DNA from: an uncultured Clostridia bacterium
Lineage (GTDB): Bacteria > Bacillota > Clostridia > Christensenellales > UBA1242
Assembly: GCA_946496065.1 (NCBI GenBank)
Contig: CAMMFF010000005.1
Span: 11,397-75,396, forward strand
Length of the DNA: 64,000 bases
Reading direction: 5' to 3'
Part shown: positions 1 through 64,000 of the stretch, piece by piece
Numbering within the stretch: the stretch's first letter is position 1
Layout of the letters: every line of letters starts with the position of its first letter
The notes under the pieces: generated by a model
The model's input: the letters and a program-made list of their open reading frames with translations, nothing else
Databases searched by the model: none
Told to the model about the DNA's origin: nothing
Translations under genes and position numbers: made by a program

Positions 1-846
1 CCGTTCATGGGATTTTTGTTGAAGGCCTGTGGCTGGGGATTGGGACTTATTTATAACATCGCAGATTTTTTTGGAAACACATCACTTTTTGTTCAACTTG
101 AACCTTTTGACATTTTTCTGGTTGCAGGAGCGTTTTTATTGTTTTTTCTCATCAGCAAATATTTCATGGCAAGCAGAAAGGCAAAAACAATTTGTTGTTC
201 CACAATTTTTGTTTTCTGCGGAATTTTAGGTGGAATCTATCTTATCCCAACAAGTGTGCAAGCTTCAGTTACATATGGTTACAATTATTCTTCTTCAACT
301 GTTGTGCTTACAAATGACAGCGGAGAAAGTGTCATTGTTGATGCTGGCTACAGCAATTATACCAAAAATCTTCTGAGTGCAAATAACATCAAAAAAGTGT
401 CCACCGCTTTTGTTTTGCAAAAATCTTCAGCATATATAGACACTATGCGAGAAATTGGTGTTGAAAATTTGATAAGGTGTGACAATGGGCAGGGTTATCC
501 TGAAGATGTTTTGGTCAACTTTGATGAAACAGGTTATATTGGTGGATTTACTTTTGAATATAAATCCTTTGAAGAAAGGCTTATTGGGCTTGAGATTTCT
601 TTTGACGAAACAAAAGTTTTTATATTGAGAGATTTGAAACAGAGTGAAGAGGCTTTAACTTCTGTTTCAAGTGAAAATTATGATATCGTTATTTTGGGGA
701 AGCATGATGACTATGCTAAATTTTTTGAGCGGTCTTATGTGCTTACATATTACAAAAATTCGCTTGCGCAAACAAGTTTTGTGTCAAATGGAAATATAAC
801 TTGTTTGATTGATGGCAAAAATTACAAATGGAGGTGTGTAGATTGA
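1..846 (+). CDS. comEC: ComEC/Rec2-like competence protein, C-terminal part (5' end outside window)
   Basis: ORF is open to the window edge. It has hydrophobic helices followed by a beta-lactamase-like region (VVLTNDSGESVIVDAGYS). Its stop overlaps the holA start, as in Bacillus comEC-holA synteny. The expected DVGQGD/HxHxDH metal motifs are not recognisable. Confidence 0.5.
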   Translation, partial: PFMGFLLKACGWGLGLIYNIADFFGNTSLFVQLEPFDIFLVAGAFLLFFLISKYFMASRKAKTICCSTIFVFCGILGGIYLIPTSVQASVTYGYNYSSSTVVLTNDSGESVIVDAGYSNYTKNLLSANNIKKVSTAFVLQKSSAYIDTMREIGVENLIRCDNGQGYPEDVLVNFDETGYIGGFTFEYKSFEERLIGLEISFDETKVFILRDLKQSEEALTSVSSENYDIVILGKHDDYAKFFERSYVLTYYKNSLAQTSFVSNGNITCLIDGKNYKWRCVD

Positions 847-1775
847 AAACTTTAAAAACGAGATTGCAGAAAAAAATTGAACCATGTTATTTAATCCAAG
901 GGGAAGACATTCTTTTATATGACAAAGCATTGGAATTAATCAAAAAAGCAACAAACATTCAGCTTGAAGAATTTAATTTTTTGTCGTTTGATGATGAATC
1001 TTTCAATGGTGATGTTGTTATTGATTCTTGTGAAACTTTGCCTATGGGAAGTGACAAAAAATTGATTTTGCTTAAAAATATCACAAAAATTCCAGAAAAT
1101 TTCAAGAAAAAATTGAGAGATTATCTCAAAAAACCTGTTGAAAGCACTTGTTTGGTGATTTTTGATTTTTACAACAAATTTGATTTTATAATAAGTGAAA
1201 AAGTTAGTGCAAAAAGATTGGATGACAGAAGTTTGAGTGAAATTATATCTTCGGAATTAAAAAATCATGGGAAAACCATAACTTCTGATGCTTGTCAACA
1301 ACTTATTGAATCGTGTTGCAATTATTATTCTTTGATTAAAAATGAATTGGACAAACTTATTGCTTGCGATGAAATGGAAATTACGACAAAGGTTGTTGAC
1401 AATTTGGTTTGTAAGGAAACAGAATTTACTGTTTTTGAGCTTACTGATGCGTTATCAAAACGAAACAGCGACAAGGCGGTTTCCCTTCTTAGTCTCATGG
1501 AAAAGGACACAAAAACATTTTCATTGGTGTTAAATCATTTCAGAAGATTGTTTTTTGTTGCAATATCAGGTCTGAGTGATAAAGAATTGTCGGAAATTTT
1601 GAATGTTAAAGAATTTGCAATTGTGAAAGCAAGAGAATTATCAAAGAATTTCACAAAACTTCAATTGAAAAACATTTATGAAATGTTGAATGATGTAGAT
1701 TTTTATATAAAAAATGGACAAATGCAGATAGAAAATGCACTTTATTATTTGATTTTTGGCATTTTATATTGTTAA
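843..1775 (+). CDS. holA: DNA polymerase III delta subunit
   Basis: About 310 aa, positioned after comEC, with an N-terminal YLIQGEDILL and a delta-like helical C-terminus. Likely TTG start at 843 (GGAGG 8 nt upstream) overlapping the comEC stop (TTGA). An alternative ATG lies at 828. Confidence 0.7.
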   Translation: MKTLKTRLQKKIEPCYLIQGEDILLYDKALELIKKATNIQLEEFNFLSFDDESFNGDVVIDSCETLPMGSDKKLILLKNITKIPENFKKKLRDYLKKPVESTCLVIFDFYNKFDFIISEKVSAKRLDDRSLSEIISSELKNHGKTITSDACQQLIESCCNYYSLIKNELDKLIACDEMEITTKVVDNLVCKETEFTVFELTDALSKRNSDKAVSLLSLMEKDTKTFSLVLNHFRRLFFVAISGLSDKELSEILNVKEFAIVKARELSKNFTKLQLKNIYEMLNDVDFYIKNGQMQIENALYYLIFGILYC

Positions 1776-1799
1776 AATAATGAAAAGTTGAGGATTATT

Positions 1800-2396
1800 A
1801 TGGATTTAGATGAAATCAAACAAGAGTTTTTAGAGATATTTTATGACAATATTGAAAGAGATGGTGCTGAGGAATTGTTGAATTATTTGGAAAAATCTGA
1901 TTTTTTCACTGCTCCGGCATCTGGCAGGCGTCATTCAAATTTTGAGGGCGGTTTGTGTTTGCATAGCATCAACGTTTATAAAAGATACATAAAGTTGTTG
2001 CAAAGTGAGTACGGAGAGAAGTGGACAGAAGTCATTTCTCCAGAAAGTGTGGCAATTATTGGGCTTTTGCATGATATTTGCAAAGTTAATACATACATTA
2101 TTGACATGAGAAATGTCAAAGTTGACGGTCAGTGGAAGCAAAAACCGTATTATAAATATTATGATCCACTGCCATACGGACATGGTGAGAAGTCAGTTTA
2201 TATGATTTCTGGCTTTATGAAATTGACAAGAGAAGAGGCAATGGCAATAAATTGGCACATGGGAGCATTTGATCCACGTGCAGTCAACAATCCAAGCATT
2301 TTGGTTGATGTGTTTTACAGATATCCTACTGTTTATCTGTTTCATTTGGCTGATTATATGGCAACTTATCTTGACGAAAAGCCTGTTGATGATTAA
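1800..2396 (+). CDS. HD-domain phosphohydrolase
   Basis: GLLHDICK (HD motif) and a downstream GHGEKS. ATG 1800 is preceded by GAGGA. Confidence 0.65.
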   Translation: MDLDEIKQEFLEIFYDNIERDGAEELLNYLEKSDFFTAPASGRRHSNFEGGLCLHSINVYKRYIKLLQSEYGEKWTEVISPESVAIIGLLHDICKVNTYIIDMRNVKVDGQWKQKPYYKYYDPLPYGHGEKSVYMISGFMKLTREEAMAINWHMGAFDPRAVNNPSILVDVFYRYPTVYLFHLADYMATYLDEKPVDD

Positions 2397-2529
2397 ATAT
2401 GATAAAAATTAGCAAATATAGTTGGAACAGTCTGAATATAATAAAATGAAAAAATATTAAAAAATGATATTTTTTCTTTTATTTATTGTAAAAAATTTGT
2501 CAAAAATGCGATTTTTTCTTAAAAGGGTA

Positions 2530-2558
2530 TTGACAGTAAATAGGTTTTGCCTTATAAT
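2530..2558 (+). promoter_or_regulatory. consensus sigma-A type promoter
   Basis: TTGACA (2530-2535), 17-nt spacer, TATAAT (2553-2558). Confidence 0.7.
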
Positions 2559-2585
2559 TATAGCAAGATAAACGGAGGTGTTTAT

Positions 2586-5069
2586 ATGGATATTGATATC
2601 AAAACAAAAGGAAGACAAGTTAATCAAACTGATTTTCAATCTATGTGGGATGGTTCTTCTGATTTGGTTGTTGACCCTTCAACTGGTTTGCCTCTTGGAA
2701 GAGTTGAAGTGCCAAAAACTGCAAATCAAGTAAGTAGATTTGTGTTTGTTAAAGATACAGATTCTGGTGCTATCTGCTGTTATATTCAACCTAGATTAAA
2801 GGTTGAGAATGTTGCTGGAGCAAGAGTCGTAACTCCAACTTCAAATGGGCACTTTGTCAGAGGTGTAGAAGTTAAAGTGATCAGTGGAAAGGATGTTATC
2901 AAAATCAGTGAAACTGATTCAAAAATGACAGACTACACTGTTCCTGTTGCTCCTGGAGTGACAGATAATTTGGTTACTGGCTTGACAAATATGTGTGACG
3001 TTTCCAAGAATCCAAACTTGGGCGATGTTTATTCTCACATCAAGAGTCACTTTTCTCTCGGTTTGATTGCAGGAGGTGGAGTTGGTGGAGCATTGGCAGG
3101 AGTGACACTTCCTGACACTGTTAAGAAAATTCAGTTGGCTCCAGAATCAAGGCTTGCACATCCTATTAAAACAATCACTAAGACTAGAAGAGTTGACACC
3201 CCTGATGCATATTTGGTTGTTGCACCACATCCAAATGCTACTAAGGCAGAACGTGGTGGAAAGGCTTTGTACTATATGCCTAGTTTGAAAAAATCAAGTG
3301 GCGACAACATTGATATCAAATCATCCTCAGAAATTTTGGCAAATGGTGGATTGGTTGTTCACAGAATCAGATATGACAGAAATGGTGAAATGAAAATTGA
3401 TTATTACAAGGACGCCAACAGTCGTGCTCATTTCAGCATTAAGGCCACCGATCCACAAATTGGTGATCCAACATATGGTATCGAAGCATGGACAGGCAAC
3501 TTTGGTGTTGGTGATGATGGGTTTGATAATCCAAAAGCAGTGGAATTGAAGCATGTTGTTAAAGACGGATTCATGGATACTTATCATCAAAGAAGAGTGT
3601 TGAAAACTGTCGTTGCAGGAATTATCGCTTTGGGAATTGTGGTTACAGCAATAGTTGCTCCTGTTAAGGCTTCAATAGACAGAGCTAATTCTGATGAAAT
3701 TCGTTTGGAACAAGAATATAATGATGCATATGAAAGTGTCCCAAATGAATCTGCTGCAGCTGAAGCTGACGGCGCTCAAAAAATGAAAGATTTGATTGCT
3801 CAAAATAAAGTTGATTCCCCTGATCAAGCAACACTATTGAATTACAATGTGATTGGAAATACTGTTTCAGTTTCTGTTGGTGGAATTTATAATGTTGTAA
3901 AAACTCCTATTAATCCTTATATACAATCTGTTCTTGTTGAATTTGAAGGTGAGCAAATTGGTGGAGATAAATATGATTATACTCTTGCCACACTTACAGG
4001 AGCATTTAAAGAACTTGGAAGACAGGTTGCTCAAGAAGCAAGTGACAATGGTGTGATTGTTGCGACCAGAGAAAATTCTGATTCTAATGCTGTTATCAAT
4101 TATATTTATGGAGTTGTTGATCCACTTTCTCCAACAGCTGCACTTTCTGACGAAAGCAAAATGACAGAATTTGTTAGAACTCTCTATGCTGATGCTTATG
4201 ATTATAGTGGAGACTTAACTTTGGATCAAGTTGTTAGCACAATTGTTAAAAGTTATACCGAAGGATTTAAGGAAAAGGCGACTCAACTTGCACTTGAAAA
4301 TCCTGGAATTATCATTGATGATTCAGAAAGACCAGTTGTAGATTATGAAAATGCCGAATTGAAGAGTGCTGTTGCAACAACAATTGCAAAACTTACTGAA
4401 ACTGGAAAGAAATATAGTGCAGAAGACATTAACATTGCCTATAGTTCTCACGGAGAAAAAGTTTTGTTTGCTAACACTACAGATGGAACTTATCTTTTCA
4501 AAATTGATTTGACAAATGGTGGAACAAATTCAAGTGAGATTACTTCAACTGAAGATATGATTTCAAGAATTAATAGTGCAGATAATTGTGAAGAAAGTGT
4601 TAAAATTGATGTTCTTCTTAAGAGATTGAAACTTGATAAAGCAATTGAAAACTTAAAGACAACCTATGCAAATGAAAATGGTGTTTCTGATCCTCAAATC
4701 TACATCACGGGACATTCAGTTCTTACTCAATCAGATGCAAATCCAAATCAGTTTGAAATTTCTCCAAAAATGGTGATTGTAAGCAACAATGCTGGAAGAA
4801 TTGAAGAAAAACCTGCTTACACTGTCAAGGTTGATGCAGGAAAAGATGCTTCAATCAATCAAATGGTTGCAGTTGCTGTGTTTGGTGATGCGGTTGCTGA
4901 CAAATATCCAATTTACATCAGAGTTGAAAACACTGAAGAAAAAAATGTGGTTTATGAAGATAACGATTTGGATGTTAACGATGAAGCGAATGCTCAGTTA
5001 GAAAATGTTCCAGTAAATTCTCAAAGTTCTTCTCTTAAAAACACAGGCGAAAAAGAAATTGAATTATAA
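2586..5069 (+). CDS. orphan 827-aa bitopic membrane protein
   Basis: GGAGG lies 7 nt upstream of ATG 2586. The gene is monocistronic, with its own promoter and terminator. There is no signal peptide and a single hydrophobic helix VLKTVVAGIIALGIVVTAIVAPV (nt ~3598-3668). No family recognised. Confidence 0.8.
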   Translation: MDIDIKTKGRQVNQTDFQSMWDGSSDLVVDPSTGLPLGRVEVPKTANQVSRFVFVKDTDSGAICCYIQPRLKVENVAGARVVTPTSNGHFVRGVEVKVISGKDVIKISETDSKMTDYTVPVAPGVTDNLVTGLTNMCDVSKNPNLGDVYSHIKSHFSLGLIAGGGVGGALAGVTLPDTVKKIQLAPESRLAHPIKTITKTRRVDTPDAYLVVAPHPNATKAERGGKALYYMPSLKKSSGDNIDIKSSSEILANGGLVVHRIRYDRNGEMKIDYYKDANSRAHFSIKATDPQIGDPTYGIEAWTGNFGVGDDGFDNPKAVELKHVVKDGFMDTYHQRRVLKTVVAGIIALGIVVTAIVAPVKASIDRANSDEIRLEQEYNDAYESVPNESAAAEADGAQKMKDLIAQNKVDSPDQATLLNYNVIGNTVSVSVGGIYNVVKTPINPYIQSVLVEFEGEQIGGDKYDYTLATLTGAFKELGRQVAQEASDNGVIVATRENSDSNAVINYIYGVVDPLSPTAALSDESKMTEFVRTLYADAYDYSGDLTLDQVVSTIVKSYTEGFKEKATQLALENPGIIIDDSERPVVDYENAELKSAVATTIAKLTETGKKYSAEDINIAYSSHGEKVLFANTTDGTYLFKIDLTNGGTNSSEITSTEDMISRINSADNCEESVKIDVLLKRLKLDKAIENLKTTYANENGVSDPQIYITGHSVLTQSDANPNQFEISPKMVIVSNNAGRIEEKPAYTVKVDAGKDASINQMVAVAVFGDAVADKYPIYIRVENTEEKNVVYEDNDLDVNDEANAQLENVPVNSQSSSLKNTGEKEIEL

Positions 5070-5073
5070 TTTG

Positions 5074-5104
5074 AAAGAACGCTTAAATTGAGCGTTCTTT
5101 TTTT
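5074..5104 (+). terminator. intrinsic terminator
   Basis: AAAGAACGCT / AGCGTTCTTT 10-bp stem, 7-nt loop, then a T-run. Confidence 0.8.
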
Positions 5105-5139
5105 ATGTCAAAATTTTAATTTTGATTAAGGTAAATTTG

Positions 5140-5192
5140 TTGACAAACCAAAATTTGTTGAATATAATAATAACAGTTGAATGTTTATTCAA
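5140..5192 (+). promoter_or_regulatory. cadC promoter plus palindromic operator
   Basis: TTGACA (5140-5145), 17 nt, TATAAT (5163-5168). This is followed by the palindrome TTGAAT-GTTT-ATTCAA (5177-5192), typical of ArsR/SmtB operators. Confidence 0.65.
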
Positions 5193-5212
5193 TTGTTTTG
5201 GAGTATTTAAAA

Positions 5213-5590
5213 ATGGGAAAGAAAGAAATGATGTGTGATTGCGATGTCATTCATGTTGATCTTGTGAAAAAAGCAAAGAAAGATATGGTAAGTGAAGATA
5301 TTTTGCTGAATATTGCAGATTTTTATAAGGCACTATCAGACAGTACAAGAATCAAAATCATCAATTTGCTCGATGGACACGAACTATGTGTTTGTGATAT
5401 TTCTGTGATTTTGAATATGACAAAGTCTGCAGTTTCTCACCAACTCAAAAACTTGAAAGAAATGCATTTGATAAAGTGTCACAGAGAGGGCAAAGAAATT
5501 TTATATAGCCTTGCTGACAATCATGTTAAAGAAGTTTTTGAAATCAGCATGGAACACGTTTTGGAGAAGTTTGATGAAGAAAATTGTTAA
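5213..5590 (+). CDS. cadC: ArsR/SmtB-family metalloregulator (CadC-like)
   Basis: DSTRIKIINLL...ELCVCDIS...SAVSHQLKNLK winged-HTH with the CVC metal site. N-terminal Cys pair (MMCDCD). Located upstream of, and overlapping, cadA. Confidence 0.85.
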   Translation: MGKKEMMCDCDVIHVDLVKKAKKDMVSEDILLNIADFYKALSDSTRIKIINLLDGHELCVCDISVILNMTKSAVSHQLKNLKEMHLIKCHREGKEILYSLADNHVKEVFEISMEHVLEKFDEENC

Positions 5591-7649
5591 GATAGAAGGT
5601 CTGGATTGTCCGAATTGTGCAAGAGCATTAGAAAAAGAATTGAACAAAATAGACGGTGTGGAAAATGTCGAGATAGATTTTTTGAAGTCAGACTTGTCAT
5701 TTGAAAGTAAAGATGTTGATAATGCACTTTGCAGAATTGTTAAAACTACTAAGGCGATTGAACCGGATGCTAAAATTATTTATGACAAACAGACTAAGAA
5801 AAATCAGAAAAATGGAAAATTAGTCTTGGATATTTGCTTGCTTTTTGTCGGAATTGCCTTGGGTTTGTGTGTGCTTTTTATTGATATGCCTGTTTGGTTG
5901 TTTTGGACATTGTTCGTGGCCAGTGCGTTACTCATGGGCTATAAAACCTACATCAAAGCAATTAAATTGCTTTTCAAAGGGACTGTCAATGAAAATCTTT
6001 TAATCACAATTTCCGTTGTTGGTGCATCGGCCATTGGCGAATATATGGAAGGCTTGATGGTTATCGCACTTTATTCCATAGGCAAGATTTTGGAAGGAAT
6101 TGCTGTCGACAGGTCAAAAAAATCCATAGAAAAACTTACGCAAATGCAACCGGAGTACGCTGTTGTGCTTGACGGAGATGTTGAGAAAAGAGTTAAACCT
6201 TCAGAAGTTTTGGAAAATTCAATCATTGTCGTTAGACCTGGAGAAAAAGTGCCAATTGATGGAAACATTATTGAGGGCAGTGCATCTTTGGACATGCAAA
6301 GTTTGACTGGTGAAAGTGTTCCTGTTTTTGTCGATGAAGGGAAAGAAATTTTATCCGGATCAATTGTTTTGGATGGGATGCTTAAAATTCGAACAACAAG
6401 AAAGTATGATGAAAGTACTGTTAAAAAAATATTGGATTTGATTGAGCACGCTCAAGACAAAAAGTCAAAGACAGAAACCGTAATTTCCAAGGTTGCTCGA
6501 TGGTACACTTTAGGTGTGATTGTTTTAGCAATAACTGTTTGGGGAATTGTTTGGGCAGTTACAAGAAATTTTGATACTGCACTCTATAGGGGTTTGATTT
6601 TCTTAGTCATTTCTTGCCCTTGTGCATTTGCCATTTCTGTGCCACTATCTTATTTTTCGGGCATCGGAAATGCTTCAAAGCATGGAATCTTGATTAAGGG
6701 GTCAAACTATCTTGATGCTTGTGCAAAGATTAACGTTGTTGCTTTTGATAAAACCGGCACATTGACCACAGGAAATTTTGTCATTCAAAAAGTTGTCAGT
6801 TACGATAGTTCAAAAAGCGAAGAAGACATTCTCTATTTGGCAAGTTTGGGAGAACAGTATTCGTTGCACCCACTTGCAAAAGCCATTGTTTTTGCCAATA
6901 AGAGAAAATTGCAAAAAGTTTCAAATCTTAAAGAGAAAGCGGGCGAAGGAGTTTATTTCAAGTTTCACAAAATGGACTATTTTGTCGGAAGAAAAAGTCA
7001 GGATTTAAAAAGCACAATCGTTGAAATTTTTGAAAATAACAGCAAAATTGGAGAGATTGAACTCGATGATGATATCAAGGAAAGTTCCTATGTTGCTTGC
7101 CAAGAGTTAAAATCACTTGGGGTGAGAACTGTTATGTTGTCTGGAGATAACGAACTCAGTGCTGTTCGTGTGGCAAAAGAAATTGGAATCGATGAGGTTC
7201 ATCACAATCTTCTTCCGCAAGAAAAGTTTGAATGGATTGAAGACGCAAAAAAGAATAAGAAGAATTTTGTTGGTTATGTTGGAGATGGAATAAATGATGC
7301 TCCGTCATTGATGCTTTCAGATGTTGGAATAAGCATGGGAATCAATGGAAGTGGTGCCAGCAAAGAAGTTTCTGACATAGTTTTGGTTGATGACGACCCT
7401 TCAAAAGTTTCTTCAGCGATCAAAATTTCAAAGTATACGCGAAAAATCGTTTGGGAAAACATAATTCTCTCTGCTGTTGTCAAAATAACATTCTTGCTTT
7501 TGGGAACTTTTGGGGTGACAGGCATGCTTTTTGCTGTTTTTGCAGATGTGGGAGTTACCGTGCTTGCAATTTTGAACAGTATGAGAGCATTGAAATATAA
7601 ACCAAACAAAAAAGTGAAAAAATATAAAGAAAAAAATAAAACATGTTGA
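5574..7649 (+). CDS. cadA: heavy-metal (Cd/Zn/Pb-type) P1B ATPase
   Basis: N-terminal GLDCPNC metal-binding domain, SCPCAF (CPC) motif, DKTGTLT, GDGINDAP. GGAG lies 7 nt upstream of ATG 5574. Confidence 0.9.
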   Translation: MKKIVKIEGLDCPNCARALEKELNKIDGVENVEIDFLKSDLSFESKDVDNALCRIVKTTKAIEPDAKIIYDKQTKKNQKNGKLVLDICLLFVGIALGLCVLFIDMPVWLFWTLFVASALLMGYKTYIKAIKLLFKGTVNENLLITISVVGASAIGEYMEGLMVIALYSIGKILEGIAVDRSKKSIEKLTQMQPEYAVVLDGDVEKRVKPSEVLENSIIVVRPGEKVPIDGNIIEGSASLDMQSLTGESVPVFVDEGKEILSGSIVLDGMLKIRTTRKYDESTVKKILDLIEHAQDKKSKTETVISKVARWYTLGVIVLAITVWGIVWAVTRNFDTALYRGLIFLVISCPCAFAISVPLSYFSGIGNASKHGILIKGSNYLDACAKINVVAFDKTGTLTTGNFVIQKVVSYDSSKSEEDILYLASLGEQYSLHPLAKAIVFANKRKLQKVSNLKEKAGEGVYFKFHKMDYFVGRKSQDLKSTIVEIFENNSKIGEIELDDDIKESSYVACQELKSLGVRTVMLSGDNELSAVRVAKEIGIDEVHHNLLPQEKFEWIEDAKKNKKNFVGYVGDGINDAPSLMLSDVGISMGINGSGASKEVSDIVLVDDDPSKVSSAIKISKYTRKIVWENIILSAVVKITFLLLGTFGVTGMLFAVFADVGVTVLAILNSMRALKYKPNKKVKKYKEKNKTC

Positions 7650-7666
7650 TGCATGTTTTATTTTAT
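7638..7666. terminator. hairpin shared by convergent cadA and flavodoxin genes
   Basis: AAAACATG / CATGTTTT stem spanning the cadA stop codon, flanked by A-rich and T-rich sequence. Confidence 0.45.
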
Positions 7667-8131
7667 ATTTTCTATCCATTTTGAAATGACATGCTGTGGT
7701 GTCAAAAGATTTTTGCCTTCAAATTCCAAATTTAGCCCTTCTTTGATTATGCAATCTCTACATGTTTTTTCAAAATCTTTAAATGTGTGACCAAGCCAAC
7801 CTGCATTAGTTGCAAATGGATAGATGGTTTTGTTTTTAAGGTTGTTTTCGTTTAAAAATGTTTTCATTGCAGGAGCAAAAGTATACCACCAAACAGGACT
7901 TCCCAATATTATCGTGTCATATTTTTCCAAATCAAAAGAAATAGGTTTGATTTTTGGCATATAACCTTGTTCAATTTCTTTCTTTGCTTGGTCAACAACG
8001 GCATCATAACTTCCAGTGTAGGCGTTTTCAGTTTCAATTTTTGCAATATCCGCATTTAATTTTTTTGCAATTAGTTCTGCGATTTTTTTAGTGTTCCCGC
8101 TGTAAGAATAATAGATAACAATTGTTTTCAT
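7658..8131 (-). CDS. flavodoxin-like protein
   Basis: MKTIVIYYSYSGNTKKIAE FMN-binding N-terminus; about 157 aa. Confidence 0.75.
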   Translation of the reverse strand: MKTIVIYYSYSGNTKKIAELIAKKLNADIAKIETENAYTGSYDAVVDQAKKEIEQGYMPKIKPISFDLEKYDTIILGSPVWWYTFAPAMKTFLNENNLKNKTIYPFATNAGWLGHTFKDFEKTCRDCIIKEGLNLEFEGKNLLTPQHVISKWIENIK

Positions 8132-8233
8132 ACATCCACCTTCCATAATTTGTTAAAAATATTTTTGCAACAATTATTCAATTAATGTTGGTATTTTTTA
8201 GGAGTAATTAAAGTTGGATCAAAATAACTTGGT

Positions 8234-8869
8234 CTACAAATGATTTATTATTGATTTAACTTCGTCCAACAACTTGGCAATTAGAGAGCCATCAATGGCA
8301 GCATGATTAACTTGAAGAGAAACATTAACCCAGCGCTCACCTTTTTCGTTTATTTTCATTTTGTCAAAGCTAACATGTGGGACAAAAGAGTTTCGTTGAA
8401 CATCTTGCGGATGTGTCATATGCGTAAACTCAAACCAAGGAGCACAAGAAATGTAAGCAATAACTTGACTTCTTCTTGCGTCAAGAGGTAGTGGTTCGGT
8501 GAATGTGGTTTGGTTTTGTAATTTCTTTTTTGTTTCAATGCAAAATTTTTCAATGTCTGAATAATATCTACCGGTTATTATTTTGAAAATTTCTTCACCT
8601 TGTTTCATTGCGCAAATGTTGACAAATTCACCATCTTCAATCACAATTTTGCCCTTGATTGAGCGAATCATGAATTCTTCAAATTTTAAAAATGCAGAAC
8701 AAAAGACGTGACACATACAAAAATAGAAAGATAGACCTTTTGACTTTGCGAATTCATAAACCTTAGACACTTCTAAAGGTGTGCAGAGTGAAATTTGTGG
8801 GATATCAAATTGATAGTATAATTTAAAAATATCCTTTCGGTTCCATGATTCTATATCTAATTCCCTCAT
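8234..8869 (-). CDS. chloramphenicol-acetyltransferase-family protein (function unproven)
   Basis: 211 aa. The C-terminal LQVNHAAIDG aligns to the catalytic HHAVCDG region of type-A CATs. Confidence 0.55.
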   Translation of the reverse strand: MRELDIESWNRKDIFKLYYQFDIPQISLCTPLEVSKVYEFAKSKGLSFYFCMCHVFCSAFLKFEEFMIRSIKGKIVIEDGEFVNICAMKQGEEIFKIITGRYYSDIEKFCIETKKKLQNQTTFTEPLPLDARRSQVIAYISCAPWFEFTHMTHPQDVQRNSFVPHVSFDKMKINEKGERWVNVSLQVNHAAIDGSLIAKLLDEVKSIINHL

Positions 8870-8916
8870 AAAACTTCCTTTTGATATAATATACTACAAA
8901 AGCAAAATTTTTCAAA

Positions 8917-10497
8917 CTATTTTACCAAAACAAAAGACGTAATCAATTTGATTTCTCTTTGCCTCTTATTAATCTCATCTGGTGCGGAGTGAAGGTATAA
9001 GCACGAACCTTGGGTATTAGATAAAGCAGAATATATCTGCTTTTCGGTTTCTATGTTTTCTTCAACTGTGAATTTCGGTTTATCTGGAGAGTTTGTATAG
9101 TTAAACAGAATTACTACTTTATCGTTGTAGAGATATACTGCTCGAACAAAGGTGTTTACAAGTAGTTTGCGTATTTTGATGTCTTTTGTATCTTCAAACA
9201 CTTGCTTTCGTAAAAACTGCTCTATTTCTCCTTTTGTTAAAAGCGAGTTATCTCTATACTTTTCTTTTGTAATTTCTATATCAATTTCTGCAAGTTCATT
9301 TTCAAGTTGTTGTAAGCGAGATTTTGTTAAGTCCGTGATTATTCCTTGCTCAATGGCTTTCAAAATGTTTTGGCTTGCCTTGTAAGTTTCTTTTCTTTTT
9401 TGTTCTAATAGTTTTAAATTGGCATTATCTTGCGAGTGCTTTTGATGATAGTTAAAAATCGCATTTGTTAAGAATTGTATGTTTTGCTCACTGTTTAATA
9501 GTTGGGTGATTGTGTTTATCACCAAATCTTCAAGCTCTTGTTTTTTAATTGCTTTCATAGTGCAAGGATATCTTTTCTTTCTTCGTGAAACACAAACATA
9601 GTAGTAGTGAATATCTTTTGTATGACTTGTTCCACTTTCACCATACATTTTGTGTTTGCATTCTCCACAAATTAGTTTGCCAGAGAGAATATAATCAAAA
9701 ATCTCTTTCTTTCTGCTTGGAGCGAATTTGTTTTCTTCGTTTATTGCATTGACTTTATTCCAAAGATTATCATCAATAATTCGTGGAAAGATTTTGTCAT
9801 ACTTTATGCCATGATGTTCAACAACTCCTGTATATCTTGAATTGTGGAGTATCCATAAAACATATTTCTCATCAAACTTTTTGCCATTATTTCGGTGATA
9901 GCCTAATTCATTCAAAGTTTCAGCAATCACTCTCGCTCTGTAATCACTTGCATACATTTGAAAAACTTTTAAGATTATTTCTTTTTCATATTCGTTTATC
10001 ACATATTTTTTGTTTACAATGTCATATCCAAAAACTTTCTTTCCGCCTGTTGCATTGCCTTTGAGCCAACTTTCACGAAGTCCACGATTTACCTTTTGCG
10101 TAAGTTCTTCGCTGAAATATTGATTGAAGCCTTCAAGTAGTGTTTCCATAAGCGTCCCTTCTGGAGTGTTCGGTATATTTTCCATACAAGATACTAAACT
10201 CACATCATTGTCTTTAAGTGTTTTCTTGTGAATAACACTTTCATATTTGTTCCTACTAAATCTATCAAGTTTGTAAACAAGCACGATTGAGAATTGGTGG
10301 TTTGAACTATCTTTCAACATTTTTTGAAAAGCAACTCGGTTATCGTTTGTTCCTGTCATTGCTCTGTCAATGTAGGTGTCAACAATGACGATACCATTTT
10401 TCTCGGCATAGTCCTTGCAAACGTGAATCTGCCCTTCAATACTTTGCTCAGATTGACTATCCGAACTGTAACGGGCATATATTACTGCTGTTTTCAT
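8917..10497 (-). CDS. large serine recombinase
   Basis: N-terminal resolvase domain (AVIYARYSSDSQSEQSIEGQ), a recombinase domain, a Cys-rich zinc ribbon (CGECKHKMY...CVSRRKKRYPC) and a coiled-coil tail. AAGGAG SD. Confidence 0.9.
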   Translation of the reverse strand: MKTAVIYARYSSDSQSEQSIEGQIHVCKDYAEKNGIVIVDTYIDRAMTGTNDNRVAFQKMLKDSSNHQFSIVLVYKLDRFSRNKYESVIHKKTLKDNDVSLVSCMENIPNTPEGTLMETLLEGFNQYFSEELTQKVNRGLRESWLKGNATGGKKVFGYDIVNKKYVINEYEKEIILKVFQMYASDYRARVIAETLNELGYHRNNGKKFDEKYVLWILHNSRYTGVVEHHGIKYDKIFPRIIDDNLWNKVNAINEENKFAPSRKKEIFDYILSGKLICGECKHKMYGESGTSHTKDIHYYYVCVSRRKKRYPCTMKAIKKQELEDLVINTITQLLNSEQNIQFLTNAIFNYHQKHSQDNANLKLLEQKRKETYKASQNILKAIEQGIITDLTKSRLQQLENELAEIDIEITKEKYRDNSLLTKGEIEQFLRKQVFEDTKDIKIRKLLVNTFVRAVYLYNDKVVILFNYTNSPDKPKFTVEENIETEKQIYSALSNTQGSCLYLHSAPDEINKRQREIKLITSFVLVK

Positions 10498-10594
10498 TTA
10501 TTTTTTCTCCTTTTATTTTATAGATTTCATCTTTCGACAGGGGCGAAACAAACGGAAACGAATTATAGTTTTTGACTTTAAAATCTTTAAACTG

Positions 10595-10634
10595 TTGTCA
10601 AAGGTTGTGAAACAATGCATTTTACCTTTGACAA
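10595..10634. repeat. 40-bp dyad (11-bp perfect arms, 18-bp spacer) upstream of the recombinase gene
   Basis: TTGTCAAAGGT (10595-10605) and ACCTTTGACAA (10624-10634). Confidence 0.8.
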
Positions 10635-10674
10635 GAGTGAGTTTTCGTTTAAACTTCGCACCCGAAAGACTAAT

Positions 10675-10702
10675 CACTTGTATCAAGACAAGCACACGCC
10701 AG
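10675..10702 (+). repeat. copy A of GC-rich repeat (direct with 12291-12317)
   Basis: CACTTGTATCAAGACAAGCACACGCCAG. Identical to copy B except for one extra A. Confidence 0.9.
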
Positions 10703-10817
10703 GGTTGCATTGCCTTTTTTTGTTTTGAATGATTAAACTTAAAATTTCAATGAAAAAATCATTTGAGAGAAACGATAAGTCCAAATCATTCACATTTTCG
10801 ACTTTTAATTTTTGCAT
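10683..10817 (-). CDS. possible 44-aa small protein
   Basis: AAGGAG lies 8 nt upstream of ATG 10817. Translation: MQKLKVENVNDLDLSFLSNDFFIEILSLIIQNKKRQCNPGVCLS. The 3' end lies inside repeat A. Below the ORF-track length cutoff. Confidence 0.3.
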   Translation of the reverse strand: MQKLKVENVNDLDLSFLSNDFFIEILSLIIQNKKRQCNPGVCLS

Positions 10818-11151
10818 TTTCTTAACTCCTTTTTTCTAAAATTTGGAATTAAAAAGACATAGAAAAAAGTTTTTTTTACGCCCATAAATGCAACCACTGG
10901 CTCTTAATTTTTGGCTCAGAGCATACCAATAAAACTAACTTCACGGCTTGCCATTTTGCGTTGTCTAATTTAATTTCAATAAGAGAATAGCACAAATGTG
11001 GTTGTATTGTAAGGAACAAAACTGGTAGTAAACTAGTACTTTTCACATACTTTTTGCAAACAAAGTTGTAGTTTTTGGTAAAAAGTCGCACAATTTTTAC
11101 TATTCTTCTCTATATATAGCCACGAAAATATGTGAAAGTTAAGGCAATATT

Positions 11152-11182
11152 CAAAAAATATTCCACTTTTTATCGTGGAATA
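11152..11182 (-). terminator. intrinsic terminator after the sigma-like gene
   Basis: TATTCCAC / GTGGAATA stem followed by T6 on the minus strand. Confidence 0.55.
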
Positions 11183-11189
11183 CTTGTTT

Positions 11190-11822
11190 TTACATACAAA
11201 GCAAGGAGTATCTATCTTTAAATCTTCTTCTTTGTCTGTAAACTCTGTCAACGCTTATATTTAAAAATTCTGCTATGAGTTTTGGTGCAACTCCGTTGTA
11301 ATAGTATTCAAAGATTTGATATTCAAGTTTGTTTTGTATAATTTTTGATAAGACTTCTTTGACTTTTGTGTAGTCTGGCTTATCTTCAATGGTTGGCTTA
11401 TCCACTGCAAGTTCTAAACATTCTTCTTCGTCTACTGTGTTGTTTGAAAACTTTAATTCTTTTCGTAGATATACTTGCAAAACTCTAAGGCAAGCATTTT
11501 TGAGATTGTCTATCTTTCCAGATTTTGATTTGGAATCTTTGCAAAGTTCACCGAGCTTGTGTCCAATAAATTTGCAAAGAAACAAACTTGCTTCTTGCAC
11601 TAAATCGTAAGCATCTGAATATGAGTCTAACTTCTTGGGATGGCAAATATCTTGTCTTAATAGACATTGCAATCTTTCAACTTTTGGTGTTGCACTGTAT
11701 GCATATTTCTTAATGCTTTTTAATGCACTAAGTGCAAAACATTGAGATAACTTTTCAATGTTTTCTAGAGTGATAACTATGTTATCATCTAAAATTCCTT
11801 TTTTTTCTTTCATTTCTTTCAT
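11190..11822 (-). CDS. sigma-70 region-4-like / HTH protein of mobile-element type
   Basis: C-terminal HTH APKLIAEFLNISVDRVYRQRRRF. AAAGGAG SD. Adjacent to the serine recombinase, as in clostridial integrative elements. Confidence 0.45.
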   Translation of the reverse strand: MKEMKEKKGILDDNIVITLENIEKLSQCFALSALKSIKKYAYSATPKVERLQCLLRQDICHPKKLDSYSDAYDLVQEASLFLCKFIGHKLGELCKDSKSKSGKIDNLKNACLRVLQVYLRKELKFSNNTVDEEECLELAVDKPTIEDKPDYTKVKEVLSKIIQNKLEYQIFEYYYNGVAPKLIAEFLNISVDRVYRQRRRFKDRYSLLCM

Positions 11823-12068
11823 ATATAACTCCTTTTATTTGCCTTTTGGCACAAACAAAAAGAGCATAGTTTGACTGAAAATTTAAAAACATTCAAAATT
11901 TCATTTACAACAAGTCAAGGAAGAAGAAATATATATTTTGTGCAAAGAAAAAAGACTAAGGCAAAACCTTAATCTTAAAAGAAAACTAAAATATATATTT
12001 CCCTTGAATTGTTGTGAGAACTATGCCACAACCACTAGCCAAAAGGCAAAGAAAAGGAGCGGATACAA

Positions 12069-12149
12069 AAAACGGCATCGTAAAAAAATGAGAAGGCGTT
12101 TGGCAAAGAGGGTTTACCCTTGCCAGCCTCTCATTTTAGATGCCGTTTT
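12069..12149 (-). terminator. long nested hairpin; intrinsic terminator for the exonuclease-lipoprotein operon
   Basis: Outer stem AAAACGGCATC / GATGCCGTTTT. Inner stems ATGAGA(A)GGC / GCCTCTCAT and GGCAA..GGGT / ACCCTTGCC. T7 follows the inner stem on the minus strand. Confidence 0.55.
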
Positions 12150-12254
12150 GTTTGCGGAAGTATGTTTTGAATTTTTTTGATTACATATCAAATTCTAGTT
12201 GTGTCAAAGTTTTATTTTTACTGTTTTAGTCCAAAATTGACAAATTTAGTTTTT

Positions 12255-12317
12255 CTGGCGTGTGCTTGTCTGGCGGAGCTTTAGCGACGCCACTTGTTCA
12301 AGACAAGCACACGCCAG
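12255..12317. repeat. 17-bp perfect inverted repeat with 29-nt spacer (right arm lies within copy B of the direct repeat)
   Basis: CTGGCGTGTGCTTGTCT (12255-12271) and AGACAAGCACACGCCAG (12301-12317), with an inner TGGCG/CGCCA pairing. No flanking T-run. Confidence 0.9.
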
Positions 12318-12325
12318 AATCCCAT

Positions 12326-13459
12326 TTAAAGTGCTGAAGCATCTTTAAATTTTATTTGAACTTCTGTTGTTAGATATGCTGTTTCGTTAGTGTTAATTAA
12401 AGTTGCAGTAACTTTACCCACATCATAAGGAGAAAAAGAACTCATACCAAATTCAGGATTTCTGTATGGATCATTTTGTATATTAGCATAAAATGTGTAT
12501 AGAATTTTACCACCTCTATCATAAAAGTGAATTCTTATCATATTATAATTATTTCCACTTATATAGTCATTATAAACTTTTTTTAAATAAAAATCTGTCC
12601 AACCATTTTGATTTTTTTTGTATTGTAATAAAGTTGTAGAATCTATGCCTTGAATTTTATAAGTTTTAAATAAAACAGGATCTGAACTTAAAGCATTATC
12701 ATTGCTATAGTTTATAACAGGGACATCTATTTCTCCTATTTGGTATATCGGTTCATTAAAACAAAAACTATCTGAAATTATATTCCCATAAACATCTTTT
12801 TTAGTAAAAAGTATTTGTTCGTTTTCTACACGAATATTCGTAGGTTCATAGTTTTTTAAAACTGTAGTCGAACAAACCTCACTATCTAAATAAATTTTAT
12901 TATAACTACATGCTTGTATATATAAAGTATTTATTCCAGATATGCACATATCTTTTGTAATTTTTAATTCATATATGTTTTCTACATCATAAACATATTC
13001 ATTATCATTTATTTCAATCTTTATAAAATCTGTATTAGGATTTACTTCTAAAAGTAATGTACCATACTCACCATTATAATTAGATTTAAAATTTTGTAAT
13101 ATTTTAGGGGTGTCTAATTTCGTTAAATTTATATAAAATGGAGAACTATATTCAGAATCTTCATAATTTTTATTATTTGTTCTAGCTTTTACTTTAATAT
13201 TATAATTATATACATGTTCTTCTACGATTAAAGTTGCACTATTAATAAAACTTTCATATTCCTTATCATTAATACTAACAATATATGATGAAGCATTATA
13301 AACAGGATCCCATTGTATTAAATTATCTTCCCAACAAAGATTAGTAGGTGTAGAGAGTTTAATTACATTATCTGGCTGTTGCTCCGCAATATCCCCACAA
13401 CCACAAAAAAACAATGGCATAAATATAAACATAAAAATTAAAGATATGTATTTTTTCAT
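12326..13459 (-). CDS. lipoprotein with Fn3-like repeats
   Basis: Signal peptide ending in the lipobox-like LFFCGC. LSTPTNLCWEDNLIQWDPVYNASSYIVSIND is an Fn3-like signature. Very AT-rich. Confidence 0.65.
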   Translation of the reverse strand: MKKYISLIFMFIFMPLFFCGCGDIAEQQPDNVIKLSTPTNLCWEDNLIQWDPVYNASSYIVSINDKEYESFINSATLIVEEHVYNYNIKVKARTNNKNYEDSEYSSPFYINLTKLDTPKILQNFKSNYNGEYGTLLLEVNPNTDFIKIEINDNEYVYDVENIYELKITKDMCISGINTLYIQACSYNKIYLDSEVCSTTVLKNYEPTNIRVENEQILFTKKDVYGNIISDSFCFNEPIYQIGEIDVPVINYSNDNALSSDPVLFKTYKIQGIDSTTLLQYKKNQNGWTDFYLKKVYNDYISGNNYNMIRIHFYDRGGKILYTFYANIQNDPYRNPEFGMSSFSPYDVGKVTATLINTNETAYLTTEVQIKFKDASAL

Positions 13460-13469
13460 AATTTCTCCA

Positions 13470-14762
13470 TCAAACTTTTGTTAATTTTTTCAATTTTTCT
13501 TTAAAGTCATATAATTTTTTTAATCTATCAGGGCGTTCTTTATTAATCAATTTATCAAATACAAAAATTGCAAAATTTAGTATATTGATTGCTTTATCAT
13601 ATTCTTTATTTTTTCTATATAATATGTAAAGTCGTTCATACACATAATTTCCTTCAAAAGCAAAATAGGCCGATTTTCCATAGGCATTAATTGCTTCGCT
13701 TATGTTGTTATTTTTTTCAAATTGTGTCCCTAGGTTAGAAAAATATAAAGCTTGTTTAGTATCCAACACATAATCTTTTCCTTCAATATATTCTTTAGTT
13801 TGTATATTGTTATCAACTAATTGACTTGTTTTAATTTTTTCATTTTCTTTTATCTTGTTTTGTTCTATCAAATCATAAAAAACATTTTCTGAAAGAATTT
13901 TGATATCATATCCTTGCAATACAAGACTCTCTGCCTTCCTTAATTTCGAACTTTTATTCCCTTTTATATTGGCGGAATATTCAAAATTGCCAACTATTAA
14001 ATAATCAGTACTAAGTGTAACATTATCTGCACAATGTCCGCCAAAATCAACAACATATTTCATAGCCTGTCTTCTAGGAAATTTAAGTGTACCAGTAAAT
14101 ACACAAGTTTTATTATAAAACGGATTGCTTTCTTCAAAAGTTGTATAATTAGTTGTAATATCCTTTGCCTTAAGTTTTGTTTTATTTTGTCTTAAAATTT
14201 GAGATATATCAATATTATTTTTTGTAATATAATCTTTAATTTTTCTGTAGCAGTTATTTGTAATTTCGCAATCAATTAGTGCCCTGTGCATTTTGTTAAA
14301 TTTAACATTTAAGTGATTCGCAATAGTAGATAAGCGATGGTCTAGTAATTCCTTAAACAATATGCGACTTAATCGCATAGTGTCAATATAATCGTTTCTG
14401 AATAAGTAATTTTCAAACCTAACAAAATTATCATATAAGAAATTAATATCAAAATTAATGTTGTGCCCAATTATAATTTTATCAGATATAAAATCTTTAA
14501 CGAAAGGAAGTATTTTATCTATAGTAGGACAATCTTTGACTTTTTCGTTAGTTATGCCAGTTAATTGTGATATAAAATCTGAAATTGGAGAAAAAGGCTT
14601 TACCAAAGAAGAAAATGTGTCAATAATTTTATTATTATTTACTTTTATTATACCAATCTCAATTATATCATCAATCTGTGGATCTAATCCTGTTGTTTCT
14701 ATATCTATAACACAATAAGTATTTACACAATTCAAAAGAGATTTGCCTTTAAATTTTCTCAT
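13470..14762 (-). CDS. DnaQ-like DEDDh 3'-5' exonuclease with BRCT and TPR-like C-terminus
   Basis: Exo I VIDIETTGLD, Exo II GHNINFDINFL, Exo III HRALIDCE. BRCT-like KTCVFTGTL...DYLIVGN. TPR-like tail. Lies 10 nt upstream of the lipoprotein gene. Confidence 0.75.
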   Translation of the reverse strand: MRKFKGKSLLNCVNTYCVIDIETTGLDPQIDDIIEIGIIKVNNNKIIDTFSSLVKPFSPISDFISQLTGITNEKVKDCPTIDKILPFVKDFISDKIIIGHNINFDINFLYDNFVRFENYLFRNDYIDTMRLSRILFKELLDHRLSTIANHLNVKFNKMHRALIDCEITNNCYRKIKDYITKNNIDISQILRQNKTKLKAKDITTNYTTFEESNPFYNKTCVFTGTLKFPRRQAMKYVVDFGGHCADNVTLSTDYLIVGNFEYSANIKGNKSSKLRKAESLVLQGYDIKILSENVFYDLIEQNKIKENEKIKTSQLVDNNIQTKEYIEGKDYVLDTKQALYFSNLGTQFEKNNNISEAINAYGKSAYFAFEGNYVYERLYILYRKNKEYDKAINILNFAIFVFDKLINKERPDRLKKLYDFKEKLKKLTKV

Positions 14763-14870
14763 AATATAATCCCACCTTTATTAAATACAATTATAACATA
14801 AATTTAAAGATTTTATATAAAATTTATTAATTTTTATTTTAACCCAATTGTCAACCCAAACCAATCTTTA

Positions 14871-14914
14871 TTAAAAAACAAAACGAACTTTGAGTTGCTT
14901 TCAAGGTTCGTTTT
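14871..14914 (-). terminator. terminator downstream of tRNA-Leu
   Basis: AAAACGAAC / GTTCGTTTT stem with an inner TTGA/TCAA pairing, followed by GTTTTTT on the minus strand. Confidence 0.55.
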
Positions 14915-14923
14915 ATTCTTGTC

Positions 14924-15009
14924 TGGTGCAGAAGATGGGAGTTGAACCCACAAGATGTTGCCATCACAGGTACCTGAAACCTGCGCGTCTGCCATTCCGC
15001 CACTTCTGC
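14924..15009 (-). tRNA. tRNA-Leu (anticodon CAG)
   Basis: Hand-folded 86-nt cloverleaf including encoded CCA. Anticodon loop TTCAGGT, long variable arm, T-arm GTGGGTTCAACTCCCAT. Confidence 0.9.
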
Positions 15010-15021
15010 AAGTATGTTCTT

Positions 15022-15050
15022 ATTATAATTTTTATATCGATGCTTGTCAA
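15022..15050 (-). promoter_or_regulatory. promoter of tRNA-Leu
   Basis: On the minus strand: TTGACA (15045-15050), 17 nt, TATAAT (15022-15027), 12 nt before the tRNA 5' end. Confidence 0.65.
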
Positions 15051-15143
15051 GAATAAAAACTTTTATTCTGTTTCAAAAATAATTTAAAAATCGTTTTTCT
15101 TGTCAAAGATTTAATGTTATAATGCACTCATAAGGAGTGGGAT

Positions 15144-16256
15144 ATGGAAGAAAATGACCTTGGGCTTATTGTTTTGAAAAGCTTTGCTGACAGGGGCAAA
15201 GAAGTTAATGACTATATTTCATCATTTAGAGAAGAGAATGGAAAGAATTATTTGATTAGTTTTGACAATCCTCGTTTTAGCAACGGAGAGGCAAAAGTCA
15301 AAATTAATGAAACTGTAAGAAACAAAGATATATATATTTTGGCTGACATCGGAAATTATTCTTGCACTTACAATCTCTATGGAAATGTCAACCATATGTC
15401 ACCAGATGAACATTTTCAAGATGTCATCAGGACAATCTCAGCAATAAGTGGAAAAGCGAAAAGCATCACTGTTTTCTTGCCATTGATGTATGCTTCTCGT
15501 CAACACAGAAGAAAGGGAAGAGAATCTCTTGATTGTGCTATGGCATTGAAATATTTGGAAAATTTGGGTGCACACAATGTTTTGACTTTTGATGTGCATG
15601 ATCCAAACATTCAGAACGTTATGCCGACTCGAAGTTTTGATAACATTTCTCCAATCTATTGTGTTTTGAAAGAATTTATACGAAACGAATATAAAGAAAT
15701 AGGAAAAGACAAAATGATTGTAATAAGTCCTGATGCTGGTGCAATTGAAAGAGCGACGATGTATGCCAGTGTTTTGGGGCTTGACTTAGGGCTTTTCTAC
15801 AAGAGAAGGGACTATTCAATTGTTGTTAATGGAAAAAATCCAATCTTGCAACATGATTACATTGGAAATGATGTTAAAGGCAAAAATATATTGATTGTTG
15901 ATGATATGATCGCATCTGGCGAAAGTGTGATTGACATAATTAAACAACTCAAGGCCAGAGGGTGTGCAAAAGTTTATGTTGTGACAACCTTTGCATTCTT
16001 CACAGAGGGTATTGCCAAATTTAATAAACTTTACGAAGAAGGAAATCTGACAAAAGTATACAGCACAAATGCGTCATATTTAAGTGATGATGTGAAAAAT
16101 GCACCATGGTTTTGTGAGGTCTCTTTAACAAAATTTATTGCCAAGATCATCATGACATTGAACGAAGGAAAAAGCATTAGTGAATACATTTCATCAACGG
16201 AGAAAATTAAGAAATTATATAAAAAATACTCAAATAAATTAAAAAAGAATGATTGA
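15144..16256 (+). CDS. prs: ribose-phosphate pyrophosphokinase (long form)
   Basis: PRPP-binding loop NILIVDDMIASGESV, an RQHRRKGRES-type flexible loop, and AGGAG SD. Confidence 0.75.
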   Translation: MEENDLGLIVLKSFADRGKEVNDYISSFREENGKNYLISFDNPRFSNGEAKVKINETVRNKDIYILADIGNYSCTYNLYGNVNHMSPDEHFQDVIRTISAISGKAKSITVFLPLMYASRQHRRKGRESLDCAMALKYLENLGAHNVLTFDVHDPNIQNVMPTRSFDNISPIYCVLKEFIRNEYKEIGKDKMIVISPDAGAIERATMYASVLGLDLGLFYKRRDYSIVVNGKNPILQHDYIGNDVKGKNILIVDDMIASGESVIDIIKQLKARGCAKVYVVTTFAFFTEGIAKFNKLYEEGNLTKVYSTNASYLSDDVKNAPWFCEVSLTKFIAKIIMTLNEGKSISEYISSTEKIKKLYKKYSNKLKKND

Positions 16257-16289
16257 TTTCGTTCTTTTTTTCTTTCATTCTTTTTCTAT

Positions 16290-17048
16290 TTATCTCACGA
16301 TAATGGTAATTATGCCAATTATTTTGCCTTGATAAATGATTTCAATGGTGCCATTTTCATTTGCTACAAGTTTCCAACTGTTGAAGCCGGTGATTAATTT
16401 TGATAGGGTTATGTTTTGATTGGTTTCAAAAGTGCAATCACTCCAATTTTCGAATTCGTCTGATGATAATCTGAAATAACAATCCTTTCCTTTTGATAAA
16501 GTTATTGTCGTTTCTTCAATTTCGCAACCTGCTTGATTGAAAATCTCAAAATTGATTAAGTCTTTTTCTTCATCAGTTGGCGGTGTTGGTTCTTCAGGAG
16601 TTGTTGGAGTTTCTGGTTCTTCTGTTTCATCTGGAGATTCTGGAGTGTCAATTGAGGATTGGTCATTATTTCCATCATCGATATCTGGAAGATTTGATTC
16701 TTTATCTATGACGGTTATTTTACATTCACAGGTGGCAATGTTTTCGTTATATTTTGCAAACAAATCTATTGTCGTTGTTCCTTCTTTCAATCCTTTGAGT
16801 TTGAAACCATTTGAGGAAATAATATTGTCATTTTCAATATCAAATGTTACTACGGCATACGGATTTGAGACATTGAATTTGAGATTGCTCTCTTCGTTTA
16901 CATGGATAGTCATGTCATTTGAGCTTATGGAAAGAGTTTCTTCTTTTTGTTTTGGAAGGAAAATAACAAGGCCGATGATTGTGAAAATGATTGCAACAAC
17001 GCATGGGCAAACGATTTTTAATAAGACATCTTTTGTTTTCATTTCCAT
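16290..17048 (-). CDS. membrane-anchored Big_2 (Ig-like) domain protein
   Basis: N-terminal TM helix, GFKLKGLKEGTTTIDLFAKY Ig-like signature, and a P/E/T-rich linker. Confidence 0.6.
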   Translation of the reverse strand: MEMKTKDVLLKIVCPCVVAIIFTIIGLVIFLPKQKEETLSISSNDMTIHVNEESNLKFNVSNPYAVVTFDIENDNIISSNGFKLKGLKEGTTTIDLFAKYNENIATCECKITVIDKESNLPDIDDGNNDQSSIDTPESPDETEEPETPTTPEEPTPPTDEEKDLINFEIFNQAGCEIEETTITLSKGKDCYFRLSSDEFENWSDCTFETNQNITLSKLITGFNSWKLVANENGTIEIIYQGKIIGIITIIVR

Positions 17049-17171
17049 AATATACCAAATTTTACAGTGCTTTTGTCAAGTGTGACGTCACTTTTTTATA
17101 TTTTTTTGATATTTTTGTCGAAATTATATTTTTTAAATGCCTCAAAACAATCAAAAAAGTTGAGCTGTTTA

Positions 17172-17180
17172 TGGTATAAT
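17172..17180 (+). promoter_or_regulatory. extended -10 (TGGTATAAT) 6 nt upstream of the rlmD ATG
   Basis: TG at 17172-17173 and TATAAT at 17175-17180. No SD before ATG 17187. Confidence 0.5.
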
Positions 17181-17186
17181 TGAAAC

Positions 17187-18461
17187 ATGGAAAATAAAAT
17201 AGTTGATATTTATGACATTTCTTACGAAGGTTCAGGAGTTGGAAAACTTGATGGGCAGGTTGTTTTTGTGCCAAAAACCTTGAAAGGTGAAAAGGTTGAA
17301 GTTTCAATTGTTAAGAAAAACAAATCTTTTTTGCTTTCGAAGTTGTGCAAAGTGCTTAGCCCAAGCAAGGAGAGAATTAATCCTAAGTGTCCATATTTTG
17401 AAAAATGTGGTGGCTGTGATTTTCAACATTGCAACTATCAAGTTGAACAAAATTTGAAAACCGAAATTTTAAGAAAAGAGATGGCAAAAGTTTGCTATAC
17501 TGGAGAAATTTCTTATCAACCGAGTGAAAGTAGATTCTCTTATCGAAATAAAATCAAGTTGGAATTTTTCAATGGCAAACTTGGTTATTTCAAAAGAAAA
17601 TCTCATTCATTTTTTGATGTTGAGTGTTGTCCTATTGCAACGGAACTGATTAACAAAACCATACCTGTAGTGAAAAGGTTTATTGCTTCAAATGATTGCT
17701 TTGGGCTTAAGAGTGTTTACTTCAAACAACTGCACTGGCATCTTGCAATTTGTTTTTTGTTTGACAAAAAAATGATAAAAAATGCACAAAAAATGATAAA
17801 AAACTTGAAAAATGTCGAAATTTTTGGTGATTTTTCAATTTATTTTGCATTTGGAGAGATTTTGGAAAGTGATTTGACAAAGATTTTTTGCGTGAAACAA
17901 GGAAACGAACTTAAGCAAGTCTATGATGAGATTGTCTTTGAATTTGATGTTTCTTCTTTCAATCAGGTCAATGATGAAATGGCAAAGAAATTGTATGATT
18001 ATGTTTCGTGCAACGTTGATGGGAAAAGGGTCGTTAATGCTTATTCAGGACAAGGACTTTTGACATACATTTTGTCCAGAAACGCAAAATTTGTGTATGG
18101 AATTGAATATCAAAAATCAGCACACATGAGTGCAGAAAAGATGAAAGAACAACTGCAAGAATACAAAATTGAAAATGTTTGTGGAAGAGTTGAAGATGAG
18201 ATTCCAAAAATTTTTAGAAGGGACAAAATTGATTTTGTTGTGCTTGATCCATCAAGAGAAGGGTGTGAACGCTCTGTTTTGAGTGAGATTAATCAAAGTG
18301 GTGTTGAAAAAATTGTGTATGTTTCTTGCAACTTTTCAACTTTGGTTAGAGATTTGAAAATTTTGAAAGATTTTTATGATATTGTGAGTGTCAAAATTTT
18401 TGATATGTTTCCTTGCACTGCGAATATGGAAACAGTCGTTATTTTGGGAAGAAAAGCATGA
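17187..18461 (+). CDS. rlmD: 23S rRNA (uracil-5-)-methyltransferase RlmD/RumA family
   Basis: TRAM-like N-terminus, 4Fe-4S Cys cluster (CPYFEKCGGCDFQHC), SAM-MTase core, and a C-terminal FDMFPCT catalytic Cys region. Confidence 0.8.
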   Translation: MENKIVDIYDISYEGSGVGKLDGQVVFVPKTLKGEKVEVSIVKKNKSFLLSKLCKVLSPSKERINPKCPYFEKCGGCDFQHCNYQVEQNLKTEILRKEMAKVCYTGEISYQPSESRFSYRNKIKLEFFNGKLGYFKRKSHSFFDVECCPIATELINKTIPVVKRFIASNDCFGLKSVYFKQLHWHLAICFLFDKKMIKNAQKMIKNLKNVEIFGDFSIYFAFGEILESDLTKIFCVKQGNELKQVYDEIVFEFDVSSFNQVNDEMAKKLYDYVSCNVDGKRVVNAYSGQGLLTYILSRNAKFVYGIEYQKSAHMSAEKMKEQLQEYKIENVCGRVEDEIPKIFRRDKIDFVVLDPSREGCERSVLSEINQSGVEKIVYVSCNFSTLVRDLKILKDFYDIVSVKIFDMFPCTANMETVVILGRKA

Positions 18462-18538
18462 TTTTTTGTTGATCTTTTTGATTGGTTTTAAACTAAAAAA
18501 GTGCCACATATAATATTTAAAAAAATTTAACTATTTTA

Positions 18539-18567
18539 TTGACATAAATTTTTGACTATGTTATCAT
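18539..18567 (+). promoter_or_regulatory. promoter of the 18.7-26.2 kb operon
   Basis: TTGACA (18539-18544), 17 nt, TGT-TATCAT (18562-18567). Confidence 0.5.
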
Positions 18568-18675
18568 ATAAATTGAAATCATATATAGTGAAATTTTAAC
18601 TGAAATTGAAGGTAAAAAATATATGATAATAGATTGAATTTGAGGTTGTCTGTGACACTTTTTAATAAGAAGATT

Positions 18676-19611
18676 ATGGGTTATATTTTGATTTTTGCCA
18701 TCGCAGTGATGACAGGCCTTGCTGTCGGCAAAATTTATGTTGATAACTTGGAAGCACCTTCAACAGTAAGTGCGGAAGAATCTTCGCTGAGAGAAGCTGA
18801 AGCAACAATCAAAGAATGGGTTGATAGAGCAGAAAAAAGAGAAGAAAGTGGTGAGTCTATTGATTCTTTCACGGTTGTTCAGCTTTACAATATTGCCGAA
18901 TATAAACTCACTCATTCTGAAGATTATTATTCTGGAAAGTTTTTCAAACTTATGACCGGAGTTGTTAATGCTCCTATGGGGATTAAACAGCAAATGAGAA
19001 GTGAGAAAATTTATGACAATGGAACTTTCCTTTATAACAAATTGAGTCCTTCCACTTCAAGTTTGGCACCTGCAATTTGTTCAAGAGTTGTTTATGACAA
19101 AAATTCTGGAGTGATCAAAATCAATCCAAAAGGAACATTTGATGAAGGTGCAGATGTTATCACAGGCATTTTTGACAAAAACAATTATGATGAATATACA
19201 TTGGAAGAGTATAAATCAATTTTCAACACTGAGCCTTCCACCGTTATGCCTTACATCATTTCAACGATAACTTGTGGACAAAACAAAGTTGGTCCTGTGA
19301 CAAAAAATGCAGATGGGACATATTCTTTCAGCATTGCAATCGACGGTGATTATCTTGCTTTGGCTGCTCTTTATTATTCTTATGAAATTAAGTTTTCAAG
19401 TGGTATGGCAGACCCTCCAAAGTGGATTTCTTTGAATATGAATGTAACTATTGATGAGAATTTCAATTTCGTTGGCATTGATTATACTGAAGTTTACAAA
19501 ATGAATGTTTCTGGAATCGGCATGATGACAGTTACTGATGAGTTTTCTGATCAGTTCTTCTTTGGAGAAGATGCTCCAGAAATTGGTGATGAGATCAAGG
19601 AGGTGTTATGA
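18676..19611 (+). CDS. orphan membrane-anchored protein (311 aa)
   Basis: N-terminal helix ILIFAIAVMTGLAVGKIYV. Its stop TGA overlaps the ATG of the giant gene. An alternative TTG start lies at 18634. No family recognised. Confidence 0.7.
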   Translation: MGYILIFAIAVMTGLAVGKIYVDNLEAPSTVSAEESSLREAEATIKEWVDRAEKREESGESIDSFTVVQLYNIAEYKLTHSEDYYSGKFFKLMTGVVNAPMGIKQQMRSEKIYDNGTFLYNKLSPSTSSLAPAICSRVVYDKNSGVIKINPKGTFDEGADVITGIFDKNNYDEYTLEEYKSIFNTEPSTVMPYIISTITCGQNKVGPVTKNADGTYSFSIAIDGDYLALAALYYSYEIKFSSGMADPPKWISLNMNVTIDENFNFVGIDYTEVYKMNVSGIGMMTVTDEFSDQFFFGEDAPEIGDEIKEVL

Positions 19612-22600
19612 TGGAAGAACCTATCAGAAAACACCATGATCTATTTCCTCGTATGTTTAAGGTGTTCACACTTTATTTCGTGATTACACTTTCTGTTTTC
19701 TTTGGCTACGTGCAAATCTTTGGTGATGTTAAGCCAAATGTTATCACCATTCCAACTGATGACGCAGACGCAGAAAATGACACGTTGTTTGGGCAGTTTG
19801 TTGAAAAAATTGCAGAATTTGAAAATATTGATACGGACTTTGATTTGACGTTGGAAAACCCTGATTTCAGTTTGTCTGCTCAAGGAAATGTTGTCTTTGA
19901 CATGGGCATGGGGAACATGTCTCTTGATGTTGATTTGATTTATAATCAACAAAATTTTGACGTGCAAGTTTCTTATGTTTCACCAAATGTTTATTTATCT
20001 ATTGATGACAGCACTTACAAATTTGATGCTTCAGGTGACTTTGACTTGAGTTCTTTGCTTGATTTTGTGATGAACAATATTGAAATTGACCCAAGTTTTA
20101 TTGAAAGCATTGAAAAGTTTTTGGGTTTTGATTTGACTGATTTTGATCCAAACACATTGCTCACCAAACTTAAAATTGAGGAAAGTCAAAACGAAGAAAA
20201 TGGAGACATTACATTCGTTATTGGGCTGGGCAATATCAGTGCAAGAATGGTTTGTGACACAGAGTTCAACATCAAATCAATCAAGTTGAAGGACATTTTG
20301 GTTGCCGGTAACACAGTGAAATTTGGTGCAAACGTCAACAGAATGAACAAAGATGATGTTGTGGTTGAATACACAGAAACTGGTGACGAAATTGATATGT
20401 CCGGCATCACTCTTTACACCAATTACGCTCAAAATATGTTTGTTAATGATTTTGTGGTGTCAAATGTTGCAATCAGTGTTGATGACAAGACTTATTATGC
20501 AAATGTATATCTTGATAATTCAAATTCTACAAAAGTGAAAGTTGAAACTTCTTTGGAAGGAATTGATGTTTCATTGGTTTACTCCGATAATGTCATTTAT
20601 GCTGATGTTGCAAGCTTGAAGTTGAGTTTTAATGTTGAAGATTATTCTGTTTGGGAAAGCACTATCAATGAGATTTTTGAAAAATATACATCAAAAACTG
20701 TTTCTCAAATTGTTTCTGATTTGATTTCTCAGTATATTGGAATCAATGGAGAAAACATTGATGTTCAACAAGTTATGTTGCAAATTTTGGGTGGCGTGTT
20801 TGATAATGCTGAAAGCATTTCTGATTATCTGCCTTCATCAACTGAAATGACAGAAAATGCCTTTTCAATGACTTGGAACAATGGACTTATAATCAATTTA
20901 AACAGCAATGACAATCAACTTACTGGTTTGAATGTGACATTTGACAAAGTTGACATAGATGCAAACTTTGAGATTGTAGAAAATGGATTTGAAATTGCTG
21001 GAGATTATTATGACTTGTCAAATTTGCTTCCACTTTCAGATGTTGTAGATGACATTTTGGGAGCGGAACAGTTTGGTGGTCAAGCAAAAATCACAATAGA
21101 TGGCTTCGTTATTGATGTAAATTATGTAGTTGATTTTTCAAATGGAATATTGGCAAAGATTTCAACACAGATTTTTGGTGAAAACATTTCAATTTACATC
21201 AACAACAACCAAATTTTCTTTGAAGTTGGAGAGATCGTTGTTGAAGGCAATATTGATGATTTGGAGAATTATATTGCAAGAATTGACAGCATCTTTGGAT
21301 TCAACCTGGCAGAACAGATTGGAAATTCAAATGTTGAGATTGACATTGAAAGATTGATTAAAAGACTATCTGAAATTTTGAATGAGTTGAAATTGGTTGA
21401 ATCAGAGGGAGTGATTGCATTGATTGAATATTTGTCAAATAAGGCTTATATTTCAATTGATGGAAATAATGTTGTTCTAACTTTTGAAAATCAAACAATT
21501 TCTGCTGAAGCTTATGTTGGTGCGACCAATGAAACAATCATTCTTCCTTCTGCAACTGACAACACTGATGATGTTTTGAACAAGATAGAAAATGTTAAGA
21601 ATTACATTGAAACAAAACAATATGCTTTTGAGTTTGTTGTTTCTTATGAAGAATTATATCTTTCTGGCGCCATTCAAATAGATTTGAAAAACAACACTTT
21701 TGCGATTTATGATGTTGTAATTGGTGGGAACAAATTATCAATCAAGTATGCGGACAACACTGCGTATGTTGATTATGCTGATTTAAAATTCAAGTTGCAA
21801 ACTGAGAATTTGATGCAAATTTTTGACATCATAAATTCAATTTTGAAAGCGAATGGAATGAACGAAAGCGTTGACATTTCATCTGCTTTGACTGAAATTT
21901 TTGGAGAAGATGTAAGCGAATTATCGTTGCAAGAATTTTTGGCATTGATTGAGATTGATGTTGCAGGAAGTCTTGACGAACTTAAGCTTGATCTGAAAAT
22001 TAATTCTGAAAATGTTGTTCATGCAACTGGAAACATTAGTTTTGTTGATGATATGATTGACAGCATAGACCTGCTTGTTAATGGCAAAATCAACATGACC
22101 CTTAATGTTGTTCCTTTTGAAACTTATGAAATTTCGGATGCGGAATATTACAATTTGACAAGTGCAAACAAAGGAACTGTCACATTGTCATATCAAAAAG
22201 ATGACGAAAAGGTTGATGTTGTTGCAAATGTCGAAATTGATTTGACGGATAAGATTTATGTTAAACTTTCAACAAAAGTTTTGAATGAAAAGTTTGAACT
22301 TACAATTTACAATAATATGCTTTATGCTCAAATTGGAAAGTTGTGTTTTGCTACAAACTTTGAAAACGCAAAAGAACTTTATGACTATATTGTTGATTTA
22401 TTTGCCGTAACCATTCCTGAAATTGACATTGAGAATGTTTTAAAAGATGTTGGCTTGAATTCTGTAAACATTTTTGACATTGCTGGCTTGAATATTTTTG
22501 GCGACAACGAAAAGTTGCAGGTTGAATATGTCATCAATGACAATTTGAAAGTTGCATTGAATTTGCTTGATGAGCAAACAATCGAAGAAATTTCTGTTCC

Positions 22601-25600
22601 TGAACAATATGAAGACTTGAAAGTGCTTTTGCCAAAAATAAAGTCTTTGATTGATTATGTTCAGAGAGGAGTTTTTGAATTTGATTTCAGTCTTGCATAC
22701 AACACTTTGACCTTTGACGGAACATTTAAATATTTTGATGGCAATTTTGAAATTTCAAACATGATTGCATTTGGAGAAAATATCTTTGTCAGATTGCAAG
22801 ATGGAACATTGTATTTTGCGTTTGGCAACATGAAACTTAAATTTGATTTGACAAATGCGTCAACATCAAATGTTGACATTTTTGAAGCAATAAACAAAAT
22901 TACCTCTGACTCATTTGGTGTTGTTATTGATTTCGGTGTCTTTGAAGAGTTGCTCAACATTATTAATACTTACACTTTGGAAGATTATTTAAACAAGATT
23001 GACTTGGATATTTCTGGAAATTCTGACTTGATCAATGTTGTCATTTCAAACAAGAAAGAATATTCAGTTTCTAAAATTTTGAGCGCAGAAATTGGATTTG
23101 CCACAAATGATGTTAAAAACATTAATTTAAGCATCTATGACGTCATCAAAGCACAACTTTCTTTGAGAAAAACTGATGTTTCAACAATTTCTGAATTTGA
23201 TGATGAAGACTATCAAGACTATTCCGAAAACTTTGTAGATGGTGTTTTGGATAGTTTGAGAGTTGAAGATGGCGTTTATGCATTTAACAGTGACATTGCA
23301 ATAAGATATAGCAACAACCAATTCTATGGCGAACTGGTGGCAATGCTTGTTGAAAGTGAAAATGGCGTTGTTGGGAATTATATGCCAGCGGTTTCTCTTT
23401 ACACCACATCACTTGGTCTTAACAGTTATATCTATTTGATTGGAAAAGATATCTATGTTGACATCAATGGTTTGCAGGTGACAGCTGATTTGAGTGAAAC
23501 AACAATTAATGAAATCATTGATTTTGTTGAACAAAACTTTGGATTGTCATTGACTGGAAATGCTGAAATTTTGGAAACAACAACAGAAGCGTTTAAAGTT
23601 ATTTTACCTGCTCTTGACAGCATCTATGGCTCTTGGATTTCTGGAGATATTGGTGGTGGACTTCAGATTGATATAAACAGCGATTTGTGGTATGCAGAAA
23701 ATGCAAGATTTTATGATATCGTTGTTCAAGCTTTTGTTCAAAACCTTGAAAATATAATTGTGCCAACAAAACTTGTTTTGGGTGCAAACATCGAAGATGA
23801 AAACACTGAAGTTTATGATGATTACAGTGAATATTGGTTGAAAGATGGAGATGTTGTTATTGAAGATGTTGCAACAAGAGATTTGAATTTTGCTGTTTAT
23901 TTGAACAACATTTCAGTTGGCAGATTTGTTAATGATCTTGGAGCAACTTTCATTGGCGGAGAGAATGGGTTCAAAGAAATTGTTGGAGTTAGGTCAAATT
24001 ATGGTTCAAGCTTGCTTACAGATTTCAATTCATACAAAACTTTGTTAAATTTTGTTGAAACAGTTTATGACTACGCAATGACATATCAATATGGTGTTGA
24101 TGTGACAGGAACAATTGTTTCTGACAGTTCAACAATTGAGATAACAAGGGGAGATGTTTATTTTGAAGTTGGAGATTTGCCAGAAGGACAGACAACTCAA
24201 TTTGAATTTATTGAAGGCAAATCAATCAATCTTCAAGGTGGGTTCACAATCATAAACAATGGATCATCATTCTCAATTGATTTGATGTATGAAAGTTTGA
24301 AATCAAATGATATCTATTTGACATATTCTTTGACAGACACAAACAAATTCCGTGCAAAAATCAATGATTCAAGTTTTGAAGATATTCTCAGAGTCATTCA
24401 AAAAGTTTTAGGCTCACAAGGTGATGATTTGCAAGACAGTATCACGCAAATTGATCAGATTTTAAGTTCAATTACAAACTTAACTCAAGTCTTCAAAGAA
24501 ATTAATTTGAAATCCGACGAACAGACAGGACAAACAATTCTTCAAATTAAGTTGGACATTGAAGGAAACGGAGACTGCGGAATTGTCAAAGTTGTTCTTG
24601 GCGAAGATGCTGATGGAACGAGCAAATTGAAGAAGATATCAATTTCTGATTTGACGATTGCTGGAAACACAATCAATCTTGAAATTAATGTAAATAATTC
24701 TCGTGATGAAGCTTTTGATTATCTGGCAGAAAATCCAGCTGATAAACATATTGATTTTTCTGGCGCAAACGAACTTATTAATGCTTTGGTTAATACTTCT
24801 GAGTTGAATTATTATGAAATTGATGGAAGTTTGAATATCAACGGAAATTTGGTTGGAATCAACATCAATTGGAATGTTCCAATCAATGTCAAAATCAAAC
24901 TTGATGAAGAAAGAAAACCTGAAGTTATGGCAGTTATTGGAGAGATTCCTGCCGTAATTGGAATCAATAATGACGTGCCTTATGAATTTGGTGACACAGA
25001 AAGTGGCTCAGGAAGAATGCTCTATATCTATTATAAAGATGGATATGTTTACTTCTACAGAACAGAATATGTGGACATAATGTTTGGTGCTTCAAAGCGT
25101 CAATATGAAAAGAAACTTAAGGTTTCAATTGAAGAAGTTTTGAGTGATCCATTGAAATATGTTCAATACGGAATTGGCTTTACTGACATGATTATTGAAG
25201 CAATTCAAGCTTCATTGGATTTGGCAAAAGGACACACTCCAGATCTTGGAAATGTCGTAAAATCATTCACTGCAAATGATTCTCAGAATTTCAGTGTTGT
25301 GCTTAACATGGCAGAAATTACGAATGACCCTAAACTTGACACAATGTCAATTGGCTTGAGTGTTGTCAATAATGAGGCGACTGGCAACAAGAATTACATT
25401 GGAAAGGCAACATTCAATATGTTTATGCCACTTGCAGATATCTTTGAAATGACCCTCGAAAGCAACGATTTGGTGCTTAAGGACATCGGAAAAGAACTTG
25501 ATTTTTCTGCACTTTACGAATTTGTTGATTCTTACACATACAATGAAGGGGCACAATGGCAAGCTTCAAATGGTGAGTGGGAATTAGCGAGTGAAACTCT

Positions 25601-26186
25601 GTACAAAATTTCATTCAAAGAAAATGGTGGTGCCGAATTTGAAGATATTGTTCAAGCTGCAGGAACACAGATAACTTTGCCAACTTACAGCGAAAACTTG
25701 ATTGTTAATGATATTGAAAACAACACCAAGTATGTTTACGAATTTGCGGGTTGGTACACCACAGAAACGTTTGATGAAAACACAAGGTTTTCTGCAGATA
25801 CAATGCCTCGAACAAACACCGTCCTTTACGCAAAGTGGAATTTGATAGATACAATTGTGACACATTATTACACATTGTCGTTCAATGTGAATGGTGGAAA
25901 TGAAACTTACGGTGATGTGAGTGTTGCAGAAAATACAGTGTTTGATTTGAGCAGTTATGTTCCAACAAAAAACACTGAATACGTCGATAAAGGTTACAAC
26001 TGGGTTGGTTCAAACGCAGGAAAATGGACGTATGAAGTCACACGCTACACTTTCGCAGGTTGGTACACTGACAGCAATTATTCTCAGAAATTTGACGGAA
26101 CGATGCCAAGTGAAAACCTTACACTTTATGCAAAGTGGGAAGCAACGACGACAACTGAATATTATTACAATTGGGAAAGACCATAA
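19608..26186 (+). CDS. giant (2192 aa) membrane-anchored repeat protein with two C-terminal Listeria/Bacteroides-type (Flg_new-like) repeats
   Basis: AAGGAGG at 19597-19603. N-terminal TM (FKVFTLYFVITLSVFFGYVQIF). About 8 periodic modules. C-terminal F.GWY...MP...LYAKW repeats at nt ~25602-26142. Confidence 0.85.
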   Translation: MMEEPIRKHHDLFPRMFKVFTLYFVITLSVFFGYVQIFGDVKPNVITIPTDDADAENDTLFGQFVEKIAEFENIDTDFDLTLENPDFSLSAQGNVVFDMGMGNMSLDVDLIYNQQNFDVQVSYVSPNVYLSIDDSTYKFDASGDFDLSSLLDFVMNNIEIDPSFIESIEKFLGFDLTDFDPNTLLTKLKIEESQNEENGDITFVIGLGNISARMVCDTEFNIKSIKLKDILVAGNTVKFGANVNRMNKDDVVVEYTETGDEIDMSGITLYTNYAQNMFVNDFVVSNVAISVDDKTYYANVYLDNSNSTKVKVETSLEGIDVSLVYSDNVIYADVASLKLSFNVEDYSVWESTINEIFEKYTSKTVSQIVSDLISQYIGINGENIDVQQVMLQILGGVFDNAESISDYLPSSTEMTENAFSMTWNNGLIINLNSNDNQLTGLNVTFDKVDIDANFEIVENGFEIAGDYYDLSNLLPLSDVVDDILGAEQFGGQAKITIDGFVIDVNYVVDFSNGILAKISTQIFGENISIYINNNQIFFEVGEIVVEGNIDDLENYIARIDSIFGFNLAEQIGNSNVEIDIERLIKRLSEILNELKLVESEGVIALIEYLSNKAYISIDGNNVVLTFENQTISAEAYVGATNETIILPSATDNTDDVLNKIENVKNYIETKQYAFEFVVSYEELYLSGAIQIDLKNNTFAIYDVVIGGNKLSIKYADNTAYVDYADLKFKLQTENLMQIFDIINSILKANGMNESVDISSALTEIFGEDVSELSLQEFLALIEIDVAGSLDELKLDLKINSENVVHATGNISFVDDMIDSIDLLVNGKINMTLNVVPFETYEISDAEYYNLTSANKGTVTLSYQKDDEKVDVVANVEIDLTDKIYVKLSTKVLNEKFELTIYNNMLYAQIGKLCFATNFENAKELYDYIVDLFAVTIPEIDIENVLKDVGLNSVNIFDIAGLNIFGDNEKLQVEYVINDNLKVALNLLDEQTIEEISVPEQYEDLKVLLPKIKSLIDYVQRGVFEFDFSLAYNTLTFDGTFKYFDGNFEISNMIAFGENIFVRLQDGTLYFAFGNMKLKFDLTNASTSNVDIFEAINKITSDSFGVVIDFGVFEELLNIINTYTLEDYLNKIDLDISGNSDLINVVISNKKEYSVSKILSAEIGFATNDVKNINLSIYDVIKAQLSLRKTDVSTISEFDDEDYQDYSENFVDGVLDSLRVEDGVYAFNSDIAIRYSNNQFYGELVAMLVESENGVVGNYMPAVSLYTTSLGLNSYIYLIGKDIYVDINGLQVTADLSETTINEIIDFVEQNFGLSLTGNAEILETTTEAFKVILPALDSIYGSWISGDIGGGLQIDINSDLWYAENARFYDIVVQAFVQNLENIIVPTKLVLGANIEDENTEVYDDYSEYWLKDGDVVIEDVATRDLNFAVYLNNISVGRFVNDLGATFIGGENGFKEIVGVRSNYGSSLLTDFNSYKTLLNFVETVYDYAMTYQYGVDVTGTIVSDSSTIEITRGDVYFEVGDLPEGQTTQFEFIEGKSINLQGGFTIINNGSSFSIDLMYESLKSNDIYLTYSLTDTNKFRAKINDSSFEDILRVIQKVLGSQGDDLQDSITQIDQILSSITNLTQVFKEINLKSDEQTGQTILQIKLDIEGNGDCGIVKVVLGEDADGTSKLKKISISDLTIAGNTINLEINVNNSRDEAFDYLAENPADKHIDFSGANELINALVNTSELNYYEIDGSLNINGNLVGININWNVPINVKIKLDEERKPEVMAVIGEIPAVIGINNDVPYEFGDTESGSGRMLYIYYKDGYVYFYRTEYVDIMFGASKRQYEKKLKVSIEEVLSDPLKYVQYGIGFTDMIIEAIQASLDLAKGHTPDLGNVVKSFTANDSQNFSVVLNMAEITNDPKLDTMSIGLSVVNNEATGNKNYIGKATFNMFMPLADIFEMTLESNDLVLKDIGKELDFSALYEFVDSYTYNEGAQWQASNGEWELASETLYKISFKENGGAEFEDIVQAAGTQITLPTYSENLIVNDIENNTKYVYEFAGWYTTETFDENTRFSADTMPRTNTVLYAKWNLIDTIVTHYYTLSFNVNGGNETYGDVSVAENTVFDLSSYVPTKNTEYVDKGYNWVGSNAGKWTYEVTRYTFAGWYTDSNYSQKFDGTMPSENLTLYAKWEATTTTEYYYNWERP

Positions 26187-26188
26187 TA

Positions 26189-26225
26189 AAAAGAAGTTTC
26201 TTTCACGTAACTTCTTTTTATTTTA
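26189..26225 (+). terminator. intrinsic terminator
   Basis: AAAAGAAGTT / AACTTCTTTT stem followed by a T-rich tail. Confidence 0.65.
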
Positions 26226-26339
26226 TTATTCTTCTGTATCATTCATTGTGGTTGAATTTTTGACAAGGAAGATAATTTTGTTGTCTTTTTATTTTTAATG
26301 CAAAAACAATGGCGAGCAAGAATAAGGTTAAAAGAGAGA

Positions 26340-26368
26340 AGAGAAAGAAAAAAGAGCATTTAGCTCTT
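26340..26368 (-). terminator. weak terminator overlapping the metG stop
   Basis: AAGAGC / GCTCTT stem followed by TTTTTCTTTC on the minus strand. Confidence 0.4.
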
Positions 26369-28087
26369 TAAATCTTGAATATCGAATGGATGTGACAGTT
26401 CTTGCTTATATCTTTCAATGATTTCATCGTCAAGACGAGCAAAAAGTGGTTTAGGCAAGTTTACTTTGTGAGACTTTGAAATGTTGATTTTGCTTGCTTC
26501 TTCCCACATATCTTGTGCATCTGGACGGCCTTCAAAGTTCAGTTGTTCTGTCCAAATTTCAGCTGTTTTGTTAGGGATTATTGGGCTGGCAACAATTGCA
26601 AGAGCTTTTGCCATATTAAGGCAGAGATAAAGCACTTTCTTTGCACCATCGATGTCTCCATTTTTAATCAATGACCATGGTGCGGTTTTTTCAAGATAGG
26701 TGTTTCCAATGCTTGCAAACCTCATAATTTCCTTATATGCCATTCTGAATTCTGTTTTTGAGAACAGTTCTCCAATTTGGTCAGGGAGAGTCTTGATTGC
26801 TTCAATCATTTCATTGTCGTTTTCATCAAGTGAGTTCTTGATATTATCATAATCAATCTCAAGAGCGCCACCAAAATTTTTGTTGATCATGTTCAATGTT
26901 CTGTTGAAGAAATTTCCATATTTCCCAACAAGTTCAGCATTTGTGTTGAGTTTGAAACCTTCATATGTGAAATCGCTATCTTTGTTTTCTGGGAAGATAG
27001 AAACAAGGTAAGCACGCAAAGCATCAATATCAATATCACTGTTCATTAAATTGTTGCAGAAAATTCCGATTTTCTTAGATTTTGAGAATTTTTGACCTTC
27101 AAAGTTGAGGAAGTTGAAACCAACAACATTTTCTGCCAAGTTATATTTCTTGCAAGCAAGCTCCATGCTTGGGAAGAAAATTGCATGGAAGTCGATGTTA
27201 TCTTTGCCAATAAAGTTGTAGATTTTGCAATCTTTGTTTTGCCATCTGTCTTTGACCATTTCATCTCCACCAAGTTCCTTTGTGATTGAGATGTAGCCAA
27301 TTGGTGCGTCAAACCAAACATAGAACACTTTGTCTTGATAATCTTTCAATGGCACTTGAATACCCCAAGGAATATCTCTTGTGATGCAACGAGGTTTCAA
27401 TCCTTCTTTAAACCATTTGTTTGTCATGCTGTAAACATGTGGGCGCCATACATCTTTTTTGCTTTCCACCCATTTTTGAAGTTCAGGTTGAATTTTGTCT
27501 AATGAAACATAGATATGTTTTGTTGATTTTTTAACAGCATCTTTTCCACAAAAACTGCATTTTGGAGACTTCAAGTCGTCAAGTTCGTAGGTTTTTCCAC
27601 ATTGGTCGCATTGGTCGCCATAAGCCTTTTCATATCCACAATATGGACAGGTTCCATAAACAAATCTGTCGGCCAAAGCAATTTTGTCATGTTCACAATA
27701 GAGCATTGTGCTTTCTTTTTCAACTGTGTAGCCGTTTTTATAGATTTCGTTGAAGAAATCTACTGTTGTTTCTTTGTGTGTTTCTGTGTTTGTTCCACTG
27801 AATTTATCAAAACTAATGCAGAGTGTTTCTGCAATTTCTTTGATTTTGGTATTCATTGTGTGAATAAATTCTTCAGGTTTCATTCCAATTTCTTTGGCAG
27901 AGATGAAACTTGCAGTTCCATAATCGTCAGTTCCGCTGACATAAATGACATCATTTCCTTTTGTTCTGTTGTAACGAGCAAACACATCTCCAGGGAGCCA
28001 GCAGCCAACAACATGACCCAAATGTGGAAGCCCATTGACATAGAGCAGTGCAGATGTGACTAATATTTTTTCCTTTTTACTTTCCAT
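26360..28087 (-). CDS. metG: methionine--tRNA ligase
   Basis: HLGH (HIGH), KFSKS (KMSKS) and the zinc knuckle CPYCGYEKAYGDQCDQCG. ATG 28087 has AGGAAG 7 nt upstream. Confidence 0.9.
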   Translation of the reverse strand: MESKKEKILVTSALLYVNGLPHLGHVVGCWLPGDVFARYNRTKGNDVIYVSGTDDYGTASFISAKEIGMKPEEFIHTMNTKIKEIAETLCISFDKFSGTNTETHKETTVDFFNEIYKNGYTVEKESTMLYCEHDKIALADRFVYGTCPYCGYEKAYGDQCDQCGKTYELDDLKSPKCSFCGKDAVKKSTKHIYVSLDKIQPELQKWVESKKDVWRPHVYSMTNKWFKEGLKPRCITRDIPWGIQVPLKDYQDKVFYVWFDAPIGYISITKELGGDEMVKDRWQNKDCKIYNFIGKDNIDFHAIFFPSMELACKKYNLAENVVGFNFLNFEGQKFSKSKKIGIFCNNLMNSDIDIDALRAYLVSIFPENKDSDFTYEGFKLNTNAELVGKYGNFFNRTLNMINKNFGGALEIDYDNIKNSLDENDNEMIEAIKTLPDQIGELFSKTEFRMAYKEIMRFASIGNTYLEKTAPWSLIKNGDIDGAKKVLYLCLNMAKALAIVASPIIPNKTAEIWTEQLNFEGRPDAQDMWEEASKINISKSHKVNLPKPLFARLDDEIIERYKQELSHPFDIQDLKS

Positions 28088-28139
28088 TTTTACACTTCCT
28101 TTTGCATATTTTTTTAGATTGAGAGTTAAACTTATGTTA

Positions 28140-29474
28140 TTATTCTGCATCGGACATGCACATTCGGTCAGTTTTGATCTTTTCGATGACTTTTTCAAGA
28201 GTTAATTTTTCTTGTTCTGAATTTTGCATGTTTTTTAATGTGTATTCTTTTGTCTTAACTTCATCTTCGCCAACAATCAAGACATACTTTATTTGTCTTT
28301 TGTTTGCTTCTTTCATTTTTGATTTGAAAGATTTGTTTTCATAAAGACAATCTGCTTTAATTCCACCTTCTCTGAGTTTTGAAGTCAAAGAAAGTCCTTC
28401 TTCCAAAGTGTCATCAAAAGTGATGATTGCACATTCGATTTCATTGATCTCATCCAAATTGAAATAATTTTCTTTGGTCAATATATCAAAAAGGCGGGTG
28501 ACACCAACACTCATTCCAACACCTGGCATTTTTTTATCTGAAAAATAACTGCACAAATTTTCAAATCTTCCGCCACCACCAATGGCTCCAAGATTTTTGT
28601 TCATTTTCAAAAATCCTTCAAAAACTGTGCCAGTGTAATAGTTATGTCCTCTGATCACGGAAAGGTTATATATGACTGAACTAACTCCAAATGCTTTCAG
28701 ATGTTTGTCAGTTTCAACAAGTTCTCTCATTCCTTCATCAAAAAGAGGATTGTCGCAAATATTTGTCAAATTTTGAGTTACTTCCTCAATATTTCCATTT
28801 GTTTTTGTCAATCTTATGATTTTTTCGCTTTCAACGTCAGACAAACCAATTTCTTTGAGTTGTGCCATTGCTTCTTCAAAAGGAATTTTTGCAAGTTTGT
28901 CCAAAACAATCAAAATGTCTGTTGTTCTGTCTTCCTTGTTGATTGATTGAATGTATCCAGCGATAATTTTTCTGTTTGAAACTTCAATTTCCACATCGAG
29001 ATTCAACGCCTTGAAACATTTTTCAAAAAGTGCAATACATTCGGCATCAGCAACAAGAGATAATGTTTCATTTCCGATTATATCGGCATCACATTGATAA
29101 AATTCTCTGAAACGACCCTTTTGAGGTCTTTCTCCTCTGTAAACTTTTCCAATTTGATATCTTTTGAAAGGAAATGACAAATCTTCTTTGTGCATTGCAA
29201 CAAAGCGGGCGAGTGGAACTGTCAAGTCATATCTCATGCACATATCGGTAGAACCTTTTGAAAAACGATAGACTTCTTTGTCTGTTTCGCCACCACTTTT
29301 GGCAAGCAGTGTTTCGCTATATTCCAAAATAGGAGTGTCAAGTGGAACAAAACAATTTTGTTTGAAAACATTTTCAATCTTGTCCAAAAGCTCAGAAAAA
29401 ACCATCTGCTGTCTTGGCATAAGTTCCCAAAAACCTTGAAGTTTTCTCGGTGTAATAAGCTTTGAATTGTTCAT
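28140..29474 (-). CDS. hisS: histidine--tRNA ligase
   Basis: Class II motifs: RYDLTVPLAR, YRGERPQKGRFREFYQCD, GGGRFENL. Lies 52 nt upstream of metG. Confidence 0.9.
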   Translation of the reverse strand: MNNSKLITPRKLQGFWELMPRQQMVFSELLDKIENVFKQNCFVPLDTPILEYSETLLAKSGGETDKEVYRFSKGSTDMCMRYDLTVPLARFVAMHKEDLSFPFKRYQIGKVYRGERPQKGRFREFYQCDADIIGNETLSLVADAECIALFEKCFKALNLDVEIEVSNRKIIAGYIQSINKEDRTTDILIVLDKLAKIPFEEAMAQLKEIGLSDVESEKIIRLTKTNGNIEEVTQNLTNICDNPLFDEGMRELVETDKHLKAFGVSSVIYNLSVIRGHNYYTGTVFEGFLKMNKNLGAIGGGGRFENLCSYFSDKKMPGVGMSVGVTRLFDILTKENYFNLDEINEIECAIITFDDTLEEGLSLTSKLREGGIKADCLYENKSFKSKMKEANKRQIKYVLIVGEDEVKTKEYTLKNMQNSEQEKLTLEKVIEKIKTDRMCMSDAE

Positions 29475-29567
29475 TTTTTCTCCTTAATTGTCATCATTTT
29501 TTATATGTCATTTTAATACAAAATTCTTCGTTTTGTCAATTGAAATATAGGCATATAATACTAAAAG

Positions 29568-29704
29568 TTGTGCACATTTATTTTCCACTTATCCACAAAT
29601 TTATAAATATTCACACCAATTTATGTTTATACAGGTGGGTAAATTGGGGTCAAAATTGAAGAAAACCACACGAGTTATCCACATTTCCACATTTTTGTGG
29701 ACAA
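29568..29704. promoter_or_regulatory. DnaA-box cluster
   Basis: Perfect TTATCCACA at 29589-29597 and 29675-29683. TGTGGACAA (1 mismatch, opposite orientation) at 29696-29704. Four 2-mismatch boxes at 29568, 29581, 29607 and 29683. An AT-rich tract lies at 29761-29874. Confidence 0.6.
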
Positions 29705-29874
29705 ATCTTTTCAAAAATCACACATATTGGCGAGAAAACGGAATATAAATGTGCAAAAAATCGAGTTTGTTTAAAAATGCAAGTTTCGTCAATTTTGTAT
29801 AAATTTTTAATATCAAAATTCTTTGTTTCAAAAATAAGAATATTATTCAAAATCTATGCATATTAATTCATTCA

Positions 29875-31911
29875 TTATTTTGAAGTTTTCTTCATCAAAA
29901 ATGGACTTGGTGTTTTGTCACTTAAGAAATAAAGTTTGTGCAATGCTCTGGTTGAAGAGACATACAAGAGATTTCTGTCAAGTTCGTTGTGATAGTTTTG
30001 ACTGTTTGCAAATGGAACGATGACGCAGTCAAATTCAATTCCTTTTGCTTTTGCTGGAGTGGTTATGATTTTCTTTGAAGAAATTTTCATATTGTCCATC
30101 ACTTTGAATTTTTTGATTTGTGTGCTTTCTTTTTGAAGTGCTTTGATTTCTTCCCTAGATTTGCATATGATTGCAACACTTTGTTTTTTAAGTTCTGATT
30201 TTTTTTCTCTTTCAGTCAAAATTTTTTCAATTGCCTTGGCACAATTTTTTGTTCTCAAACACTCAACTTCTTCTCCGTTTCTATTCACGTTGTTTGCAAT
30301 GTGTTTTCCAAGAATTTTTTGTGAAAACAGAGAAATTTGCAATGTGCTTCTGTATGACTTATTTAAAAATGTTATTTTTGACTTGGTTTGTTTTGTCAAA
30401 TATGTCAAGTATGTTGGAGTCAGAGTTCTGTCAATGCTTTGATAGATGTCACCAAGATAAAGTTTTGAGCATTTCCAAATTTTGTCAAACAAATAGAAAT
30501 GACAAGGTGTGTAGTCCTGCATCTCGTCAACGATGACATATTTTGCATCAAAGTTGTTTTTCAGTGAAAATAGATTTTCTTTGATTAAAAGCACAGGAGC
30601 AATGTCGTAAGCTCCGATGTTTTCCACTTCATCAAGTTCCAAACTTCTCAAGAAAAGATTGTAAATTCTCAATAAGTCCGTTGTGATGAAATTGTTATAC
30701 AAAATCTTCTTTGCTCTTTTGAACAAGTCATTATGTTTTGATGCAGGAATTTTGAATCTGTCAGTGATATTTTCTGCCAAAACATCAATTCTTTTGTGAA
30801 TAGGCAAGTTTTTAAGTTTGTTGAAATAGATATCTTGATTTTCTGTCTTATTTATGACAACCTCTCCAAAAGAAAGTGTTTTTGGAATAAAAAGATTGCA
30901 AATATCGTTGTTAAGGAAATTTTTCAAATCGTCCAAGAATTCAAAGCTTGACTTTATTGCGATGTTTTCAAAGTCCTTTTGGTTTTGTTTGCTTATAACT
31001 CTTTCAAGCATATCTTCCCTTGACTCAAATTCCATTCCCAAAAGTCGCTTTGCCATGTTTGAAAAAGTTGTTGTGAAAGTTTTTTCTTCTCCCAATGCTG
31101 GAAGAACATCGTCAATATAGTCTGCAAACAATTCAGAAGGGGACAGTATCAAAATATCTTCACTCTTGAGTTGATTGCGATATTTGTAAAGCAAATAAGA
31201 AACTCTGTGCATTGCAATTGAGGTCTTTCCAGAACCGGCAACACCTTGCACAATTGTGTTCTTGAAGTCATCGGCACGAATAAGGACATTTTGTTCTTTT
31301 TGAATGGTTGAAACAATGTCATGCATTTTTGATGTGGCATTTTTTGAAAGTTGCTCCATCAAGATATCGTCGTCGATGACCATGTTGCTGTCAATGTAAT
31401 AAACCAAATTGCCCTTGTCAATCTTATATTGACGTTTTAAGGACAAATTGCCGGATATTTCTCCATCAGGACAAGAATAGGAAGTTTTTCCGGTTTTGTC
31501 GTCATAGTAAAGAGAGCAGACATCAGCTCTCCAGTCATAGACCAAATTTTCATTTTGAGAGTTTTGAATGAGACCTAAGCCAATGTAATATTTATTTGGT
31601 TCTTGTTCATTATCCGCTTGGAAATCAAATCTTCCAAAGTATGGATTTTTTCTTTGTTTTTGAAGTCTTGAGATTTCTTTTTCAAGAGCAACATTTTGTT
31701 GCTCTAAGTTTTCAATTTGAATGTTTAGACCAGCAAGTTCATCGTCTTCTTTTTTTATGTCATAAAAATTTTCGGCGAAAAACTTTTTGAGATATTGAAT
31801 GTCATTCAGGTTTTGTTTATATTTTTTTGAGTCCTTATCTTTGATCTTTTCAATTTCTTTCAAAGTGTTGTCAAGATAAGTTTTCTCTTGTTCTGTTACT
31901 TTTTTGTCCAT
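29875..31911 (-). CDS. helD: HelD / helicase IV-like UvrD-family ATPase
   Basis: N-terminal coiled coil ending in NPYFGRFDF, Walker A GVAGSGKTSIAMHR, and a UvrD-like C-terminal domain. Confidence 0.75.
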   Translation of the reverse strand: MDKKVTEQEKTYLDNTLKEIEKIKDKDSKKYKQNLNDIQYLKKFFAENFYDIKKEDDELAGLNIQIENLEQQNVALEKEISRLQKQRKNPYFGRFDFQADNEQEPNKYYIGLGLIQNSQNENLVYDWRADVCSLYYDDKTGKTSYSCPDGEISGNLSLKRQYKIDKGNLVYYIDSNMVIDDDILMEQLSKNATSKMHDIVSTIQKEQNVLIRADDFKNTIVQGVAGSGKTSIAMHRVSYLLYKYRNQLKSEDILILSPSELFADYIDDVLPALGEEKTFTTTFSNMAKRLLGMEFESREDMLERVISKQNQKDFENIAIKSSFEFLDDLKNFLNNDICNLFIPKTLSFGEVVINKTENQDIYFNKLKNLPIHKRIDVLAENITDRFKIPASKHNDLFKRAKKILYNNFITTDLLRIYNLFLRSLELDEVENIGAYDIAPVLLIKENLFSLKNNFDAKYVIVDEMQDYTPCHFYLFDKIWKCSKLYLGDIYQSIDRTLTPTYLTYLTKQTKSKITFLNKSYRSTLQISLFSQKILGKHIANNVNRNGEEVECLRTKNCAKAIEKILTEREKKSELKKQSVAIICKSREEIKALQKESTQIKKFKVMDNMKISSKKIITTPAKAKGIEFDCVIVPFANSQNYHNELDRNLLYVSSTRALHKLYFLSDKTPSPFLMKKTSK

Positions 31912-31963
31912 GGGAACTCCTTATTCAAAAGGTAGTTTATTTTTGTTGTTCAATGACAGCAAT

Positions 31964-34543
31964 CTAAATGTTTTCGTCGTCACTAGTGTTTTCTTCAGAT
32001 GTTGAAACTTCCGCATTAGTTTCATTTGCATCAGATTCTTCTTCAATTGCGGGTGCAGGTGTCTCTGCTTCAGCAGGTTCCTCTTCTTTTGATGCAAGAG
32101 CAACGCTGGTGATTTTTGCGTCGTTCTTAAGTTTCATGATGCGAACGCCTTGACTCACTCTTGAAAAATGGCTTACATCTTCTGCTGGTGTTCTGATGAT
32201 AACTCCACTGTCTGCAATAATCAAAAGGTCGCAATCTTCTTCAATTTGTTTCATTGCAACGAGTTTTCCAGTCTTTCCGTTGAATATACCAGCTTTAACA
32301 CCACTTCCACCACGTTGTTGAAGTCTGAATTCGTCAACACTTGTAAATTTGCCATAACCATTTTCTGAGATTGTTATGATGTTTGCGTTTTCATGAACTA
32401 TTGCCATGTCAACAACAAAGTCTCCCTCTGCAAGTTTCATGCTGCGAACACCTTGGCTGTCTCTTCCAACGGCACGAACATCGGTCTCGTTGAAACGAAT
32501 GCACTTTCCATCATGGGAGGCAATCAAGATGTCATCACGACCTGTAGTTATGTCAACACCAACAAGTTCATCTCCTTCCACAAGTTTGATGGCAATTTTT
32601 CCAACTTTTCTGATGTTTTCATATTCACTGAGAGTGGTCTTTTTGATGAGACCGTTCTTTGTTGCCATAATCAAATTGCCTTTGACATCTTTTTGCATTG
32701 GAATGATTGCATTGATTTTTTCTCCAAGAGAAAGTTGCAAAAGGTTGATGATTGCACGGCCCTTTGCTTGTCTTTGAGCTTCTGGAATTTCATAGGCTTT
32801 TGCGCTGTAAACCTTTCCCAAATTCGAGAAGAACAAAAGGTCTGCATGAGAAGAGCATACGAACATTTTTTCCACAAAATCTTCATCTTTTGTCTTGTGT
32901 GCGGTGATTCCAACTCCACCTCTGTGTTGAGATTTGTATTCATCAACAGACATACGCTTGATGTAACCCATATGAGTCATGGAGACGATGACATCTTCTT
33001 CTGCAATAAGGTCTTCAATGTCAATTCCACCCAAATCCATGCTAATTTCGGTCTTTCTAGCGTCACCAAATTCTTGTTTGACATTTTCAAGGTCATCTCT
33101 GACAATCTGCAGAACTCTTGCAGGTTTGTCCAAGATGTCCTTCAAATCAGTGATTGTTGCCTCCAAAGTTGCAAGTTCTTCATTAAGTTTTTCAACTTCC
33201 AAACTTGTAAGTTTTGAAAGTTTCATTTCAAGAATGGCGTTTGCTTGAATTTCGTCAAGTTCAAACAAAGTTGTCAAGTTTGTTATTGCCTCTTGTCTGT
33301 CTTGTGATTGTTTGATTGTTTTTATGACTTCATCAATGTTTGCAAGGGCTATAACCAAACCTTTGACAATATGCTCTCTTTCTTCAGCTTTCTTAAGGTC
33401 AAATCTTGTTTTTCTTACGACAACTTCTTTCTGATGTTCAAGGTAATAATAAAGCATTTCCTTAAGGTTCAAAACCTTTGGAACTCCATTCACCAAAGCA
33501 AGCATAATGATTCCACTGCTTTGTTGAAGCATTGTGTGTTTATAGAGCAAGTTTAAAACAACTTGTGCGTTTGCATCTTTTTTTATGTCAACAACGACTC
33601 TAAGTCCATCTCTGTCACTTTCATCTCTTAGGTCGCTGATACCTTCAATTTTTTTGTTTTTAACCATATCAGCCATTTGAGTTATGAAACGTGCTTTGTT
33701 GACTTGATATGGAAGTTCTGTGATGACGATTCTTTGTCTGCCAGAAGATGTTTCTTCAATTTCTGCACGACCTCTGACCAAAATTCCGCCACGACCAGTT
33801 TTGTATGCGTGTTTAACGGCGGTTCTTCCCATGATTATTCCGCCTGTTGGATAGTCAGGTGCAGGGATAATCTTGATAAGTTCATCAATGTCGATGTCTG
33901 AGTTGTCAATCAATGCTTGAAGACCATTGATGACTTCTGTCAAGTTGTGAGGTGGAATGTTTGTTGCCATTCCGACAGCAATGCCGTCTGCACCATTAAC
34001 AAGAAGGTTTGGAAATCTTGCTGGCAAAACGGAAGGTTGCATCAAAGTGTCGTCAAAGTTTGGATAGAAGTCAACCGTTTCTTTGTCGATGTCTTTAAGC
34101 ATCAAAGAAGCAATTTTTGAAAGTCTTGCTTCTGTGTAACGCTGTGCAGCAGGTGGGTCACCATCGACTGAACCAAAGTTTCCATGTCCATCAACAAGAG
34201 GATATCTGATTGAAAAGTCCTGAGCAAGTCTGACAAGGGCATCATAAATTGAAATGTCTCCGTGTGGGTGATATTTACCCATAACTTCACCGACAATTCT
34301 GGCACTTTTCTTGTGAGGTTTGTCATAGAAGTTGTTTAATTCACCCATACTGAACAAAATTCTTCTATGAACCGGCTTCAAACCATCTCTAACATCAGGA
34401 ATGGCTCTTGAAACATTGACAGCCATTGCATAGGAAATGAAAGACTTTTTCAACTCTCCGACAACTTCAATTGGTTGAATTTTTTCATTTTCAAACATTT
34501 CCCTCAGGTCTTTTTTCTTGTTTTCTTCTTCTTTCTTATTCAT
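31964..34543 (-). CDS. gyrA: DNA gyrase subunit A
   Basis: [29 protein letters not shown] active-site region, beta-pinwheel CTD and an acidic tail. ATG 34543 has GAGGA 5 nt upstream. Confidence 0.95.
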
Positions 34544-34865
34544 TTCTTTCCTCAACTTGCAAATTTAAATTATGTGCTTTCACTCTTTCTTTTCCGCGAG
34601 CAAATTTAAAATCTTCAACTTTTGTGACTTCATCTAAGCAGTCAAACATATATATCAATTCTTCAATACAAATCTTGACATCGGCGATTTCTTCAATCAT
34701 GTTCTTCATCAATTTTTTCTCTTCTTCTTTGGAGCAAGCATTGATTTTGCGTTTATATTTGCAGATGGCTTTTGTAAGTTCGCTCATCTCTTCAATGGCA
34801 AAATTCAATTGTGCTTCTTTTCCAAATGCGTCCAAAAAATCTTTGTAATAGTGCTCTTCTCTCAT
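34536..34865 (-). CDS. MazG-like all-alpha NTP pyrophosphohydrolase family protein (109 aa)
   Basis: AIEEMSELTKAI and MIEEIADVKICIEEL match the EExxE / EExxD metal-binding helices of MazG-like proteins. AGGAG overlaps the gyrB stop. Its last 8 nt overlap the gyrA start. Confidence 0.6.
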   Translation of the reverse strand: MREEHYYKDFLDAFGKEAQLNFAIEEMSELTKAICKYKRKINACSKEEEKKLMKNMIEEIADVKICIEELIYMFDCLDEVTKVEDFKFARGKERVKAHNLNLQVEERNE

Positions 34866-34874
34866 CGCTGACTC

Positions 34875-36902
<2,028 letters not shown>

Positions 36903-37001
36903 TTATATCATATATAGGGAGAAAAAACAATTTGTTTGGTGCATATTTTTGCTAAAATTTTGACAAAATTTGGACTGAAAAAAGAAAAATAAGGTTTGAT
37001 A

Positions 37002-37030
37002 TTGACAAAGCAAAAAAAGCGTGTTATAAC
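37002..37030 (+). promoter_or_regulatory. promoter of the Fic-like gene
   Basis: TTGACA (37002-37007), 17 nt, TGT-TATAAC (37025-37030). Confidence 0.5.
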
Positions 37031-37049
37031 ATCTATATTCGAGGTAAAA

Positions 37050-38192
37050 ATGAAGGCAATAAAGATAAAAAAATTTTTAAAACAAGATGAACAAGAAAGA
37101 TTGGCATTCAATCGCAGATTTGCTCGTGTAACACATGATTTAGGTGAAGAAGGTGTCGAACCTTGGATTCTTTATAGGGACAAAACCACGGTTTTTGTAA
37201 ATGGAAGGGCAAAGAAAAAACATAAATTTTCAAGTTTTTATTGCTTTGAAGAAAGAGATTATTCTGAATTAAACAAATTGCTAAACAGAATTAATCAAAA
37301 GATAGAAATGGTAAGAAAAACCGTGAAAAGAGGCGAAAAAATTGACAAAGTTGAAGATATTATGCGAGGAGTTATCTATGAAGTGAACAAAAATCAAGAT
37401 AGCGAATGTTACAAAGCCAATCAACTTTATAAAAAGAGTGTCAAAAAATATGTAAAAAAAATTTTTGAATATTATCAATCGCATCCATTTGATTCAAGTG
37501 AATGCTCTCGTATGTGGCTTCAGGCATATAGAGAAATGGTTGAGCAATCACAATTTCAAGAATTTGATGATGTAATAAAAAAGAATTATTTGACATTTGA
37601 TACAGCATTTCAATTTATTTTTGATTATGGATATTTCAGAAAGTATGACAAAACATCAGCGGAAGATTATTTAAATTTCATAATGGATACGTATGCCTTG
37701 GCTTCAAATAATGAATATCCAACCTATAGAGATTGCACTGCACGCATAAGAAATGGAAGTTGGATTCCTGTAAATCAAGAAATTATAAGAGAGGGTATGG
37801 AGATTTTGACTGATTGGTTTACAAATGATGTAAAAAGCAATAATCTTTATCCAATTGAAAGAGCATGCATTATGCATTGTGAACTTGTTAGGATGCAGGC
37901 ATTCCCTGACGGAAATCATAGAATTGCGAGATTGATAGCAAATGAAACTTTGATTGAATCTGATTTCCCATCAATTTCAATTGATTTTGACAAAAGAAAG
38001 GAATATAACGCCGCAACAAATAAGGCGATTGAAACTCATGAAATTGATGATTTGATTGAAATATACTATCAACAAGCATATCAAAATGCTTTAAAGATAG
38101 ATAGGTGTTTGGACAGTTTGATTCAAAAAGAAGATGAGAAGAATGAAAGTAGAGAGACAAAACAGCCAGTATCATTAGAAAAACAACCATAA
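37050..38192 (+). CDS. Fic-domain protein with a degenerate active-site motif
   Basis: Fic core ...HCELVRMQAFPDGNHRIARLIANE. The motif reads QxFxDGNHRxxR instead of HxFx(D/E)GNGRxxR (nt 37896-37931). GAGG SD. Confidence 0.7.
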   Translation: MKAIKIKKFLKQDEQERLAFNRRFARVTHDLGEEGVEPWILYRDKTTVFVNGRAKKKHKFSSFYCFEERDYSELNKLLNRINQKIEMVRKTVKRGEKIDKVEDIMRGVIYEVNKNQDSECYKANQLYKKSVKKYVKKIFEYYQSHPFDSSECSRMWLQAYREMVEQSQFQEFDDVIKKNYLTFDTAFQFIFDYGYFRKYDKTSAEDYLNFIMDTYALASNNEYPTYRDCTARIRNGSWIPVNQEIIREGMEILTDWFTNDVKSNNLYPIERACIMHCELVRMQAFPDGNHRIARLIANETLIESDFPSISIDFDKRKEYNAATNKAIETHEIDDLIEIYYQQAYQNALKIDRCLDSLIQKEDEKNESRETKQPVSLEKQP

Positions 38193-38207
38193 TTATGGTT
38201 GTTTTTT
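38180..38207 (+). terminator. intrinsic terminator
   Basis: AAAACAACCAT / ATGGTTGTTTT stem spanning the stop codon, followed by a T-run. Confidence 0.65.
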
Positions 38208-38227
38208 GTTAAATTTGCAATAAACTA

Positions 38228-38257
38228 TTGACATTTGGAATATAAATAATATATAAT
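38228..38257 (+). promoter_or_regulatory. promoter of initiator tRNA
   Basis: TTGACA (38228-38233), 18 nt, TATAAT (38252-38257). Confidence 0.55.
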
Positions 38258-38272
38258 AACAAAGTCTAATGA

Positions 38273-38349
<77 letters not shown>

Positions 38350-38355
38350 ATTTAA

Positions 38356-38402
38356 AAAATCGTTATATTTTCAAAATTGAATTTATAACGATTTTTTGTT
38401 TT
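38356..38402 (+). terminator. terminator after the tRNA
   Basis: AAAATCGTTATA / TATAACGATTTT 12-bp stem followed by TTGTTTTT. Confidence 0.6.
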
Positions 38403-38413
38403 TAGGAGATTTT

Positions 38414-39097
38414 ATGGTTGTTAAAATTTGTGCGAACAAAAGCATTGAAGATGCCCAAATGTGTTTAGATGCAGGTGCAGATGTCATTGGATTGCTGGTT
38501 GGACAAAAACATAACAGTGTAGATTTCATAGACAAGTTCAAGGCAAAAGAGATTGCTGATTTTGTAGGTGGCAGGTGTGATGTTTCAATGGTGACACACC
38601 TAACCAATGCGGATGAAATTATTTCTTTGTCAAAGTTCATTGGAAACAATATCATTCAACTTCATTCTGATATTCCAGAAAAAGAAGTTGAAAAAATTGT
38701 TAAAGCATTGCCAGATGTTAAGTTGGTCAGACTTATTCATGTTTCCAAATCTGGAGAAGTTCTCACTGATATCTCAAAAATTAAATATGCTGATTATTTT
38801 CTGCTTGACAGTTTCAATCTGAAAACTGACCAAGTTGGTGGCACTGGATTGGTGCATGATTGGAATGCGAGCAGAGAGATTATCAAGTCTTTGAATAATC
38901 CATGTTTTCTTGCAGGTGGGTTGAATCCAGATAATGTCTGTGAAGCAATAAAAGAAACAGAACCATATGGAGTTGATGTCAACAGTGGCTGTAAGGCAAT
39001 AGATGCAAATGGAGAGGGTAAAAGGGATGCTTTCAAAGTGAAGCAGTTTGTTGAGAACGCAAAGAAATGTTGCAAAAATAAAACATATCAAAAATGA
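38414..39097 (+). CDS. trpF: phosphoribosylanthranilate isomerase
   Basis: KICANKSIEDA...GADVIGLL, IQLHSD, LLDS...GGTG...DW, FLAGGLNPDNV, GVDVNSGCK. AGGAG SD. Confidence 0.8.
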   Translation: MVVKICANKSIEDAQMCLDAGADVIGLLVGQKHNSVDFIDKFKAKEIADFVGGRCDVSMVTHLTNADEIISLSKFIGNNIIQLHSDIPEKEVEKIVKALPDVKLVRLIHVSKSGEVLTDISKIKYADYFLLDSFNLKTDQVGGTGLVHDWNASREIIKSLNNPCFLAGGLNPDNVCEAIKETEPYGVDVNSGCKAIDANGEGKRDAFKVKQFVENAKKCCKNKTYQK

Positions 39098-39108
39098 TAT
39101 GTTTTTTT
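39080..39108. terminator. bidirectional terminator
   Basis: AAACATATCA / TGATATGTTT stem with A-rich and T-rich flanks, between convergent genes. Confidence 0.65.
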
Positions 39109-39118
39109 GTTTGTTAAT

Positions 39119-39982
39119 TTAAATAATCAAAGTGCTTATTAAACAAAAGAATGCCACAAAGAATGCCATGTTGTCGAAATTGCTCTTTACGAAAGCAGAA
39201 AGCCCAACATAAACACAATAAATCAGTGCTCCAACTGAGAAAAGAATGTTTGTCAAGTTGAAAGAGAACAAAAGCACTGTGGCAATTTGCCCGATAATTA
39301 TTCCTATTGCAAGAAACATGAAGAAATAACTTAAAACATCATATGGATTGATTGTTTTTTTGATTATTAAAAGCAAGAACAATAGTGCACAGGCAAGGGC
39401 AACGCCGATTAAAAATCCATAAAATGTTTCCATGCCAATGTAAACACCAGCAAGCCCCAAACAAATCGAGGTCATCACCATTGCAACTGATTTCAAAAGA
39501 AGACCATTGCTGTTTAAAAAGTGGTGTTTTGATTCTTTTTTTCTTTTTTTCTTTTTTTCTTTTTTCTTCTTGTTTTCAGCATCAGAGAAGTTTTCTTCAG
39601 AAACATTTTCTTCCGAAATATTTTCAGTTACATTTTTTTCAATCTCTGTGATTTCTTCAATGTTTGTTTCTGTATTTTCTTCTGTTTTGATTGCTTTGGT
39701 CTTTAGATATTCTGACAAGTCAAACAAAGAGATGAATTGTGGAATGATTGCCAAAATAAGAAAGATTGTGTAGCCCGAAAAGTTGTTTTTGTAGTTCCCG
39801 GCAACCAAGCCCAAACAAACAAGCGCAATCAAAGACAATGTTTGCAACAAGAAATACAATGTCTTGTTCTTTTTAGAAAAACAGACACTGACAGCCAAGA
39901 TTGCTGCTGCAACAAACATACAAATTAGGGCGCCCATTAACATATTTTTATTATAAACAAAATTTTGTAAATTGTCCAACAA
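39119..39982 (-). CDS. polytopic membrane protein with a central acidic/lysine-rich loop
   Basis: Multiple hydrophobic helices on both sides of ...EENVSEENFSDAENKKKKEKKKKRKKE. The start is uncertain (TTG 39982 or ATG 39943). Confidence 0.55.
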   Translation of the reverse strand: MLDNLQNFVYNKNMLMGALICMFVAAAILAVSVCFSKKNKTLYFLLQTLSLIALVCLGLVAGNYKNNFSGYTIFLILAIIPQFISLFDLSEYLKTKAIKTEENTETNIEEITEIEKNVTENISEENVSEENFSDAENKKKKEKKKKRKKESKHHFLNSNGLLLKSVAMVMTSICLGLAGVYIGMETFYGFLIGVALACALLFLLLIIKKTINPYDVLSYFFMFLAIGIIIGQIATVLLFSFNLTNILFSVGALIYCVYVGLSAFVKSNFDNMAFFVAFFCLISTLII

Positions 39983-40023
39983 ATATATGATTTTCCATTT
40001 TTCTTAGGCTTATTTCACCATAG

Positions 40024-40058
40024 AAAAACAAAAAAATCACAGATTTTTCTGTGATTTT
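40024..40058 (-). terminator. terminator of the glnS-small ORF unit
   Basis: AAAATCACAG / CTGTGATTTT stem followed by a T-run on the minus strand. Confidence 0.6.
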
Positions 40059-40212
40059 ATTTTTTGAATGTCAAAATAACTCCAAAATTTGGTGTCCCAC
40101 AGGTTGAAACAAGTGAAAAACCTTGTTTTTCCATTTCATTGCATTTTTCTTCAATCAGTTTGGCTCTTTTTGAAATGCTTGAAGTTTTTTTGATAATTTC
40201 TGTTTTATACAT
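40057..40212 (-). CDS. unlisted 51-aa ORF (DUF4177-like in appearance)
   Basis: GGAG lies 7 nt upstream of ATG 40212, 14 nt after the glnS stop. Translation: MYKTEIIKKTSSISKRAKLIEEKCNEMEKQGFSLVSTCGTPNFGVILTFKK. Confidence 0.45.
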   Translation of the reverse strand: MYKTEIIKKTSSISKRAKLIEEKCNEMEKQGFSLVSTCGTPNFGVILTFKK

Positions 40213-40226
40213 TTTCCCTCTCCAAA

Positions 40227-41927
40227 TTAGTTTTGTTTTGGCATCTTGAAGCCATCTTTCAAGGATATTGTATAATTGAAAATCATGTTTTCTGGGGTGG
40301 AGTCTTTGTCAACGCAATAATAACCCTTTCTCATGAATTGGAATTTGTCTTCTGGTTTTGCATTTTTCAAGAAATTTTCTGCCAATGCAGTTCTTTCTGT
40401 GAGAGAATTTGGCTCCAGAAGTTCGTCAATTGAAACACCATCTGCAAGTGCTTTTGCAGGGCTTTTATATTCACTCTTAACAAGATTTTTGAATTCTCTG
40501 ACTGTAATTTTGAAGCAGTTGTCAGCAGAAACAAAGTGGATTGTGCCTTTGCATTTGATTCCAGAGTTGTCTTGTCCACTCTTAGTGCCAGGGATATATT
40601 CGCATTCCAAATGGTCAATTTCGTCATTTTCATCAAAGATAACTTTGTTACACTTGATGATGTAAGCACCTTTAAGACGAACAATTCCGCCTTCAACAAG
40701 ACGATTATATTTTGGTGGTGGATTCAAACTGAAATCTTCTTTTTCAATGTAGATTTCTTTGCTGAAACGAGCCTTATGTTTTCCTGCATTTTCATCGTTT
40801 GGATTGTTGTCAATTTCAATTTCTTCACTGCCCTCATAGTTTGTTATGACAACTTTCAATGGGTCAAGAACAGCCATTGCACGGGTGGCAATTTTGTTTA
40901 AATCTTCACGAACATAATATTCCAATGCTGAGAATGGAACAGTCACTTCAATTGTGCTTCCCCAGCCAACTGACTTGACAAAATCTTTGACAGCTTTTGC
41001 AGTGTATCCTCTTCTTCTTATTCCAACAAGGGTAGGGAATCTTGGGTCGTCCCAACCGCTGACAGCACCGCTGTTCACAAGTTGTTTCAGATATCTTTTC
41101 CCTGTCAAAACATTTTCAATGACAAGACGACTGAATTCCCTTTGCTTTGGAGCATATTTCTTGCCCCAACCATGTTCAACAAACCATTCATAGACAACTC
41201 TATGGTCTTGGAAACCTTTGTCACACAAACTATAGGTTGTTCCTTCAAGACAGTCTTCCATTGGGTGAACAAAGTCATATTGTGGCCAAATGCACCACTT
41301 GTCACCAACGCGATAGTGATGTTGTCTTGCAATTTTGTACATAACTGGGTCACGCATATTGATGTTAGGGTGTGCCATATCAATTTTTGCACGCAAAGTT
41401 TTGCTTCCGTCTGGATATTTTCCATCACGCATTTCTCTGAACAATTTCAAGTTTTCTTCTGGTGTTCTGTTGCGGTATGGACTTTCTTTTCCAGGTTCTG
41501 TCAGTGTTCCTCTTGTTGCAGAAATTTCTTCAGCAGAAAGGTCACAAACATACGCATTACCATTCATAATCATTTTTTCGGCAATTTTGTAGATGTCATC
41601 AAAATATGCTTCACTTGCATAAACAAGTGCTTCAGGTTTGAAACCAAGCCATTCAAGGTCAGCCATGTAACTGTCAGCAAATTCTCCATCTTCTTTTGTT
41701 GGGTTGGAGTCGTCCATACGCAAATATGTCTTTCCGCCAAACTTTTGTGCAGTTTCAAAGTTGATTGTCCAGGCTTTAACATGCCCAATATACCAATAAC
41801 CACTTGGCTCTGGTGGACAACGTGTTACAACTTCTTTTGTTCTTCCTGCTTTAATGTCAGCAATTATTTCCTCTTCCAATTCATTTTCTGGGATAATTTT
41901 GTCAATGTCAATATCTTTTAAACTCAT
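40227..41927 (-). CDS. glnS: glutamine--tRNA ligase
   Basis: PEPSGYWYIGHVKA (HIGH region); FSRLVIENVLTGKRYL aligns to the GlnRS VMSKR region; 566 aa. Confidence 0.85.
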   Translation of the reverse strand: MSLKDIDIDKIIPENELEEEIIADIKAGRTKEVVTRCPPEPSGYWYIGHVKAWTINFETAQKFGGKTYLRMDDSNPTKEDGEFADSYMADLEWLGFKPEALVYASEAYFDDIYKIAEKMIMNGNAYVCDLSAEEISATRGTLTEPGKESPYRNRTPEENLKLFREMRDGKYPDGSKTLRAKIDMAHPNINMRDPVMYKIARQHHYRVGDKWCIWPQYDFVHPMEDCLEGTTYSLCDKGFQDHRVVYEWFVEHGWGKKYAPKQREFSRLVIENVLTGKRYLKQLVNSGAVSGWDDPRFPTLVGIRRRGYTAKAVKDFVKSVGWGSTIEVTVPFSALEYYVREDLNKIATRAMAVLDPLKVVITNYEGSEEIEIDNNPNDENAGKHKARFSKEIYIEKEDFSLNPPPKYNRLVEGGIVRLKGAYIIKCNKVIFDENDEIDHLECEYIPGTKSGQDNSGIKCKGTIHFVSADNCFKITVREFKNLVKSEYKSPAKALADGVSIDELLEPNSLTERTALAENFLKNAKPEDKFQFMRKGYYCVDKDSTPENMIFNYTISLKDGFKMPKQN

Positions 41928-42009
41928 TTATTTCTCCTAATAGTCATATTTTAAGCGGTTTTTTGCCCAAAAGTCAAGTGAATAGTAAGGAGTAGGTCAT
42001 TTTTTGAAT

Positions 42010-42039
42010 AGATAAAAATAAAAACCGCTATAAGCGGTT
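42010..42039 (-). terminator. terminator after sigH
   Basis: AACCGCT / AGCGGTT stem followed by TTTTATTTTTA on the minus strand. Confidence 0.55.
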
Positions 42040-42649
42040 ATAAATGGTTCAATTTTTCTCTCAATTTTGTTTTTATTCGTGTCAAACTGTTGTCAATGCT
42101 TTTGCTATTGATTCCCAAAACATTGGAAATTTCTTTGTAGGAATAACCTTTCAGATAAAGTTGCAAGACCTTGTATTCCATTTCTGACAAACAGGATTTG
42201 ATTGTTTGTTTTAGATTTTGATAATTTTCTTTGTCTATGACTTTTTCCGCCGGGGTCGTGTCAGATACAAGTTCTATCGGCAAAAAATCAATGTTTTCTG
42301 ATGATTTTCCATCTTGAAAACTTTGAAAAGAAATTGCCGACGACAAAAGTTTGTTTTTGTTTGTGTTTGCTCTTTTGATTGCAGTTTGAATTTGATGTTT
42401 GATGCAAATTATGGCAAAAGTCTTGAAAGTTGTTTCTTTGTGTCCGCTGTAGCCTTTTATCGCTTTGTAAAGACCAATCATGCCTTCTTGCACCAAATCT
42501 TCCAAATCTCCGCCGACAATGAAATATCCACGACTGATTTTAGTGACCAAATCTTTATATCTTGCAAAGATTTCATTCTCAGCCTTATCATCTCCATTTT
42601 TGATCCTTTCCAACAATTCTTCGTCTGTCAGTTTTTTTATATCTGTCAA
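42038..42649 (-). CDS. sigH: RNA polymerase sigma factor SigH-like
   Basis: DLEDLVQEGMIGLYKAIKGY...FKTFAIICIKHQIQTAIK and a C-terminal YKEISNVLGINSKSIDNSLTRIKTKL. mrnC-rlmB-sigH synteny as in Bacillus. Confidence 0.85.
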   Translation of the reverse strand: MTDIKKLTDEELLERIKNGDDKAENEIFARYKDLVTKISRGYFIVGGDLEDLVQEGMIGLYKAIKGYSGHKETTFKTFAIICIKHQIQTAIKRANTNKNKLLSSAISFQSFQDGKSSENIDFLPIELVSDTTPAEKVIDKENYQNLKQTIKSCLSEMEYKVLQLYLKGYSYKEISNVLGINSKSIDNSLTRIKTKLREKLNHL

Positions 42650-42660
42650 AGTTCTTCCTT

Positions 42661-43383
42661 TTAATTTTCTCTTTGTCTCAAAACTTCATAAACAACAAGT
42701 GCGGTTGCCACACTTGCGTTTAAGGAATTGACACTCCCTTTCAGCGGAAGGGTGACAATTCCGTCGCAATATTTTCTTATTGATTGTTTGACTCCGTTGC
42801 CTTCACTTCCAATGACAACTCCAATAGGTCCTGTTAAGTTTTGTTTGTAGATGTTTTTTCCACCAGTTTCTGAAACATAAATCCAAAGGCCGGCATCTTT
42901 AAGTTTGTCAATGGCTTCCTTAAGATTTGTAACTCGGCAAATTCTCATGTTTGAAATCGCACCAGCACTTGTTCTGACAACTGTCTCATTAACTTGACAG
43001 GCTCTAACTTTTGGAATGATGATTCCGTCAACCCCGGCACACTCACAAGTTCTTATGATTGCACCAAGGTTGTGTGGGTCTTCAATTCCGTCAAGCAAAA
43101 CAACAAAAGCATCATGTCCTTGAGTTTTTGCATGATTCAATATGTCTTCAATGCTGCAATACTCAAAATCTACAGTTTCTGCTATGTATCCCTGATGATG
43201 ACCTGTTCCACTTATGCTGTCCATTGCTTTTTTAGGCATAAATTCCACACGCAGTTTTCCTTTTTTTGCAAGAGAAATGACATCATCTTTTCTTGTCATA
43301 TAATTTTTATCGACAATGATTTTGTTGATTGTGACATCATTTTTAATTGCTTCAATGACTTGGTTTTTACCTTCAATTTTCAT
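42661..43383 (-). CDS. rlmB: 23S rRNA 2'-O-methyltransferase, TrmH/SpoU family (RlmB)
   Basis: N-terminal substrate-binding domain plus SpoU motifs (DPHNLGAIIRT, VVIGSEGNG, PLKGSVNSLNAS). Confidence 0.85.
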   Translation of the reverse strand: MKIEGKNQVIEAIKNDVTINKIIVDKNYMTRKDDVISLAKKGKLRVEFMPKKAMDSISGTGHHQGYIAETVDFEYCSIEDILNHAKTQGHDAFVVLLDGIEDPHNLGAIIRTCECAGVDGIIIPKVRACQVNETVVRTSAGAISNMRICRVTNLKEAIDKLKDAGLWIYVSETGGKNIYKQNLTGPIGVVIGSEGNGVKQSIRKYCDGIVTLPLKGSVNSLNASVATALVVYEVLRQREN

Positions 43384-43765
43384 CTTTTACCTCATTTTCT
43401 TGAACTGACAGCATCAAAATTTCCTTTAGTCTGTCCTTTTTGTTGTTCAGATACAAATATCCAACAAGTGATTCAAAAGCGGTGGCTTTTTTGTAAGTCT
43501 CTTCATCAAAATTCTTTGCAGAGTGCTTGCTTTTGCAATTTCTCGCTTTTCTCACAATGTCTTTTTCATCATCAGAAAGAATAGGTTGCAATTTTTCAAG
43601 AGTTTCTTGTTGCTTTTTTGCATTGCAGAATTTTTTTGCAAGATTGTGATAGTTGTTTATTTTGTTGAGATTTCCCTTCAAAACTTCCTCTCTGACAAAA
43701 GCAGTGTGCACTGCATCTCCCATAAAAGCCAAAGCAAGAGGGGACAATTGGTCAATTTTACTCAT
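43373..43765 (-). CDS. mrnC: mini-ribonuclease III
   Basis: LAFMGDAVHTAFVRE RNase III signature; 130 aa; located upstream of rlmB. Confidence 0.8.
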   Translation of the reverse strand: MSKIDQLSPLALAFMGDAVHTAFVREEVLKGNLNKINNYHNLAKKFCNAKKQQETLEKLQPILSDDEKDIVRKARNCKSKHSAKNFDEETYKKATAFESLVGYLYLNNKKDRLKEILMLSVQENEVKDEN

Positions 43766-43788
43766 AATTTTCCCTTAAACTGGTTTGA

Positions 43789-44883
43789 TTAGTTGTTAAA
43801 ACGGAATAAGATCACATCGCCATCTTGAACAACATAATCTTTTCCTTCCATTCTGACTTTTCCTTTTTCTTTTGCTTTTAAAAAACTGCCTGCTTCAACA
43901 AGGTCGTCATAACTTACAACTTCTGCTTTGATGAATCCTTTTTCGAAGTCTGTGTGAATTTTTCCAGCGGCGGCAGGAGCTTTTGTTCCCTTAACAATTG
44001 TCCAAGCACGAACTTCTTTTTCACCAGCAGTCAAATAACTTTGAAGTCCAAGCAAATCATAACTTGCCACAACAAGTTTTTCAAGACCGCTTTCTTTGAT
44101 TCCTAGTTCTTCTTTGAACAAATCTCTTTCATCTTTGTCAAGTCCAACGATTTCTTCTTCAATTTTTGCAGAGAGAACGACAACTTTTGCACCTTCTTCC
44201 TTTGCAATTTCTTTGACTTGTTTGACATAATCGCAATCAGGTTTTCCAATGTCGTTCTCGCTGATATTGGCAACATAGATGACTGGTTTTGCTGTCAAAA
44301 GAGAAAAATTTTTCAGAAGTTTTTTCTCTTCATCTGAATATTCCAAAATTCTTGCTTGTTTTCCAACTTCCAATGCTTCTTTGATTTTTGTCAACATATC
44401 AACTGTCAAAATCAAAGATTTGTCGCCAGTGGTTTTGACAAGTTTTGCATTCTTTTCCAAGATTTTGTTGACTTGTTCGAGATCAGAAAGTGCAAGTTCC
44501 ATTTCAATTGTCTCAATGTCACGTTTTGGGTCAATGCTTCCATTCACATGAATGATTTTGTCGTTGTCAAAACATCTCACAACATGAACGATTGCGTCAA
44601 CTTCACGAATGTGACTCAAGAATTTGTTTCCAAGACCTTCTCCGTGACTTGCTCCGGCAACAAGTCCTGCAATATCAACAAACTCAATGCTTGCAGGAGT
44701 GATTTTTTGTGTGTGATACATTTCTCCCAAAACCTGCAATCTTTTGTCTGGAACGTCAACAATTCCAATGTTTGGTTCGATAGTGCAAAAAGGATAGTTG
44801 GCACTTTCAGCGCCAGCTTCTGTGATTGCATTAAAAAGTGAACTTTTGCCAACATTTGGCAAACCTACAACACCAATTTTCAT
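43789..44883 (-). CDS. ychF: ribosome-binding ATPase YchF
   Basis: MKIGVVGLPNVGKSSLFNAIT P-loop and a C-terminal TGS-like domain. Confidence 0.95.
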   Translation of the reverse strand: MKIGVVGLPNVGKSSLFNAITEAGAESANYPFCTIEPNIGIVDVPDKRLQVLGEMYHTQKITPASIEFVDIAGLVAGASHGEGLGNKFLSHIREVDAIVHVVRCFDNDKIIHVNGSIDPKRDIETIEMELALSDLEQVNKILEKNAKLVKTTGDKSLILTVDMLTKIKEALEVGKQARILEYSDEEKKLLKNFSLLTAKPVIYVANISENDIGKPDCDYVKQVKEIAKEEGAKVVVLSAKIEEEIVGLDKDERDLFKEELGIKESGLEKLVVASYDLLGLQSYLTAGEKEVRAWTIVKGTKAPAAAGKIHTDFEKGFIKAEVVSYDDLVEAGSFLKAKEKGKVRMEGKDYVVQDGDVILFRFNN

Positions 44884-44949
44884 AAATTCTCCATAATAAT
44901 TTGGAGAGATGGGTCATTCCACCTCTCCTTGATAATTTCAATTTTCAGT

Positions 44950-47900
44950 TTATCCGCCAGCTTCACGACCTCGACCAGCTCCGCCAGCTTCACGACCTCT
45001 TCCCCTTTCAGATCTTCTCCTTCTTTCTTCTTCAGACAATTCTTCTCCCTCTGTTTCGTGTTCTTCTTCTGATGGAAGTTCTCCAAGAGAATAATCTTCC
45101 ATAATGGCATCACTTCCAGTGGCGTGCTTTCTTCTTTCGTTAGCCTCATCGACATTTCTATCAAATTCATCTTTTCTTCTTTGAAGATCTTGTTCTTCAT
45201 TTTCTAATCGACGGATTTCTTCGTCCCTTGCAGATCTTTGTTCATCAACTTCTCTACTTCTTCCGTCTAAGATTCCTTGTGCTTCTTCCTTCTCTCTTGT
45301 TAAAGTCTCAATTCTTGAACCATATTCTGCAATTTCTCTTTCATATCCTTCAACAGTCTTTCCTTTCTTTTTCTTCATTTTAGCACGAAGTTTTTTAAGT
45401 TTTTCAAGTTCCTCAGGGGAAAGAGATCCTTCATCTCTAGCTTCAAGAGCATCTAATTCAGCCTTATCTCTTTCGAATTCTTCTTTTTCTTCAGTCAATT
45501 CGGACATTTTTGTTGTTGCTGCATTAAGCTCTTTTTCTTTGTTTTCGTTAGTTTTTTGCAAAGCAGAAAGATCGGCATCTTCGGCTTTTTGAATTTGTTC
45601 GTCTCTTTTTCTTCTTGATTCAATCACTTCTTTTGAAAGAGCAATTTGTTTTTCCAGTTTTGCTGATTGAATATTCAATTCTTGATTTGAAACATCAATC
45701 TGAAGTCGCTCAACTTCAACACGAGCCGAGTTGATTTCTTTGTCTATTTTTTCTAGTTTTTTACGACGTTGAGATTCAGATAAGGTTGGATCAGTTTCAA
45801 TTCTACGACGTTGCTCATTTAAGTAATTCAATTTATTTCTTTGCTTAACCAAATCACCTTTCGTTTTTGTGAGTCCCTGTTGCAACTCTTTTTCTTTGTC
45901 TTTGCCAGGTTTGTATGTGTGTTGTTTTTTATATCTTCTTTCTTTGTTTGCTTTATGAACACTGACAATCCATGGGCGAACCTCGTTGACAATTGCTGCA
46001 CCTGCAAAAACTATTGATCCGATTGCAAGCCAAGGTACCAATATTGACATTAAAGTGCATAGAGCAAATAATCCTATCAACATGTTTCTGACACCATTCT
46101 TTTTTGGAGGTTTGATTGGGTCAAGTTTTTCTTTCCAATCAATAGGCTTGATAGGTTCTTCCGGTTCAGGATCTTCAGGAGGAGGTGGATTTCCTCCTCC
46201 GCCACCTCCTCTATCAATTATAGTTGTTGTTCTTTCTCTATCAACAACAGGTGGGTCCATAAGAGTTGGTGATCTAGAAATCAAATGCTCTTCTTCTCTT
46301 TCTCTAGGTTTTCTCGTAAGAATAGCTATGTCACCATAAGATAACACAGTTGCCTTCCTTTCTTTTGGTCTTGGATAAATGAGATAATTTTCATCACCAA
46401 CTTTTCGCTCTGCGCCATCAAATAAAGGTTTAGTTTTTTCTTCTTCCTCTATTCTTTCGTTAAATTCTTTCTCTAAGATATCGGTTTTTAGAGATCTCAA
46501 GATTTCTGAATTTTCATCATAGTTTATATCAATATTAATACGAACTACATCTTTTCCATCTTTTAGTCCCAGATATAAAGATGGATTTTCAATTGAATCT
46601 AAAGTTGAAGATGCGCTTTCTTCAAGATGAGCAATATCGATTTCATAAAATTTAGGAATTTTTGCAGATTTTACGCTTTCACCTGTGATATGAAGATAAG
46701 CATATGATTTCCCTTCTCTGTCAATTCTTATGTTCAGATATTCAGGAGATGTTGAGCCATCTTCATTTTTTACTTTGATTGGGACAGAATATAATTTTTC
46801 TTCTGGAGAAGAAGAACCTTCAGGCAAAGTTACACTGACAATTTTGTCAGGTTCAGTGGATTTGTTTCTTTCAAGTTGAATTCTTGAAATCAAAAGAGCC
46901 TCATAACTTACTCCAAATCTATCGTATGAACAAGTTTTTTCAATATCGCTCTTTTCTGTTTCTGGCTTTAGAACTGTTGATAAGAAATCGGTTGTAACTC
47001 CAATATTGAATGGATTTTCTTCGTTTTTGACCATTCCAAAATGTTTGTTTTTGTCAACAATTTGACAACCGAGAGCAGAAAATAGAACTGCAAATTCAGA
47101 TCCTGCACCTCTAATTTGCACATCACTGATATTCAAATCTTGTGACAATTTGAGTTTGTCAACTTCATAAACAACATAATCCCCATCAGCAGAACCATCT
47201 GGAATTTCCACTTCTGGATTTTTAGCACGAAAATCATCAATAAATTCTTTTGAAACTTTAAATTGGATGGTCGGAATTTCTCTTCCTTCTTCTGTTTTTG
47301 TTCCCTTTGTGAAAATAGCCACGGGAGCAGATTTATCTTCCGATGTAACCATCAAAAGAGCATCTTTGAGGATTGTTGCACCAGAGCTGGTATAAGATGT
47401 TGAATCAAATAATGTTATTTTTTGAGCACTGCTTAATCCTAATTTTTTAGCTTCAATTTCTTGACTGAAACCGGTTATTGATTCCTCTCCAATTGTTAAT
47501 GTTTGAGATTCTAATGCCTGCCCAGTCCTTTTTGCTCTTACAAGTTTGTCTTCTTCAGACAATTCTCCTGTTAGAGGCATTTCTGGATTTAAACTTTCAT
47601 CAAATGCCGGGTTACTAACTCTTGGACAATCATAAACTTCTATTTCGGTATGTCTTATGTTCGTGTGTGCAAGAAGAGCATTCAAATCAGTTAATAACTG
47701 TTCATTTCTTTCCTTTGGAATTGGAAAGTTAACACTACGCTTTCTGCCATTTACTTCAAGTTCTAAAGAAAGAATTTCCTTATCTTCAACTGTAACAAAA
47801 GAAGCAGAAAAAATTTGACAGGTTGTGCTTTTGTTCCTATCTGTTTCGTCAAATCCCTTAATGTTTAAATAAAGATTTTCACCTTGTTGAATTAAAACCA

Positions 47901-50061
47901 AATGACTGTCTTTATTGTCTGCAGTCTTGTAAGGAAGAAAAATATATGAAATGTCTCCTGCTTTGTAAATTAAGTTTCCAGGAATTCTTCTTGGACCAAT
48001 GGTTTCCGTTCTTGTTTCTGTCCTAGGCTCTCTTCTTCGCTCTCCGCTTCCACCGCTTCCACCAGCGGAATCATCGCGAACAAGTTCCGGAAGATCTTTT
48101 GTTATTGTTGTGAATTCTGGAATTTTGTCGTCTTTAATTTCTTTAGTGTCTTCAAGAGTATAGTTTGCAATTTTTTGAAAATTTCTGAAGAAGATTTCAT
48201 TGTTGCTTACTGTTATTGGAAGAATAACTACAGAATTTTCATGGTTTTGTTCAATTCCAAATGCAAGATGTTGTTCTCCATCAACATCTCTCAAACCTTG
48301 AGTTAAAATTTTGCAGCGAGTTGTTTCTTTAGGGTCTTCTTTGAAACCAGCAACGTTAACAAACAAACCATCATCGGCAACAATAATTTCCAGATAGTCT
48401 AGTTCAGTTCCATTGTTTTTTGTGTATGGAACATAAAGATAGAAGTCCTCAGTTTTTTCATCCAAATGAGAAAGAACTGTTTTCAAGTCTTTATCAGGAA
48501 CTCTACTTCTTCTTGACGAACGAGAAGGGGGAGTTGGTCTTCGAGTGTGGTCCTCAGAATGTTCTTCCAATATTGGAGGAGTGTCACTTTCAAAAGTTGT
48601 GATAAGGGAAGTTATAACTGGGTTGCTGGCAAACCTTTCATCGGCTCTCCAAATTTCCAAATCATGCAAGAATGAATCTCGCCAACCAAGTTCATAAATC
48701 TTACGAGCCGTTTCCGTTGGAATAGGGGAATTCTCTTCAACAAGTTTGGTTATAAGTGCTGATTGCAACCAACCTGTTAAGTTTGTTCTCTCGTCTCTGA
48801 AGTCATGTCTGCAGTTGTCGAGAAGTAATGCTTTTGATGGTGTCAAATGCGTTATAACTTCGTTGAGTGTGCTTAAATCAAGAGTTCCAAAAGTGTCTGC
48901 AAATCTTTGTGCAGTTTCATTGTACCTTGCATAAATCTCAGGATTTGCGGTTTCAAGTGTATCATAATCCAAGTCAGCAAATGGCAATAGATCAAGAACG
49001 TTCAATCCGCCAACTCCATCTCTTGTTGCGTCAATTTGTTCTTGACCAAATGGAGTGTCTAAGAATCGCCCTTCTGAATTGTGATGCCAGCCCATTCTGA
49101 CGTCCCATTCACGACAATCATCGTTGCATGCTGACAAAATTCTTGTATCAAGTTCTGACAGGGGCACATTTGGAACTTGAGAATTTGCTCTTATTCTCTC
49201 AGGATTTGTTGAACGAGTCAGTGAAGGAACTTTCAAAACTTGTGTTGTGTAATATGTGCAAAGTTCTGCAGGTGTCATTCCATACTTTGAAGCCATCGCT
49301 TTGACAAGTTCGTGATCCAAAAGATGCTTTGACCCTAAAATTGAATATGCAACAGGCTGAATATTGTTCTCTGTGCAAAATCTCACTCTTTCTTCTTCAT
49401 TATGTCCAATCAAAAGAGGCATTTGCATAACTTGTGGCATTTGCAAATGTTCTAATTCACAAATTTCTTTCAACCTGTTCAGTGCCTGAATCGAAAAGTT
49501 TGAAACCCCGATGGTTTTGATTTTTCCTGCTTGATAATATTCATTCAAAACCTGCCATTGAAGAAGGACGCTGTTCATATATTCGCTTTCGTGGCCCTCT
49601 TCCATTTCATTCCATGGTGCTGGAGAATGAATGTAGTAACAATCAATATAATCATGCTCACCAGTCAAACCAAGAGCGGCAAAACTTTTCTCTACTTCTG
49701 TTCTTATGCGTGCCTTTTCTCTCTCCGCATCCGCTTCAGTCATAGATCCGAGCTCAGCATCTGATTTTGCGGTGCCAGGATTAAGTTTGGAAGAAATAAA
49801 AATCTTATCTCTTGCAAGGCCTCCAGCCAAAGCACGTTGAATGGCTCTTCCAACATATTCTTCATTTCCATATCCCTGTGCAGTGTCAATGGCAACATAT
49901 CCAGCAGAAAGGGCATCAGAAACTGCTTTTTCTGTATTTGTTTCATCAAGCATCCAAGTTCCTTGACCAATCATTGGGATTTTTATAGTTTCAGTTGAGT
50001 CACCTCTTGTAACAGTGATTTCCTTGAAACTTTCAGTCAGGTTCAACTTATCGTCTGCCAT
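44950..50061 (-). CDS. 1703-aa chimeric protein: aldo/keto reductase domain + orphan repeat modules + membrane hairpin + charged coiled coil
   Basis: AGGAGG lies 5 nt upstream of ATG 50061. AKR motifs sit at nt ~49160-49990 (GYVAIDTAQGYGNEEYVG, YYIHSP, IGVSNF). A hydrophobic segment lies at 45985-46087. The C-terminal 340 aa are K/E/R-rich. Confidence 0.85.
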   Translation of the reverse strand: MADDKLNLTESFKEITVTRGDSTETIKIPMIGQGTWMLDETNTEKAVSDALSAGYVAIDTAQGYGNEEYVGRAIQRALAGGLARDKIFISSKLNPGTAKSDAELGSMTEADAEREKARIRTEVEKSFAALGLTGEHDYIDCYYIHSPAPWNEMEEGHESEYMNSVLLQWQVLNEYYQAGKIKTIGVSNFSIQALNRLKEICELEHLQMPQVMQMPLLIGHNEEERVRFCTENNIQPVAYSILGSKHLLDHELVKAMASKYGMTPAELCTYYTTQVLKVPSLTRSTNPERIRANSQVPNVPLSELDTRILSACNDDCREWDVRMGWHHNSEGRFLDTPFGQEQIDATRDGVGGLNVLDLLPFADLDYDTLETANPEIYARYNETAQRFADTFGTLDLSTLNEVITHLTPSKALLLDNCRHDFRDERTNLTGWLQSALITKLVEENSPIPTETARKIYELGWRDSFLHDLEIWRADERFASNPVITSLITTFESDTPPILEEHSEDHTRRPTPPSRSSRRSRVPDKDLKTVLSHLDEKTEDFYLYVPYTKNNGTELDYLEIIVADDGLFVNVAGFKEDPKETTRCKILTQGLRDVDGEQHLAFGIEQNHENSVVILPITVSNNEIFFRNFQKIANYTLEDTKEIKDDKIPEFTTITKDLPELVRDDSAGGSGGSGERRREPRTETRTETIGPRRIPGNLIYKAGDISYIFLPYKTADNKDSHLVLIQQGENLYLNIKGFDETDRNKSTTCQIFSASFVTVEDKEILSLELEVNGRKRSVNFPIPKERNEQLLTDLNALLAHTNIRHTEIEVYDCPRVSNPAFDESLNPEMPLTGELSEEDKLVRAKRTGQALESQTLTIGEESITGFSQEIEAKKLGLSSAQKITLFDSTSYTSSGATILKDALLMVTSEDKSAPVAIFTKGTKTEEGREIPTIQFKVSKEFIDDFRAKNPEVEIPDGSADGDYVVYEVDKLKLSQDLNISDVQIRGAGSEFAVLFSALGCQIVDKNKHFGMVKNEENPFNIGVTTDFLSTVLKPETEKSDIEKTCSYDRFGVSYEALLISRIQLERNKSTEPDKIVSVTLPEGSSSPEEKLYSVPIKVKNEDGSTSPEYLNIRIDREGKSYAYLHITGESVKSAKIPKFYEIDIAHLEESASSTLDSIENPSLYLGLKDGKDVVRINIDINYDENSEILRSLKTDILEKEFNERIEEEEKTKPLFDGAERKVGDENYLIYPRPKERKATVLSYGDIAILTRKPREREEEHLISRSPTLMDPPVVDRERTTTIIDRGGGGGGNPPPPEDPEPEEPIKPIDWKEKLDPIKPPKKNGVRNMLIGLFALCTLMSILVPWLAIGSIVFAGAAIVNEVRPWIVSVHKANKERRYKKQHTYKPGKDKEKELQQGLTKTKGDLVKQRNKLNYLNEQRRRIETDPTLSESQRRKKLEKIDKEINSARVEVERLQIDVSNQELNIQSAKLEKQIALSKEVIESRRKRDEQIQKAEDADLSALQKTNENKEKELNAATTKMSELTEEKEEFERDKAELDALEARDEGSLSPEELEKLKKLRAKMKKKKGKTVEGYEREIAEYGSRIETLTREKEEAQGILDGRSREVDEQRSARDEEIRRLENEEQDLQRRKDEFDRNVDEANERRKHATGSDAIMEDYSLGELPSEEEHETEGEELSEEERRRRSERGRGREAGGAGRGREAGG
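44953..44999 (-). repeat. 27-nt tandem repeat encoding GRGREAGGA x2 at the 3' end of the giant gene
   Basis: TCCGCCAGCTTCACGACCTC occurs at 44953 and again at 44980. Confidence 0.85.
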
Positions 50062-50255
50062 GTAATCCTCCTAAAAACATTTTTATAAGTTTATCATAAT
50101 GTGTGTATTTTGTCAATTATTGTAGGAAAAATAGCGGGGCAAAAATTAATTGATTCGAAAATGTTTGTTATTGCTAAATTAGGGAGCAAAAAACTTGTTT
50201 TTTTTTATTATTTTTGCTATTATTGATATAATTATTGCAAGATAAGGAGATTTTA

Positions 50256-52961
50256 ATGGGACTTTTTGGGAATGAAAACAAATCACAAGTTAGAAAACTT
50301 AGAAAAATAGCAGATAAAGTTGTTGCATTGGAAGATAAATACAGAAGTTACACTGATGAGCAACTTAAAAATTGCACCGAAGATTTCAAAAAGCGTTATC
50401 AGAATGGCGAGAGTTTGATGGATTTGCTTCCAGAGGCTTATGCGGTTGTTCGTGAAGCTTCTGACAGAGTTTTGAAAATGCGTCATTTCTATGTTCAAAT
50501 TCTCGGTGGAATTGCACTGCACCAAGGTCGTATTGCAGAAATGGCAACAGGTGAAGGAAAAACTTTGGTGGCAACACTGCCAGCATATCTTAATGCTTTG
50601 ACTGGTCTTGGTGTACATGTTGTCACTGTCAATGAATATTTGGCAAAGCGTGATGCTGAGTGGATGGGAAAAGTTTACAAATTTTTGGGACTTACTGTTG
50701 GTGTTGTTGTTTCTGGTATGGACGAAAAGGCAAAGAGAGAAGCATACAACAGCGACATTACTTATTGCACCAACAACGAAATTGGTTTCGACTATTTGCG
50801 TGACAACATGGCAATTATGAAAGAACAACGTGTTCAGCGTGGACATAATTTTGCCATTGTCGATGAAGTTGACTCCATTTTGATTGATGAAGCAAGAACT
50901 CCTCTTATCATTTCTGGTAGGGGAATGAAATCAAGTGATAACTATGTCAAGGCACAAAAATTTGCAAAGACTTTGAAGCCTGAAGATTATGAAAAGGACG
51001 AAAAAACCAAGGCTTTGAATTTGACAGAGAGCGGTGTGGCAAAAGCAGAAAGATTTTATGGCACAGAAAACTTGTCTGATATTGACAACTTGGAATTGAA
51101 CCACTATATCAACAATGCTTTGAAAGCAAATTTTGTTATGTTCAGAGATGAGAACTACATTGTTAAAGATGGAGAAGTCATCATCGTTGATGAATTTACT
51201 GGTCGTTTGATGCCGGGAAGAAGATATAATGATGGCTTGCATCAAGCAATTGAAGCCAAGGAAGGCGTGGAAATCAAAGACGAAAACAAAACCTTGGCGA
51301 CAATTACTTTCCAAAACTACTTCAGAATTTACAACAAACTTTCTGGTATGACAGGAACTGCCAAGACAGAGGAAGGTGAATTTAGAGCAATCTACAAACT
51401 TGATGTTGTCACAATTCCAACAAACAAGCCAAACATCAGAATTGACGAACCAGACATTGTGTTTACAACTGAAAACGGAAAAATCAAGGCTATTGTGGAA
51501 GAGATTAAAAGACGTCATGAACTTGGACAACCAATTTTGGTCGGCACAATCACAATTGAAAAAAGTGAGTTGCTTTCCAAGGCACTTAAAGAGGCAAAAA
51601 TCAAACATACAGTTTTGAATGCCAAGAATCACGAACAAGAAAGTCAAATTGTCGCACAAGCTGGTCGAAAGGGTGCTGTGACAATTGCAACAAACATGGC
51701 TGGTCGTGGAACGGATATTTTGCTTGGTGGTAACCCAGAATTTATGGCAAAGAAACAGATGAAAGATGAAAATTTTTCTGATGAACAAATCTCTTATGCC
51801 ACAGCTTTCAACACGGTTGATGATGCCGAAATGAATAAGGCGAGAACAAGATATAACGAACTTTACAACGAATTCAAAAAGACAACAGATGTCGAAAAAG
51901 AAGAAGTTAAAGCTGCAGGTGGTTTGCATATTATCGGAACAGAACGTCATGAGTCAAGACGTATTGATAACCAGTTACGTGGTCGTGCTTCTCGTCAAGG
52001 AGACCCAGGTTCAAGTGTGTTCTTCTTGTCACTTGAAGATGACTTGATTAGAAGATTTGGTGGCGACAGACTCAAGAAGATTGCGATGTTCTTCAAATTG
52101 GAAGAAGATACACCAATTCAACTTAAAATCCTTTCAAGGCAAATTGAGGGAGCGCAAAAGAAAATTGAAATTCAAAACTTTGGCATGAGAAAAACAGTTT
52201 TGCAATTTGACGATGTTATGAATGCTCAAAGAGAAGTCATCTACAAAGAAAGAAACAAGGTTTTGGACGGACTTGATGTCCATGAGCAAATTATGGGAAT
52301 GTTCCCAGGAGTTATTTCAAAATTTTGTGACAAGTGTGTTGATGATGACAAACCATATTTTGAATGGGATTTTGCCAAAATCAATCAAGAACTTGAAAGA
52401 GGACTTTTGGAAAAAGACAAAAATGTCATAACAGAAGAATTTTGTGAAGGCTTTGATCGTGAAGATTTGGAAGATGCAGTTTTGAAACTTGTTGAGAAGA
52501 GATACAACGAAAGAATGGTTGAAGCAGGTAAGGTTGGAATTGATTTCGAGAAGATTGAAAGATTTGTTTTGCTTAAGGTTGTTGATTCAAATTGGATGAA
52601 CCACATTGATGACATGCAAACCATGAAAAATGAAATTTTTGCTCGTGGTTTTGGAAATCAAGACCCTATTCTTGCTTACAAGAAAGAGGGGTATGAAATG
52701 TTTGATAATATGATTGAAAAAATTAGAGAAACAACATGTATTGTTCTTCTCAATACAAACATTGAAATCAGACGACCAGAACCAAAACCTCAGCCAAAAA
52801 TGACAGAGGCGAGAGTGTATGATCCACAAGCACAATCACGACCACAAGAGATCAAAAAACAAGTCACTGTGAAAAACACGGAAAAGAAAGTTGGAAGAAA
52901 TGATCCTTGTCCATGTGGAAGCGGAAAGAAATATAAAAATTGTTGTGGAAAAAATGTGTGA
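50256..52961 (+). CDS. secA: preprotein translocase ATPase SecA
   Basis: FAIVDEVDSILIDEARTPLIISG and a C-terminal zinc finger CPCGSGKKYKNCCG. AAGGAG SD. Confidence 0.95.
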   Translation: MGLFGNENKSQVRKLRKIADKVVALEDKYRSYTDEQLKNCTEDFKKRYQNGESLMDLLPEAYAVVREASDRVLKMRHFYVQILGGIALHQGRIAEMATGEGKTLVATLPAYLNALTGLGVHVVTVNEYLAKRDAEWMGKVYKFLGLTVGVVVSGMDEKAKREAYNSDITYCTNNEIGFDYLRDNMAIMKEQRVQRGHNFAIVDEVDSILIDEARTPLIISGRGMKSSDNYVKAQKFAKTLKPEDYEKDEKTKALNLTESGVAKAERFYGTENLSDIDNLELNHYINNALKANFVMFRDENYIVKDGEVIIVDEFTGRLMPGRRYNDGLHQAIEAKEGVEIKDENKTLATITFQNYFRIYNKLSGMTGTAKTEEGEFRAIYKLDVVTIPTNKPNIRIDEPDIVFTTENGKIKAIVEEIKRRHELGQPILVGTITIEKSELLSKALKEAKIKHTVLNAKNHEQESQIVAQAGRKGAVTIATNMAGRGTDILLGGNPEFMAKKQMKDENFSDEQISYATAFNTVDDAEMNKARTRYNELYNEFKKTTDVEKEEVKAAGGLHIIGTERHESRRIDNQLRGRASRQGDPGSSVFFLSLEDDLIRRFGGDRLKKIAMFFKLEEDTPIQLKILSRQIEGAQKKIEIQNFGMRKTVLQFDDVMNAQREVIYKERNKVLDGLDVHEQIMGMFPGVISKFCDKCVDDDKPYFEWDFAKINQELERGLLEKDKNVITEEFCEGFDREDLEDAVLKLVEKRYNERMVEAGKVGIDFEKIERFVLLKVVDSNWMNHIDDMQTMKNEIFARGFGNQDPILAYKKEGYEMFDNMIEKIRETTCIVLLNTNIEIRRPEPKPQPKMTEARVYDPQAQSRPQEIKKQVTVKNTEKKVGRNDPCPCGSGKKYKNCCGKNV

Positions 52962-52975
52962 TGAAATTGTGAATT

Positions 52976-53003
52976 AAAAAGATTGATTTTTCAATCTTTT
53001 TTT
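52976..53003 (+). terminator. intrinsic terminator
   Basis: AAAGATTGA / TCAATCTTT stem followed by a T-run. Confidence 0.7.
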
Positions 53004-53013
53004 CATTTTAATA

Positions 53014-53041
53014 TTGACAAAGGTAAAAAAATTTCTATAAT
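53014..53041 (+). promoter_or_regulatory. promoter
   Basis: TTGACA (53014-53019), 16 nt, TATAAT (53036-53041). A second TGTTATAAT lies at 53045-53053. Confidence 0.55.
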
Positions 53042-53076
53042 TTTTGTTATAATTTCAAGTTTTTAAGGAGAGATTG

Positions 53077-53655
53077 ATGGAAAAGAAAAAATGTGACAAA
53101 ACAATCAAATTCGCGATTAAGTGGTGGACAGACATTCTTTCGGGCAAAGAAAGTGCAAGGTCTTTTTATGAAGAAATGAAAAATGATTTGGAAGACATTA
53201 AAGAAAATCACGAGTCGGCATATAATTTTCTGAAACAGGCCATAGAACAACTTGATGAAGAAATGGAAAAAGATCGGTCAAACGCATATCTCAATTCAGA
53301 ACAAATCAGAAGATTGGAAGAACAACTTAGTTTTCGCATAAAAAATTGTTTAGAAAAAGATGGATATGCATATCTTTACACAGATGAAGATGCCAGAGCA
53401 AATGGCGTGCTTGGTCTTGCAACTTATTATGCAGGCATCAGAAATGAAGGAAATCTTGGGGAAGAACCAAGCCCATTCCCTGATGGTGTGGAGATGTGGA
53501 TTGAGCCTGGCAAAGTGGAAATCAGATATGATGAAAATGGAATGTTTAACCCAGTATATCAAGAAGTATCTCAAGAAGTTGAAAAACCAAAACTCTCACA
53601 AGAAACCATTGAATTGATTCAACGCAAGATTGATGAAGGCAGGGGCGGAAAATAA
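53077..53655 (+). CDS. hypothetical cytoplasmic protein (192 aa)
   Basis: AAGGAG lies 6 nt upstream of ATG 53077. The N-terminal half is helical and acidic. No family recognised. Confidence 0.6.
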   Translation: MEKKKCDKTIKFAIKWWTDILSGKESARSFYEEMKNDLEDIKENHESAYNFLKQAIEQLDEEMEKDRSNAYLNSEQIRRLEEQLSFRIKNCLEKDGYAYLYTDEDARANGVLGLATYYAGIRNEGNLGEEPSPFPDGVEMWIEPGKVEIRYDENGMFNPVYQEVSQEVEKPKLSQETIELIQRKIDEGRGGK

Positions 53656-53676
53656 AACATGCTTTGGCATGTTTTT

Positions 53677-53892
53677 TTAATATTCTTTACGACCAATGAG
53701 ATAGTCTAATGAAACATCAAACAAATCTGCAAGTTTAATAAAATTTTCTAAAGATGGCAAAGAAAGACCTAATTCATATGCTTGATAGGATTGATATTTA
53801 ATACCTATTTTCTCAGCGACATATTGTTGTGTCCAATTGTTATGAATTCTTAATTTTTTTATGATATTTGGGAAATTATAAAGTTCATTCAT
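53677..53892 (-). CDS. XRE-family HTH regulator (71 aa)
   Basis: IKKLRIHNNWTQQYVAEKIGIKYQSYQAYELG HTH_3 signature. No SD before the ATG. Confidence 0.8.
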   Translation of the reverse strand: MNELYNFPNIIKKLRIHNNWTQQYVAEKIGIKYQSYQAYELGLSLPSLENFIKLADLFDVSLDYLIGRKEY

Positions 53893-53931
53893 AGAATTAT
53901 GATATAATTATTTTTGTTAAATAATATTTTA

Positions 53932-53948
53932 TACAGTTATTGTCTGTA
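53932..53948. promoter_or_regulatory. operator-like palindrome TACAG-N7-CTGTA (site 3)
   Basis: TACAGTTATTGTCTGTA, lying between the two XRE genes. Confidence 0.5.
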
Positions 53949-53953
53949 TTTGT

Positions 53954-54169
53954 TTAAATCTCATTTAAACCGGTTAGTTCGTCAAGAGATATATCAAAAA
54001 TTTTACATATTTTTACAGCATTTATAAGGGTAGGTATAGTTTTTCCATATTCATATGCTTGATAAGATTGATAACTTATTTCAAGTTTTTCTGCCATATA
54101 TTTTTGTGTGTAACCATATTGCAATCGAAGATTTTTAATTCTATTTGACAATGCATATAAATTTTTCAT
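53954..54169 (-). CDS. XRE-family HTH regulator (71 aa), paralog of the neighbour
   Basis: IKNLRLQYGYTQKYMAEKLEISYQSYQAYEYG. GGAG lies 8 nt upstream of ATG 54169. Confidence 0.8.
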   Translation of the reverse strand: MKNLYALSNRIKNLRLQYGYTQKYMAEKLEISYQSYQAYEYGKTIPTLINAVKICKIFDISLDELTGLNEI

Positions 54170-54186
54170 TTTATTTCTCCAATTTA

Positions 54187-54241
54187 TTGACATAATACAG
54201 AAATAAACTGTAAAATAGTAAAAATGCAGTTTAAAACTGTA
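54187..54241. promoter_or_regulatory. divergent control region: promoter plus two TRCAG-N7-CTGTA palindromes
   Basis: TTGACA (54187-54192), 18 nt, TAAAAT (54211-54216). Site 1 is TACAGAAATAAACTGTA (54196-54212) and overlaps the spacer and -10. Site 2 is TGCAGTTTAAAACTGTA (54225-54241). Confidence 0.55.
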
Positions 54242-54255
54242 TTTAAGGAGATAAA

Positions 54256-54618
54256 ATGGATATAGTGGTTATAGGATTTGGTGAGTTAAAGCATGTAAGA
54301 GAAATTAGAAATTATATGTATAGAATGTTGAAAGGAGGTGTTGATGATTTGCATTTTGAAAATTTTTATTTTGGAAACAATAACCAATTTTGTATATTGT
54401 GCAATGATGTGTTAAATTCTTTAAAAAATGAAAATAAAGAAAGGCAAATCAGAATTTTAAATACAGAACCTAAAAATTCGGTGATGTATGTTATTTACTA
54501 TGATGAAAAAAATTGTAAGGCAATTGAGAATGCTAAAAAATATGAATATATTAATGACAATCATATTAATGGTAAATACATTGTTTCGTTTGTTGAAGAG
54601 AAATTTTATTTAAGTTAA
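54256..54618 (+). CDS. hypothetical protein (120 aa)
   Basis: AAGGAG SD. AT-rich. Divergent from the XRE pair. No family recognised. Confidence 0.6.
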   Translation: MDIVVIGFGELKHVREIRNYMYRMLKGGVDDLHFENFYFGNNNQFCILCNDVLNSLKNENKERQIRILNTEPKNSVMYVIYYDEKNCKAIENAKKYEYINDNHINGKYIVSFVEEKFYLS

Positions 54619-54623
54619 TTCTC

Positions 54624-54652
54624 TTGACAAATATTGATTTATGTGTTATAAA
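54624..54652 (+). promoter_or_regulatory. rpsF operon promoter
   Basis: TTGACA (54624-54629), 17 nt, TGT-TATAAA (54647-54652). The 5' UTR is about 70 nt. Confidence 0.6.
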
Positions 54653-54730
54653 TTAAGAGCAGTAAAAATACTGTCCTTGCTTTTAAGTCGTGTGAACTTG
54701 AAAGCCATTAGTCCAAAAGGAGGTAAGAAG

Positions 54731-55012
54731 ATGAATAAGTATGAACTTATGTTTATCATTGCCAGCGATGTCAGTGAAGAAAAGAGAGAAGAACTTATTG
54801 CAAAGCAAAAAGCATATGTTGAATCTCACAAAGGCACTGTTGAAGGCGTTGATAAGATTGGAATGAAAAAGTTTGCTTATCCTATCAACTTCAAAAATGA
54901 AGGTTTCTATGTGATTATGAACATCTCAATGAATCCAGAAGAAGTTGATGCAATGAACAAACTTATGACCATCACTGATGGCATTGTTCGTCAAATGTTT
55001 GTAAGAAAATAG
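54731..55012 (+). CDS. rpsF: 30S ribosomal protein S6
   Basis: MNKYELMFII... typical S6 N-terminus. AAAGGAGG SD. Confidence 0.95.
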   Translation: MNKYELMFIIASDVSEEKREELIAKQKAYVESHKGTVEGVDKIGMKKFAYPINFKNEGFYVIMNISMNPEEVDAMNKLMTITDGIVRQMFVRK

Positions 55013-55022
55013 GAGAAAATTT

Positions 55023-55451
55023 ATGAATAAAGTTATTTTGGTTGGAAATTTGACCAGAGACCCAGAACTTCAAACAACAAACAGTGGAAGATCTGTTTGC
55101 AGATTTGGACTTGCTGTTCAAAGAAGATTTGCAAATGCTGAAGGCGAAAGAGATGCAGATTTTTTCAATATCACAGTTTGGGGTGCTCCAGGCGAAAATT
55201 GCCATAGATATTTGAAGAAAGGTTCTAAGTGCGGAATTGTTGGAAGAATTCAAATTTCAACTTATGATGCTGCTGATGGTTCAAAAAGAAACTCTACTGA
55301 CATCATTGCAGAAGAGGTTGAATTTGTTGGTTCAAGAAATGGAGGAGACAGTTCAGACAATTCTTACTCTGCTCCAAGTGAAAGCAAGCCAGCAAGCAAA
55401 AAGGAAACTGCCGAACTTGAAGAAATTGATGACGACAGTTTGCCATTCTAA
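55023..55451 (+). CDS. ssb: single-stranded DNA-binding protein
   Basis: MNKVILVGNLTRDPEL OB-fold and the C-terminal acidic tip DDDSLPF. Confidence 0.95.
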   Translation: MNKVILVGNLTRDPELQTTNSGRSVCRFGLAVQRRFANAEGERDADFFNITVWGAPGENCHRYLKKGSKCGIVGRIQISTYDAADGSKRNSTDIIAEEVEFVGSRNGGDSSDNSYSAPSESKPASKKETAELEEIDDDSLPF

Positions 55452-55515
55452 GTCACGAATAGTGACATATTAAAAAGTCGAAAAAATTTAGGGGCATGAT
55501 GCCCAAGGAGAAAAA

Positions 55516-55776
55516 ATGAGCGAAGTTGTAAAAACCGAAGAAAAGGTTGTTAAAAAATATCGTAAACCTGCAAAAAAGAAAGTTTGTGCTTTCTGCGTTG
55601 CTGGTGAAAAAACAATTGACTACAAAGATGTAGCAAAAGTCAGAAAATATATCACAGAGAAGGGTAAAATTTTGCCAAGACGTCAAACAGGCGTTTGCTC
55701 TTACCACCAAAGAGAACTTGCAAATGCAATTAAGAGAGCAAGAAACATGGCACTTCTTCCTTATGTTGGTGATTAA
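55516..55776 (+). CDS. rpsR: 30S ribosomal protein S18
   Basis: CAFC...[36 protein letters not shown] pattern. Confidence 0.95.
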
Positions 55777-55790
55777 AAGGAGAAAGGTTT

Positions 55791-55997
55791 ATGAAAAAAG
55801 ATTTACATCCAGATTATCATGAAGTAACTGTTGTTTGTGCATGTGGAAACACTTTCAAAACAGGTTCTTGTGTTAAGGGTGATACACTCAAGATTGATAT
55901 CTGCAACAAATGCCATCCTTTCTACACAGGAAAGAAGAAGGTTGTTGACTCAAGCGGAACAGTTGAAAACTTCAAGAAAAAATATAATTTGCAATAA
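55791..55997 (+). CDS. rpmE: 50S ribosomal protein L31 (Cys-containing type A)
   Basis: [20 protein letters not shown]...[11 protein letters not shown]. Confidence 0.95.
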
Positions 55998-56031
55998 AAA
56001 AAGAACAATCAAATTTGATTGTTCTTTTTTT
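55996..56031. terminator. bidirectional terminator
   Basis: AGAACAATCA / TGATTGTTCT stem flanked by an A-run and a T-run, between convergent genes. Confidence 0.7.
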
Positions 56032-56041
56032 GTTGATTTTT

Positions 56042-56779
56042 TTAAACTTTTTCTTTTTGTGTTTCGAATTGATTTTCAAAATCTATAAAGCCTTTTTCAA
56101 AAACTTTTGCACCATTATGGAGTTTTTCATCTTTTTTGTCATAAAAAATATCCATGATGTCAATAATTGTTTGATTTGAAACTGCTCTGAAAGATATGAG
56201 TGCTTCAGGTGTATCAAAACGGACTACTTCTTTGTTGAGAAAAGCAAAGTAATGTTGACTGATTAAAGAAACGACATGGTCTGATTTCAAAAATTCTTCA
56301 GGAACAGATTTGAGAGCAGAGTAAACTTTTTCAGGAACTTCAAAATGTCCTTCCACAAAATATTTGATTGCATTCTTTCGTCTGGTTTCAAGAGATTCTT
56401 TTGTGTCTTGAAAAACATCAAGATTTTCACTCCTATAAATTTCTTGGGTGAAATCTGATGCTTTTGCTGCAATGTATTTTTCAATTGGTTCAGCAATTTG
56501 TTGACAGGCAGTTTGAAGAATTGTCATTTCTGTCAAGTTTTTTGTGTGCATATATGAATGAATTTTATTTTTTGGAATTGTGAATTTGACGCAATAATCC
56601 TTAAAAACATTCATAAATGGGCCAACTTCAATCATCAGATTCCCATTTTCGTCCAATCCCATATCTGTCAAATAGAAATTGCAGTCTTTAAATGCTCCTT
56701 TTATGATTTTTCCAGATTTGTTAATCAAACCATCTTCTTGCATTTTTAATTCAAATTGAGTAGGTTTTAATCCTGGCAT
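56042..56779 (-). CDS. hypothetical protein (245 aa)
   Basis: AGGAG SD. No motif recognised. Confidence 0.6.
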   Translation of the reverse strand: MPGLKPTQFELKMQEDGLINKSGKIIKGAFKDCNFYLTDMGLDENGNLMIEVGPFMNVFKDYCVKFTIPKNKIHSYMHTKNLTEMTILQTACQQIAEPIEKYIAAKASDFTQEIYRSENLDVFQDTKESLETRRKNAIKYFVEGHFEVPEKVYSALKSVPEEFLKSDHVVSLISQHYFAFLNKEVVRFDTPEALISFRAVSNQTIIDIMDIFYDKKDEKLHNGAKVFEKGFIDFENQFETQKEKV

Positions 56780-56893
56780 AATAAATCTCCTTTTTCAATA
56801 AAATTATTTTAACATAAAACCGTTTAAATGTCAATATGTTTCAAAAAACATAGAATTTGCATAAAAAAACACATTTTTGTTAAAAATCATGGC

Positions 56894-58660
56894 ATGGATA
56901 AGATCTTTTTTCCGACTTCAAATGGTGTGGTTGTTCATGCTGATGACAAAAAAGTGATTTCCGCCATAAATTGTGACGGACAGAAAAAGTTGAAAAGTTT
57001 CAAAGAAAAAAACAAAATAATATTTTGGCATTTTCCTTTTATGAGGGGGTTCCAATTCTTTTTTTGTGGAATTTTTGGATTTTTTCAAGCACTTTTGCTT
57101 TCTTATGATTTATGTAACGCAAACAAAAAAGTTAAGACAAAAGAAATTAACAAATTCTACACACAAAAATTGATTATTGTTGGTTTGGTTGCACTTTTGG
57201 CCATCATTTTTTCAGCAATAGTGTTGGGCTTGCTACCAGGAAAACTTGGATATTTGATTGTGGACTATAAAGGTAGCGAACTGTTGAGAAATATTGTTAT
57301 TTTTGTTTTTAAATTGATTTTATTCTTTCTTTTTGTTTTGGCACTGCGTGTTTTTCCCGTTGTTGTGGAATGTTTTAGATTTAATAAAGCTGGAGAAATT
57401 GTTTTAAGAGATTTTGAAAAAGACAAAGAAAAATCTCAAAAAAAAGATAAAAATATTAAAAAAATCAAAAATTTGAATTCTTTTATTGTGAAAAATTCGA
57501 ATTTAACACCAAATTTTTTGAATTACTTGATTTTTGTTTTTGTTTTGGATTTTCTTGTGGTAACATTATGGGGAGCAGATTATGGTTTTTGGTTTAACAT
57601 TGCTTTGAATGTTGCAGTGTTTCTTGTTTGTGTGAGTTTGGCTTATGAAATTTTGTGGCTACTGAATTTGCCAAAATGCAAAATAATTGGGAAATTGCAA
57701 TATCTAACCGCTTTTTTAGTTTTCGACAAACCAACGACAACACACATTGAAACGGTTATGGTGGCTATGACAGAAATCAATTTGCTGACCAACCAAAAGG
57801 AAAGAGAGTTTATGGATGACGAAAACAAAAAGGCTTTTTCTGTTGTATATACTCAAGTTAAGAACAAACTTTATAATGCGGGAATTACTGACAAAAGCGA
57901 TGCTGATTGGATTATTGCCACTGTGCTTGGCAAAAACAGAGCAGAAATCAAACTGCTTTCTTTTGTTACAGACAAGCAATATCAAGAAATCATGAAAGCA
58001 ACAGAAAGACGAGCAAAGGGAGAAAGCATAGACAACATATTTGGTTATACAGAATTTTATGGTTTGCGTTTTGATGTAAACAAAAAAGTTCTGACGCCAA
58101 GAATGGAAACGGAAATTTTGGTTGAACAGGTTTTGAAAGCTGAAAAGAACTTTAAAAACGCTACCATTTTGGATTTGGGAACGGGTTCGGGTGCAATTGC
58201 TGTTTCCATTGCAAAAAACTCTGATGCTGATGTGACTGCTGTTGACATAAGCAAGTCTGCTCTTTTGACAGCGGAAGCAAATGCAAAGAAAAATGATGTT
58301 AAAATTGAATTTTTACATTCAAATTTGTTTGATAACTTGAAAAGAAAGCGTAAGTTTGATATAATTGTGTCAAATCCACCATATATCCCAACAAAAGAAA
58401 TTGAAAAATTGGATAAAAATGTCAAAGAGTGCGATCCGGTTCTTGCTTTGGACGGAGGGGAAGATGGACTTGACTTTTATCGAAAGATTGCAGAACATGC
58501 ACCATTGAGATTAAATCAAAATGGTTTGATTTTCTTTGAAGTTGGAAAAGGACAGGCGAAAGCCGTTCGAAAAATTTTGAGGGATAATGGATTCGAAGAT
58601 ATTAAAACAATAAAAGACTATAATAAGATTGAAAGGGTGATTTGTGGAAAACGAAAGTAA
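56894..58660 (+). CDS. prmC: fusion protein: DUF1385-like polytopic membrane domain + release-factor glutamine methyltransferase PrmC
   Basis: The N-terminal ~310 aa carry FPFMRGFQFF... and several TM helices (DUF1385-like). The C-terminal ~280 aa carry DLGTGSGAIAV (SAM-binding) and IIVSNPPYIP (NPPY). Confidence 0.8.
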   Translation: MDKIFFPTSNGVVVHADDKKVISAINCDGQKKLKSFKEKNKIIFWHFPFMRGFQFFFCGIFGFFQALLLSYDLCNANKKVKTKEINKFYTQKLIIVGLVALLAIIFSAIVLGLLPGKLGYLIVDYKGSELLRNIVIFVFKLILFFLFVLALRVFPVVVECFRFNKAGEIVLRDFEKDKEKSQKKDKNIKKIKNLNSFIVKNSNLTPNFLNYLIFVFVLDFLVVTLWGADYGFWFNIALNVAVFLVCVSLAYEILWLLNLPKCKIIGKLQYLTAFLVFDKPTTTHIETVMVAMTEINLLTNQKEREFMDDENKKAFSVVYTQVKNKLYNAGITDKSDADWIIATVLGKNRAEIKLLSFVTDKQYQEIMKATERRAKGESIDNIFGYTEFYGLRFDVNKKVLTPRMETEILVEQVLKAEKNFKNATILDLGTGSGAIAVSIAKNSDADVTAVDISKSALLTAEANAKKNDVKIEFLHSNLFDNLKRKRKFDIIVSNPPYIPTKEIEKLDKNVKECDPVLALDGGEDGLDFYRKIAEHAPLRLNQNGLIFFEVGKGQAKAVRKILRDNGFEDIKTIKDYNKIERVICGKRK

Positions 58661-59735
58661 AGAATTATTGGTAAAGACAGAAAAATCAAAGGTTAGGTTT
58701 GATGAATTGACTGACCTTATTTCTCGTCCGGAAATTATTGCTGACAACAAAGAATGGAAAAAATTGGTCAAAGAAAGAAGTTCTTTGGAAGAATTGGCAA
58801 GTGCACACGAAGAATTGAAGAAGTGTGTTAATGACTTGGAAAACTGTGAGAATGATTTGAAAAATGAAAAAGATGCCGAGATGAAAGCTCTATTTGAAAG
58901 CGAAATTCAAAGGCTTAACGAACAGATTGACAAAATTGTTGAGAATATCAAAATTTTGTTGTTGCCTAAAGATGAAAATGACGACAGCAATGCCATTGTC
59001 GAAATTCGTTCCGCAGCGGGCGGAGAAGAATCCGCTCTTTTTTGCCTGGAACTTTGTCGTATGTATTCTCATTATGCAGAGAAAAAACACTGGAAAGTTG
59101 AATACATTGACATGTCAGAAACAGAAATAGGCGGAATCAAAGAAGCAACATTGATGATTAAGGGTAAGGGTGCCTATGCTCGTATGAAATATGAGAGCGG
59201 GGTGCACAGAGTTCAAAGAGTTCCAGAAACAGAAAGTCAAGGAAGAATTCACACATCAACTGCAACAGTTGCTGTTTTGCCAGAAGTTGAAGATATTGAC
59301 ATTGAGATTTCAGACAAAGATTTGAGAATTGATGTTTATCACTCTGGTGGTGCTGGTGGGCAAAATGTAAACAAAGTTGAGACTGCGATTCGTATTACAT
59401 ACCTTCCACTTAATATTGTGGTTACATGTCAAGACGAAAGAAGCCAACTTAAGAACAAAGAAAAAGCAATGAACATTTTGAAAGCAAAACTTTATGACTA
59501 TTATGAAGAACAACGAAACAGTGAATATGATCAAAATAGAAAAAATCAAGTTGGTCGTGGAAACAGAAATGAGAGAATCAGAACTTATAACTATCCTCAG
59601 GGCAGAGTGACAGACCACAGAACAAACCTTTCTTCCTATGATTTGGAAGGTGTCCTTAATGGTGACCTTGATCAATTTATTGATGCAATGATCTTGAAAG
59701 TTCAAACTGAGTTGTTGAATGCAGAGACAAAATAA
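58644..59735 (+). CDS. prfA: peptide chain release factor 1
   Basis: RVPETESQGRIHTS (PxT region) and HSGGAGGQNVNKVETA (GGQ). The GTG start overlaps the prmC stop by 17 nt. Confidence 0.95.
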   Translation: MENESKELLVKTEKSKVRFDELTDLISRPEIIADNKEWKKLVKERSSLEELASAHEELKKCVNDLENCENDLKNEKDAEMKALFESEIQRLNEQIDKIVENIKILLLPKDENDDSNAIVEIRSAAGGEESALFCLELCRMYSHYAEKKHWKVEYIDMSETEIGGIKEATLMIKGKGAYARMKYESGVHRVQRVPETESQGRIHTSTATVAVLPEVEDIDIEISDKDLRIDVYHSGGAGGQNVNKVETAIRITYLPLNIVVTCQDERSQLKNKEKAMNILKAKLYDYYEEQRNSEYDQNRKNQVGRGNRNERIRTYNYPQGRVTDHRTNLSSYDLEGVLNGDLDQFIDAMILKVQTELLNAETK

Positions 59736-59749
59736 TAAAAAAGAAAAAA

Positions 59750-59776
59750 AAAGAGAAAATGCCATTCTCTTTTTTT
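59750..59776 (+). terminator. intrinsic terminator
   Basis: AAAGAGAA / TTCTCTTT stem followed by a T-run. Confidence 0.6.
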
Positions 59777-59804
59777 ATATGGAAAATTCCAAACAAAAAT
59801 TTTA

Positions 59805-59836
59805 TAACAAAAAAGACACCACACTGTGATGTCTTT
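59805..59836 (-). terminator. probable terminator of the small membrane-protein gene
   Basis: AAAGACA.CAC / GTG.TGTCTTT imperfect stem with a T-run on the minus strand. Confidence 0.45.
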
Positions 59837-59865
59837 TTCTCTTAACGGAGGTGAGATTGTTCTAA

Positions 59866-60231
59866 TTAAATTCGGAGGAGTAAATTAAGTGCAGCACCAG
59901 CATATTTATCATCAAAGATACCGAATGCATCAAGAATCATAGGTAAGAACAAGTTGAAGAAGAGAATCAATACAACAACTACTACGATTGACACGATGAT
60001 GTTTATCAAACGTTTTTTGTTTTCATCTCTTTGTTCAGCGGATTCTGCTCTTGCCATTTTGACACCAACATAGATTGCATAGATTGCTCCTGCAGCACCA
60101 ACCAACACCAACAATACCCAAAGCACTGTTTGAAGGGTGCTCAAAAGAGTTTCCAACCAACTCCATTCTTCACTAAGGTTTGCAATAATGTCTGTCCAAC
60201 CTACACCTAACATTGAATTCAAAAAGTTCAT
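59866..60231 (-). CDS. small two-TM membrane protein (121 aa)
   Basis: GGAGG lies 8 nt upstream of ATG 60231. Two hydrophobic helices flank KMARAESAEQRDENKKR. The resemblance to pilin-like/VirB2-type proteins is only impressionistic. Confidence 0.55.
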   Translation of the reverse strand: MNFLNSMLGVGWTDIIANLSEEWSWLETLLSTLQTVLWVLLVLVGAAGAIYAIYVGVKMARAESAEQRDENKKRLINIIVSIVVVVVLILFFNLFLPMILDAFGIFDDKYAGAALNLLLRI

Positions 60232-60466
60232 AAATTTATCCTCCAATTATTTCTCTTTTATTGTTCTCAAAAGACTTGAATAATATTCTTATCTTTGATT
60301 ACAAAAGAATAATATCATAAATAAAAAAAAATTCCAAACGTTTTGACAAAAAATTATAAAAATTTTTAAAAATATTTTTTTGGAATTTTTTTCTATTTAT
60401 TTAACGGCGGAAAAAATTTTTTCATTCGGTAAAATTGAGGATTAAATTTATAATTAAAAATATTTT

Positions 60467-60634
60467 TTAAACCAAGTTATTAAAGCAACGGCAACCTTGA
60501 TAATTTACATTATTATTGCTGTTTGAAAGCCCAAGCAAAAGCAGAAGCAAGATGTTTGTGTTGGTTGCAAGATTTGTGTCATTTGAAGAGCTTAACACCG
60601 AAAGCAGAAACACCCATAAAATATCTTGTGACAT
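60467..60634 (-). CDS. possible 55-aa hydrophobic peptide
   Basis: AAGGAGGG lies 4 nt upstream of ATG 60634. Translation: MSQDILWVFLLSVLSSSNDTNLATNTNILLLLLLGLSNSNNNVNYQGCRCFNNLV. Confidence 0.4.
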   Translation of the reverse strand: MSQDILWVFLLSVLSSSNDTNLATNTNILLLLLLGLSNSNNNVNYQGCRCFNNLV

Positions 60635-60833
60635 AATTCCCTCCTTTTCAACAAAATATTTCAAAATAAGCCCAAAAGAGTTTTTTTTCTTTTTGACTTT
60701 TTATCTTTTGTTTGGGAAAATATTATTGAAAGAAAAATCTTTCAGTGCAACCATTAAGAAGTTGTCTTAATGTTTGTTGCTTTGGTTTAATATATGTGAG
60801 CGAAAGGTTAAATGTTACCAAAAAGGAGAAAAA

Positions 60834-61169
60834 ATGAATAAATTGTTGAGAATTACCGAAAGAAACAAATTTGAAATGCAGGATCTGCTTCCAAATGACA
60901 GTTGCACAAACAAGTTGGCATTATATTTTCAAAATTTTTCTGACCAGACAAGAATCAAAATCTTGTCTGCTCTTTCCATCAAAGAATTGTGTGTGAATGA
61001 TTTGTCAAAACTTCTTGGAATCAATCAAACCACTATCTCTCATCAACTTAAGACTTTGAAGGACCAAGACATGGTGGAATATAAGAGAGAAGGGAAGATT
61101 TTGATTTATCGCATCAAATCTCCTATTGTCAATGAGATGATGATGTATGCTGTCAAAAGTTTGTCTTAG
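60834..61169 (+). CDS. ArsR/SmtB-family transcriptional regulator
   Basis: SDQTRIKILSAL...ELCVNDLSKLLGINQTTISHQLKTLK. AAGGAG SD. Confidence 0.8.
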   Translation: MNKLLRITERNKFEMQDLLPNDSCTNKLALYFQNFSDQTRIKILSALSIKELCVNDLSKLLGINQTTISHQLKTLKDQDMVEYKREGKILIYRIKSPIVNEMMMYAVKSLS

Positions 61170-61192
61170 GGAAATGAGATTCTTCGACTGCA

Positions 61193-61379
61193 CTGCGTTT
61201 CGCTCAGAATGACATTATAGAAAACGACTCGTTTTGCTTAGAATGACATTGTAGAAAACGATTGCGTTTTGCTTAAAATATAGAGAAGTTTTTTGACTGT
61301 GATCCGCTCAGAATGACTGTGCAGGGAATGATTGTACTATGTTTTGCTCAGAATGACGATGTAGAAAAGGCTATAGACT
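61193..61379 (+). repeat. five degenerate tandem repeats of about 35 bp
   Basis: Unit consensus GCGTTTTGCTYAGAATGACATTRTAGAAAACGAYT, with unit starts at about 61193, 61230, 61264, 61299 and 61334. The better units can fold as a CGTTTT...AAAACG hairpin. Confidence 0.75.
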
Positions 61380-61414
61380 GGTGACAAAGTTAGATTTGTT
61401 TACAACTTTTTAAG

Positions 61415-61443
61415 TTGACAAAATTTTCAAAAGAAAGTATAAT
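61415..61443 (+). promoter_or_regulatory. consensus promoter placed for a leaderless queH transcript
   Basis: TTGACA (61415-61420), 17 nt, TATAAT (61438-61443). ATG 61451 lies 7 nt downstream and there is no SD. Confidence 0.65.
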
Positions 61444-61450
61444 TTGGGGC

Positions 61451-61996
61451 ATGAAGAAAAAATTGTTGCTACATTCTTGTTGTGGACCATGTTCGACGGT
61501 TGTTATTGAAAGGTTGAAAGATGACTTTGATGTGACCGTTTTCTATTTTAATCCAAACATTGAACCAAAAGAAGAATATGAAAAAAGAAAGGTTGAACAA
61601 CAGAAAGTTTGTGAATTTTTCAATGTCCCTTTTATTGATTATGATTATGACAATGCTGGATGGCACAAATTTGTTGAAGGCCTTGAAAATGAAAGAGAAG
61701 GTGGGGATAGATGTGAAAAATGTTTTCTTTTCAGATTGAATTGCACTGCAAAATATGCCAAAGAAAATGGATTCGAAATTTTTGCGACCACACTTTCTGT
61801 GAGTCCACATAAAAATACATTGGTCATAAACAAGGTGGGGGAAAAATTTTCAAAAGAAATTGAGATTGAATTTTTGCCAGAAAATTTCAAAAAGAAAGAT
61901 GGATATTTGAGAAGCATCAATCTTTCTAAGGAACTTGAACTTTACAGACAAAATTATTGTGGTTGCAGTTTTGCAAACTGGAATTTGAAAAAATAA
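61451..61996 (+). CDS. queH: epoxyqueuosine reductase QueH (DUF208)
   Basis: LLHSCCGPCS and GGDRCEKCFLFRL Cys motifs, with a C-terminal YRQNYCGC. Confidence 0.8.
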   Translation: MKKKLLLHSCCGPCSTVVIERLKDDFDVTVFYFNPNIEPKEEYEKRKVEQQKVCEFFNVPFIDYDYDNAGWHKFVEGLENEREGGDRCEKCFLFRLNCTAKYAKENGFEIFATTLSVSPHKNTLVINKVGEKFSKEIEIEFLPENFKKKDGYLRSINLSKELELYRQNYCGCSFANWNLKK

Positions 61997-62006
61997 ATTT
62001 TGGAGA

Positions 62007-62891
62007 TTGATTTTGGGAAAATATAACAAAGATTTCATTCAATATAGTGAAGAAAAAGTGAAAGATGAAACAAAACATCTTGCTTTGTATTTTACCACGC
62101 ACATTTTTCTTTATATTATATTGATATTTTTTCTGATTTTCTTTGCTTGGTACACAGTTTTCATTACCACTCACAAATTTTATGAAGTCAGAGGCGTTTC
62201 AATGATGCCAACACTCAACAATCAAATCACAGAAGAACAACTTATTAATGACACCGAAAATGCACAAAACTTGGCTTACGATGCAGTGTATGTTGACAAA
62301 ATTACAAATCCGGAAATTTTTGACATCATTGTTGTTGAACGACCAGGCTCTTCAAGTGTCATTAAGCGATTGATGGCGAAGGAAGGAGATTATATTACGA
62401 TTGCAAAAGGAGAATCTCCAAATGGTGCAGAATGTTTTTATTTCTACAGAATCCCAAGTGGAGTTAATCCTGAGGATTACAGTGACGAACAAGCATTGGT
62501 AAAAGAAAACGGTGAAAATGGTTATCAAATTTACAACAGTGAAACGCTTTGGATTCATAAAGCTAAATCTCAAATTGTAACGGCTTCAATAGGTCCTTGG
62601 GAGTATGAATATAATTTCTATTCAACATTTCTTGCTCGTTATGAAATTGACAGTGATGGATATTATGTTTCTGAAAGTGGACTGGTCTATGTTCAAGTTC
62701 CAGAAAATATGGTCTTCTATATGGGCGACAACAGAGAATATTCGTCCGATTGTCGTGAAAATGGTTTCTGCAATGAGGACTATATTGTTGGCAGGGCGGA
62801 ATTTATTGTATATGATTACAACTTTGCAAATCGTCTATGGGAAGTTATCAAATTCTACTTCAGAGAAATGGAGGATTTCTTTGCCAGATAA
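62007..62891 (+). CDS. lepB: signal peptidase I (long form)
   Basis: RGVSMMPTL (Ser nucleophile), VIKRLMAKEGD (Lys) and GDNREYSSDCR. TTG start at 62007 or 62013, after GGAG. Confidence 0.85.
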   Translation: MILGKYNKDFIQYSEEKVKDETKHLALYFTTHIFLYIILIFFLIFFAWYTVFITTHKFYEVRGVSMMPTLNNQITEEQLINDTENAQNLAYDAVYVDKITNPEIFDIIVVERPGSSSVIKRLMAKEGDYITIAKGESPNGAECFYFYRIPSGVNPEDYSDEQALVKENGENGYQIYNSETLWIHKAKSQIVTASIGPWEYEYNFYSTFLARYEIDSDGYYVSESGLVYVQVPENMVFYMGDNREYSSDCRENGFCNEDYIVGRAEFIVYDYNFANRLWEVIKFYFREMEDFFAR

Positions 62892-62996
62892 TTTTCTTTG
62901 TTTTTATGCGTTTTTATTTGCTAAATCCCTTTATTTATGCTAGAATAACAATAGCATTGATATGCGAAATTATCATCAAAAGGAGATAGATTAAAG

Positions 62997-63272
62997 ATGA
63001 ACAAAGGTGAATTCATTAAAGCAGTTGCTGAAAAAGCAAATTGCACACAAAAAGACGCAGGTATTGTTTTTGATGCTGTTATCGACACAATCGTTTGCGT
63101 TCTTAAAAAAGGAGAGAAGATTCAAATTCCTGGTTTCGGTTCTTTTGAACTCGTTTCTAAGGCTGCAACTACAAAAATCAATCCTCTCACTAAAAAACCT
63201 GTTAAGGTTGCTGCATGCAAAATGCCTAAATTTAAATTCGGCAAGAGCTTTAAAGCAGTTTTCAATGACTAA
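62997..63272 (+). CDS. hup: DNA-binding protein HU
   Basis: MNKGEFIKAVAEK...IQIPGFGSFE...NPLTKKPVKV. AAGGAG SD. Confidence 0.95.
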   Translation: MNKGEFIKAVAEKANCTQKDAGIVFDAVIDTIVCVLKKGEKIQIPGFGSFELVSKAATTKINPLTKKPVKVAACKMPKFKFGKSFKAVFND

Positions 63273-63283
63273 TGAACATCTTT

Positions 63284-63317
63284 AAAAAAAGTCAACATTT
63301 GTTTGTTGACTTTTTTT
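63284..63317. terminator. bidirectional terminator
   Basis: A7-GTCAACA-TTTGTT-TGTTGAC-T7. Confidence 0.75.
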
Positions 63318-63341
63318 ATTTTGTTGGATTTTTGGAGAGAA

Positions 63342-63430
63342 GGGCGAAAACAGCCAGACAGAGGTTTCTGTCTGGCTCAAAGCCTTGTGAAAAGGCTTTT
63401 GTTTGCACTGCAGTGCAAACTTTTTCGCCC
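63342..63430. other. candidate structured element: perfect four-way junction (closing stem plus three hairpins)
   Basis: Closing stem GGGCGAAAA/TTTTCGCCC. H1 AGCCAGACAG/CTGTCTGGCT, H2 AAAGCCTT/AAGGCTTT, H3 TTTGCAC/GTGCAAA. Junction linkers are only 1-2 nt. Confidence 0.45.
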
Positions 63431-63431
63431 C

Positions 63432-64000
63432 TTATTGTTCTCTTAGTTCTTTTTCCAAGTCTATAATGATATAACCTTGAGGCATTTTGCAAAGAGGACA
63501 TTCCTTGAAACCTTCTTTTGCGATGCTGACATAACCGCAAGAAGAACATTTCCATTCAGTTGGATTGTTGCGTTTATACATCCTATTGCTTTTATAAAGA
63601 GAGGCAAGATAATCCAAAATTCTGTGATGAGTGGATTCAACATTTGCCACCATTTCAAAAGACTTGGCGATATCAAGAAAGCCTTCATCTTTTGCTATTC
63701 TTGCAAAACTTGGATAGATGTTGTCTGCTTCTGATAATTCAATCTTGCTTTCTTCCAAGAGACTGTTTCTCAGTTCTGGCTCTTCAAATGGGAAACCGGC
63801 TTCAATTGATATGTTTTTGACACTGCCATTGCTTTTTTCAATGATGTAGTCATAAAAGATTTTTGCATGAGCCATTTCGTTTTTAGCCAACGTTTTCATG
63901 GTATCAGACAAAAATTGTTGATTGTCTGCCAATGCTTTTTTGGACATGAATTGATATCGTGCACCTGCTTGACATTCTGCCGCAAAAGAACGAGCCAAGT
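63432..64000 (-). CDS. rbr: rubrerythrin (5' end outside window)
   Basis: Ferritin-like diiron region (ECQAGARYQ..., EMAHAKIF, ESTHHRIL) and a C-terminal rubredoxin-like WKCSSCGY...CPLC. Confidence 0.85.
   Translation of the reverse strand, partial: LARSFAAECQAGARYQFMSKKALADNQQFLSDTMKTLAKNEMAHAKIFYDYIIEKSNGSVKNISIEAGFPFEEPELRNSLLEESKIELSEADNIYPSFARIAKDEGFLDIAKSFEMVANVESTHHRILDYLASLYKSNRMYKRNNPTEWKCSSCGYVSIAKEGFKECPLCKMPQGYIIIDLEKELREQ

Follow-up and report, generated by a model that had tools for sequence, protein, structure and literature searches.

In Gram-negative bacteria, the lipoprotein carrier LolA and its acceptor LolB share one fold, an unclosed β-barrel with helices, and one of the two is fixed in the membrane. 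Transfer from LolA to LolB proceeds mouth to mouth (PMC13078400). The mycobacterial LprG/LppX proteins are lipid-carrying lipoproteins; LprG is described as a membrane-tethered carrier of glycolipids and triacylglycerides, encoded in a conserved two-gene operon with Rv1410 (PMC6519032, PMC10576003). GerS of Clostridioides difficile also has a LolA-like fold and activates the amidase CwlD (bioRxiv 10.1101/2025.01.13.632879). Because of this role, a LolA-like fold is by itself no proof of lipid transport. The AsmA-like or repeating-beta-groove (RBG) proteins TamB, YhdP and VPS13 are giant, N-terminally anchored, periodic and β-rich, with possible long-distance lipid transfer.

We analysed a window of 64,000 nucleotides from an uncultured Clostridia bacterium. 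It holds two open reading frames on the forward strand (18634/18676..19611 and 19608..26186), encoding a small partner and a giant of 2192 aa, both predicted to belong to the LolA/LolB/LprG/RseB half-barrel fold class. Two proteins of one fold, one of them membrane-fixed, suggest a hand-over from carrier to acceptor as in LolA/LolB. However, the pair has no sequence similarity to LolA/LolB. LolA is a soluble monomer, whereas the giant appears to be a tethered chain of at least seven modules; lipid anchors are used there and transmembrane helices here; and no LolCDE-type transporter lies near the pair, whose host is of the Clostridia type. LprG gave the best TM-scores for the giant and partner models (0.49–0.51), but it is a single lipoprotein domain working with an MFS pump, whereas in the window the second gene encodes another half-barrel protein and no pump lies alongside. 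GerS shares a LolA-like fold without sequence similarity and comes from a spore-forming member of the Clostridia; it is small, dimeric and amidase-activating, unlike the giant. The RBG proteins fall in another fold class by Foldseek, form a continuous groove where indirect signs here point to discrete domains, and gave no family match. Two C-terminal repeats of the giant are genuine members of the InlB B-repeat/Listeria-Bacteroides group, and one relative carries the NCBI name 'InlB B-repeat-containing protein', but the repeats make up less than 10% of the giant and are missing from many homologues. Nothing relevant on LolA-like domains arrayed in tandem, or on giants akin to this one, came up in the literature searched.

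Gene Pair and Conservation

The features of the locus are collected in Table 1. A sequence-only reading of the window had claimed that the stop of the first gene overlaps the start of the giant, and direct inspection bears this out; the claimed translational coupling of the two genes is likewise supported. The junction reads aaggagg-tgtt-ATGATG, and the ATG of the giant is shared with the TGA of the partner (19609–19611). The promoter-like site has the top sigma-70-type score in 18400–26500, with 11 of 12 positions matching and an extended −10 element. The hairpin has a perfect 9-bp stem (aaagaagtt/aacttcttt) and a 10-nt loop. The consensus scan passed over it, since the stem is too poor in G-C pairs and the loop too long.

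Table 1. Coordinates of the features of the partner–giant locus in the window.
Feature	Position (nt)	Strand	Residues or sequence	Basis or remark
Promoter-like site upstream of the pair	18539..18567	+	TTGACA, 17-nt spacer, TG-TATCAT	Consensus match only
Partner gene	18652..19611	+	Probably 319 aa from GTG 18652	N-terminal helix, then one predicted LolA/LprG-like domain
Partner membrane helix with conserved G14xxxG18	18679..18744	+	aa 2–23 (ATG-18676 numbering)	Hydrophobicity scan; AF2 helix 2–23
Coupling junction	19597..19611	+	Shine-Dalgarno AAGGAGG 19597–19603; ATGA stop/start overlap 19608–19611	Direct sequence reading
Giant gene	19608..26186	+	2192 aa	ORF; followed by AT-rich hairpin
Giant signal-anchor helix	19662..19724	+	aa ~19–39; R7, K8, R15, K18 ahead	Hydrophobicity scan; AF2 helix 12–37
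Module M1, partial	19785..20168	+	aa 60–187; six strands and helices	AF2 secondary structure; hhalign
Modules M2–M7	20169..23627	+	aa 188–410, 411–594, 595–780, 781–960, 961–1130, 1131–1340	hhalign; AF2 secondary structure; Foldseek
End segment of the conserved body	23628..23954	+	aa ~1341–1449	Column conservation; identity to homologue P0004
Exchangeable distal region	23955..25601	+	aa ~1450–1998, including module-like stretch aa 1657–1816	Mosaic identity pattern
Two Listeria-Bacteroides (Flg_new/TIGR02543) repeats	25602..26144	+	aa 1999–2180	Pfam; TIGR02543
AT-rich hairpin, then T-rich tail, directly after the giant's stop	26190..26228	+		Direct sequence reading

The partner had been read as dedicated to the giant, and this holds in related genomes. 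It is directly followed by a large ORF in 32 of the 33 readable species loci, all from one uncultured gut Clostridia clade, and the two reading frames overlap by 1 nt or 4 nt in 24 of the 33. The synteny is fixed: a trmA-like gene, the partner and the giant, with metG/hisS after them on the opposite strand. We rejected an origin in a mobile element or defence system because the flanks are housekeeping genes in fixed synteny; PHROGs and PADLOC models for phage and anti-phage families gave no match at E≤0.01. No transporter gene adjoins the pair at the window locus or at related loci. No paralogue of the modules or of the partner was found among the other ORFs of the window with an HMM of each.

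Both genes are under purifying selection (dN/dS 0.12 in the giant gene, 0.11 in the partner gene), and the giant evolves fast relative to MetRS. MetRS is 77–98% identical to that of the window in all loci (82% in Ca. Caccovivens). The clade includes Ca. Caccovivens and sits in the Christensenellales around family UBA1242, the GTDB family in which Ca. Caccovivens has been placed (PMC8035907). UBA1242 genomes are reported to be mostly below 1 Mb, to encode no biosynthesis of lipids, amino acids or nucleotides and to retain sporulation genes, and have been proposed to belong to partner-dependent bacteria (PMC12306168). By extension from these relatives, the organism of the window would belong to UBA1242 and would be a lipid auxotroph.

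Membrane Anchors and the Partner Protein

A Kyte-Doolittle scan gave a single hydrophobic segment per protein, N-terminal in both, which agrees with the single helix and the lack of any other transmembrane segment claimed for each. Neither protein has a lipobox cysteine or lipid anchor; both begin with the long hydrophobic helix. In the giant, V30, F31, F32, G33 and Y34 of this helix are invariant in 16 sequences. In the partner (28 sequences), G18 is invariant, and conservation at T13, G14, I20, Y21 and V22 is 90% or higher. The VFFGY motif of the giant and the GxxxG motif of the partner would be compatible with two anchors that are kept because they pack together.

The partner had been described as a membrane-anchored orphan of 311 aa. 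The anchor stands; the length probably does not. Of the alternative starts (TTG 18634, GTG 18652 and ATG 18676), GTG 18652 is probably the one used, as GAGG lies 7 nt upstream and the resulting N-terminus (MTLFNKKIMGY...) agrees with those of the homologues. It also adds positive charges ahead of the helix. None of the 43 partner homologues has a functional name or a Pfam match. The AF2 model of the partner has a pLDDT of 90.9 and a pTM of 0.85. Foldseek matched it with a probability of 1.00 to LolA, LprG (TMt 0.49), LolB, VioE and SAOUHSC_02783, and of 0.99 to EPDR1. The partner profile showed no homology to segments of the giant (E 0.019 or more), so the likeness of the two proteins is one of fold only.

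Module Array of the Giant

The giant family counts 29 word-indexed hits along with 248 representative clusters, and almost all fall within 1.5–4.3 kaa. The protein is strongly acidic in composition and contains only 0.1% Cys. Self-BLASTP gave no off-diagonal matches, and profile methods were therefore required to define the repeats. Module-against-module hhalign of family profiles gave scores of 44–133 for M2–M6 (E 3e-6 to 2e-21). M7 (1131–1317) matched M5 with E 1.5e-9, and the partial M1 matched M2 with E 3.4e-5. Among 180 column-shuffled controls, the best score was 25.2 with E 0.0036. These profile comparisons confirm at least seven homologous modules of ~185 aa, mutually 13–22% identical. 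The internal periodicity proposed for the giant is real by this measure, and the picture of an elongated, periodic protein tethered by its N-terminal helix is supported.

A strand-turn-strand-helix signature had been listed at eight positions. In the modelled region, all six instances (127, 328, 534, 717, 903 and 1066) fall on the last β-hairpin of a six-strand block, with a helix directly after. The seventh (1280) lies inside the supported module M7, and the eighth (1567) is only marginal (E 2.6e-4). The module-like stretch at aa 1657–1816, absent from that list, matches M2 with E 3e-6.

The array in the middle of the giant varies in copy number among homologues, and the giants range from 1.5 to 3.2 kaa across species. 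Conservation in the family peaks at aa ~1200–1400 (column conservation 0.59–0.73 across aa 1201–1450) and drops from there towards the tip. Identity to homologue P0004 in 100-aa windows starting at 1201, 1301 and 1401 is 92%, 82% and 47%, respectively.

Fold of the Modules

The AF2 model of the giant covers aa 1–1200 (pLDDT 71, pTM 0.42) and shows a recurring pattern in which 5–6 strands lead to a helix, then to 6 strands and finally to more helices, of which each of M2–M7 has 2–3. The half-barrel fold class has an unclosed antiparallel β-barrel of ~11 strands with helices over the concave face, and the modelled modules have 5–6 plus 6 strands and helices. Foldseek matched the model with a probability of 1.00 to RseB/MucB, to the LolA of many species, to LolB and to PIM-bound LprG, with TMt of 0.3–0.51 to LolA, LolB, LprG and RseB chains. 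We thus predict that modules and partner belong to this class, with borderline TM-scores. The top two Foldseek hits, to neurexin, and the sliding-clamp hits had TM-scores below 0.12 and were dismissed as generic matches to multi-domain β-arrays. The relation is one of fold without any sequence-level family match. Pfam models for LolA, LolB, LppX_LprAFG, MucB_RseB, DUF4367 and related families gave no match at E≤1 in the giant family or the partner, and profile searches of PDB sequences gave none.

The sequence-only reading had compared the giant to AsmA/TamB/YhdP-like proteins, and a bridge protein of the AsmA/TamB/YhdP/VPS13 type would form one continuous hydrophobic groove. The order of elements in the giant is similar: the N-terminal membrane helix precedes periodic blocks of five to six strands, and after each block comes a helix. 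However, Pfam models for AsmA, AsmA_2, DUF748, DUF3971 and TamB (DUF490) gave no match at E≤1 in the window giant and 16 family members, and no RBG protein is among the best 50 Foldseek PDB matches. In the model, strands become shorter along each block (10, 10, 8, 8, 6, 6) and helical linkers of low pLDDT recur every ~185 aa, which, with the low pTM, fits discrete domains better than a single continuous sheet. A second membrane is not expected in Clostridia, and we counted this against a groove as well. We consider a continuous groove very improbable. The idea of lipid handling that came with it survives in altered form, because the matched half-barrels are also hydrophobic-ligand carriers.

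The same structural matches bear on a second explanation, in which the pair would act as a GerS/RseB-style scaffold or regulator of envelope enzymes or signalling, in cell-wall remodelling or sporulation, and carry no lipid. RseB/MucB is among the top matches, GerS is a case of this fold recruited for enzyme activation in spore-forming Clostridia, and sporulation genes are kept in UBA1242 genomes. Against this, no locus has an adjacent amidase, anti-sigma factor or sporulation gene, and a chain of ~2000 aa with a swapped distal tip fits poorly with a stoichiometric regulator, so that such a role seems improbable.

Exchangeable Distal Region

Homologue P0004 is ~80% identical to the giant over aa 1–1400 and ~25% past that. 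In homologues P0002, P0003 and P0005 the body is 42–70% identical, yet aa 1700–1990 are 82–87% identical. The C-terminal ~750 aa, the Listeria-Bacteroides repeats included, thus appear to be a cassette that is swapped independently of the body. The two repeats had been recognised in the last ~180 aa from the letters alone, and both models agree: Pfam PF09479 matches in two stretches (3e-18; 66.1 bits, cut-off 27) and TIGR02543 matches with 1.9e-11 (score 44.1, cut-off 20.95). They are the sole match of the pair in Pfam, NCBIfam, PHROGs and PADLOC scans. C-terminal domains differ among 16 homologues: seven carry Flg_new and six match SHIRT. The giant has no LPXTG motif with a hydrophobic tail at its C-terminus, which ends in ...YAKWEATTTTEYYYNWERP, and no wall-binding domain; anchoring would therefore be by the N-terminal helix with its invariant residues.

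These observations bear on whether the giant is a plain surface adhesin, as the earlier alternative of a novel adhesin had it. The LolA-like modules would then be rigid spacers that project the variable tip, the partner would be an anchoring or assembly factor, and no ligand would be carried. Variable adhesin-type C-terminal domains, a tip that is swapped on its own, a stalk-like variation in module number, and a very acidic, fast-evolving chain all agree with an adhesin. The part of that alternative concerning the swapped distal third with adhesin-type repeats stood; the body matched no known adhesin-stalk or S-layer repeat family in Pfam. The mode of anchoring described above also speaks against an adhesin. 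A second gene that encodes a single domain of this fold class and is strictly conserved alongside the giant would be unusual for one, and purifying selection acts on the body too, beyond the tip. We regard a plain adhesin, the strongest competitor of the carrier proposal below, as possible but rather doubtful.

Proposed Function

Our tentative proposal, which seems to us quite possible, is that this conserved two-gene operon encodes a tip-bearing chain of carriers for hydrophobic ligands and an acceptor close to the membrane, both of the LolA/LolB/LprG fold and outward-facing. We infer the function of the pair from fold and context, and the same holds for topology, ligand binding, direction of transfer and interaction between partner and giant. 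The partner would be one half-barrel domain at the membrane. The giant would be a string of at least seven half-barrel modules that, when stretched out, would span tens of nanometres and end in an exchangeable target-binding tip. The tip would dock onto a target surface, for example another cell or particle. The modules may bind hydrophobic molecules such as lipids or acyl chains and pass them down the chain. The partner, kept beside the anchor of the giant through the conserved transmembrane motifs, would serve as acceptor, as LolB does for LolA.

Several observations count against such carriage. The fold similarity is moderate (target-normalised TM 0.4–0.5, rmsd 7–10 Å), the pTM is low in a model limited to part of the giant, and a transporter gene is lacking beside the pair. 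Plain adhesin stalks just as typically show a varying number of modules and a swapped adhesin-type tip, and genome L020 has the partner without the giant at that locus.

In its fullest form, the carrier proposal describes a previously undescribed lipid-acquisition machine, a tethered 'bucket brigade' that would take lipids from the membrane of another cell to a LolB-like acceptor. In a lipid-auxotrophic, partner-dependent Firmicute, the exchangeable tip would recognise the target and the carriers would deliver to the acceptor in the cell's own membrane. We consider this full form unlikely as it stands.

The pair takes up ~7.5 kb of a roughly 1-Mb genome and is retained, under purifying selection, in nearly the entire clade. 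UBA1242-like bacteria are ultra-small, metabolically dependent gut bacteria that make no lipids of their own, and the pair may explain how they dock and take up lipids. Built from a fold class known to carry lipids or acyl chains, it is a candidate for attachment and lipid uptake. The LolA-type carrier principle would, if this is true, be widened to a multi-module chain that is tethered, in a lineage of the Gram-positive type. Should the giant prove to be an adhesin only, it would still define a family of 248 clusters, nearly all of them giants, that carries no annotation and in which the swappable tip may mark host or partner specificity.

Gene pair and membrane anchors

The partner, the smaller upstream gene, and the giant form an unannotated, clade-restricted pair encoding membrane-anchored proteins with LolA-like folds, in which the giant consists of tandemly arrayed modules and ends in a swappable tip (the remainder C-terminal to the conserved body, which ends near aa 1450). 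We regard this conclusion as robust. The overlap of the two ORFs claimed in a sequence-only reading is present as described. AAGGAGG (19597-19603) is followed by tgtt and ATGATG, and the giant ATG is overlapped by the partner TGA. The partner ORF called in that reading exists, but its start and length need revision: GTG 18652 (MTLFNKKIMGY..., 319 aa) is favored when the protein is aligned to 27 homologues, and a GAGG lies 7 nt ahead of this codon. This start also supplies lysines ahead of the partner's helix.

A 19-residue hydropathy scan agrees with the single N-terminal hydrophobic helix previously noted for each protein and detected no further hydrophobic segment in either. Each helix has invariant residues, VFFGY in that of the giant and a GxxxG motif in that of the partner, which argues that the anchors are retained; the two helices possibly pack together.

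Features of the pair and of other parts of the window
Feature	Position	Strand	Remark
Promoter-like site	18539-18567		strong
Partner ORF	18634/18676..19611	+	alternative starts
Partner ectodomain	18928-19575
Giant ORF	19608..26186	+	2192 aa
AT-rich hairpin	directly after giant stop codon		9-bp, T-rich tail
840-aa ORF	2547-5069	+	two genes 3' of DNA polymerase III delta gene
CAT-family gene and large serine recombinase	8234-10497	-	adjoining
Fic/DOC-domain protein gene	36996-38192	+	between gyrB and tRNA-Met gene
1703-aa ORF	44950-50061	-	aldo/keto reductase domain, aa 31-313

Distribution and conservation

A word-indexed search gave 29 relatives of the giant, and when 1.84 billion representatives were searched exhaustively with a profile, 248 clusters emerged, nearly all of 1.5-4.3 kaa. 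The names attached are limited to 'hypothetical protein' and 'InlB B-repeat-containing protein', in every case from Clostridia MAGs. None of the partner's 43 relatives has a functional name (0/43). Six contigs with giant homologues and 34 GTDB species loci from a partner profile search show a constant gene order: a trmA-like gene precedes partner and giant, and metG, hisS, a uvrD-like gene and gyrA lie beyond them on the opposite strand. Of 33 readable loci, 32 have a large ORF directly after the partner, and at 24 loci the two genes overlap by 1 or 4 nt. At the exception, L020 (MAG SRP141132_co3_356; L020 9959-13016), the partner is intact, an 88-aa ORF and then metG come next, and the giant is absent from this locus; this could reflect true loss, relocation or assembly collapse.

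Across loci, MetRS is 77-98% identical to that of the window. The corresponding ranges are 26 to 91% for the partner and 25 to 94% for the giant body, so both evolve quickly. Giant and partner are under purifying selection (dN/dS against the closest relative of 0.12 and 0.11, respectively).

Repeat modules of the giant

Self-BLASTP revealed no internal repeats in the giant, and pairwise identity between its ~185-aa modules (M1-M7) is merely 13-22%; a profile approach was therefore used. Module profiles built on 17 family members were compared by hhalign, with 180 column-shuffled controls as the null (top score 25.2, E 0.0036). M2-M6 match one another with scores of 44-133 (E 3e-6 to 2e-21), M7 (1131-1317) matches M5 (E 1.5e-9), and both M1 (E 3.4e-5) and aa 1657-1816 (E 3e-6) match M2. 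The periodicity proposed earlier is thus real. The partner profile gave E values of at least 0.019 against all giant segments. The highest similarities are between modules two apart (offset ~350-380 aa), which suggests that a two-module unit was duplicated.

Fold of both proteins

An AF2 model of giant aa 1-1200 (16 input sequences; pLDDT 71, pTM 0.42) shows a helix at 12-37, then a pattern with a period of about 185 aa, in which 5-6 strands lead into one helix and six further strands into 2-3 helices. The strands become progressively shorter within each strand block, and confidence drops at the helical linkers. The earlier reading had placed a strand-turn-strand-then-helix signature at eight positions. 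All six inside the model sit on the final hairpin ahead of the helices. The last of the eight, near aa 1567, is marginal in the hhalign comparison (E 2.6e-4).

Foldseek against the PDB matched the giant model with probability 1.00 to RseB/MucB, LolA (many species), LolB and LprG (TMt reaching 0.51 across ~200-220 columns). The partner model (pLDDT 90.9, pTM 0.85) matched LolA, LprG (0.49), LolB, VioE, EPDR1, Csa1 and SAOUHSC_02783. The modeled folds, with borderline TM-scores, point to a single LolA/LolB/LprG-like superfamily for the modules and the partner. No sequence-level link of either protein to these families was found; therefore, the assignment holds at the fold level. The ORF pair, periodicity and C-terminal repeats observed in the sequence-only reading hold, and its interpretation finds support in part, but the AsmA/TamB/YhdP-like groove it proposed is the least supported explanation, with no AsmA-, TamB- or VPS13-type protein among the 50 best PDB matches of the giant model.

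Among 28 partner homologues, at least 90% keep the ectodomain cysteines C135 and C200, and numerous aromatic positions do not vary at all. A disulfide and an aromatic-lined pocket are therefore predicted.

Array length and tip

Short homologues of the giant (~1.5 kaa) retain the N-terminal ~450-600 aa and everything from about aa 860-990 on, and lack the middle modules; long ones (2.6-3.2 kaa) have additional modules. The homologue P0004 is ~80% identical to the giant up to aa 1400 and ~25% after, and three others (P0002, P0003, P0005) share 42-70% over the body and 82-87% over aa 1700-1990. More distant proteins share the tip alone. By these alignments, the tip is exchanged independently of the body. 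Curated families match only the giant's last ~190 aa (Flg_new 3e-18, TIGR02543 1.9e-11), where Listeria/Bacteroides-type repeats had been recognized, and end domains differ among homologues (Flg_new in 7/16, SHIRT in 6/16).

We infer that the apparatus would dock by the giant's tip, that its chain of modules would carry hydrophobic ligands toward the cell membrane or away from it, and that the partner would serve as a LolB-like acceptor. A pure adhesin stalk accounts equally well for the variable array length and swapped tip. GerS of Clostridia has the same fold class in non-lipid roles, which calls for caution with a lipid reading.

Other features of the window

The 1703-aa ORF has the N-terminal aldo/keto reductase domain as its sole family match; its remaining ~1400 aa gave no Pfam match, and no kinship to the giant's modules was found. 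The 840-aa ORF also has no Pfam match, and a similar 837-aa gene, without a recorded Pfam match, lies in the equivalent position at another locus (L003 1298-3811). The recombinase (Resolvase, Recombinase and zinc-ribbon domains) and the adjoining chloramphenicol-acetyltransferase-family (CAT) gene may be an integrated element with a resistance-type gene. The sign of the GC skew switches at around 8-14 kb, and a CAT gene also lies upstream of the pair at locus L001.

Implications for the lineage

Some of the pair's loci are labeled Ca. Caccovivens, which belongs to GTDB family UBA1242, order Christensenellales (PMC8035907). Judging by MetRS identity and synteny, the window probably comes from this clade too. 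UBA1242 genomes are mostly <1 Mb, lack lipid, amino-acid and nucleotide biosynthesis as well as standard transporters, and encode many uncharacterized membrane proteins; obligate symbiosis or parasitism has been proposed (PMC12306168). The fold class is known, and the architecture of giant and partner is a new variant of it, which could bear on how bacteria of this lineage acquire lipids and attach to partners.

Follow-up and report, generated by a model that had tools for sequence, protein, structure and literature searches.

The DNA analysed in this study (the window) is a stretch of 64,000 nucleotides that corresponds to C5:11397-75396 of the source genome G000 (1.1 Mb, 34% G+C, 14 contigs), which, like all genomes compared here, is a metagenome-assembled genome (MAG). 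On the minus strand of the window the gene order is gyrB, a small ORF, gyrA, helD, a gap of 400 bp, hisS and metG. As stated in the original prediction, the gap lies between two co-oriented genes: helD, encoding an RNA polymerase recycling motor (29875..31911, minus strand), has its stop abutting the gap, and hisS, encoding histidine--tRNA ligase (28140..29474, minus strand; ATG at 29474), is the first gene of its operon and faces the element described below. Downstream of hisS follows metG, encoding methionine--tRNA ligase (26360..28198, minus strand), whose true start is probably located about 110 nt inside the listed ORF, since family matches begin at residues 41-45. The original prediction had also found no ORF with an SD in the gap. 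The gap contains just short, unconserved ORFs of 41-66 aa, and alignment indels are not multiples of three, so that a protein-coding function of the gap was rejected. A terminator of helD in the gap was likewise rejected, because the minus strand shows no predicted intrinsic terminator downstream of helD; the sole predicted hairpin in the gap is a palindrome of DnaA boxes on the plus strand. In G000 the essential block gyrB-gyrA-helD-hisS-metG (window 26360-36863) is not encoded on the leading strand as inferred from skew but on the opposite one, and it appears to be head-on to replication, unlike in G006 and G011, in which the same gyrB-to-metG block is co-directional with replication from dnaA. 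The gene-strand split of contig C5 is unusually even (38 plus, 29 minus), with most other contigs being 80-90% biased. The even split and the reversed essential block suggest inversions.

The gap harbors a cluster of putative DnaA boxes, which we describe here in plus-strand direction. It begins with an outlying weak box, TTGTGCACA (29568..29576, plus strand), that has two mismatches to the consensus and one to the relaxed form TTATNCACA; relatives have a conserved 'AAAGTTATnCACA' box at the corresponding position, left of module 1. Module 1 (29581..29597, plus strand) is a tandem double box in which TTTTCCAC is followed by the perfect box TTATCCACA (29589-29597). In most relatives the order is TTATCCACA and then TTTCCACA, with the TCCACnnnTCCACA core being kept; module 1 thus generally reads GTTATCCACATTTCCACA and is swapped to TTTTCCACTTATCCACA in the sub-clade of the source genome. 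Two weak boxes follow on the plus strand: box c, ATATTCACA (29607..29615), which is TTATGCAAA or TTATACAAA in relatives (alignment columns A145-A155), and, 20 nt past it, box d, TTATACAGG (29627..29635), which is TTATGCAAA in relatives (columns A165-A175). In both boxes the AT...TAT.CA columns are invariant among the aligned congeners. A variable spacer of about 35 nt (29636..29672) has no conserved sequence, and its length varies by increments of about 10 bp; a box in reverse orientation (TGTGGATAA or TGTGGACAA) is present in the spacer of many relatives, at differing places. Module 2 is the 19-mer AGTTATCCACATTTCCACA (29673..29691, plus strand), consisting of a perfect box (29675-29683) and the abutting ATTTCCACA, and it is invariant in 22 of 22 aligned congeners. 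Head-to-head with module 2 stands an inverted box with one mismatch, TTGTCCACA (29696..29704, minus strand), and the two form the palindrome TCCACATTTTTGTGGA, which is confined to the nearest sub-clade of the source genome. The remainder of the gap includes the AT-rich 3' flank of helD (29761..29874), in which lies a reverse copy of the weak box, TTATACAAA (29794..29802, minus strand; TTTTGYATAAA in the nearest relatives).

The individual boxes that had been predicted were all recovered: the two perfect TTATCCACA boxes on the plus strand, the inverted box with one mismatch on the minus strand and, by reading of the sequence, the four boxes with two mismatches at 29568 (TTGTGCACA), 29581 (TTTTCCACT), 29607 (ATATTCACA) and 29683 (ATTTCCACA). 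With two perfect boxes, one box with one mismatch and at least four weaker ones within 140 bp, the gap contains a DnaA-box cluster, and about 8-9 putative sites fall within the roughly 140 bp of the element. The two perfect boxes, 86 bp apart, have no further copy in the window, while 14 exist in the whole 1.1-Mb genome; the expected number of perfect-box pairs within 100 nt is 0.016. The window as a whole shows no enrichment of boxes with up to one mismatch (23 found versus 21.6 expected from shuffled sequence). In a genome-wide sliding-window score of box density, the gap and the dnaA-dnaN spacer are the joint top cluster of G000, and in G006 the element is the strongest cluster on a contig of 218 kb, where it scores 5 and the origin spacer 3. 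Within G000, the TCCACnnnTCCACA double box is restricted to the origin, the gap (two copies) and the interior of a gene (one copy). Multiple consensus and near-consensus boxes are therefore found in an intergenic region outside oriC, as in clusters of the DBC type. The AT-rich stretch that had been noted at 29761-29874 is indeed 80.7% AT, but this composition is ordinary for the intergenic DNA of this genome: G000 has 236 intergenic gaps of 150 nt or more, and 111 of these include a 114-nt window that is just as rich in AT. Nothing points to an unwinding element, and the tract was rejected as such.

The element is conserved in dozens of species. Homologues of hisS were compared in 23 congeneric genomes (50-76% protein identity), and in 22 of the 23 two perfect boxes are located 85-95 bp apart near hisS; helD is the other neighbour in all of those congeners. 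The invariant columns of the alignment are exactly the box positions, and the spacer drifts. Among 57 distinct elements, which come from related genomes and are not phylogenetically independent, the module-to-module distance is 94-95 bp in 44, and most others have 85 or 104-106 bp. Distances of about 95, 85 or about 105 bp are whole helical turns and therefore place the two modules in helical phase, with the usual spacing amounting to about nine turns. Distal DnaA boxes are known to act in helical phase (Richardson et al., 2019, PMC6669920). When 400 genomes sampled across 173 genera of the order were examined, only this genus showed the exact two-module pattern; within the genus it is present in 10 of 15 sampled congeners, and some species carry variant copies. 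Related versions exist in other gut MAGs of 1.0-1.4 Mb and, among the matches listed, two-copy elements were found only in gut MAGs with such small genomes. These are labelled uncultured Clostridia, Christensenella sp., Catabacter sp. and similar, and one close relative is labelled Candidatus Caccovivens sp. Literature searches by sequence gave no match for a 17-mer motif, and a word search retrieved nothing relevant that links DnaA boxes with hisS or helD. Taken by its pattern of invariant and drifting positions, the element appears to be under selection as protein-binding DNA.

What is constant around the element is its relation to one operon. On the minus strand, a sigma-70-type promoter of hisS-metG is predicted at 29510..29539, with TTGACA (29539-29534), a spacing of 18 nt and TAAAAT (29515-29510), matching 11 of 12 positions; the SD sequence AAGGAG (29485-29480) and the ATG at 29474 follow. 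This predicted promoter is located 35 nt upstream of the hisS start and 39 nt from module 1; upstream of it, 29 nt separate its -35 hexamer from the start of the box cluster in G000. Within the genus, module 1 and a near-consensus promoter are separated by 29, 39-40 or 50 nt; these classes, about 10 bp apart, were obtained from related genomes and do not count as independent. In more distant lineages module 1 faces metG or mrnC (encoding mini-RNase III), followed by rlmB, and in the lineages with metG or mrnC as the first gene the distance from promoter to module 1 is 44-46 nt. The left operon is always of the [hisS]-[metG]-mrnC-rlmB type, and the right-hand neighbour varies between helD, a membrane protein and rsmG-mnmG. 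Therefore, the constant partner of the element is the 5' end of an operon of the [hisS]-[metG]-mrnC-rlmB type. Together with the conservation and the fixed, phased architecture, this constant promoter adjacency supports the part of the original prediction that proposed a DnaA-binding regulatory or titration site beside hisS-metG.

It is possible, though in our view rather doubtful, that the element is purely a transcription-factor site, at which DnaA would only activate or repress the promoter of hisS-metG(-mrnC-rlmB) with no meaningful effect on initiation. Lineages that differ in the first gene and in the right neighbour all keep the element in one orientation and next to a strong promoter, promoter distances change in steps of about 10 bp, and there are precedents in the sda and dnaA promoters of B. 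subtilis (PMC3245932) and in oriCII-gidA of P. aeruginosa (PMC13438810). However, in G006, G007 and G011 inserted DNA of 0.5-1.3 kb separates the element from hisS, no good promoter-like site was found beside the element in these three genomes, and in G023 the element is located about 1.9 kb from hisS. Both modules nevertheless stay perfect in the insertion-bearing genomes while the spacer diverges, which argues that the binding of DnaA would itself be selected. In addition, known DnaA-regulated promoters manage with fewer than the 8-9 sites present here, two origin-grade pairs among them, and any such cluster necessarily sequesters DnaA. Conversely, the constant promoter adjacency and the phasing in the other genomes argue that the link to the promoter is real. 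The inserts themselves consist of a 205-aa ORF and/or GC-rich tandem repeats (L012:2933-4080 in G007; L013:3200-3500 in G011; an equivalent in G006). The 205-aa ORF is present in G007, the tandem repeats are about 117 nt long, and ...REGCKSYREECELACKSEHDEAISFCR... appears three times in their translation. In these AT-rich genomes the GC-rich repeats are conspicuous and may represent a small mobile or RNA-type repeat.

A second alternative denies the element any relation to DnaA and takes the conserved 19-mers and the TTATGCA motifs as binding sites of another protein or as part of a non-coding RNA or leader. The hisS genes of many Firmicutes carry T-box leaders, and motifs c and d (TTATGCAAA) deviate from the DnaA consensus yet are invariant at AT...TAT.CA; these two weak boxes could bind a different protein. 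An RNA upstream of hisS, T-box or other, was rejected: no Rfam family was detected at E < 1, RNAalifold predicted no base pairs in the consensus fold of 16 elements, and the boxes lie upstream of the predicted promoter and hence outside the leader. Moreover, conservation is strongest at perfect consensus DnaA boxes that match the origin pair exactly, and reverse-oriented consensus boxes arise independently in the drifting spacer, as expected if DnaA binding is the selected property. We therefore regard this alternative as very improbable. Identity to the consensus and the pattern of selection both point to DnaA as the protein that would bind the element.

The original prediction had also offered the gap as a candidate origin, or as an origin half detached from dnaA. 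Of its observations, the lack of dnaA in the window holds true. In the source genome dnaA was found at C1:122386-123702 (full-length match, 493 bits), and dnaN is also located on contig C1. Along C1 the GC skew is near -0.1 over the first 120 kb and near +0.13 beyond 124 kb; the sign thus changes exactly at dnaA, where the cumulative skew also has its minimum (C1, about 120-124 kb). On C5 the skew after strand correction is positive on either side of the gap (left, +0.056; right, +0.064), so that polarity does not change there. The same is observed in G006, in which dnaA (72.3-73.7 kb) and the cluster (131.7 kb) are both located on the 218-kb contig. There, cumulative skew reaches its minimum at dnaA (72 kb), and the arm that contains the cluster is uniformly positive. 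With the skew switch at dnaA and none at the gap, the origin interpretation was ruled out by the criterion that the original prediction had itself set, and the element is not the replication origin. It does not lie beside dnaA/dnaN, the position typical of Firmicutes. The distance between cluster and dnaA is 33 kb in G421, 58 kb in G006 and 61 kb in G011; in G000 it is at least 163 kb and in G005 well over 200 kb, the latter two being lower bounds from contig geometry and skew. A distance to the origin that is not conserved fits poorly with any role that requires closeness to the origin.

The sequence behind the boxes was also compared with the basal unwinding system (BUS), whose published rule requires three 3'-NAN-5' triplets within 16 bp of the box, followed by an AT-rich unwinding element (Pelliciari et al., 2021, PMC8287927). 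By a strict (C/T)T(A/T) trio score, both modules reach 1-3 of 6, which is background, versus 5 of 6 at Bacillus origins; true origins of the Mollicutes type also score low. Under the loose rule a trio-like run can be read after module 1, but this rule is easily satisfied in AT-rich DNA. Since the loose NAN rule is so easily satisfied and Mollicutes-type origins score low, the trio test discriminates poorly. A GC cluster was found after neither module. An active, auxiliary or relic origin (oriC or an origin half detached from dnaA) could claim the same tandem box pair as true origins, an AT-rich tract nearby, the classically origin-linked gyrBA genes and the loosest published trio rule (PMC8287927), but the skew in G000 and G006, the distance to dnaA of 33 kb to more than 160 kb, the background trio scores, the missing GC cluster and the ordinary AT-rich tract leave it practically without credence.

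The origin of G000 itself is poor in boxes. Its dnaA-dnaN spacer contains four boxes with at most one mismatch, and none of this quality was found in the 140 bp upstream of dnaA (C1:123724-123863; L001:2839-2978). The origin therefore looks monopartite, restricted to the dnaA-dnaN spacer, and the classical boxes for dnaA autoregulation are missing. The region upstream of dnaA in G000 faces a divergent gene of 363 aa instead of rpmH. The G000 origin carries AGTTATACACATTTCCACA followed by ccggc, and the origin of one congener carries the perfect 19-mer AGTTATCCACATTTCCACA. An exact scan for this 19-mer in 185,579 species genomes yielded at least 120 loci. Among the matches listed, single 19-mers in the dnaA-dnaN spacer were found in Bacillus, Metabacillus, Lentilactobacillus, Mesoplasma and MAGs of Mollicutes or Bacilli type. 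In Bacillus-type origins a GC cluster follows the 19-mer immediately, with CTA-type triplets and AT-rich DNA next. This combination of 19-mer, GC cluster, trios and AT-rich DNA is the basal unwinding system as defined in B. subtilis (PMC6669920, PMC8287927). The box pair of the element is identical to this origin pair; the element therefore reuses the high-affinity pair of the origin, twice.

Several further observations were made. In a congener whose dnaA is 80% identical, a further box cluster with TTATCCACA, TTTATCCACC and a perfect 19-mer is located about 150 nt downstream of dnaN and not in the dnaA-dnaN spacer (L059:2290-2400). A MAG labelled Lachnospiraceae shows dnaA, dnaN, a double box with an inverted box, and rpmH (L126:1917-5100), the box pair being placed after dnaN and directly upstream of rpmH. 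A dense palindromic array of DnaA boxes (TTATCCACAGTCGATGTGGATAAGTTATCCACATTTCCACA) with a period of about 74 nt was found at about 4250-4500 of contig DASTKE010000407.1 of a Ktedonobacteraceae MAG (L080). The chromosome of a Pseudomonadales MAG (OZ242357.1, 3.6 Mb) has the exact 19-mer at about 0.96, 1.18 and 3.21 Mb (L042, L047, L108), with no dnaA/dnaN match within the 8-kb loci around each site. A second, weak match to the DnaA family in G000 (C3:40363-41133, E 2.8e-13) is a frame of 299 aa that covers profile positions 33-258, the AAA+ part; its product is probably a helicase-loader-type ATPase that lacks the DnaA DNA-binding domain. ParB is present. YabA was undetectable in the genus, and no match at the family cut-off was obtained in 61 genomes across the order, which makes the idea of a tie between the element and YabA loss uninformative; it was set aside.

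In B. subtilis, six non-origin DBCs regulate neighbouring genes and restrain initiation (2012, PMC3245932). Like these, the element is an intergenic cluster of consensus DnaA boxes outside oriC in a Firmicute, it is predicted from its boxes to be among the strongest DnaA sites of its genome, and it is located beside the promoters of neighbouring genes; by analogy a double role in gene regulation and initiation restraint would be expected. In three of the genomes examined it is also near the origin (33-61 kb). In contrast, its distance from the origin in G000 is at least 163 kb, a single dominant cluster exists here versus six, and it adjoins an operon of aminoacyl-tRNA synthetase, mrnC and rlmB. 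Furthermore, its architecture is fixed, with two origin-type pairs in helical phase and conserved weak boxes between them. To our knowledge, neither the position nor the design of the Bacillus non-origin clusters is conserved. With a fixed design at one syntenic site in dozens of species, the element is in this respect nearer to datA and DARS.

The DnaA-inactivating and DnaA-reactivating sequences of E. coli, datA and DARS, are characterized by a specific arrangement of boxes with an IHF (or Fis) site, and stimulate hydrolysis of DnaA-ATP or nucleotide exchange. Like datA and DARS1/2 (reviewed in PMC5742627), the element is a single non-coding DnaA-box locus of defined architecture away from the origin, its position is conserved among related genomes and, by analogy, its role may be to handle DnaA rather than to fire replication. 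However, the box arrangement is unrelated and the phylum is different. Compared with the basal unwinding system of oriC (boxes 6/7 and trios; PMC6669920, PMC8287927), the element has the identical pair AGTTATCCACATTTCCACA, twice and in the same orientation, but it lacks the GC cluster, a convincing trio run, the skew switch and the adjacency to dnaA/dnaN. It looks like the double-strand-binding half of the unwinding system without the unwinding half. A further parallel is oriCII of P. aeruginosa upstream of gidA, whose DnaA boxes control the gidAB-parAB promoter (PMC13438810). Both are origin-like clusters that are not working origins and have boxes just upstream of an operon promoter, and in a related lineage (L098) the element adjoins rsmG-mnmG, which are gidB-gidA. 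On the other hand, oriCII is located within the origin region, and the number and arrangement of boxes and the regulated operon differ.

From the observed anatomy, conservation and non-origin status of the element, we consider it probable that it is a conserved non-origin DnaA-box cluster, similar to a DBC, which would sequester DnaA and modulate the adjacent promoter. Potentially, DnaA would occupy both high-affinity box pairs, after which the weak sites would be filled cooperatively, and an oligomer across the phased sites may form a stable complex on double-stranded DNA. This complex would leave the DNA unopened, since neither pair is followed by a convincing trio run or an unwinding element. 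In this way the element might sequester or otherwise handle DnaA away from the box-poor origin and would thus serve as a brake or buffer on initiation. At the same time, its position 29-50 bp upstream of the -35 hexamer of a strong promoter, in steps of about 10 bp, could allow it to tune transcription, so that the translation-apparatus operon hisS-metG(-mrnC-rlmB) might respond to the status of DnaA.

It is tempting to go one step further and to regard the element as a 'decoy origin', a locus similar to datA or DARS in which two phased origin-type loading pairs, stripped of the unwinding half, would set the level of free DnaA and couple the operon to the replication cycle. We consider this more specific reading speculative and on balance unlikely. 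If it were true, a DnaA oligomer unable to open DNA would fix the level of free DnaA in genomes with just four boxes at the true origin and none in the dnaA promoter, and the expression of hisS, metG, mini-RNase III and rlmB would be coupled to the replication cycle.

In a few model bacteria, DnaA-box clusters outside the origin are known to buffer the initiator and to regulate genes. Here, a single, precisely built element has stayed in one position in dozens of uncultured gut Clostridia species, whose genomes are about 1 Mb in size and have a box-poor origin, and in which no YabA was detected. If DnaA binds as predicted, the probable DBC-like cluster would offer a compact and testable model of initiation restraint in minimal Firmicute genomes. 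It would also represent a natural split of the double-strand-binding half of the origin module from its melting half, and it would call for caution with origin-prediction tools, which would score the element as high as the true origin.

What the first reader, a model, noticed from the sequence alone, without database searches (positions are those of the whole stretch)
44950..50061. 1703-aa chimera: aldo/keto reductase fused to repeated orphan modules, a membrane hairpin and a 340-aa charged coiled coil
Seen in sequence: one uninterrupted ORF with AGGAGG 5 nt upstream and no signal peptide. Its parts, in order:
- aa ~25-300 carry AKR hallmarks (IPMIGQGTW, GYVAIDTAQGYGNEEYVG, DCYYIHSP, IGVSNF).
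- A helical region and an RS-rich linker (PPSRSSRRSRVP).
- Two clearly homologous ~95-aa modules, separated by a GGSGGSG / RTETRTE linker. The first is FYLYVPYTKNNG...LFVNVAGFKEDPKETTRCKIL, from nt ~48450 downward. The second is SYIFLPYKTADN...LYLNIKGFDETDRNKSTTCQIF, from nt ~47950 downward.
- A probable diverged third copy (YLNIRIDREGKSYAYLHITG, nt 46740-46681).
- A GGGGGGNPPPPEDPEPEEP linker.
- About 35 hydrophobic residues (nt 45985-46087), long enough for a re-entrant hairpin.
- About 340 aa of K/E/R-rich heptad-like sequence.
- A GRGREAGGA x2 tail encoded by a 27-nt tandem repeat.

Inference: a cytoplasmic enzyme domain and scaffold tethered to the membrane. I know of no described AKR with this architecture. 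The gene sits between ychF and secA in otherwise core context.
Basis: partly seen in the sequence, partly recalled or inferred. Interest (0 to 1): 0.7.

Follow-up and report, generated by a model that had tools for sequence, protein, structure and literature searches.

The report
Hypervariable membrane-anchored giant protein with optional reductase
The 1703-residue gene is real and belongs to an unnamed family of giant proteins from uncultured gut Clostridia, anchored to the inside of the membrane by a hairpin; some versions carry an intact reductase enzyme at the front, and the whole gene is swapped like a cassette between otherwise near-identical genomes.

Summary
Window 44950-50061 (-) is one ORF with, in order:
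- an AKR with an intact catalytic tetrad;
- a private helical domain;
- three homologous beta modules (M1, M2, M3) plus two further beta units;
- a disordered Gly/Pro linker;
- a helix-Pro-helix membrane hairpin;
- a 340-aa charged helical tail.

It is not a misassembly: the fusion recurs in at least six independent, diverged assemblies.

First, the AKR is optional. The gene belongs to an unnamed family (43 representatives at 50% clustering) that always sits between secA and ychF. The family shares the beta core, hairpin and charged tail. N-termini vary: 0-4 N-terminal M copies, and the AKR + helical cassette in one subset only. The core matches nothing in Pfam, NCBIfam, PADLOC, PHROGs or PDB.

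Second, the locus is hypervariable. Genomes whose flanks are 98.6% identical carry X alleles that are 44% identical, with saturated silent sites. One allele has the AKR and one lacks it. Breakpoints lie within 30 nt of the ORF ends.

Best reading: a cytoplasmic, membrane-tethered modular scaffold that in this allele carries an active NADPH-dependent reductase. Why alleles are switched is unexplained.

The parts
44950..50061 (-). Whole ORF 'X', 1703 aa
   Evidence: orthologous full-length ORFs in L003, L004, L005
50067..50072 (-). Ribosome-binding site AGGAGG, 5 nt before the ATG
   Evidence: read directly
50088..50116 (-). Promoter-like site TTGACA-17-TAAACT with TG, in the intergenic region shared with divergent secA (consensus match only)
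49108..49989 (-). Aldo/keto reductase domain (aa 25-318). Catalytic D59, Y64, K92, H145 intact. About 20-aa lineage-specific insertion after K92
48577..49014 (-). Helical domain (aa ~350-495). Found only together with the AKR; no relative outside this fusion. Preceded by a disordered linker at aa 317-348
48457..48564 (-). Disordered Arg/Ser/Pro-rich linker (aa 500-535)
   Evidence: pLDDT about 30
48142..48456 (-). M1 beta module (aa 536-640)
47962..48141 (-). Tail of M1 plus GGSGGSG / RTETRTE linker (aa 641-700)
47644..47961 (-). M2 beta module (aa 701-806): seven strands then a C-terminal helix in the model
47221..47550 (-). MIDa unit (aa ~838-947): seven strands then a helix. Start of the family's universal core
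46861..47193 (-). MIDb unit (aa ~957-1067). Holds the family's most conserved motif, DFAVLFSALGCQ (G998 nearly invariant)
46459..46839 (-). M3, diverged third copy of the M module (aa ~1075-1201)
46306..46410 (-). Small four-strand unit (aa ~1218-1252)
46099..46302 (-). Disordered Gly/Pro/acidic linker including GGGGGGNPPPPEDPEPEEP (aa ~1254-1321). Length-polymorphic: 3-aa indel against P0001
45979..46095 (-). Membrane hairpin (aa 1323-1361): helix 1323-1338, turn around P1343, helix 1345-1361. Family motif L-S-x3-P, with W-K before and K/R-P-W after
45004..45966 (-). Charged helical tail (aa 1366-1686), 48% D/E/K/R, partly heptad-periodic
44953..45006 (-). C-terminal GRGREAGGA x2, encoded by a 27-nt tandem repeat. 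G-R/K within the last 8 residues recurs in 22 of 43 family members
44903..44928 (-). 10-bp stem-loop between the X stop codon and the ychF start codon (no T-run)

Best explanation
X is one real gene for a giant protein that sits on the cytoplasmic face of the membrane.

Anchoring: a conserved helix-Pro-helix hairpin dips into the membrane. Both the roughly 1320-residue N-terminal chain and the roughly 340-residue charged helical tail therefore stay in the cytoplasm.

N-terminal chain: folded units strung on disordered linkers. These are the three M modules, MIDa, MIDb and a small beta unit. Each larger unit is about seven strands capped by a helix, a PH-like order of secondary-structure elements. 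These units most likely act as binding modules (inferred).

Tail: probably self-associates and ends in a short conserved G-R/K motif that could dock a partner (inferred).

This allele class: an AKR with its private helical domain was added at the N-terminus. The AKR keeps its catalytic tetrad and is under the strongest purifying selection in the protein. It most likely works as an NADPH-dependent carbonyl reductase, or as an NADPH sensor, held at the membrane (inferred).

Locus behaviour: the gene is a lineage-wide positional ortholog between secA and ychF. Its alleles are deeply divergent and are replaced as whole cassettes by recombination in the conserved flanks (shown). The selective reason is unknown.
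For: Real gene, not a chimera:
- The AKR-to-core fusion recurs in the window, L004, L005, L003 and the contigs of P0002, P0003 and P0008, at 41-99% identity.

Family and synteny:
- 43 representatives were found.
- secA | X - ychF - mini-RNase III - rlmB - sigH-like - glnS is conserved even for members at about 19-25% identity.

Shared architecture:
- All full-length members (43 of the 47 family sequences retrieved) have no N-terminal TM segment, one hydrophobic segment, and then a charged tail of about 170-830 aa; the other four are short, probably partial sequences with no hydrophobic segment.

Fold:
- AF2 core model: pLDDT 88.5, pTM 0.69.
- N-terminal model: pLDDT 83.9, pTM 0.80.

Hairpin and topology:
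- The segment is modelled as two 16-17-residue helices.
- The uncharged core has a median length of 34 aa, a mid-segment Pro occurs in 42/43 members, and both flanks are net positive.
- Trp anchors sit on both flanks.
- There is no signal peptide and no LPxTG motif.

AKR functional:
- The catalytic tetrad is invariant.
- Structural TM to AKR crystal structures is 0.80-0.88.
- It has the highest identity among orthologs, 75-98%.
- dN/dS is 0.07-0.14.

Cassette behaviour:
- Four-fold-site divergence in X is 2.5-4 times that of the flanks in close genome pairs, but not in conspecific pairs.
- Breakpoints lie 22 nt before the start codon and 29 nt after the stop codon.
- Sliding-window identity falls only inside X.
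Against: - No experimental or expression data exist; all members come from metagenomes.
- Topology rests on prediction and charge statistics. The C-flank is only weakly positive (+0.95; 29/43 members positive).
- The PH-like reading rests on the order of secondary-structure elements alone. Whole-chain Foldseek found nothing (TM at most 0.10) and single domains could not be searched.
- Heptad periodicity is significant in only 2 of 7 tail windows, so self-association through a coiled coil is not established.
- Cassette-like hypervariability is more typical of surface-exposed or conflict proteins than of cytoplasmic scaffolds.
- The AKR substrate is unknown.
Confidence: 0.5

Rival explanations
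1. Conflict protein. X is a membrane-located sensor or excluder in phage (or competitor) conflict. The variable beta modules recognise invader proteins, the tail or hairpin acts on the membrane, and the AKR is an optional accessory. Allele switching reflects an arms race.
For: - X alleles are far older than the genome backbone, and whole-cassette replacement has gene-exact breakpoints.
- Module copy number and N-terminal content vary between alleles.
- dN/dS is highest in the tail and linkers, 0.35-0.5.
Against: - No PADLOC hit was found, apart from a coiled-coil-type DndD match at E 3e-4 in one distant member. There is no PHROG match to the core and no relative on viral contigs.
- X is a single-copy positional ortholog among housekeeping genes across the whole lineage, not a sporadic island gene.
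- No recognisable effector domain is present.
- Average dN/dS is below 1 everywhere.
Confidence: 0.2
2. Cell-envelope or morphogenesis scaffold. X is the lineage's own membrane-anchored helical organiser of division or wall synthesis, working like EzrA, MapZ or DivIVA-type proteins. Rapid drift comes from low sequence constraint.
For: - It is a single-copy core gene in housekeeping synteny.
- It combines a membrane anchor with a long charged helical tail.
- A short conserved C-terminal motif is suggestive of partner docking.
Against: - Drift alone does not explain silent-site divergence 2.5-4 times that of the flanks, or the lack of excess divergence in conspecific pairs.
- There is no sequence similarity to any named division protein.
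- An AKR has no known role in such scaffolds.
Confidence: 0.15
3. Surface protein. The N-terminal chain is exported and displayed, with the Pro-rich stretch spanning the wall. It serves as an adhesin or phage receptor, which would explain serotype-like switching as at the C. difficile S-layer cassette.
For: - Hypervariable cassette behaviour next to a secA gene. The C. difficile S-layer cassette includes secA2 and is thought to switch by homologous recombination (PMC6254364).
- A Pro/Gly-rich linker sits just before the hydrophobic segment.
Against: - No signal peptide was found in any of 43 members.
- No LPxTG motif was found in the window protein, and Pfam detects no SLH, CWB2 or other wall-binding domain.
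- A conserved, catalytically intact NADPH-dependent AKR would be useless outside the cell.
- The hairpin has positive flanks on both sides.
- The adjacent SecA is the housekeeping type with a SEC-C domain, in ribosomal-protein/prfA context.
Confidence: 0.1
4. Artefact. The ORF is an assembly chimera, or a fusion of two genes created by a frameshift.
For: None beyond the unusual architecture.
Against: - The same junction is present in independent assemblies from different samples at 41-99% identity, always in frame.
- AKR-less alleles have no separate AKR gene nearby.
Confidence: 0.01

Closest known systems
Aldo/keto reductase superfamily (closest solved: 2,5-diketo-D-gluconate reductase TM1009 1vp5; trypanosomatid prostaglandin F synthases 1vbj and 4g5d; mycobacterial AKR 2wzm)
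   Same: (alpha/beta)8 barrel with TM 0.80-0.88. The D-Y-K-H tetrad and several cofactor-site residues are conserved. The Pfam score is far above the cut-off.
   Different: - At most 36% identity to any free-standing AKR among 5.8 billion clusters, and 25-32% to solved AKRs.
- About 20-aa insertion after K92.
- Covalently followed by a private helical domain and about 1200 further residues with a membrane anchor.
Kv-beta subunits (AKR6) of voltage-gated K+ channels (comparison from general knowledge)
   Same: An AKR fold held at a membrane-associated assembly, where cofactor state rather than bulk catalysis may matter.
   Different: Kv-beta is a separate eukaryotic subunit that binds the channel non-covalently. 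Here the AKR is part of a bacterial polypeptide with its own anchor. No relationship beyond the superfamily was found.
C. difficile S-layer cassette (slpA-secA2-cwp66-cd2790), 13 cassette types thought to be exchanged by homologous recombination (PMC6254364, citing Dingle et al. 2013)
   Same: A sharply bounded block of deeply divergent alleles inside conserved flanks. The alleles differ in gene or domain content and are discordant with the genome backbone. Both loci lie next to a secA gene.
   Different: SlpA is a secreted, wall-bound surface protein with a signal peptide. X has none and is predicted to be cytoplasmic. There is no sequence or domain similarity, and the neighbouring secA here is the housekeeping copy.
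Membrane-anchored helical scaffolds of Firmicutes such as EzrA (comparison from general knowledge)
   Same: A single membrane anchor plus a long charged helical region, encoded as a single-copy chromosomal gene.
   Different: EzrA has an N-terminal TM helix and spectrin-like repeats. X has a C-proximal hairpin, beta modules and an optional enzyme. No similarity was detected.
Hairpin-anchored monotopic proteins with a central proline (oleosin 'proline knot', caveolin, reticulon type; comparison from general knowledge)
   Same: A hydrophobic segment too long for one span, broken by a conserved central Pro, with both ends on the same side of the membrane.
   Different: The segment here is shorter (median 34 residues). 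The host is bacterial. There is no sequence relationship. Insertion depth is unknown.

Membership tests
Aldo/keto reductase superfamily (PF00248) | Profile match above the curated threshold | tested here: met
   131.9 bits against a cut-off of 24; aa 31-313 cover profile positions 2-290 of 291
Aldo/keto reductase superfamily (PF00248) | (alpha/beta)8 TIM-barrel fold | tested here: met
   AF2 pLDDT above 90 over the barrel. Foldseek E about 1e-19, TM 0.80-0.88 normalised to AKR targets
Aldo/keto reductase superfamily (PF00248) | Catalytic tetrad Asp-Tyr-Lys-His | tested here: met
   D59, Y64, K92 and H145 are invariant in an alignment of 5 fused and 10 free AKRs
Aldo/keto reductase superfamily (PF00248) | NAD(P)H binding and carbonyl reduction | not testable with these tools
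   Only indirect evidence: conserved G32, G34, N188, Q213, S240, N293 and dN/dS of 0.07-0.14
An existing numbered AKR family (AKR nomenclature: more than 40% identity within a family; criterion from general knowledge) | More than 40% amino-acid identity to a named member | tested here: not met
   Best free-standing AKRs are 33-36% identical. Solved AKRs are 25-32% identical. NCBIfam DkgA/DkgB scores of 92-95 bits fall far below the cut-offs of 327-425
Sec-exported, wall-anchored Gram-positive surface protein | N-terminal signal peptide | tested here: not met
   The N-terminus is hydrophilic and there is no hydrophobic window before aa 1323. The same holds in the other full-length members
Sec-exported, wall-anchored Gram-positive surface protein | LPxTG sorting motif or wall-binding domain (SLH, CWB2, LysM) | tested here: not met
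   No LPxTG-like motif. Pfam finds no domain other than the AKR
PH-like fold (for the M, MIDa and MIDb units) | Seven-strand beta sandwich capped by a C-terminal helix, confirmed by structural superposition | tested here: inconclusive
   The strand and helix order fits in four successive units. Whole-chain Foldseek gave no match and single domains could not be submitted. Profile searches gave nothing significant; the Tiam1 PH region scored E 0.44
Coiled-coil protein | Sustained heptad periodicity of hydrophobic residues | tested here: inconclusive
   Significant in aa 1492-1547 and 1576-1631 only. The tail is 48% charged with few hydrophobic residues
Known anti-phage defence systems (PADLOC-DB 2.0) | Match to any defence protein model | tested here: not met
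   0 families for the window protein and three relatives. One weak DndD coiled-coil match in P0041
Two-helix membrane hairpin with both ends cytoplasmic | Hydrophobic segment with a central helix breaker and positively charged flanks on both sides | tested here: met
   AF2 helices at aa 1323-1338 and 1345-1361. Mid-segment Pro in 42/43 members. Flank net charges +2.6 and +0.95. The actual topology was not tested experimentally

The most novel reading that the evidence does not exclude
X is the first example of serotype-like, recombinational cassette switching at a locus that encodes an intracellular, membrane-hairpin-anchored protein rather than a surface antigen. On this reading it is a modular sensor or excluder at the inner face of the membrane, in conflict with phages or other invaders. 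Its beta modules act as swappable recognition units, and the AKR is an optional redox or effector module.
Probability: 0.2. Interest if true: 0.85.

Novelty: new variant of a known kind. Interest (0 to 1): 0.62.

Why it matters
- The finding defines a sizeable, entirely unannotated protein family in uncultured gut Clostridia. The predicted structure is confident, yet nothing matches it in Pfam, NCBIfam, PADLOC, PHROGs or PDB.
- It shows an AKR, normally a free soluble enzyme, built into a membrane-tethered giant protein. At 36% identity or less to any free AKR, it would count as a new AKR family.
- The locus behaves like a surface-antigen cassette: ancient alleles, gene-exact recombination breakpoints, and presence or absence of whole domains between genomes that are 98.6% identical next door. 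Yet every predicted feature places the protein inside the cell.
- If that holds, strong diversifying pressure acts on an intracellular membrane protein. That would point to an unrecognised interface with phages or other conflict partners in a prominent, uncultured group of gut bacteria.

Tried and rejected
- Self-BLAST of aa 521-1320 found no off-diagonal repeat. Direct pairwise and profile tests were needed to show the repeats.
- hhalign with 7 sequences did not support the third module. This was overturned with deeper alignments.
- MIDa and MIDb are not detectably related by sequence to M or to each other.
- Whole-chain Foldseek of the core against PDB and BFVD gave only noise, with TM at most 0.10.
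- PDB sequence and profile searches with the core, the M module and the MID region gave nothing significant.
- A sub-threshold Pfam scan of 26 M modules found no recurring family.
- PADLOC and PHROGs found nothing for the core.
- The viral contig scan found no relative.
- The last homolog search, with the MID profile, returned nothing, not even known family members. It is uninformative.
- The N-terminal homolog search did not list the known orthologs either. It was used only to judge the distance to free AKRs.
- The cluster look-up gave no source names.
- A literature search for AKR, coiled-coil and membrane-anchor fusions returned nothing relevant.
- The genome contigs count (3 species) is limited by the search patterns and is only a lower bound.
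- A uniformly raised mutation rate was considered as the cause of X divergence. It was rejected because conspecific pairs show no excess.
Full report

Window 44950..50061 (-) is a single 1703-codon ORF with an ATG start. AGGAGG lies at 50072-50067, followed by a 5-nt spacer. A sigma-70-like match sits at 50116-50088.

Hydropathy finds one hydrophobic stretch only, aa 1323-1361, and none at the N-terminus.

Pfam reports only PF00248 (AKR), at aa 31-313 with E 3e-38. NCBIfam gives DkgA/DkgB-like scores far below their cut-offs, plus coiled-coil noise.

The GRGREAGGA x2 ending is encoded by a 27-nt tandem unit at 45006-44953.

**2. Not a misassembly, and the AKR is optional**

A search with aa 320-1386 found six relatives, all from metagenomes:
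- Four carry the AKR (P0001 99%, P0002 67%, P0003 69%, P0004 48%).
- Two start directly at module 1 (P0005, P0006; about 53%). This is visible in the alignment.

Their contigs share one gene order: divergent secA, then X, ychF, mini-RNase III, rlmB, a SigH-like sigma factor and glnS. No separate AKR gene lies beside the short forms.

Species-representative genomes give three loci, labelled by their submitters as uncultured Catabacter sp., Clostridia bacterium and Clostridiales bacterium UMGS1447. Both long (1697 aa) and short (1181 aa) forms occur among them. That count is limited by the search patterns and is a lower bound.

The in-frame AKR-to-core junction is thus seen in independent assemblies at 41-99% identity.

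**3. A wider, unnamed family**

An exhaustive profile search with the core (aa 536-1365) against 1.84 billion representatives found 43 proteins of 102-1957 aa. They share profile positions ~290-830, which correspond to MIDa, MIDb, M3 and the hairpin.

- Of 47 family sequences retrieved, the 43 full-length ones have no N-terminal TM segment, one hydrophobic segment, and a charged tail of about 170-830 aa; four short sequences lack a hydrophobic segment and look partial.
- Among 39 other representatives, only P0008 has an AKR. None has any other credible Pfam domain.
- The most distant members tested (P0013, P0030, P0041; about 19-25% identity) occupy the same secA/ychF slot.
- No source gives any member a name.
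- PADLOC and PHROGs have nothing for the core.
- No relative is found on viral contigs.

**4. Anatomy**

*Modules.* M1 and M2 are homologous: 26% identity over 96 aa, z = 13.5, hhalign probability 98.5%.

The third copy was not significant with seven sequences. Two later tests recover it:
- A profile built only from N-terminal M modules across the family finds aa 1088-1202 at E 2.6e-7, and the equivalent region of P0017 at 2.7e-17.
- hhalign on 40-sequence alignments gives probability 95%, E 3e-8.

The number of N-terminal M copies ranges from 0 to 4 between orthologs.

*Core model.* AlphaFold2 on aa 690-1365 with 40 sequences gave pLDDT 88.5 and pTM 0.69. The model contains:
- four successive units of about seven strands plus a C-terminal helix (M2, MIDa, MIDb, M3);
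- a small four-strand unit;
- a disordered Gly/Pro linker;
- two 16-17-residue helices forming the hairpin.

The strand and helix order is PH-like, but this could not be verified. Whole-chain Foldseek found nothing in PDB or BFVD, and sequence profiles found nothing in PDB or Pfam.

*N-terminal model.* The model has pLDDT 83.9 and pTM 0.80. It shows:
- an AKR barrel (aa 1-316);
- a disordered linker (aa 317-348);
- a well-folded helical domain (aa ~350-495);
- the disordered RS-rich linker (aa 500-535).

The barrel superposes on AKR structures with TM 0.80-0.88. D59, Y64, K92 and H145 are invariant. The closest free AKRs are 33-36% identical and cover the barrel only. The helical domain occurs only together with the AKR.

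**5. Topology**

- Across 43 members, the uncharged core has a median length of 34 residues (range 30-46).
- A Pro lies in the middle third of the core in 42 of 43 members.
- Mean net charge is +2.6 on the N-flank and +0.95 on the C-flank.
- A Trp precedes the segment and a K/R-P-W follows it.

Add to this the absence of a signal peptide and the presence of an NADPH-dependent enzyme. Together these favour a hairpin with both ends in the cytoplasm. This is an inference, not a measurement.

The tail is 48% charged, with heptad periodicity significant in only two of seven tail windows. G-R/K within the last eight residues occurs in 22 of 43 members, against a 4.6% background.

**6. The unexpected property: a hypervariable cassette**

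Amino-acid identity to the window:

| Locus | Flanking proteins (YchF, SecA, RlmB, GlnRS) | X core | X tail |
|---|---|---|---|
| L005 | 98-98.6% | 68% | 41% |
| L001 | 90-96% | 54% | 35% |
| L007, L009 (full set); L008 (SecA only partly covered) | 76-93% in L007/L009; 72.5-86.5% in L008 | 24-29% | not matched |

dN/dS inside X is 0.04-0.5, lowest in the AKR, M2 and M3 and highest in the linkers and tail.

Silent divergence is also raised. At four-fold sites in codons that encode the same amino acid, window vs L005 gives:

| Region | Four-fold-site divergence |
|---|---|
| Flanks | 0.16 |
| AKR + helical domain | 0.28-0.30 |
| Core and tail | 0.44-0.52 |

The all-pairs comparison is decisive:
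- Conspecific pairs show no excess in X (WIN-L004: flanks 0.065, X 0.038; L002-L006: flanks 0.036, X 0.025).
- L003 (AKR form) and L002/L006 (short form) have flanks 98.6% identical with divergence 0.11-0.12. Their X alleles are 44% identical with divergence 0.48-0.49.

So a raised mutation rate is excluded. Deeply diverged allele classes, differing even in AKR presence, are distributed discordantly with the genome backbone.

Nucleotide identity between L003 and L002 is 97.8% up to 22 nt before the X start codon. It resumes at 95% 29 nt after the stop codon.

The sliding-window profile of window vs L005:

| Region | Nucleotide identity |
|---|---|
| secA | mostly 92-95% (one window 90.7%, 3' end 86%) |
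| AKR | 84-91% |
| Modules | 67-79% |
| Linker and hairpin | 49-65% |
| Tail | 44-54% |
| ychF | 93-96% |

**7. Interpretation**

Shown:
- a real gene;
- an unnamed lineage-wide family;
- modular beta units, a hairpin and a charged tail;
- an optional but intact and conserved AKR cassette;
- cassette-like allele replacement.

Inferred:
- cytoplasmic location of both arms;
- a binding role for the beta units;
- self-association of the tail;
- reductase or NADPH-sensing activity at the membrane.

The hypervariability is the piece that fits least well with a plain scaffold. Its closest known parallel is the C. difficile S-layer cassette, which includes secA2, has 13 types and is thought to switch by homologous recombination (PMC6254364). 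That cassette encodes a secreted surface protein, whereas X shows no export signal.

A role in conflict with phages or competitors at the inner membrane face is therefore kept as the main rival and as the most novel reading.

**8. Verdict**

The tethered cytoplasmic enzyme and scaffold reading stands, but the orphan core, not the AKR, is the ancestral gene.
- Novelty: a divergent AKR (a known kind) in an undescribed architecture, within an undescribed family, at a locus with unusual population behaviour.
- Interest: moderately high.

Noticed in passing
window 53074-53655 (+); compare L001/L002 (no gene there), L007 1552-2247, L009 4166-5074: The slot on the other side of secA, between secA and the rpsF-ssb-rpsR-rpmE block, is also variable. 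The window has a 193-aa orphan ORF (only a sub-threshold BTG hit). L001 and L002 have nothing there. L007 has a 231-aa ORF with no family. L009 has a beta-lactamase-family gene.
   Followed up: partly
window 36996-38192 (+): A Fic/DOC-domain protein (PF02661, E 7e-11) lies near gyrB. Fic genes also occur at the equivalent end of the syntenic block in L008 and L009.
   Followed up: partly
window 56828-58660 (+): A 610-aa fusion of DUF1385 with the PrmC (release-factor glutamine methyltransferase) N-terminal and methyltransferase domains, directly upstream of prfA. The same fusion is present in L001, L002 and L009.
   Followed up: partly
window 39119-39982 (-): A 287-aa multi-pass membrane protein with an internal Glu/Lys-rich low-complexity insert (KKKKEKKKKRKKESK). 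It has no Pfam family. ORFs of similar size with no family sit after glnS in L001, L002 and L007-L009.
   Followed up: no
window 56042-56779 (-): A 245-aa ORF with no Pfam family lies between rpmE and the DUF1385-PrmC gene. It is conserved in position in L001 (248 aa) and L002 (246 aa).
   Followed up: no
window 46240-46260 (Gly/Pro linker of X), compared with P0001: Length polymorphism inside the low-complexity linker between 99%-identical alleles: GGGGGGN-PPPPEDP in the window against GGGGGGNPPSPPPPEDP in P0001. In addition, P0003 lacks the whole M1 module.
   Followed up: partly
C-termini of family members (window 44953-44976): A short G-R/K motif within the last 8 residues is over-represented across the family: 22/43 members against a 4.6% background in the tails. 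This suggests a conserved C-terminal docking peptide.
   Followed up: partly
window 38273-38346 (+) and 14927-15009 (-): Two tRNA genes are the only Rfam matches at gathering threshold in the 64-kb window.
   Followed up: no
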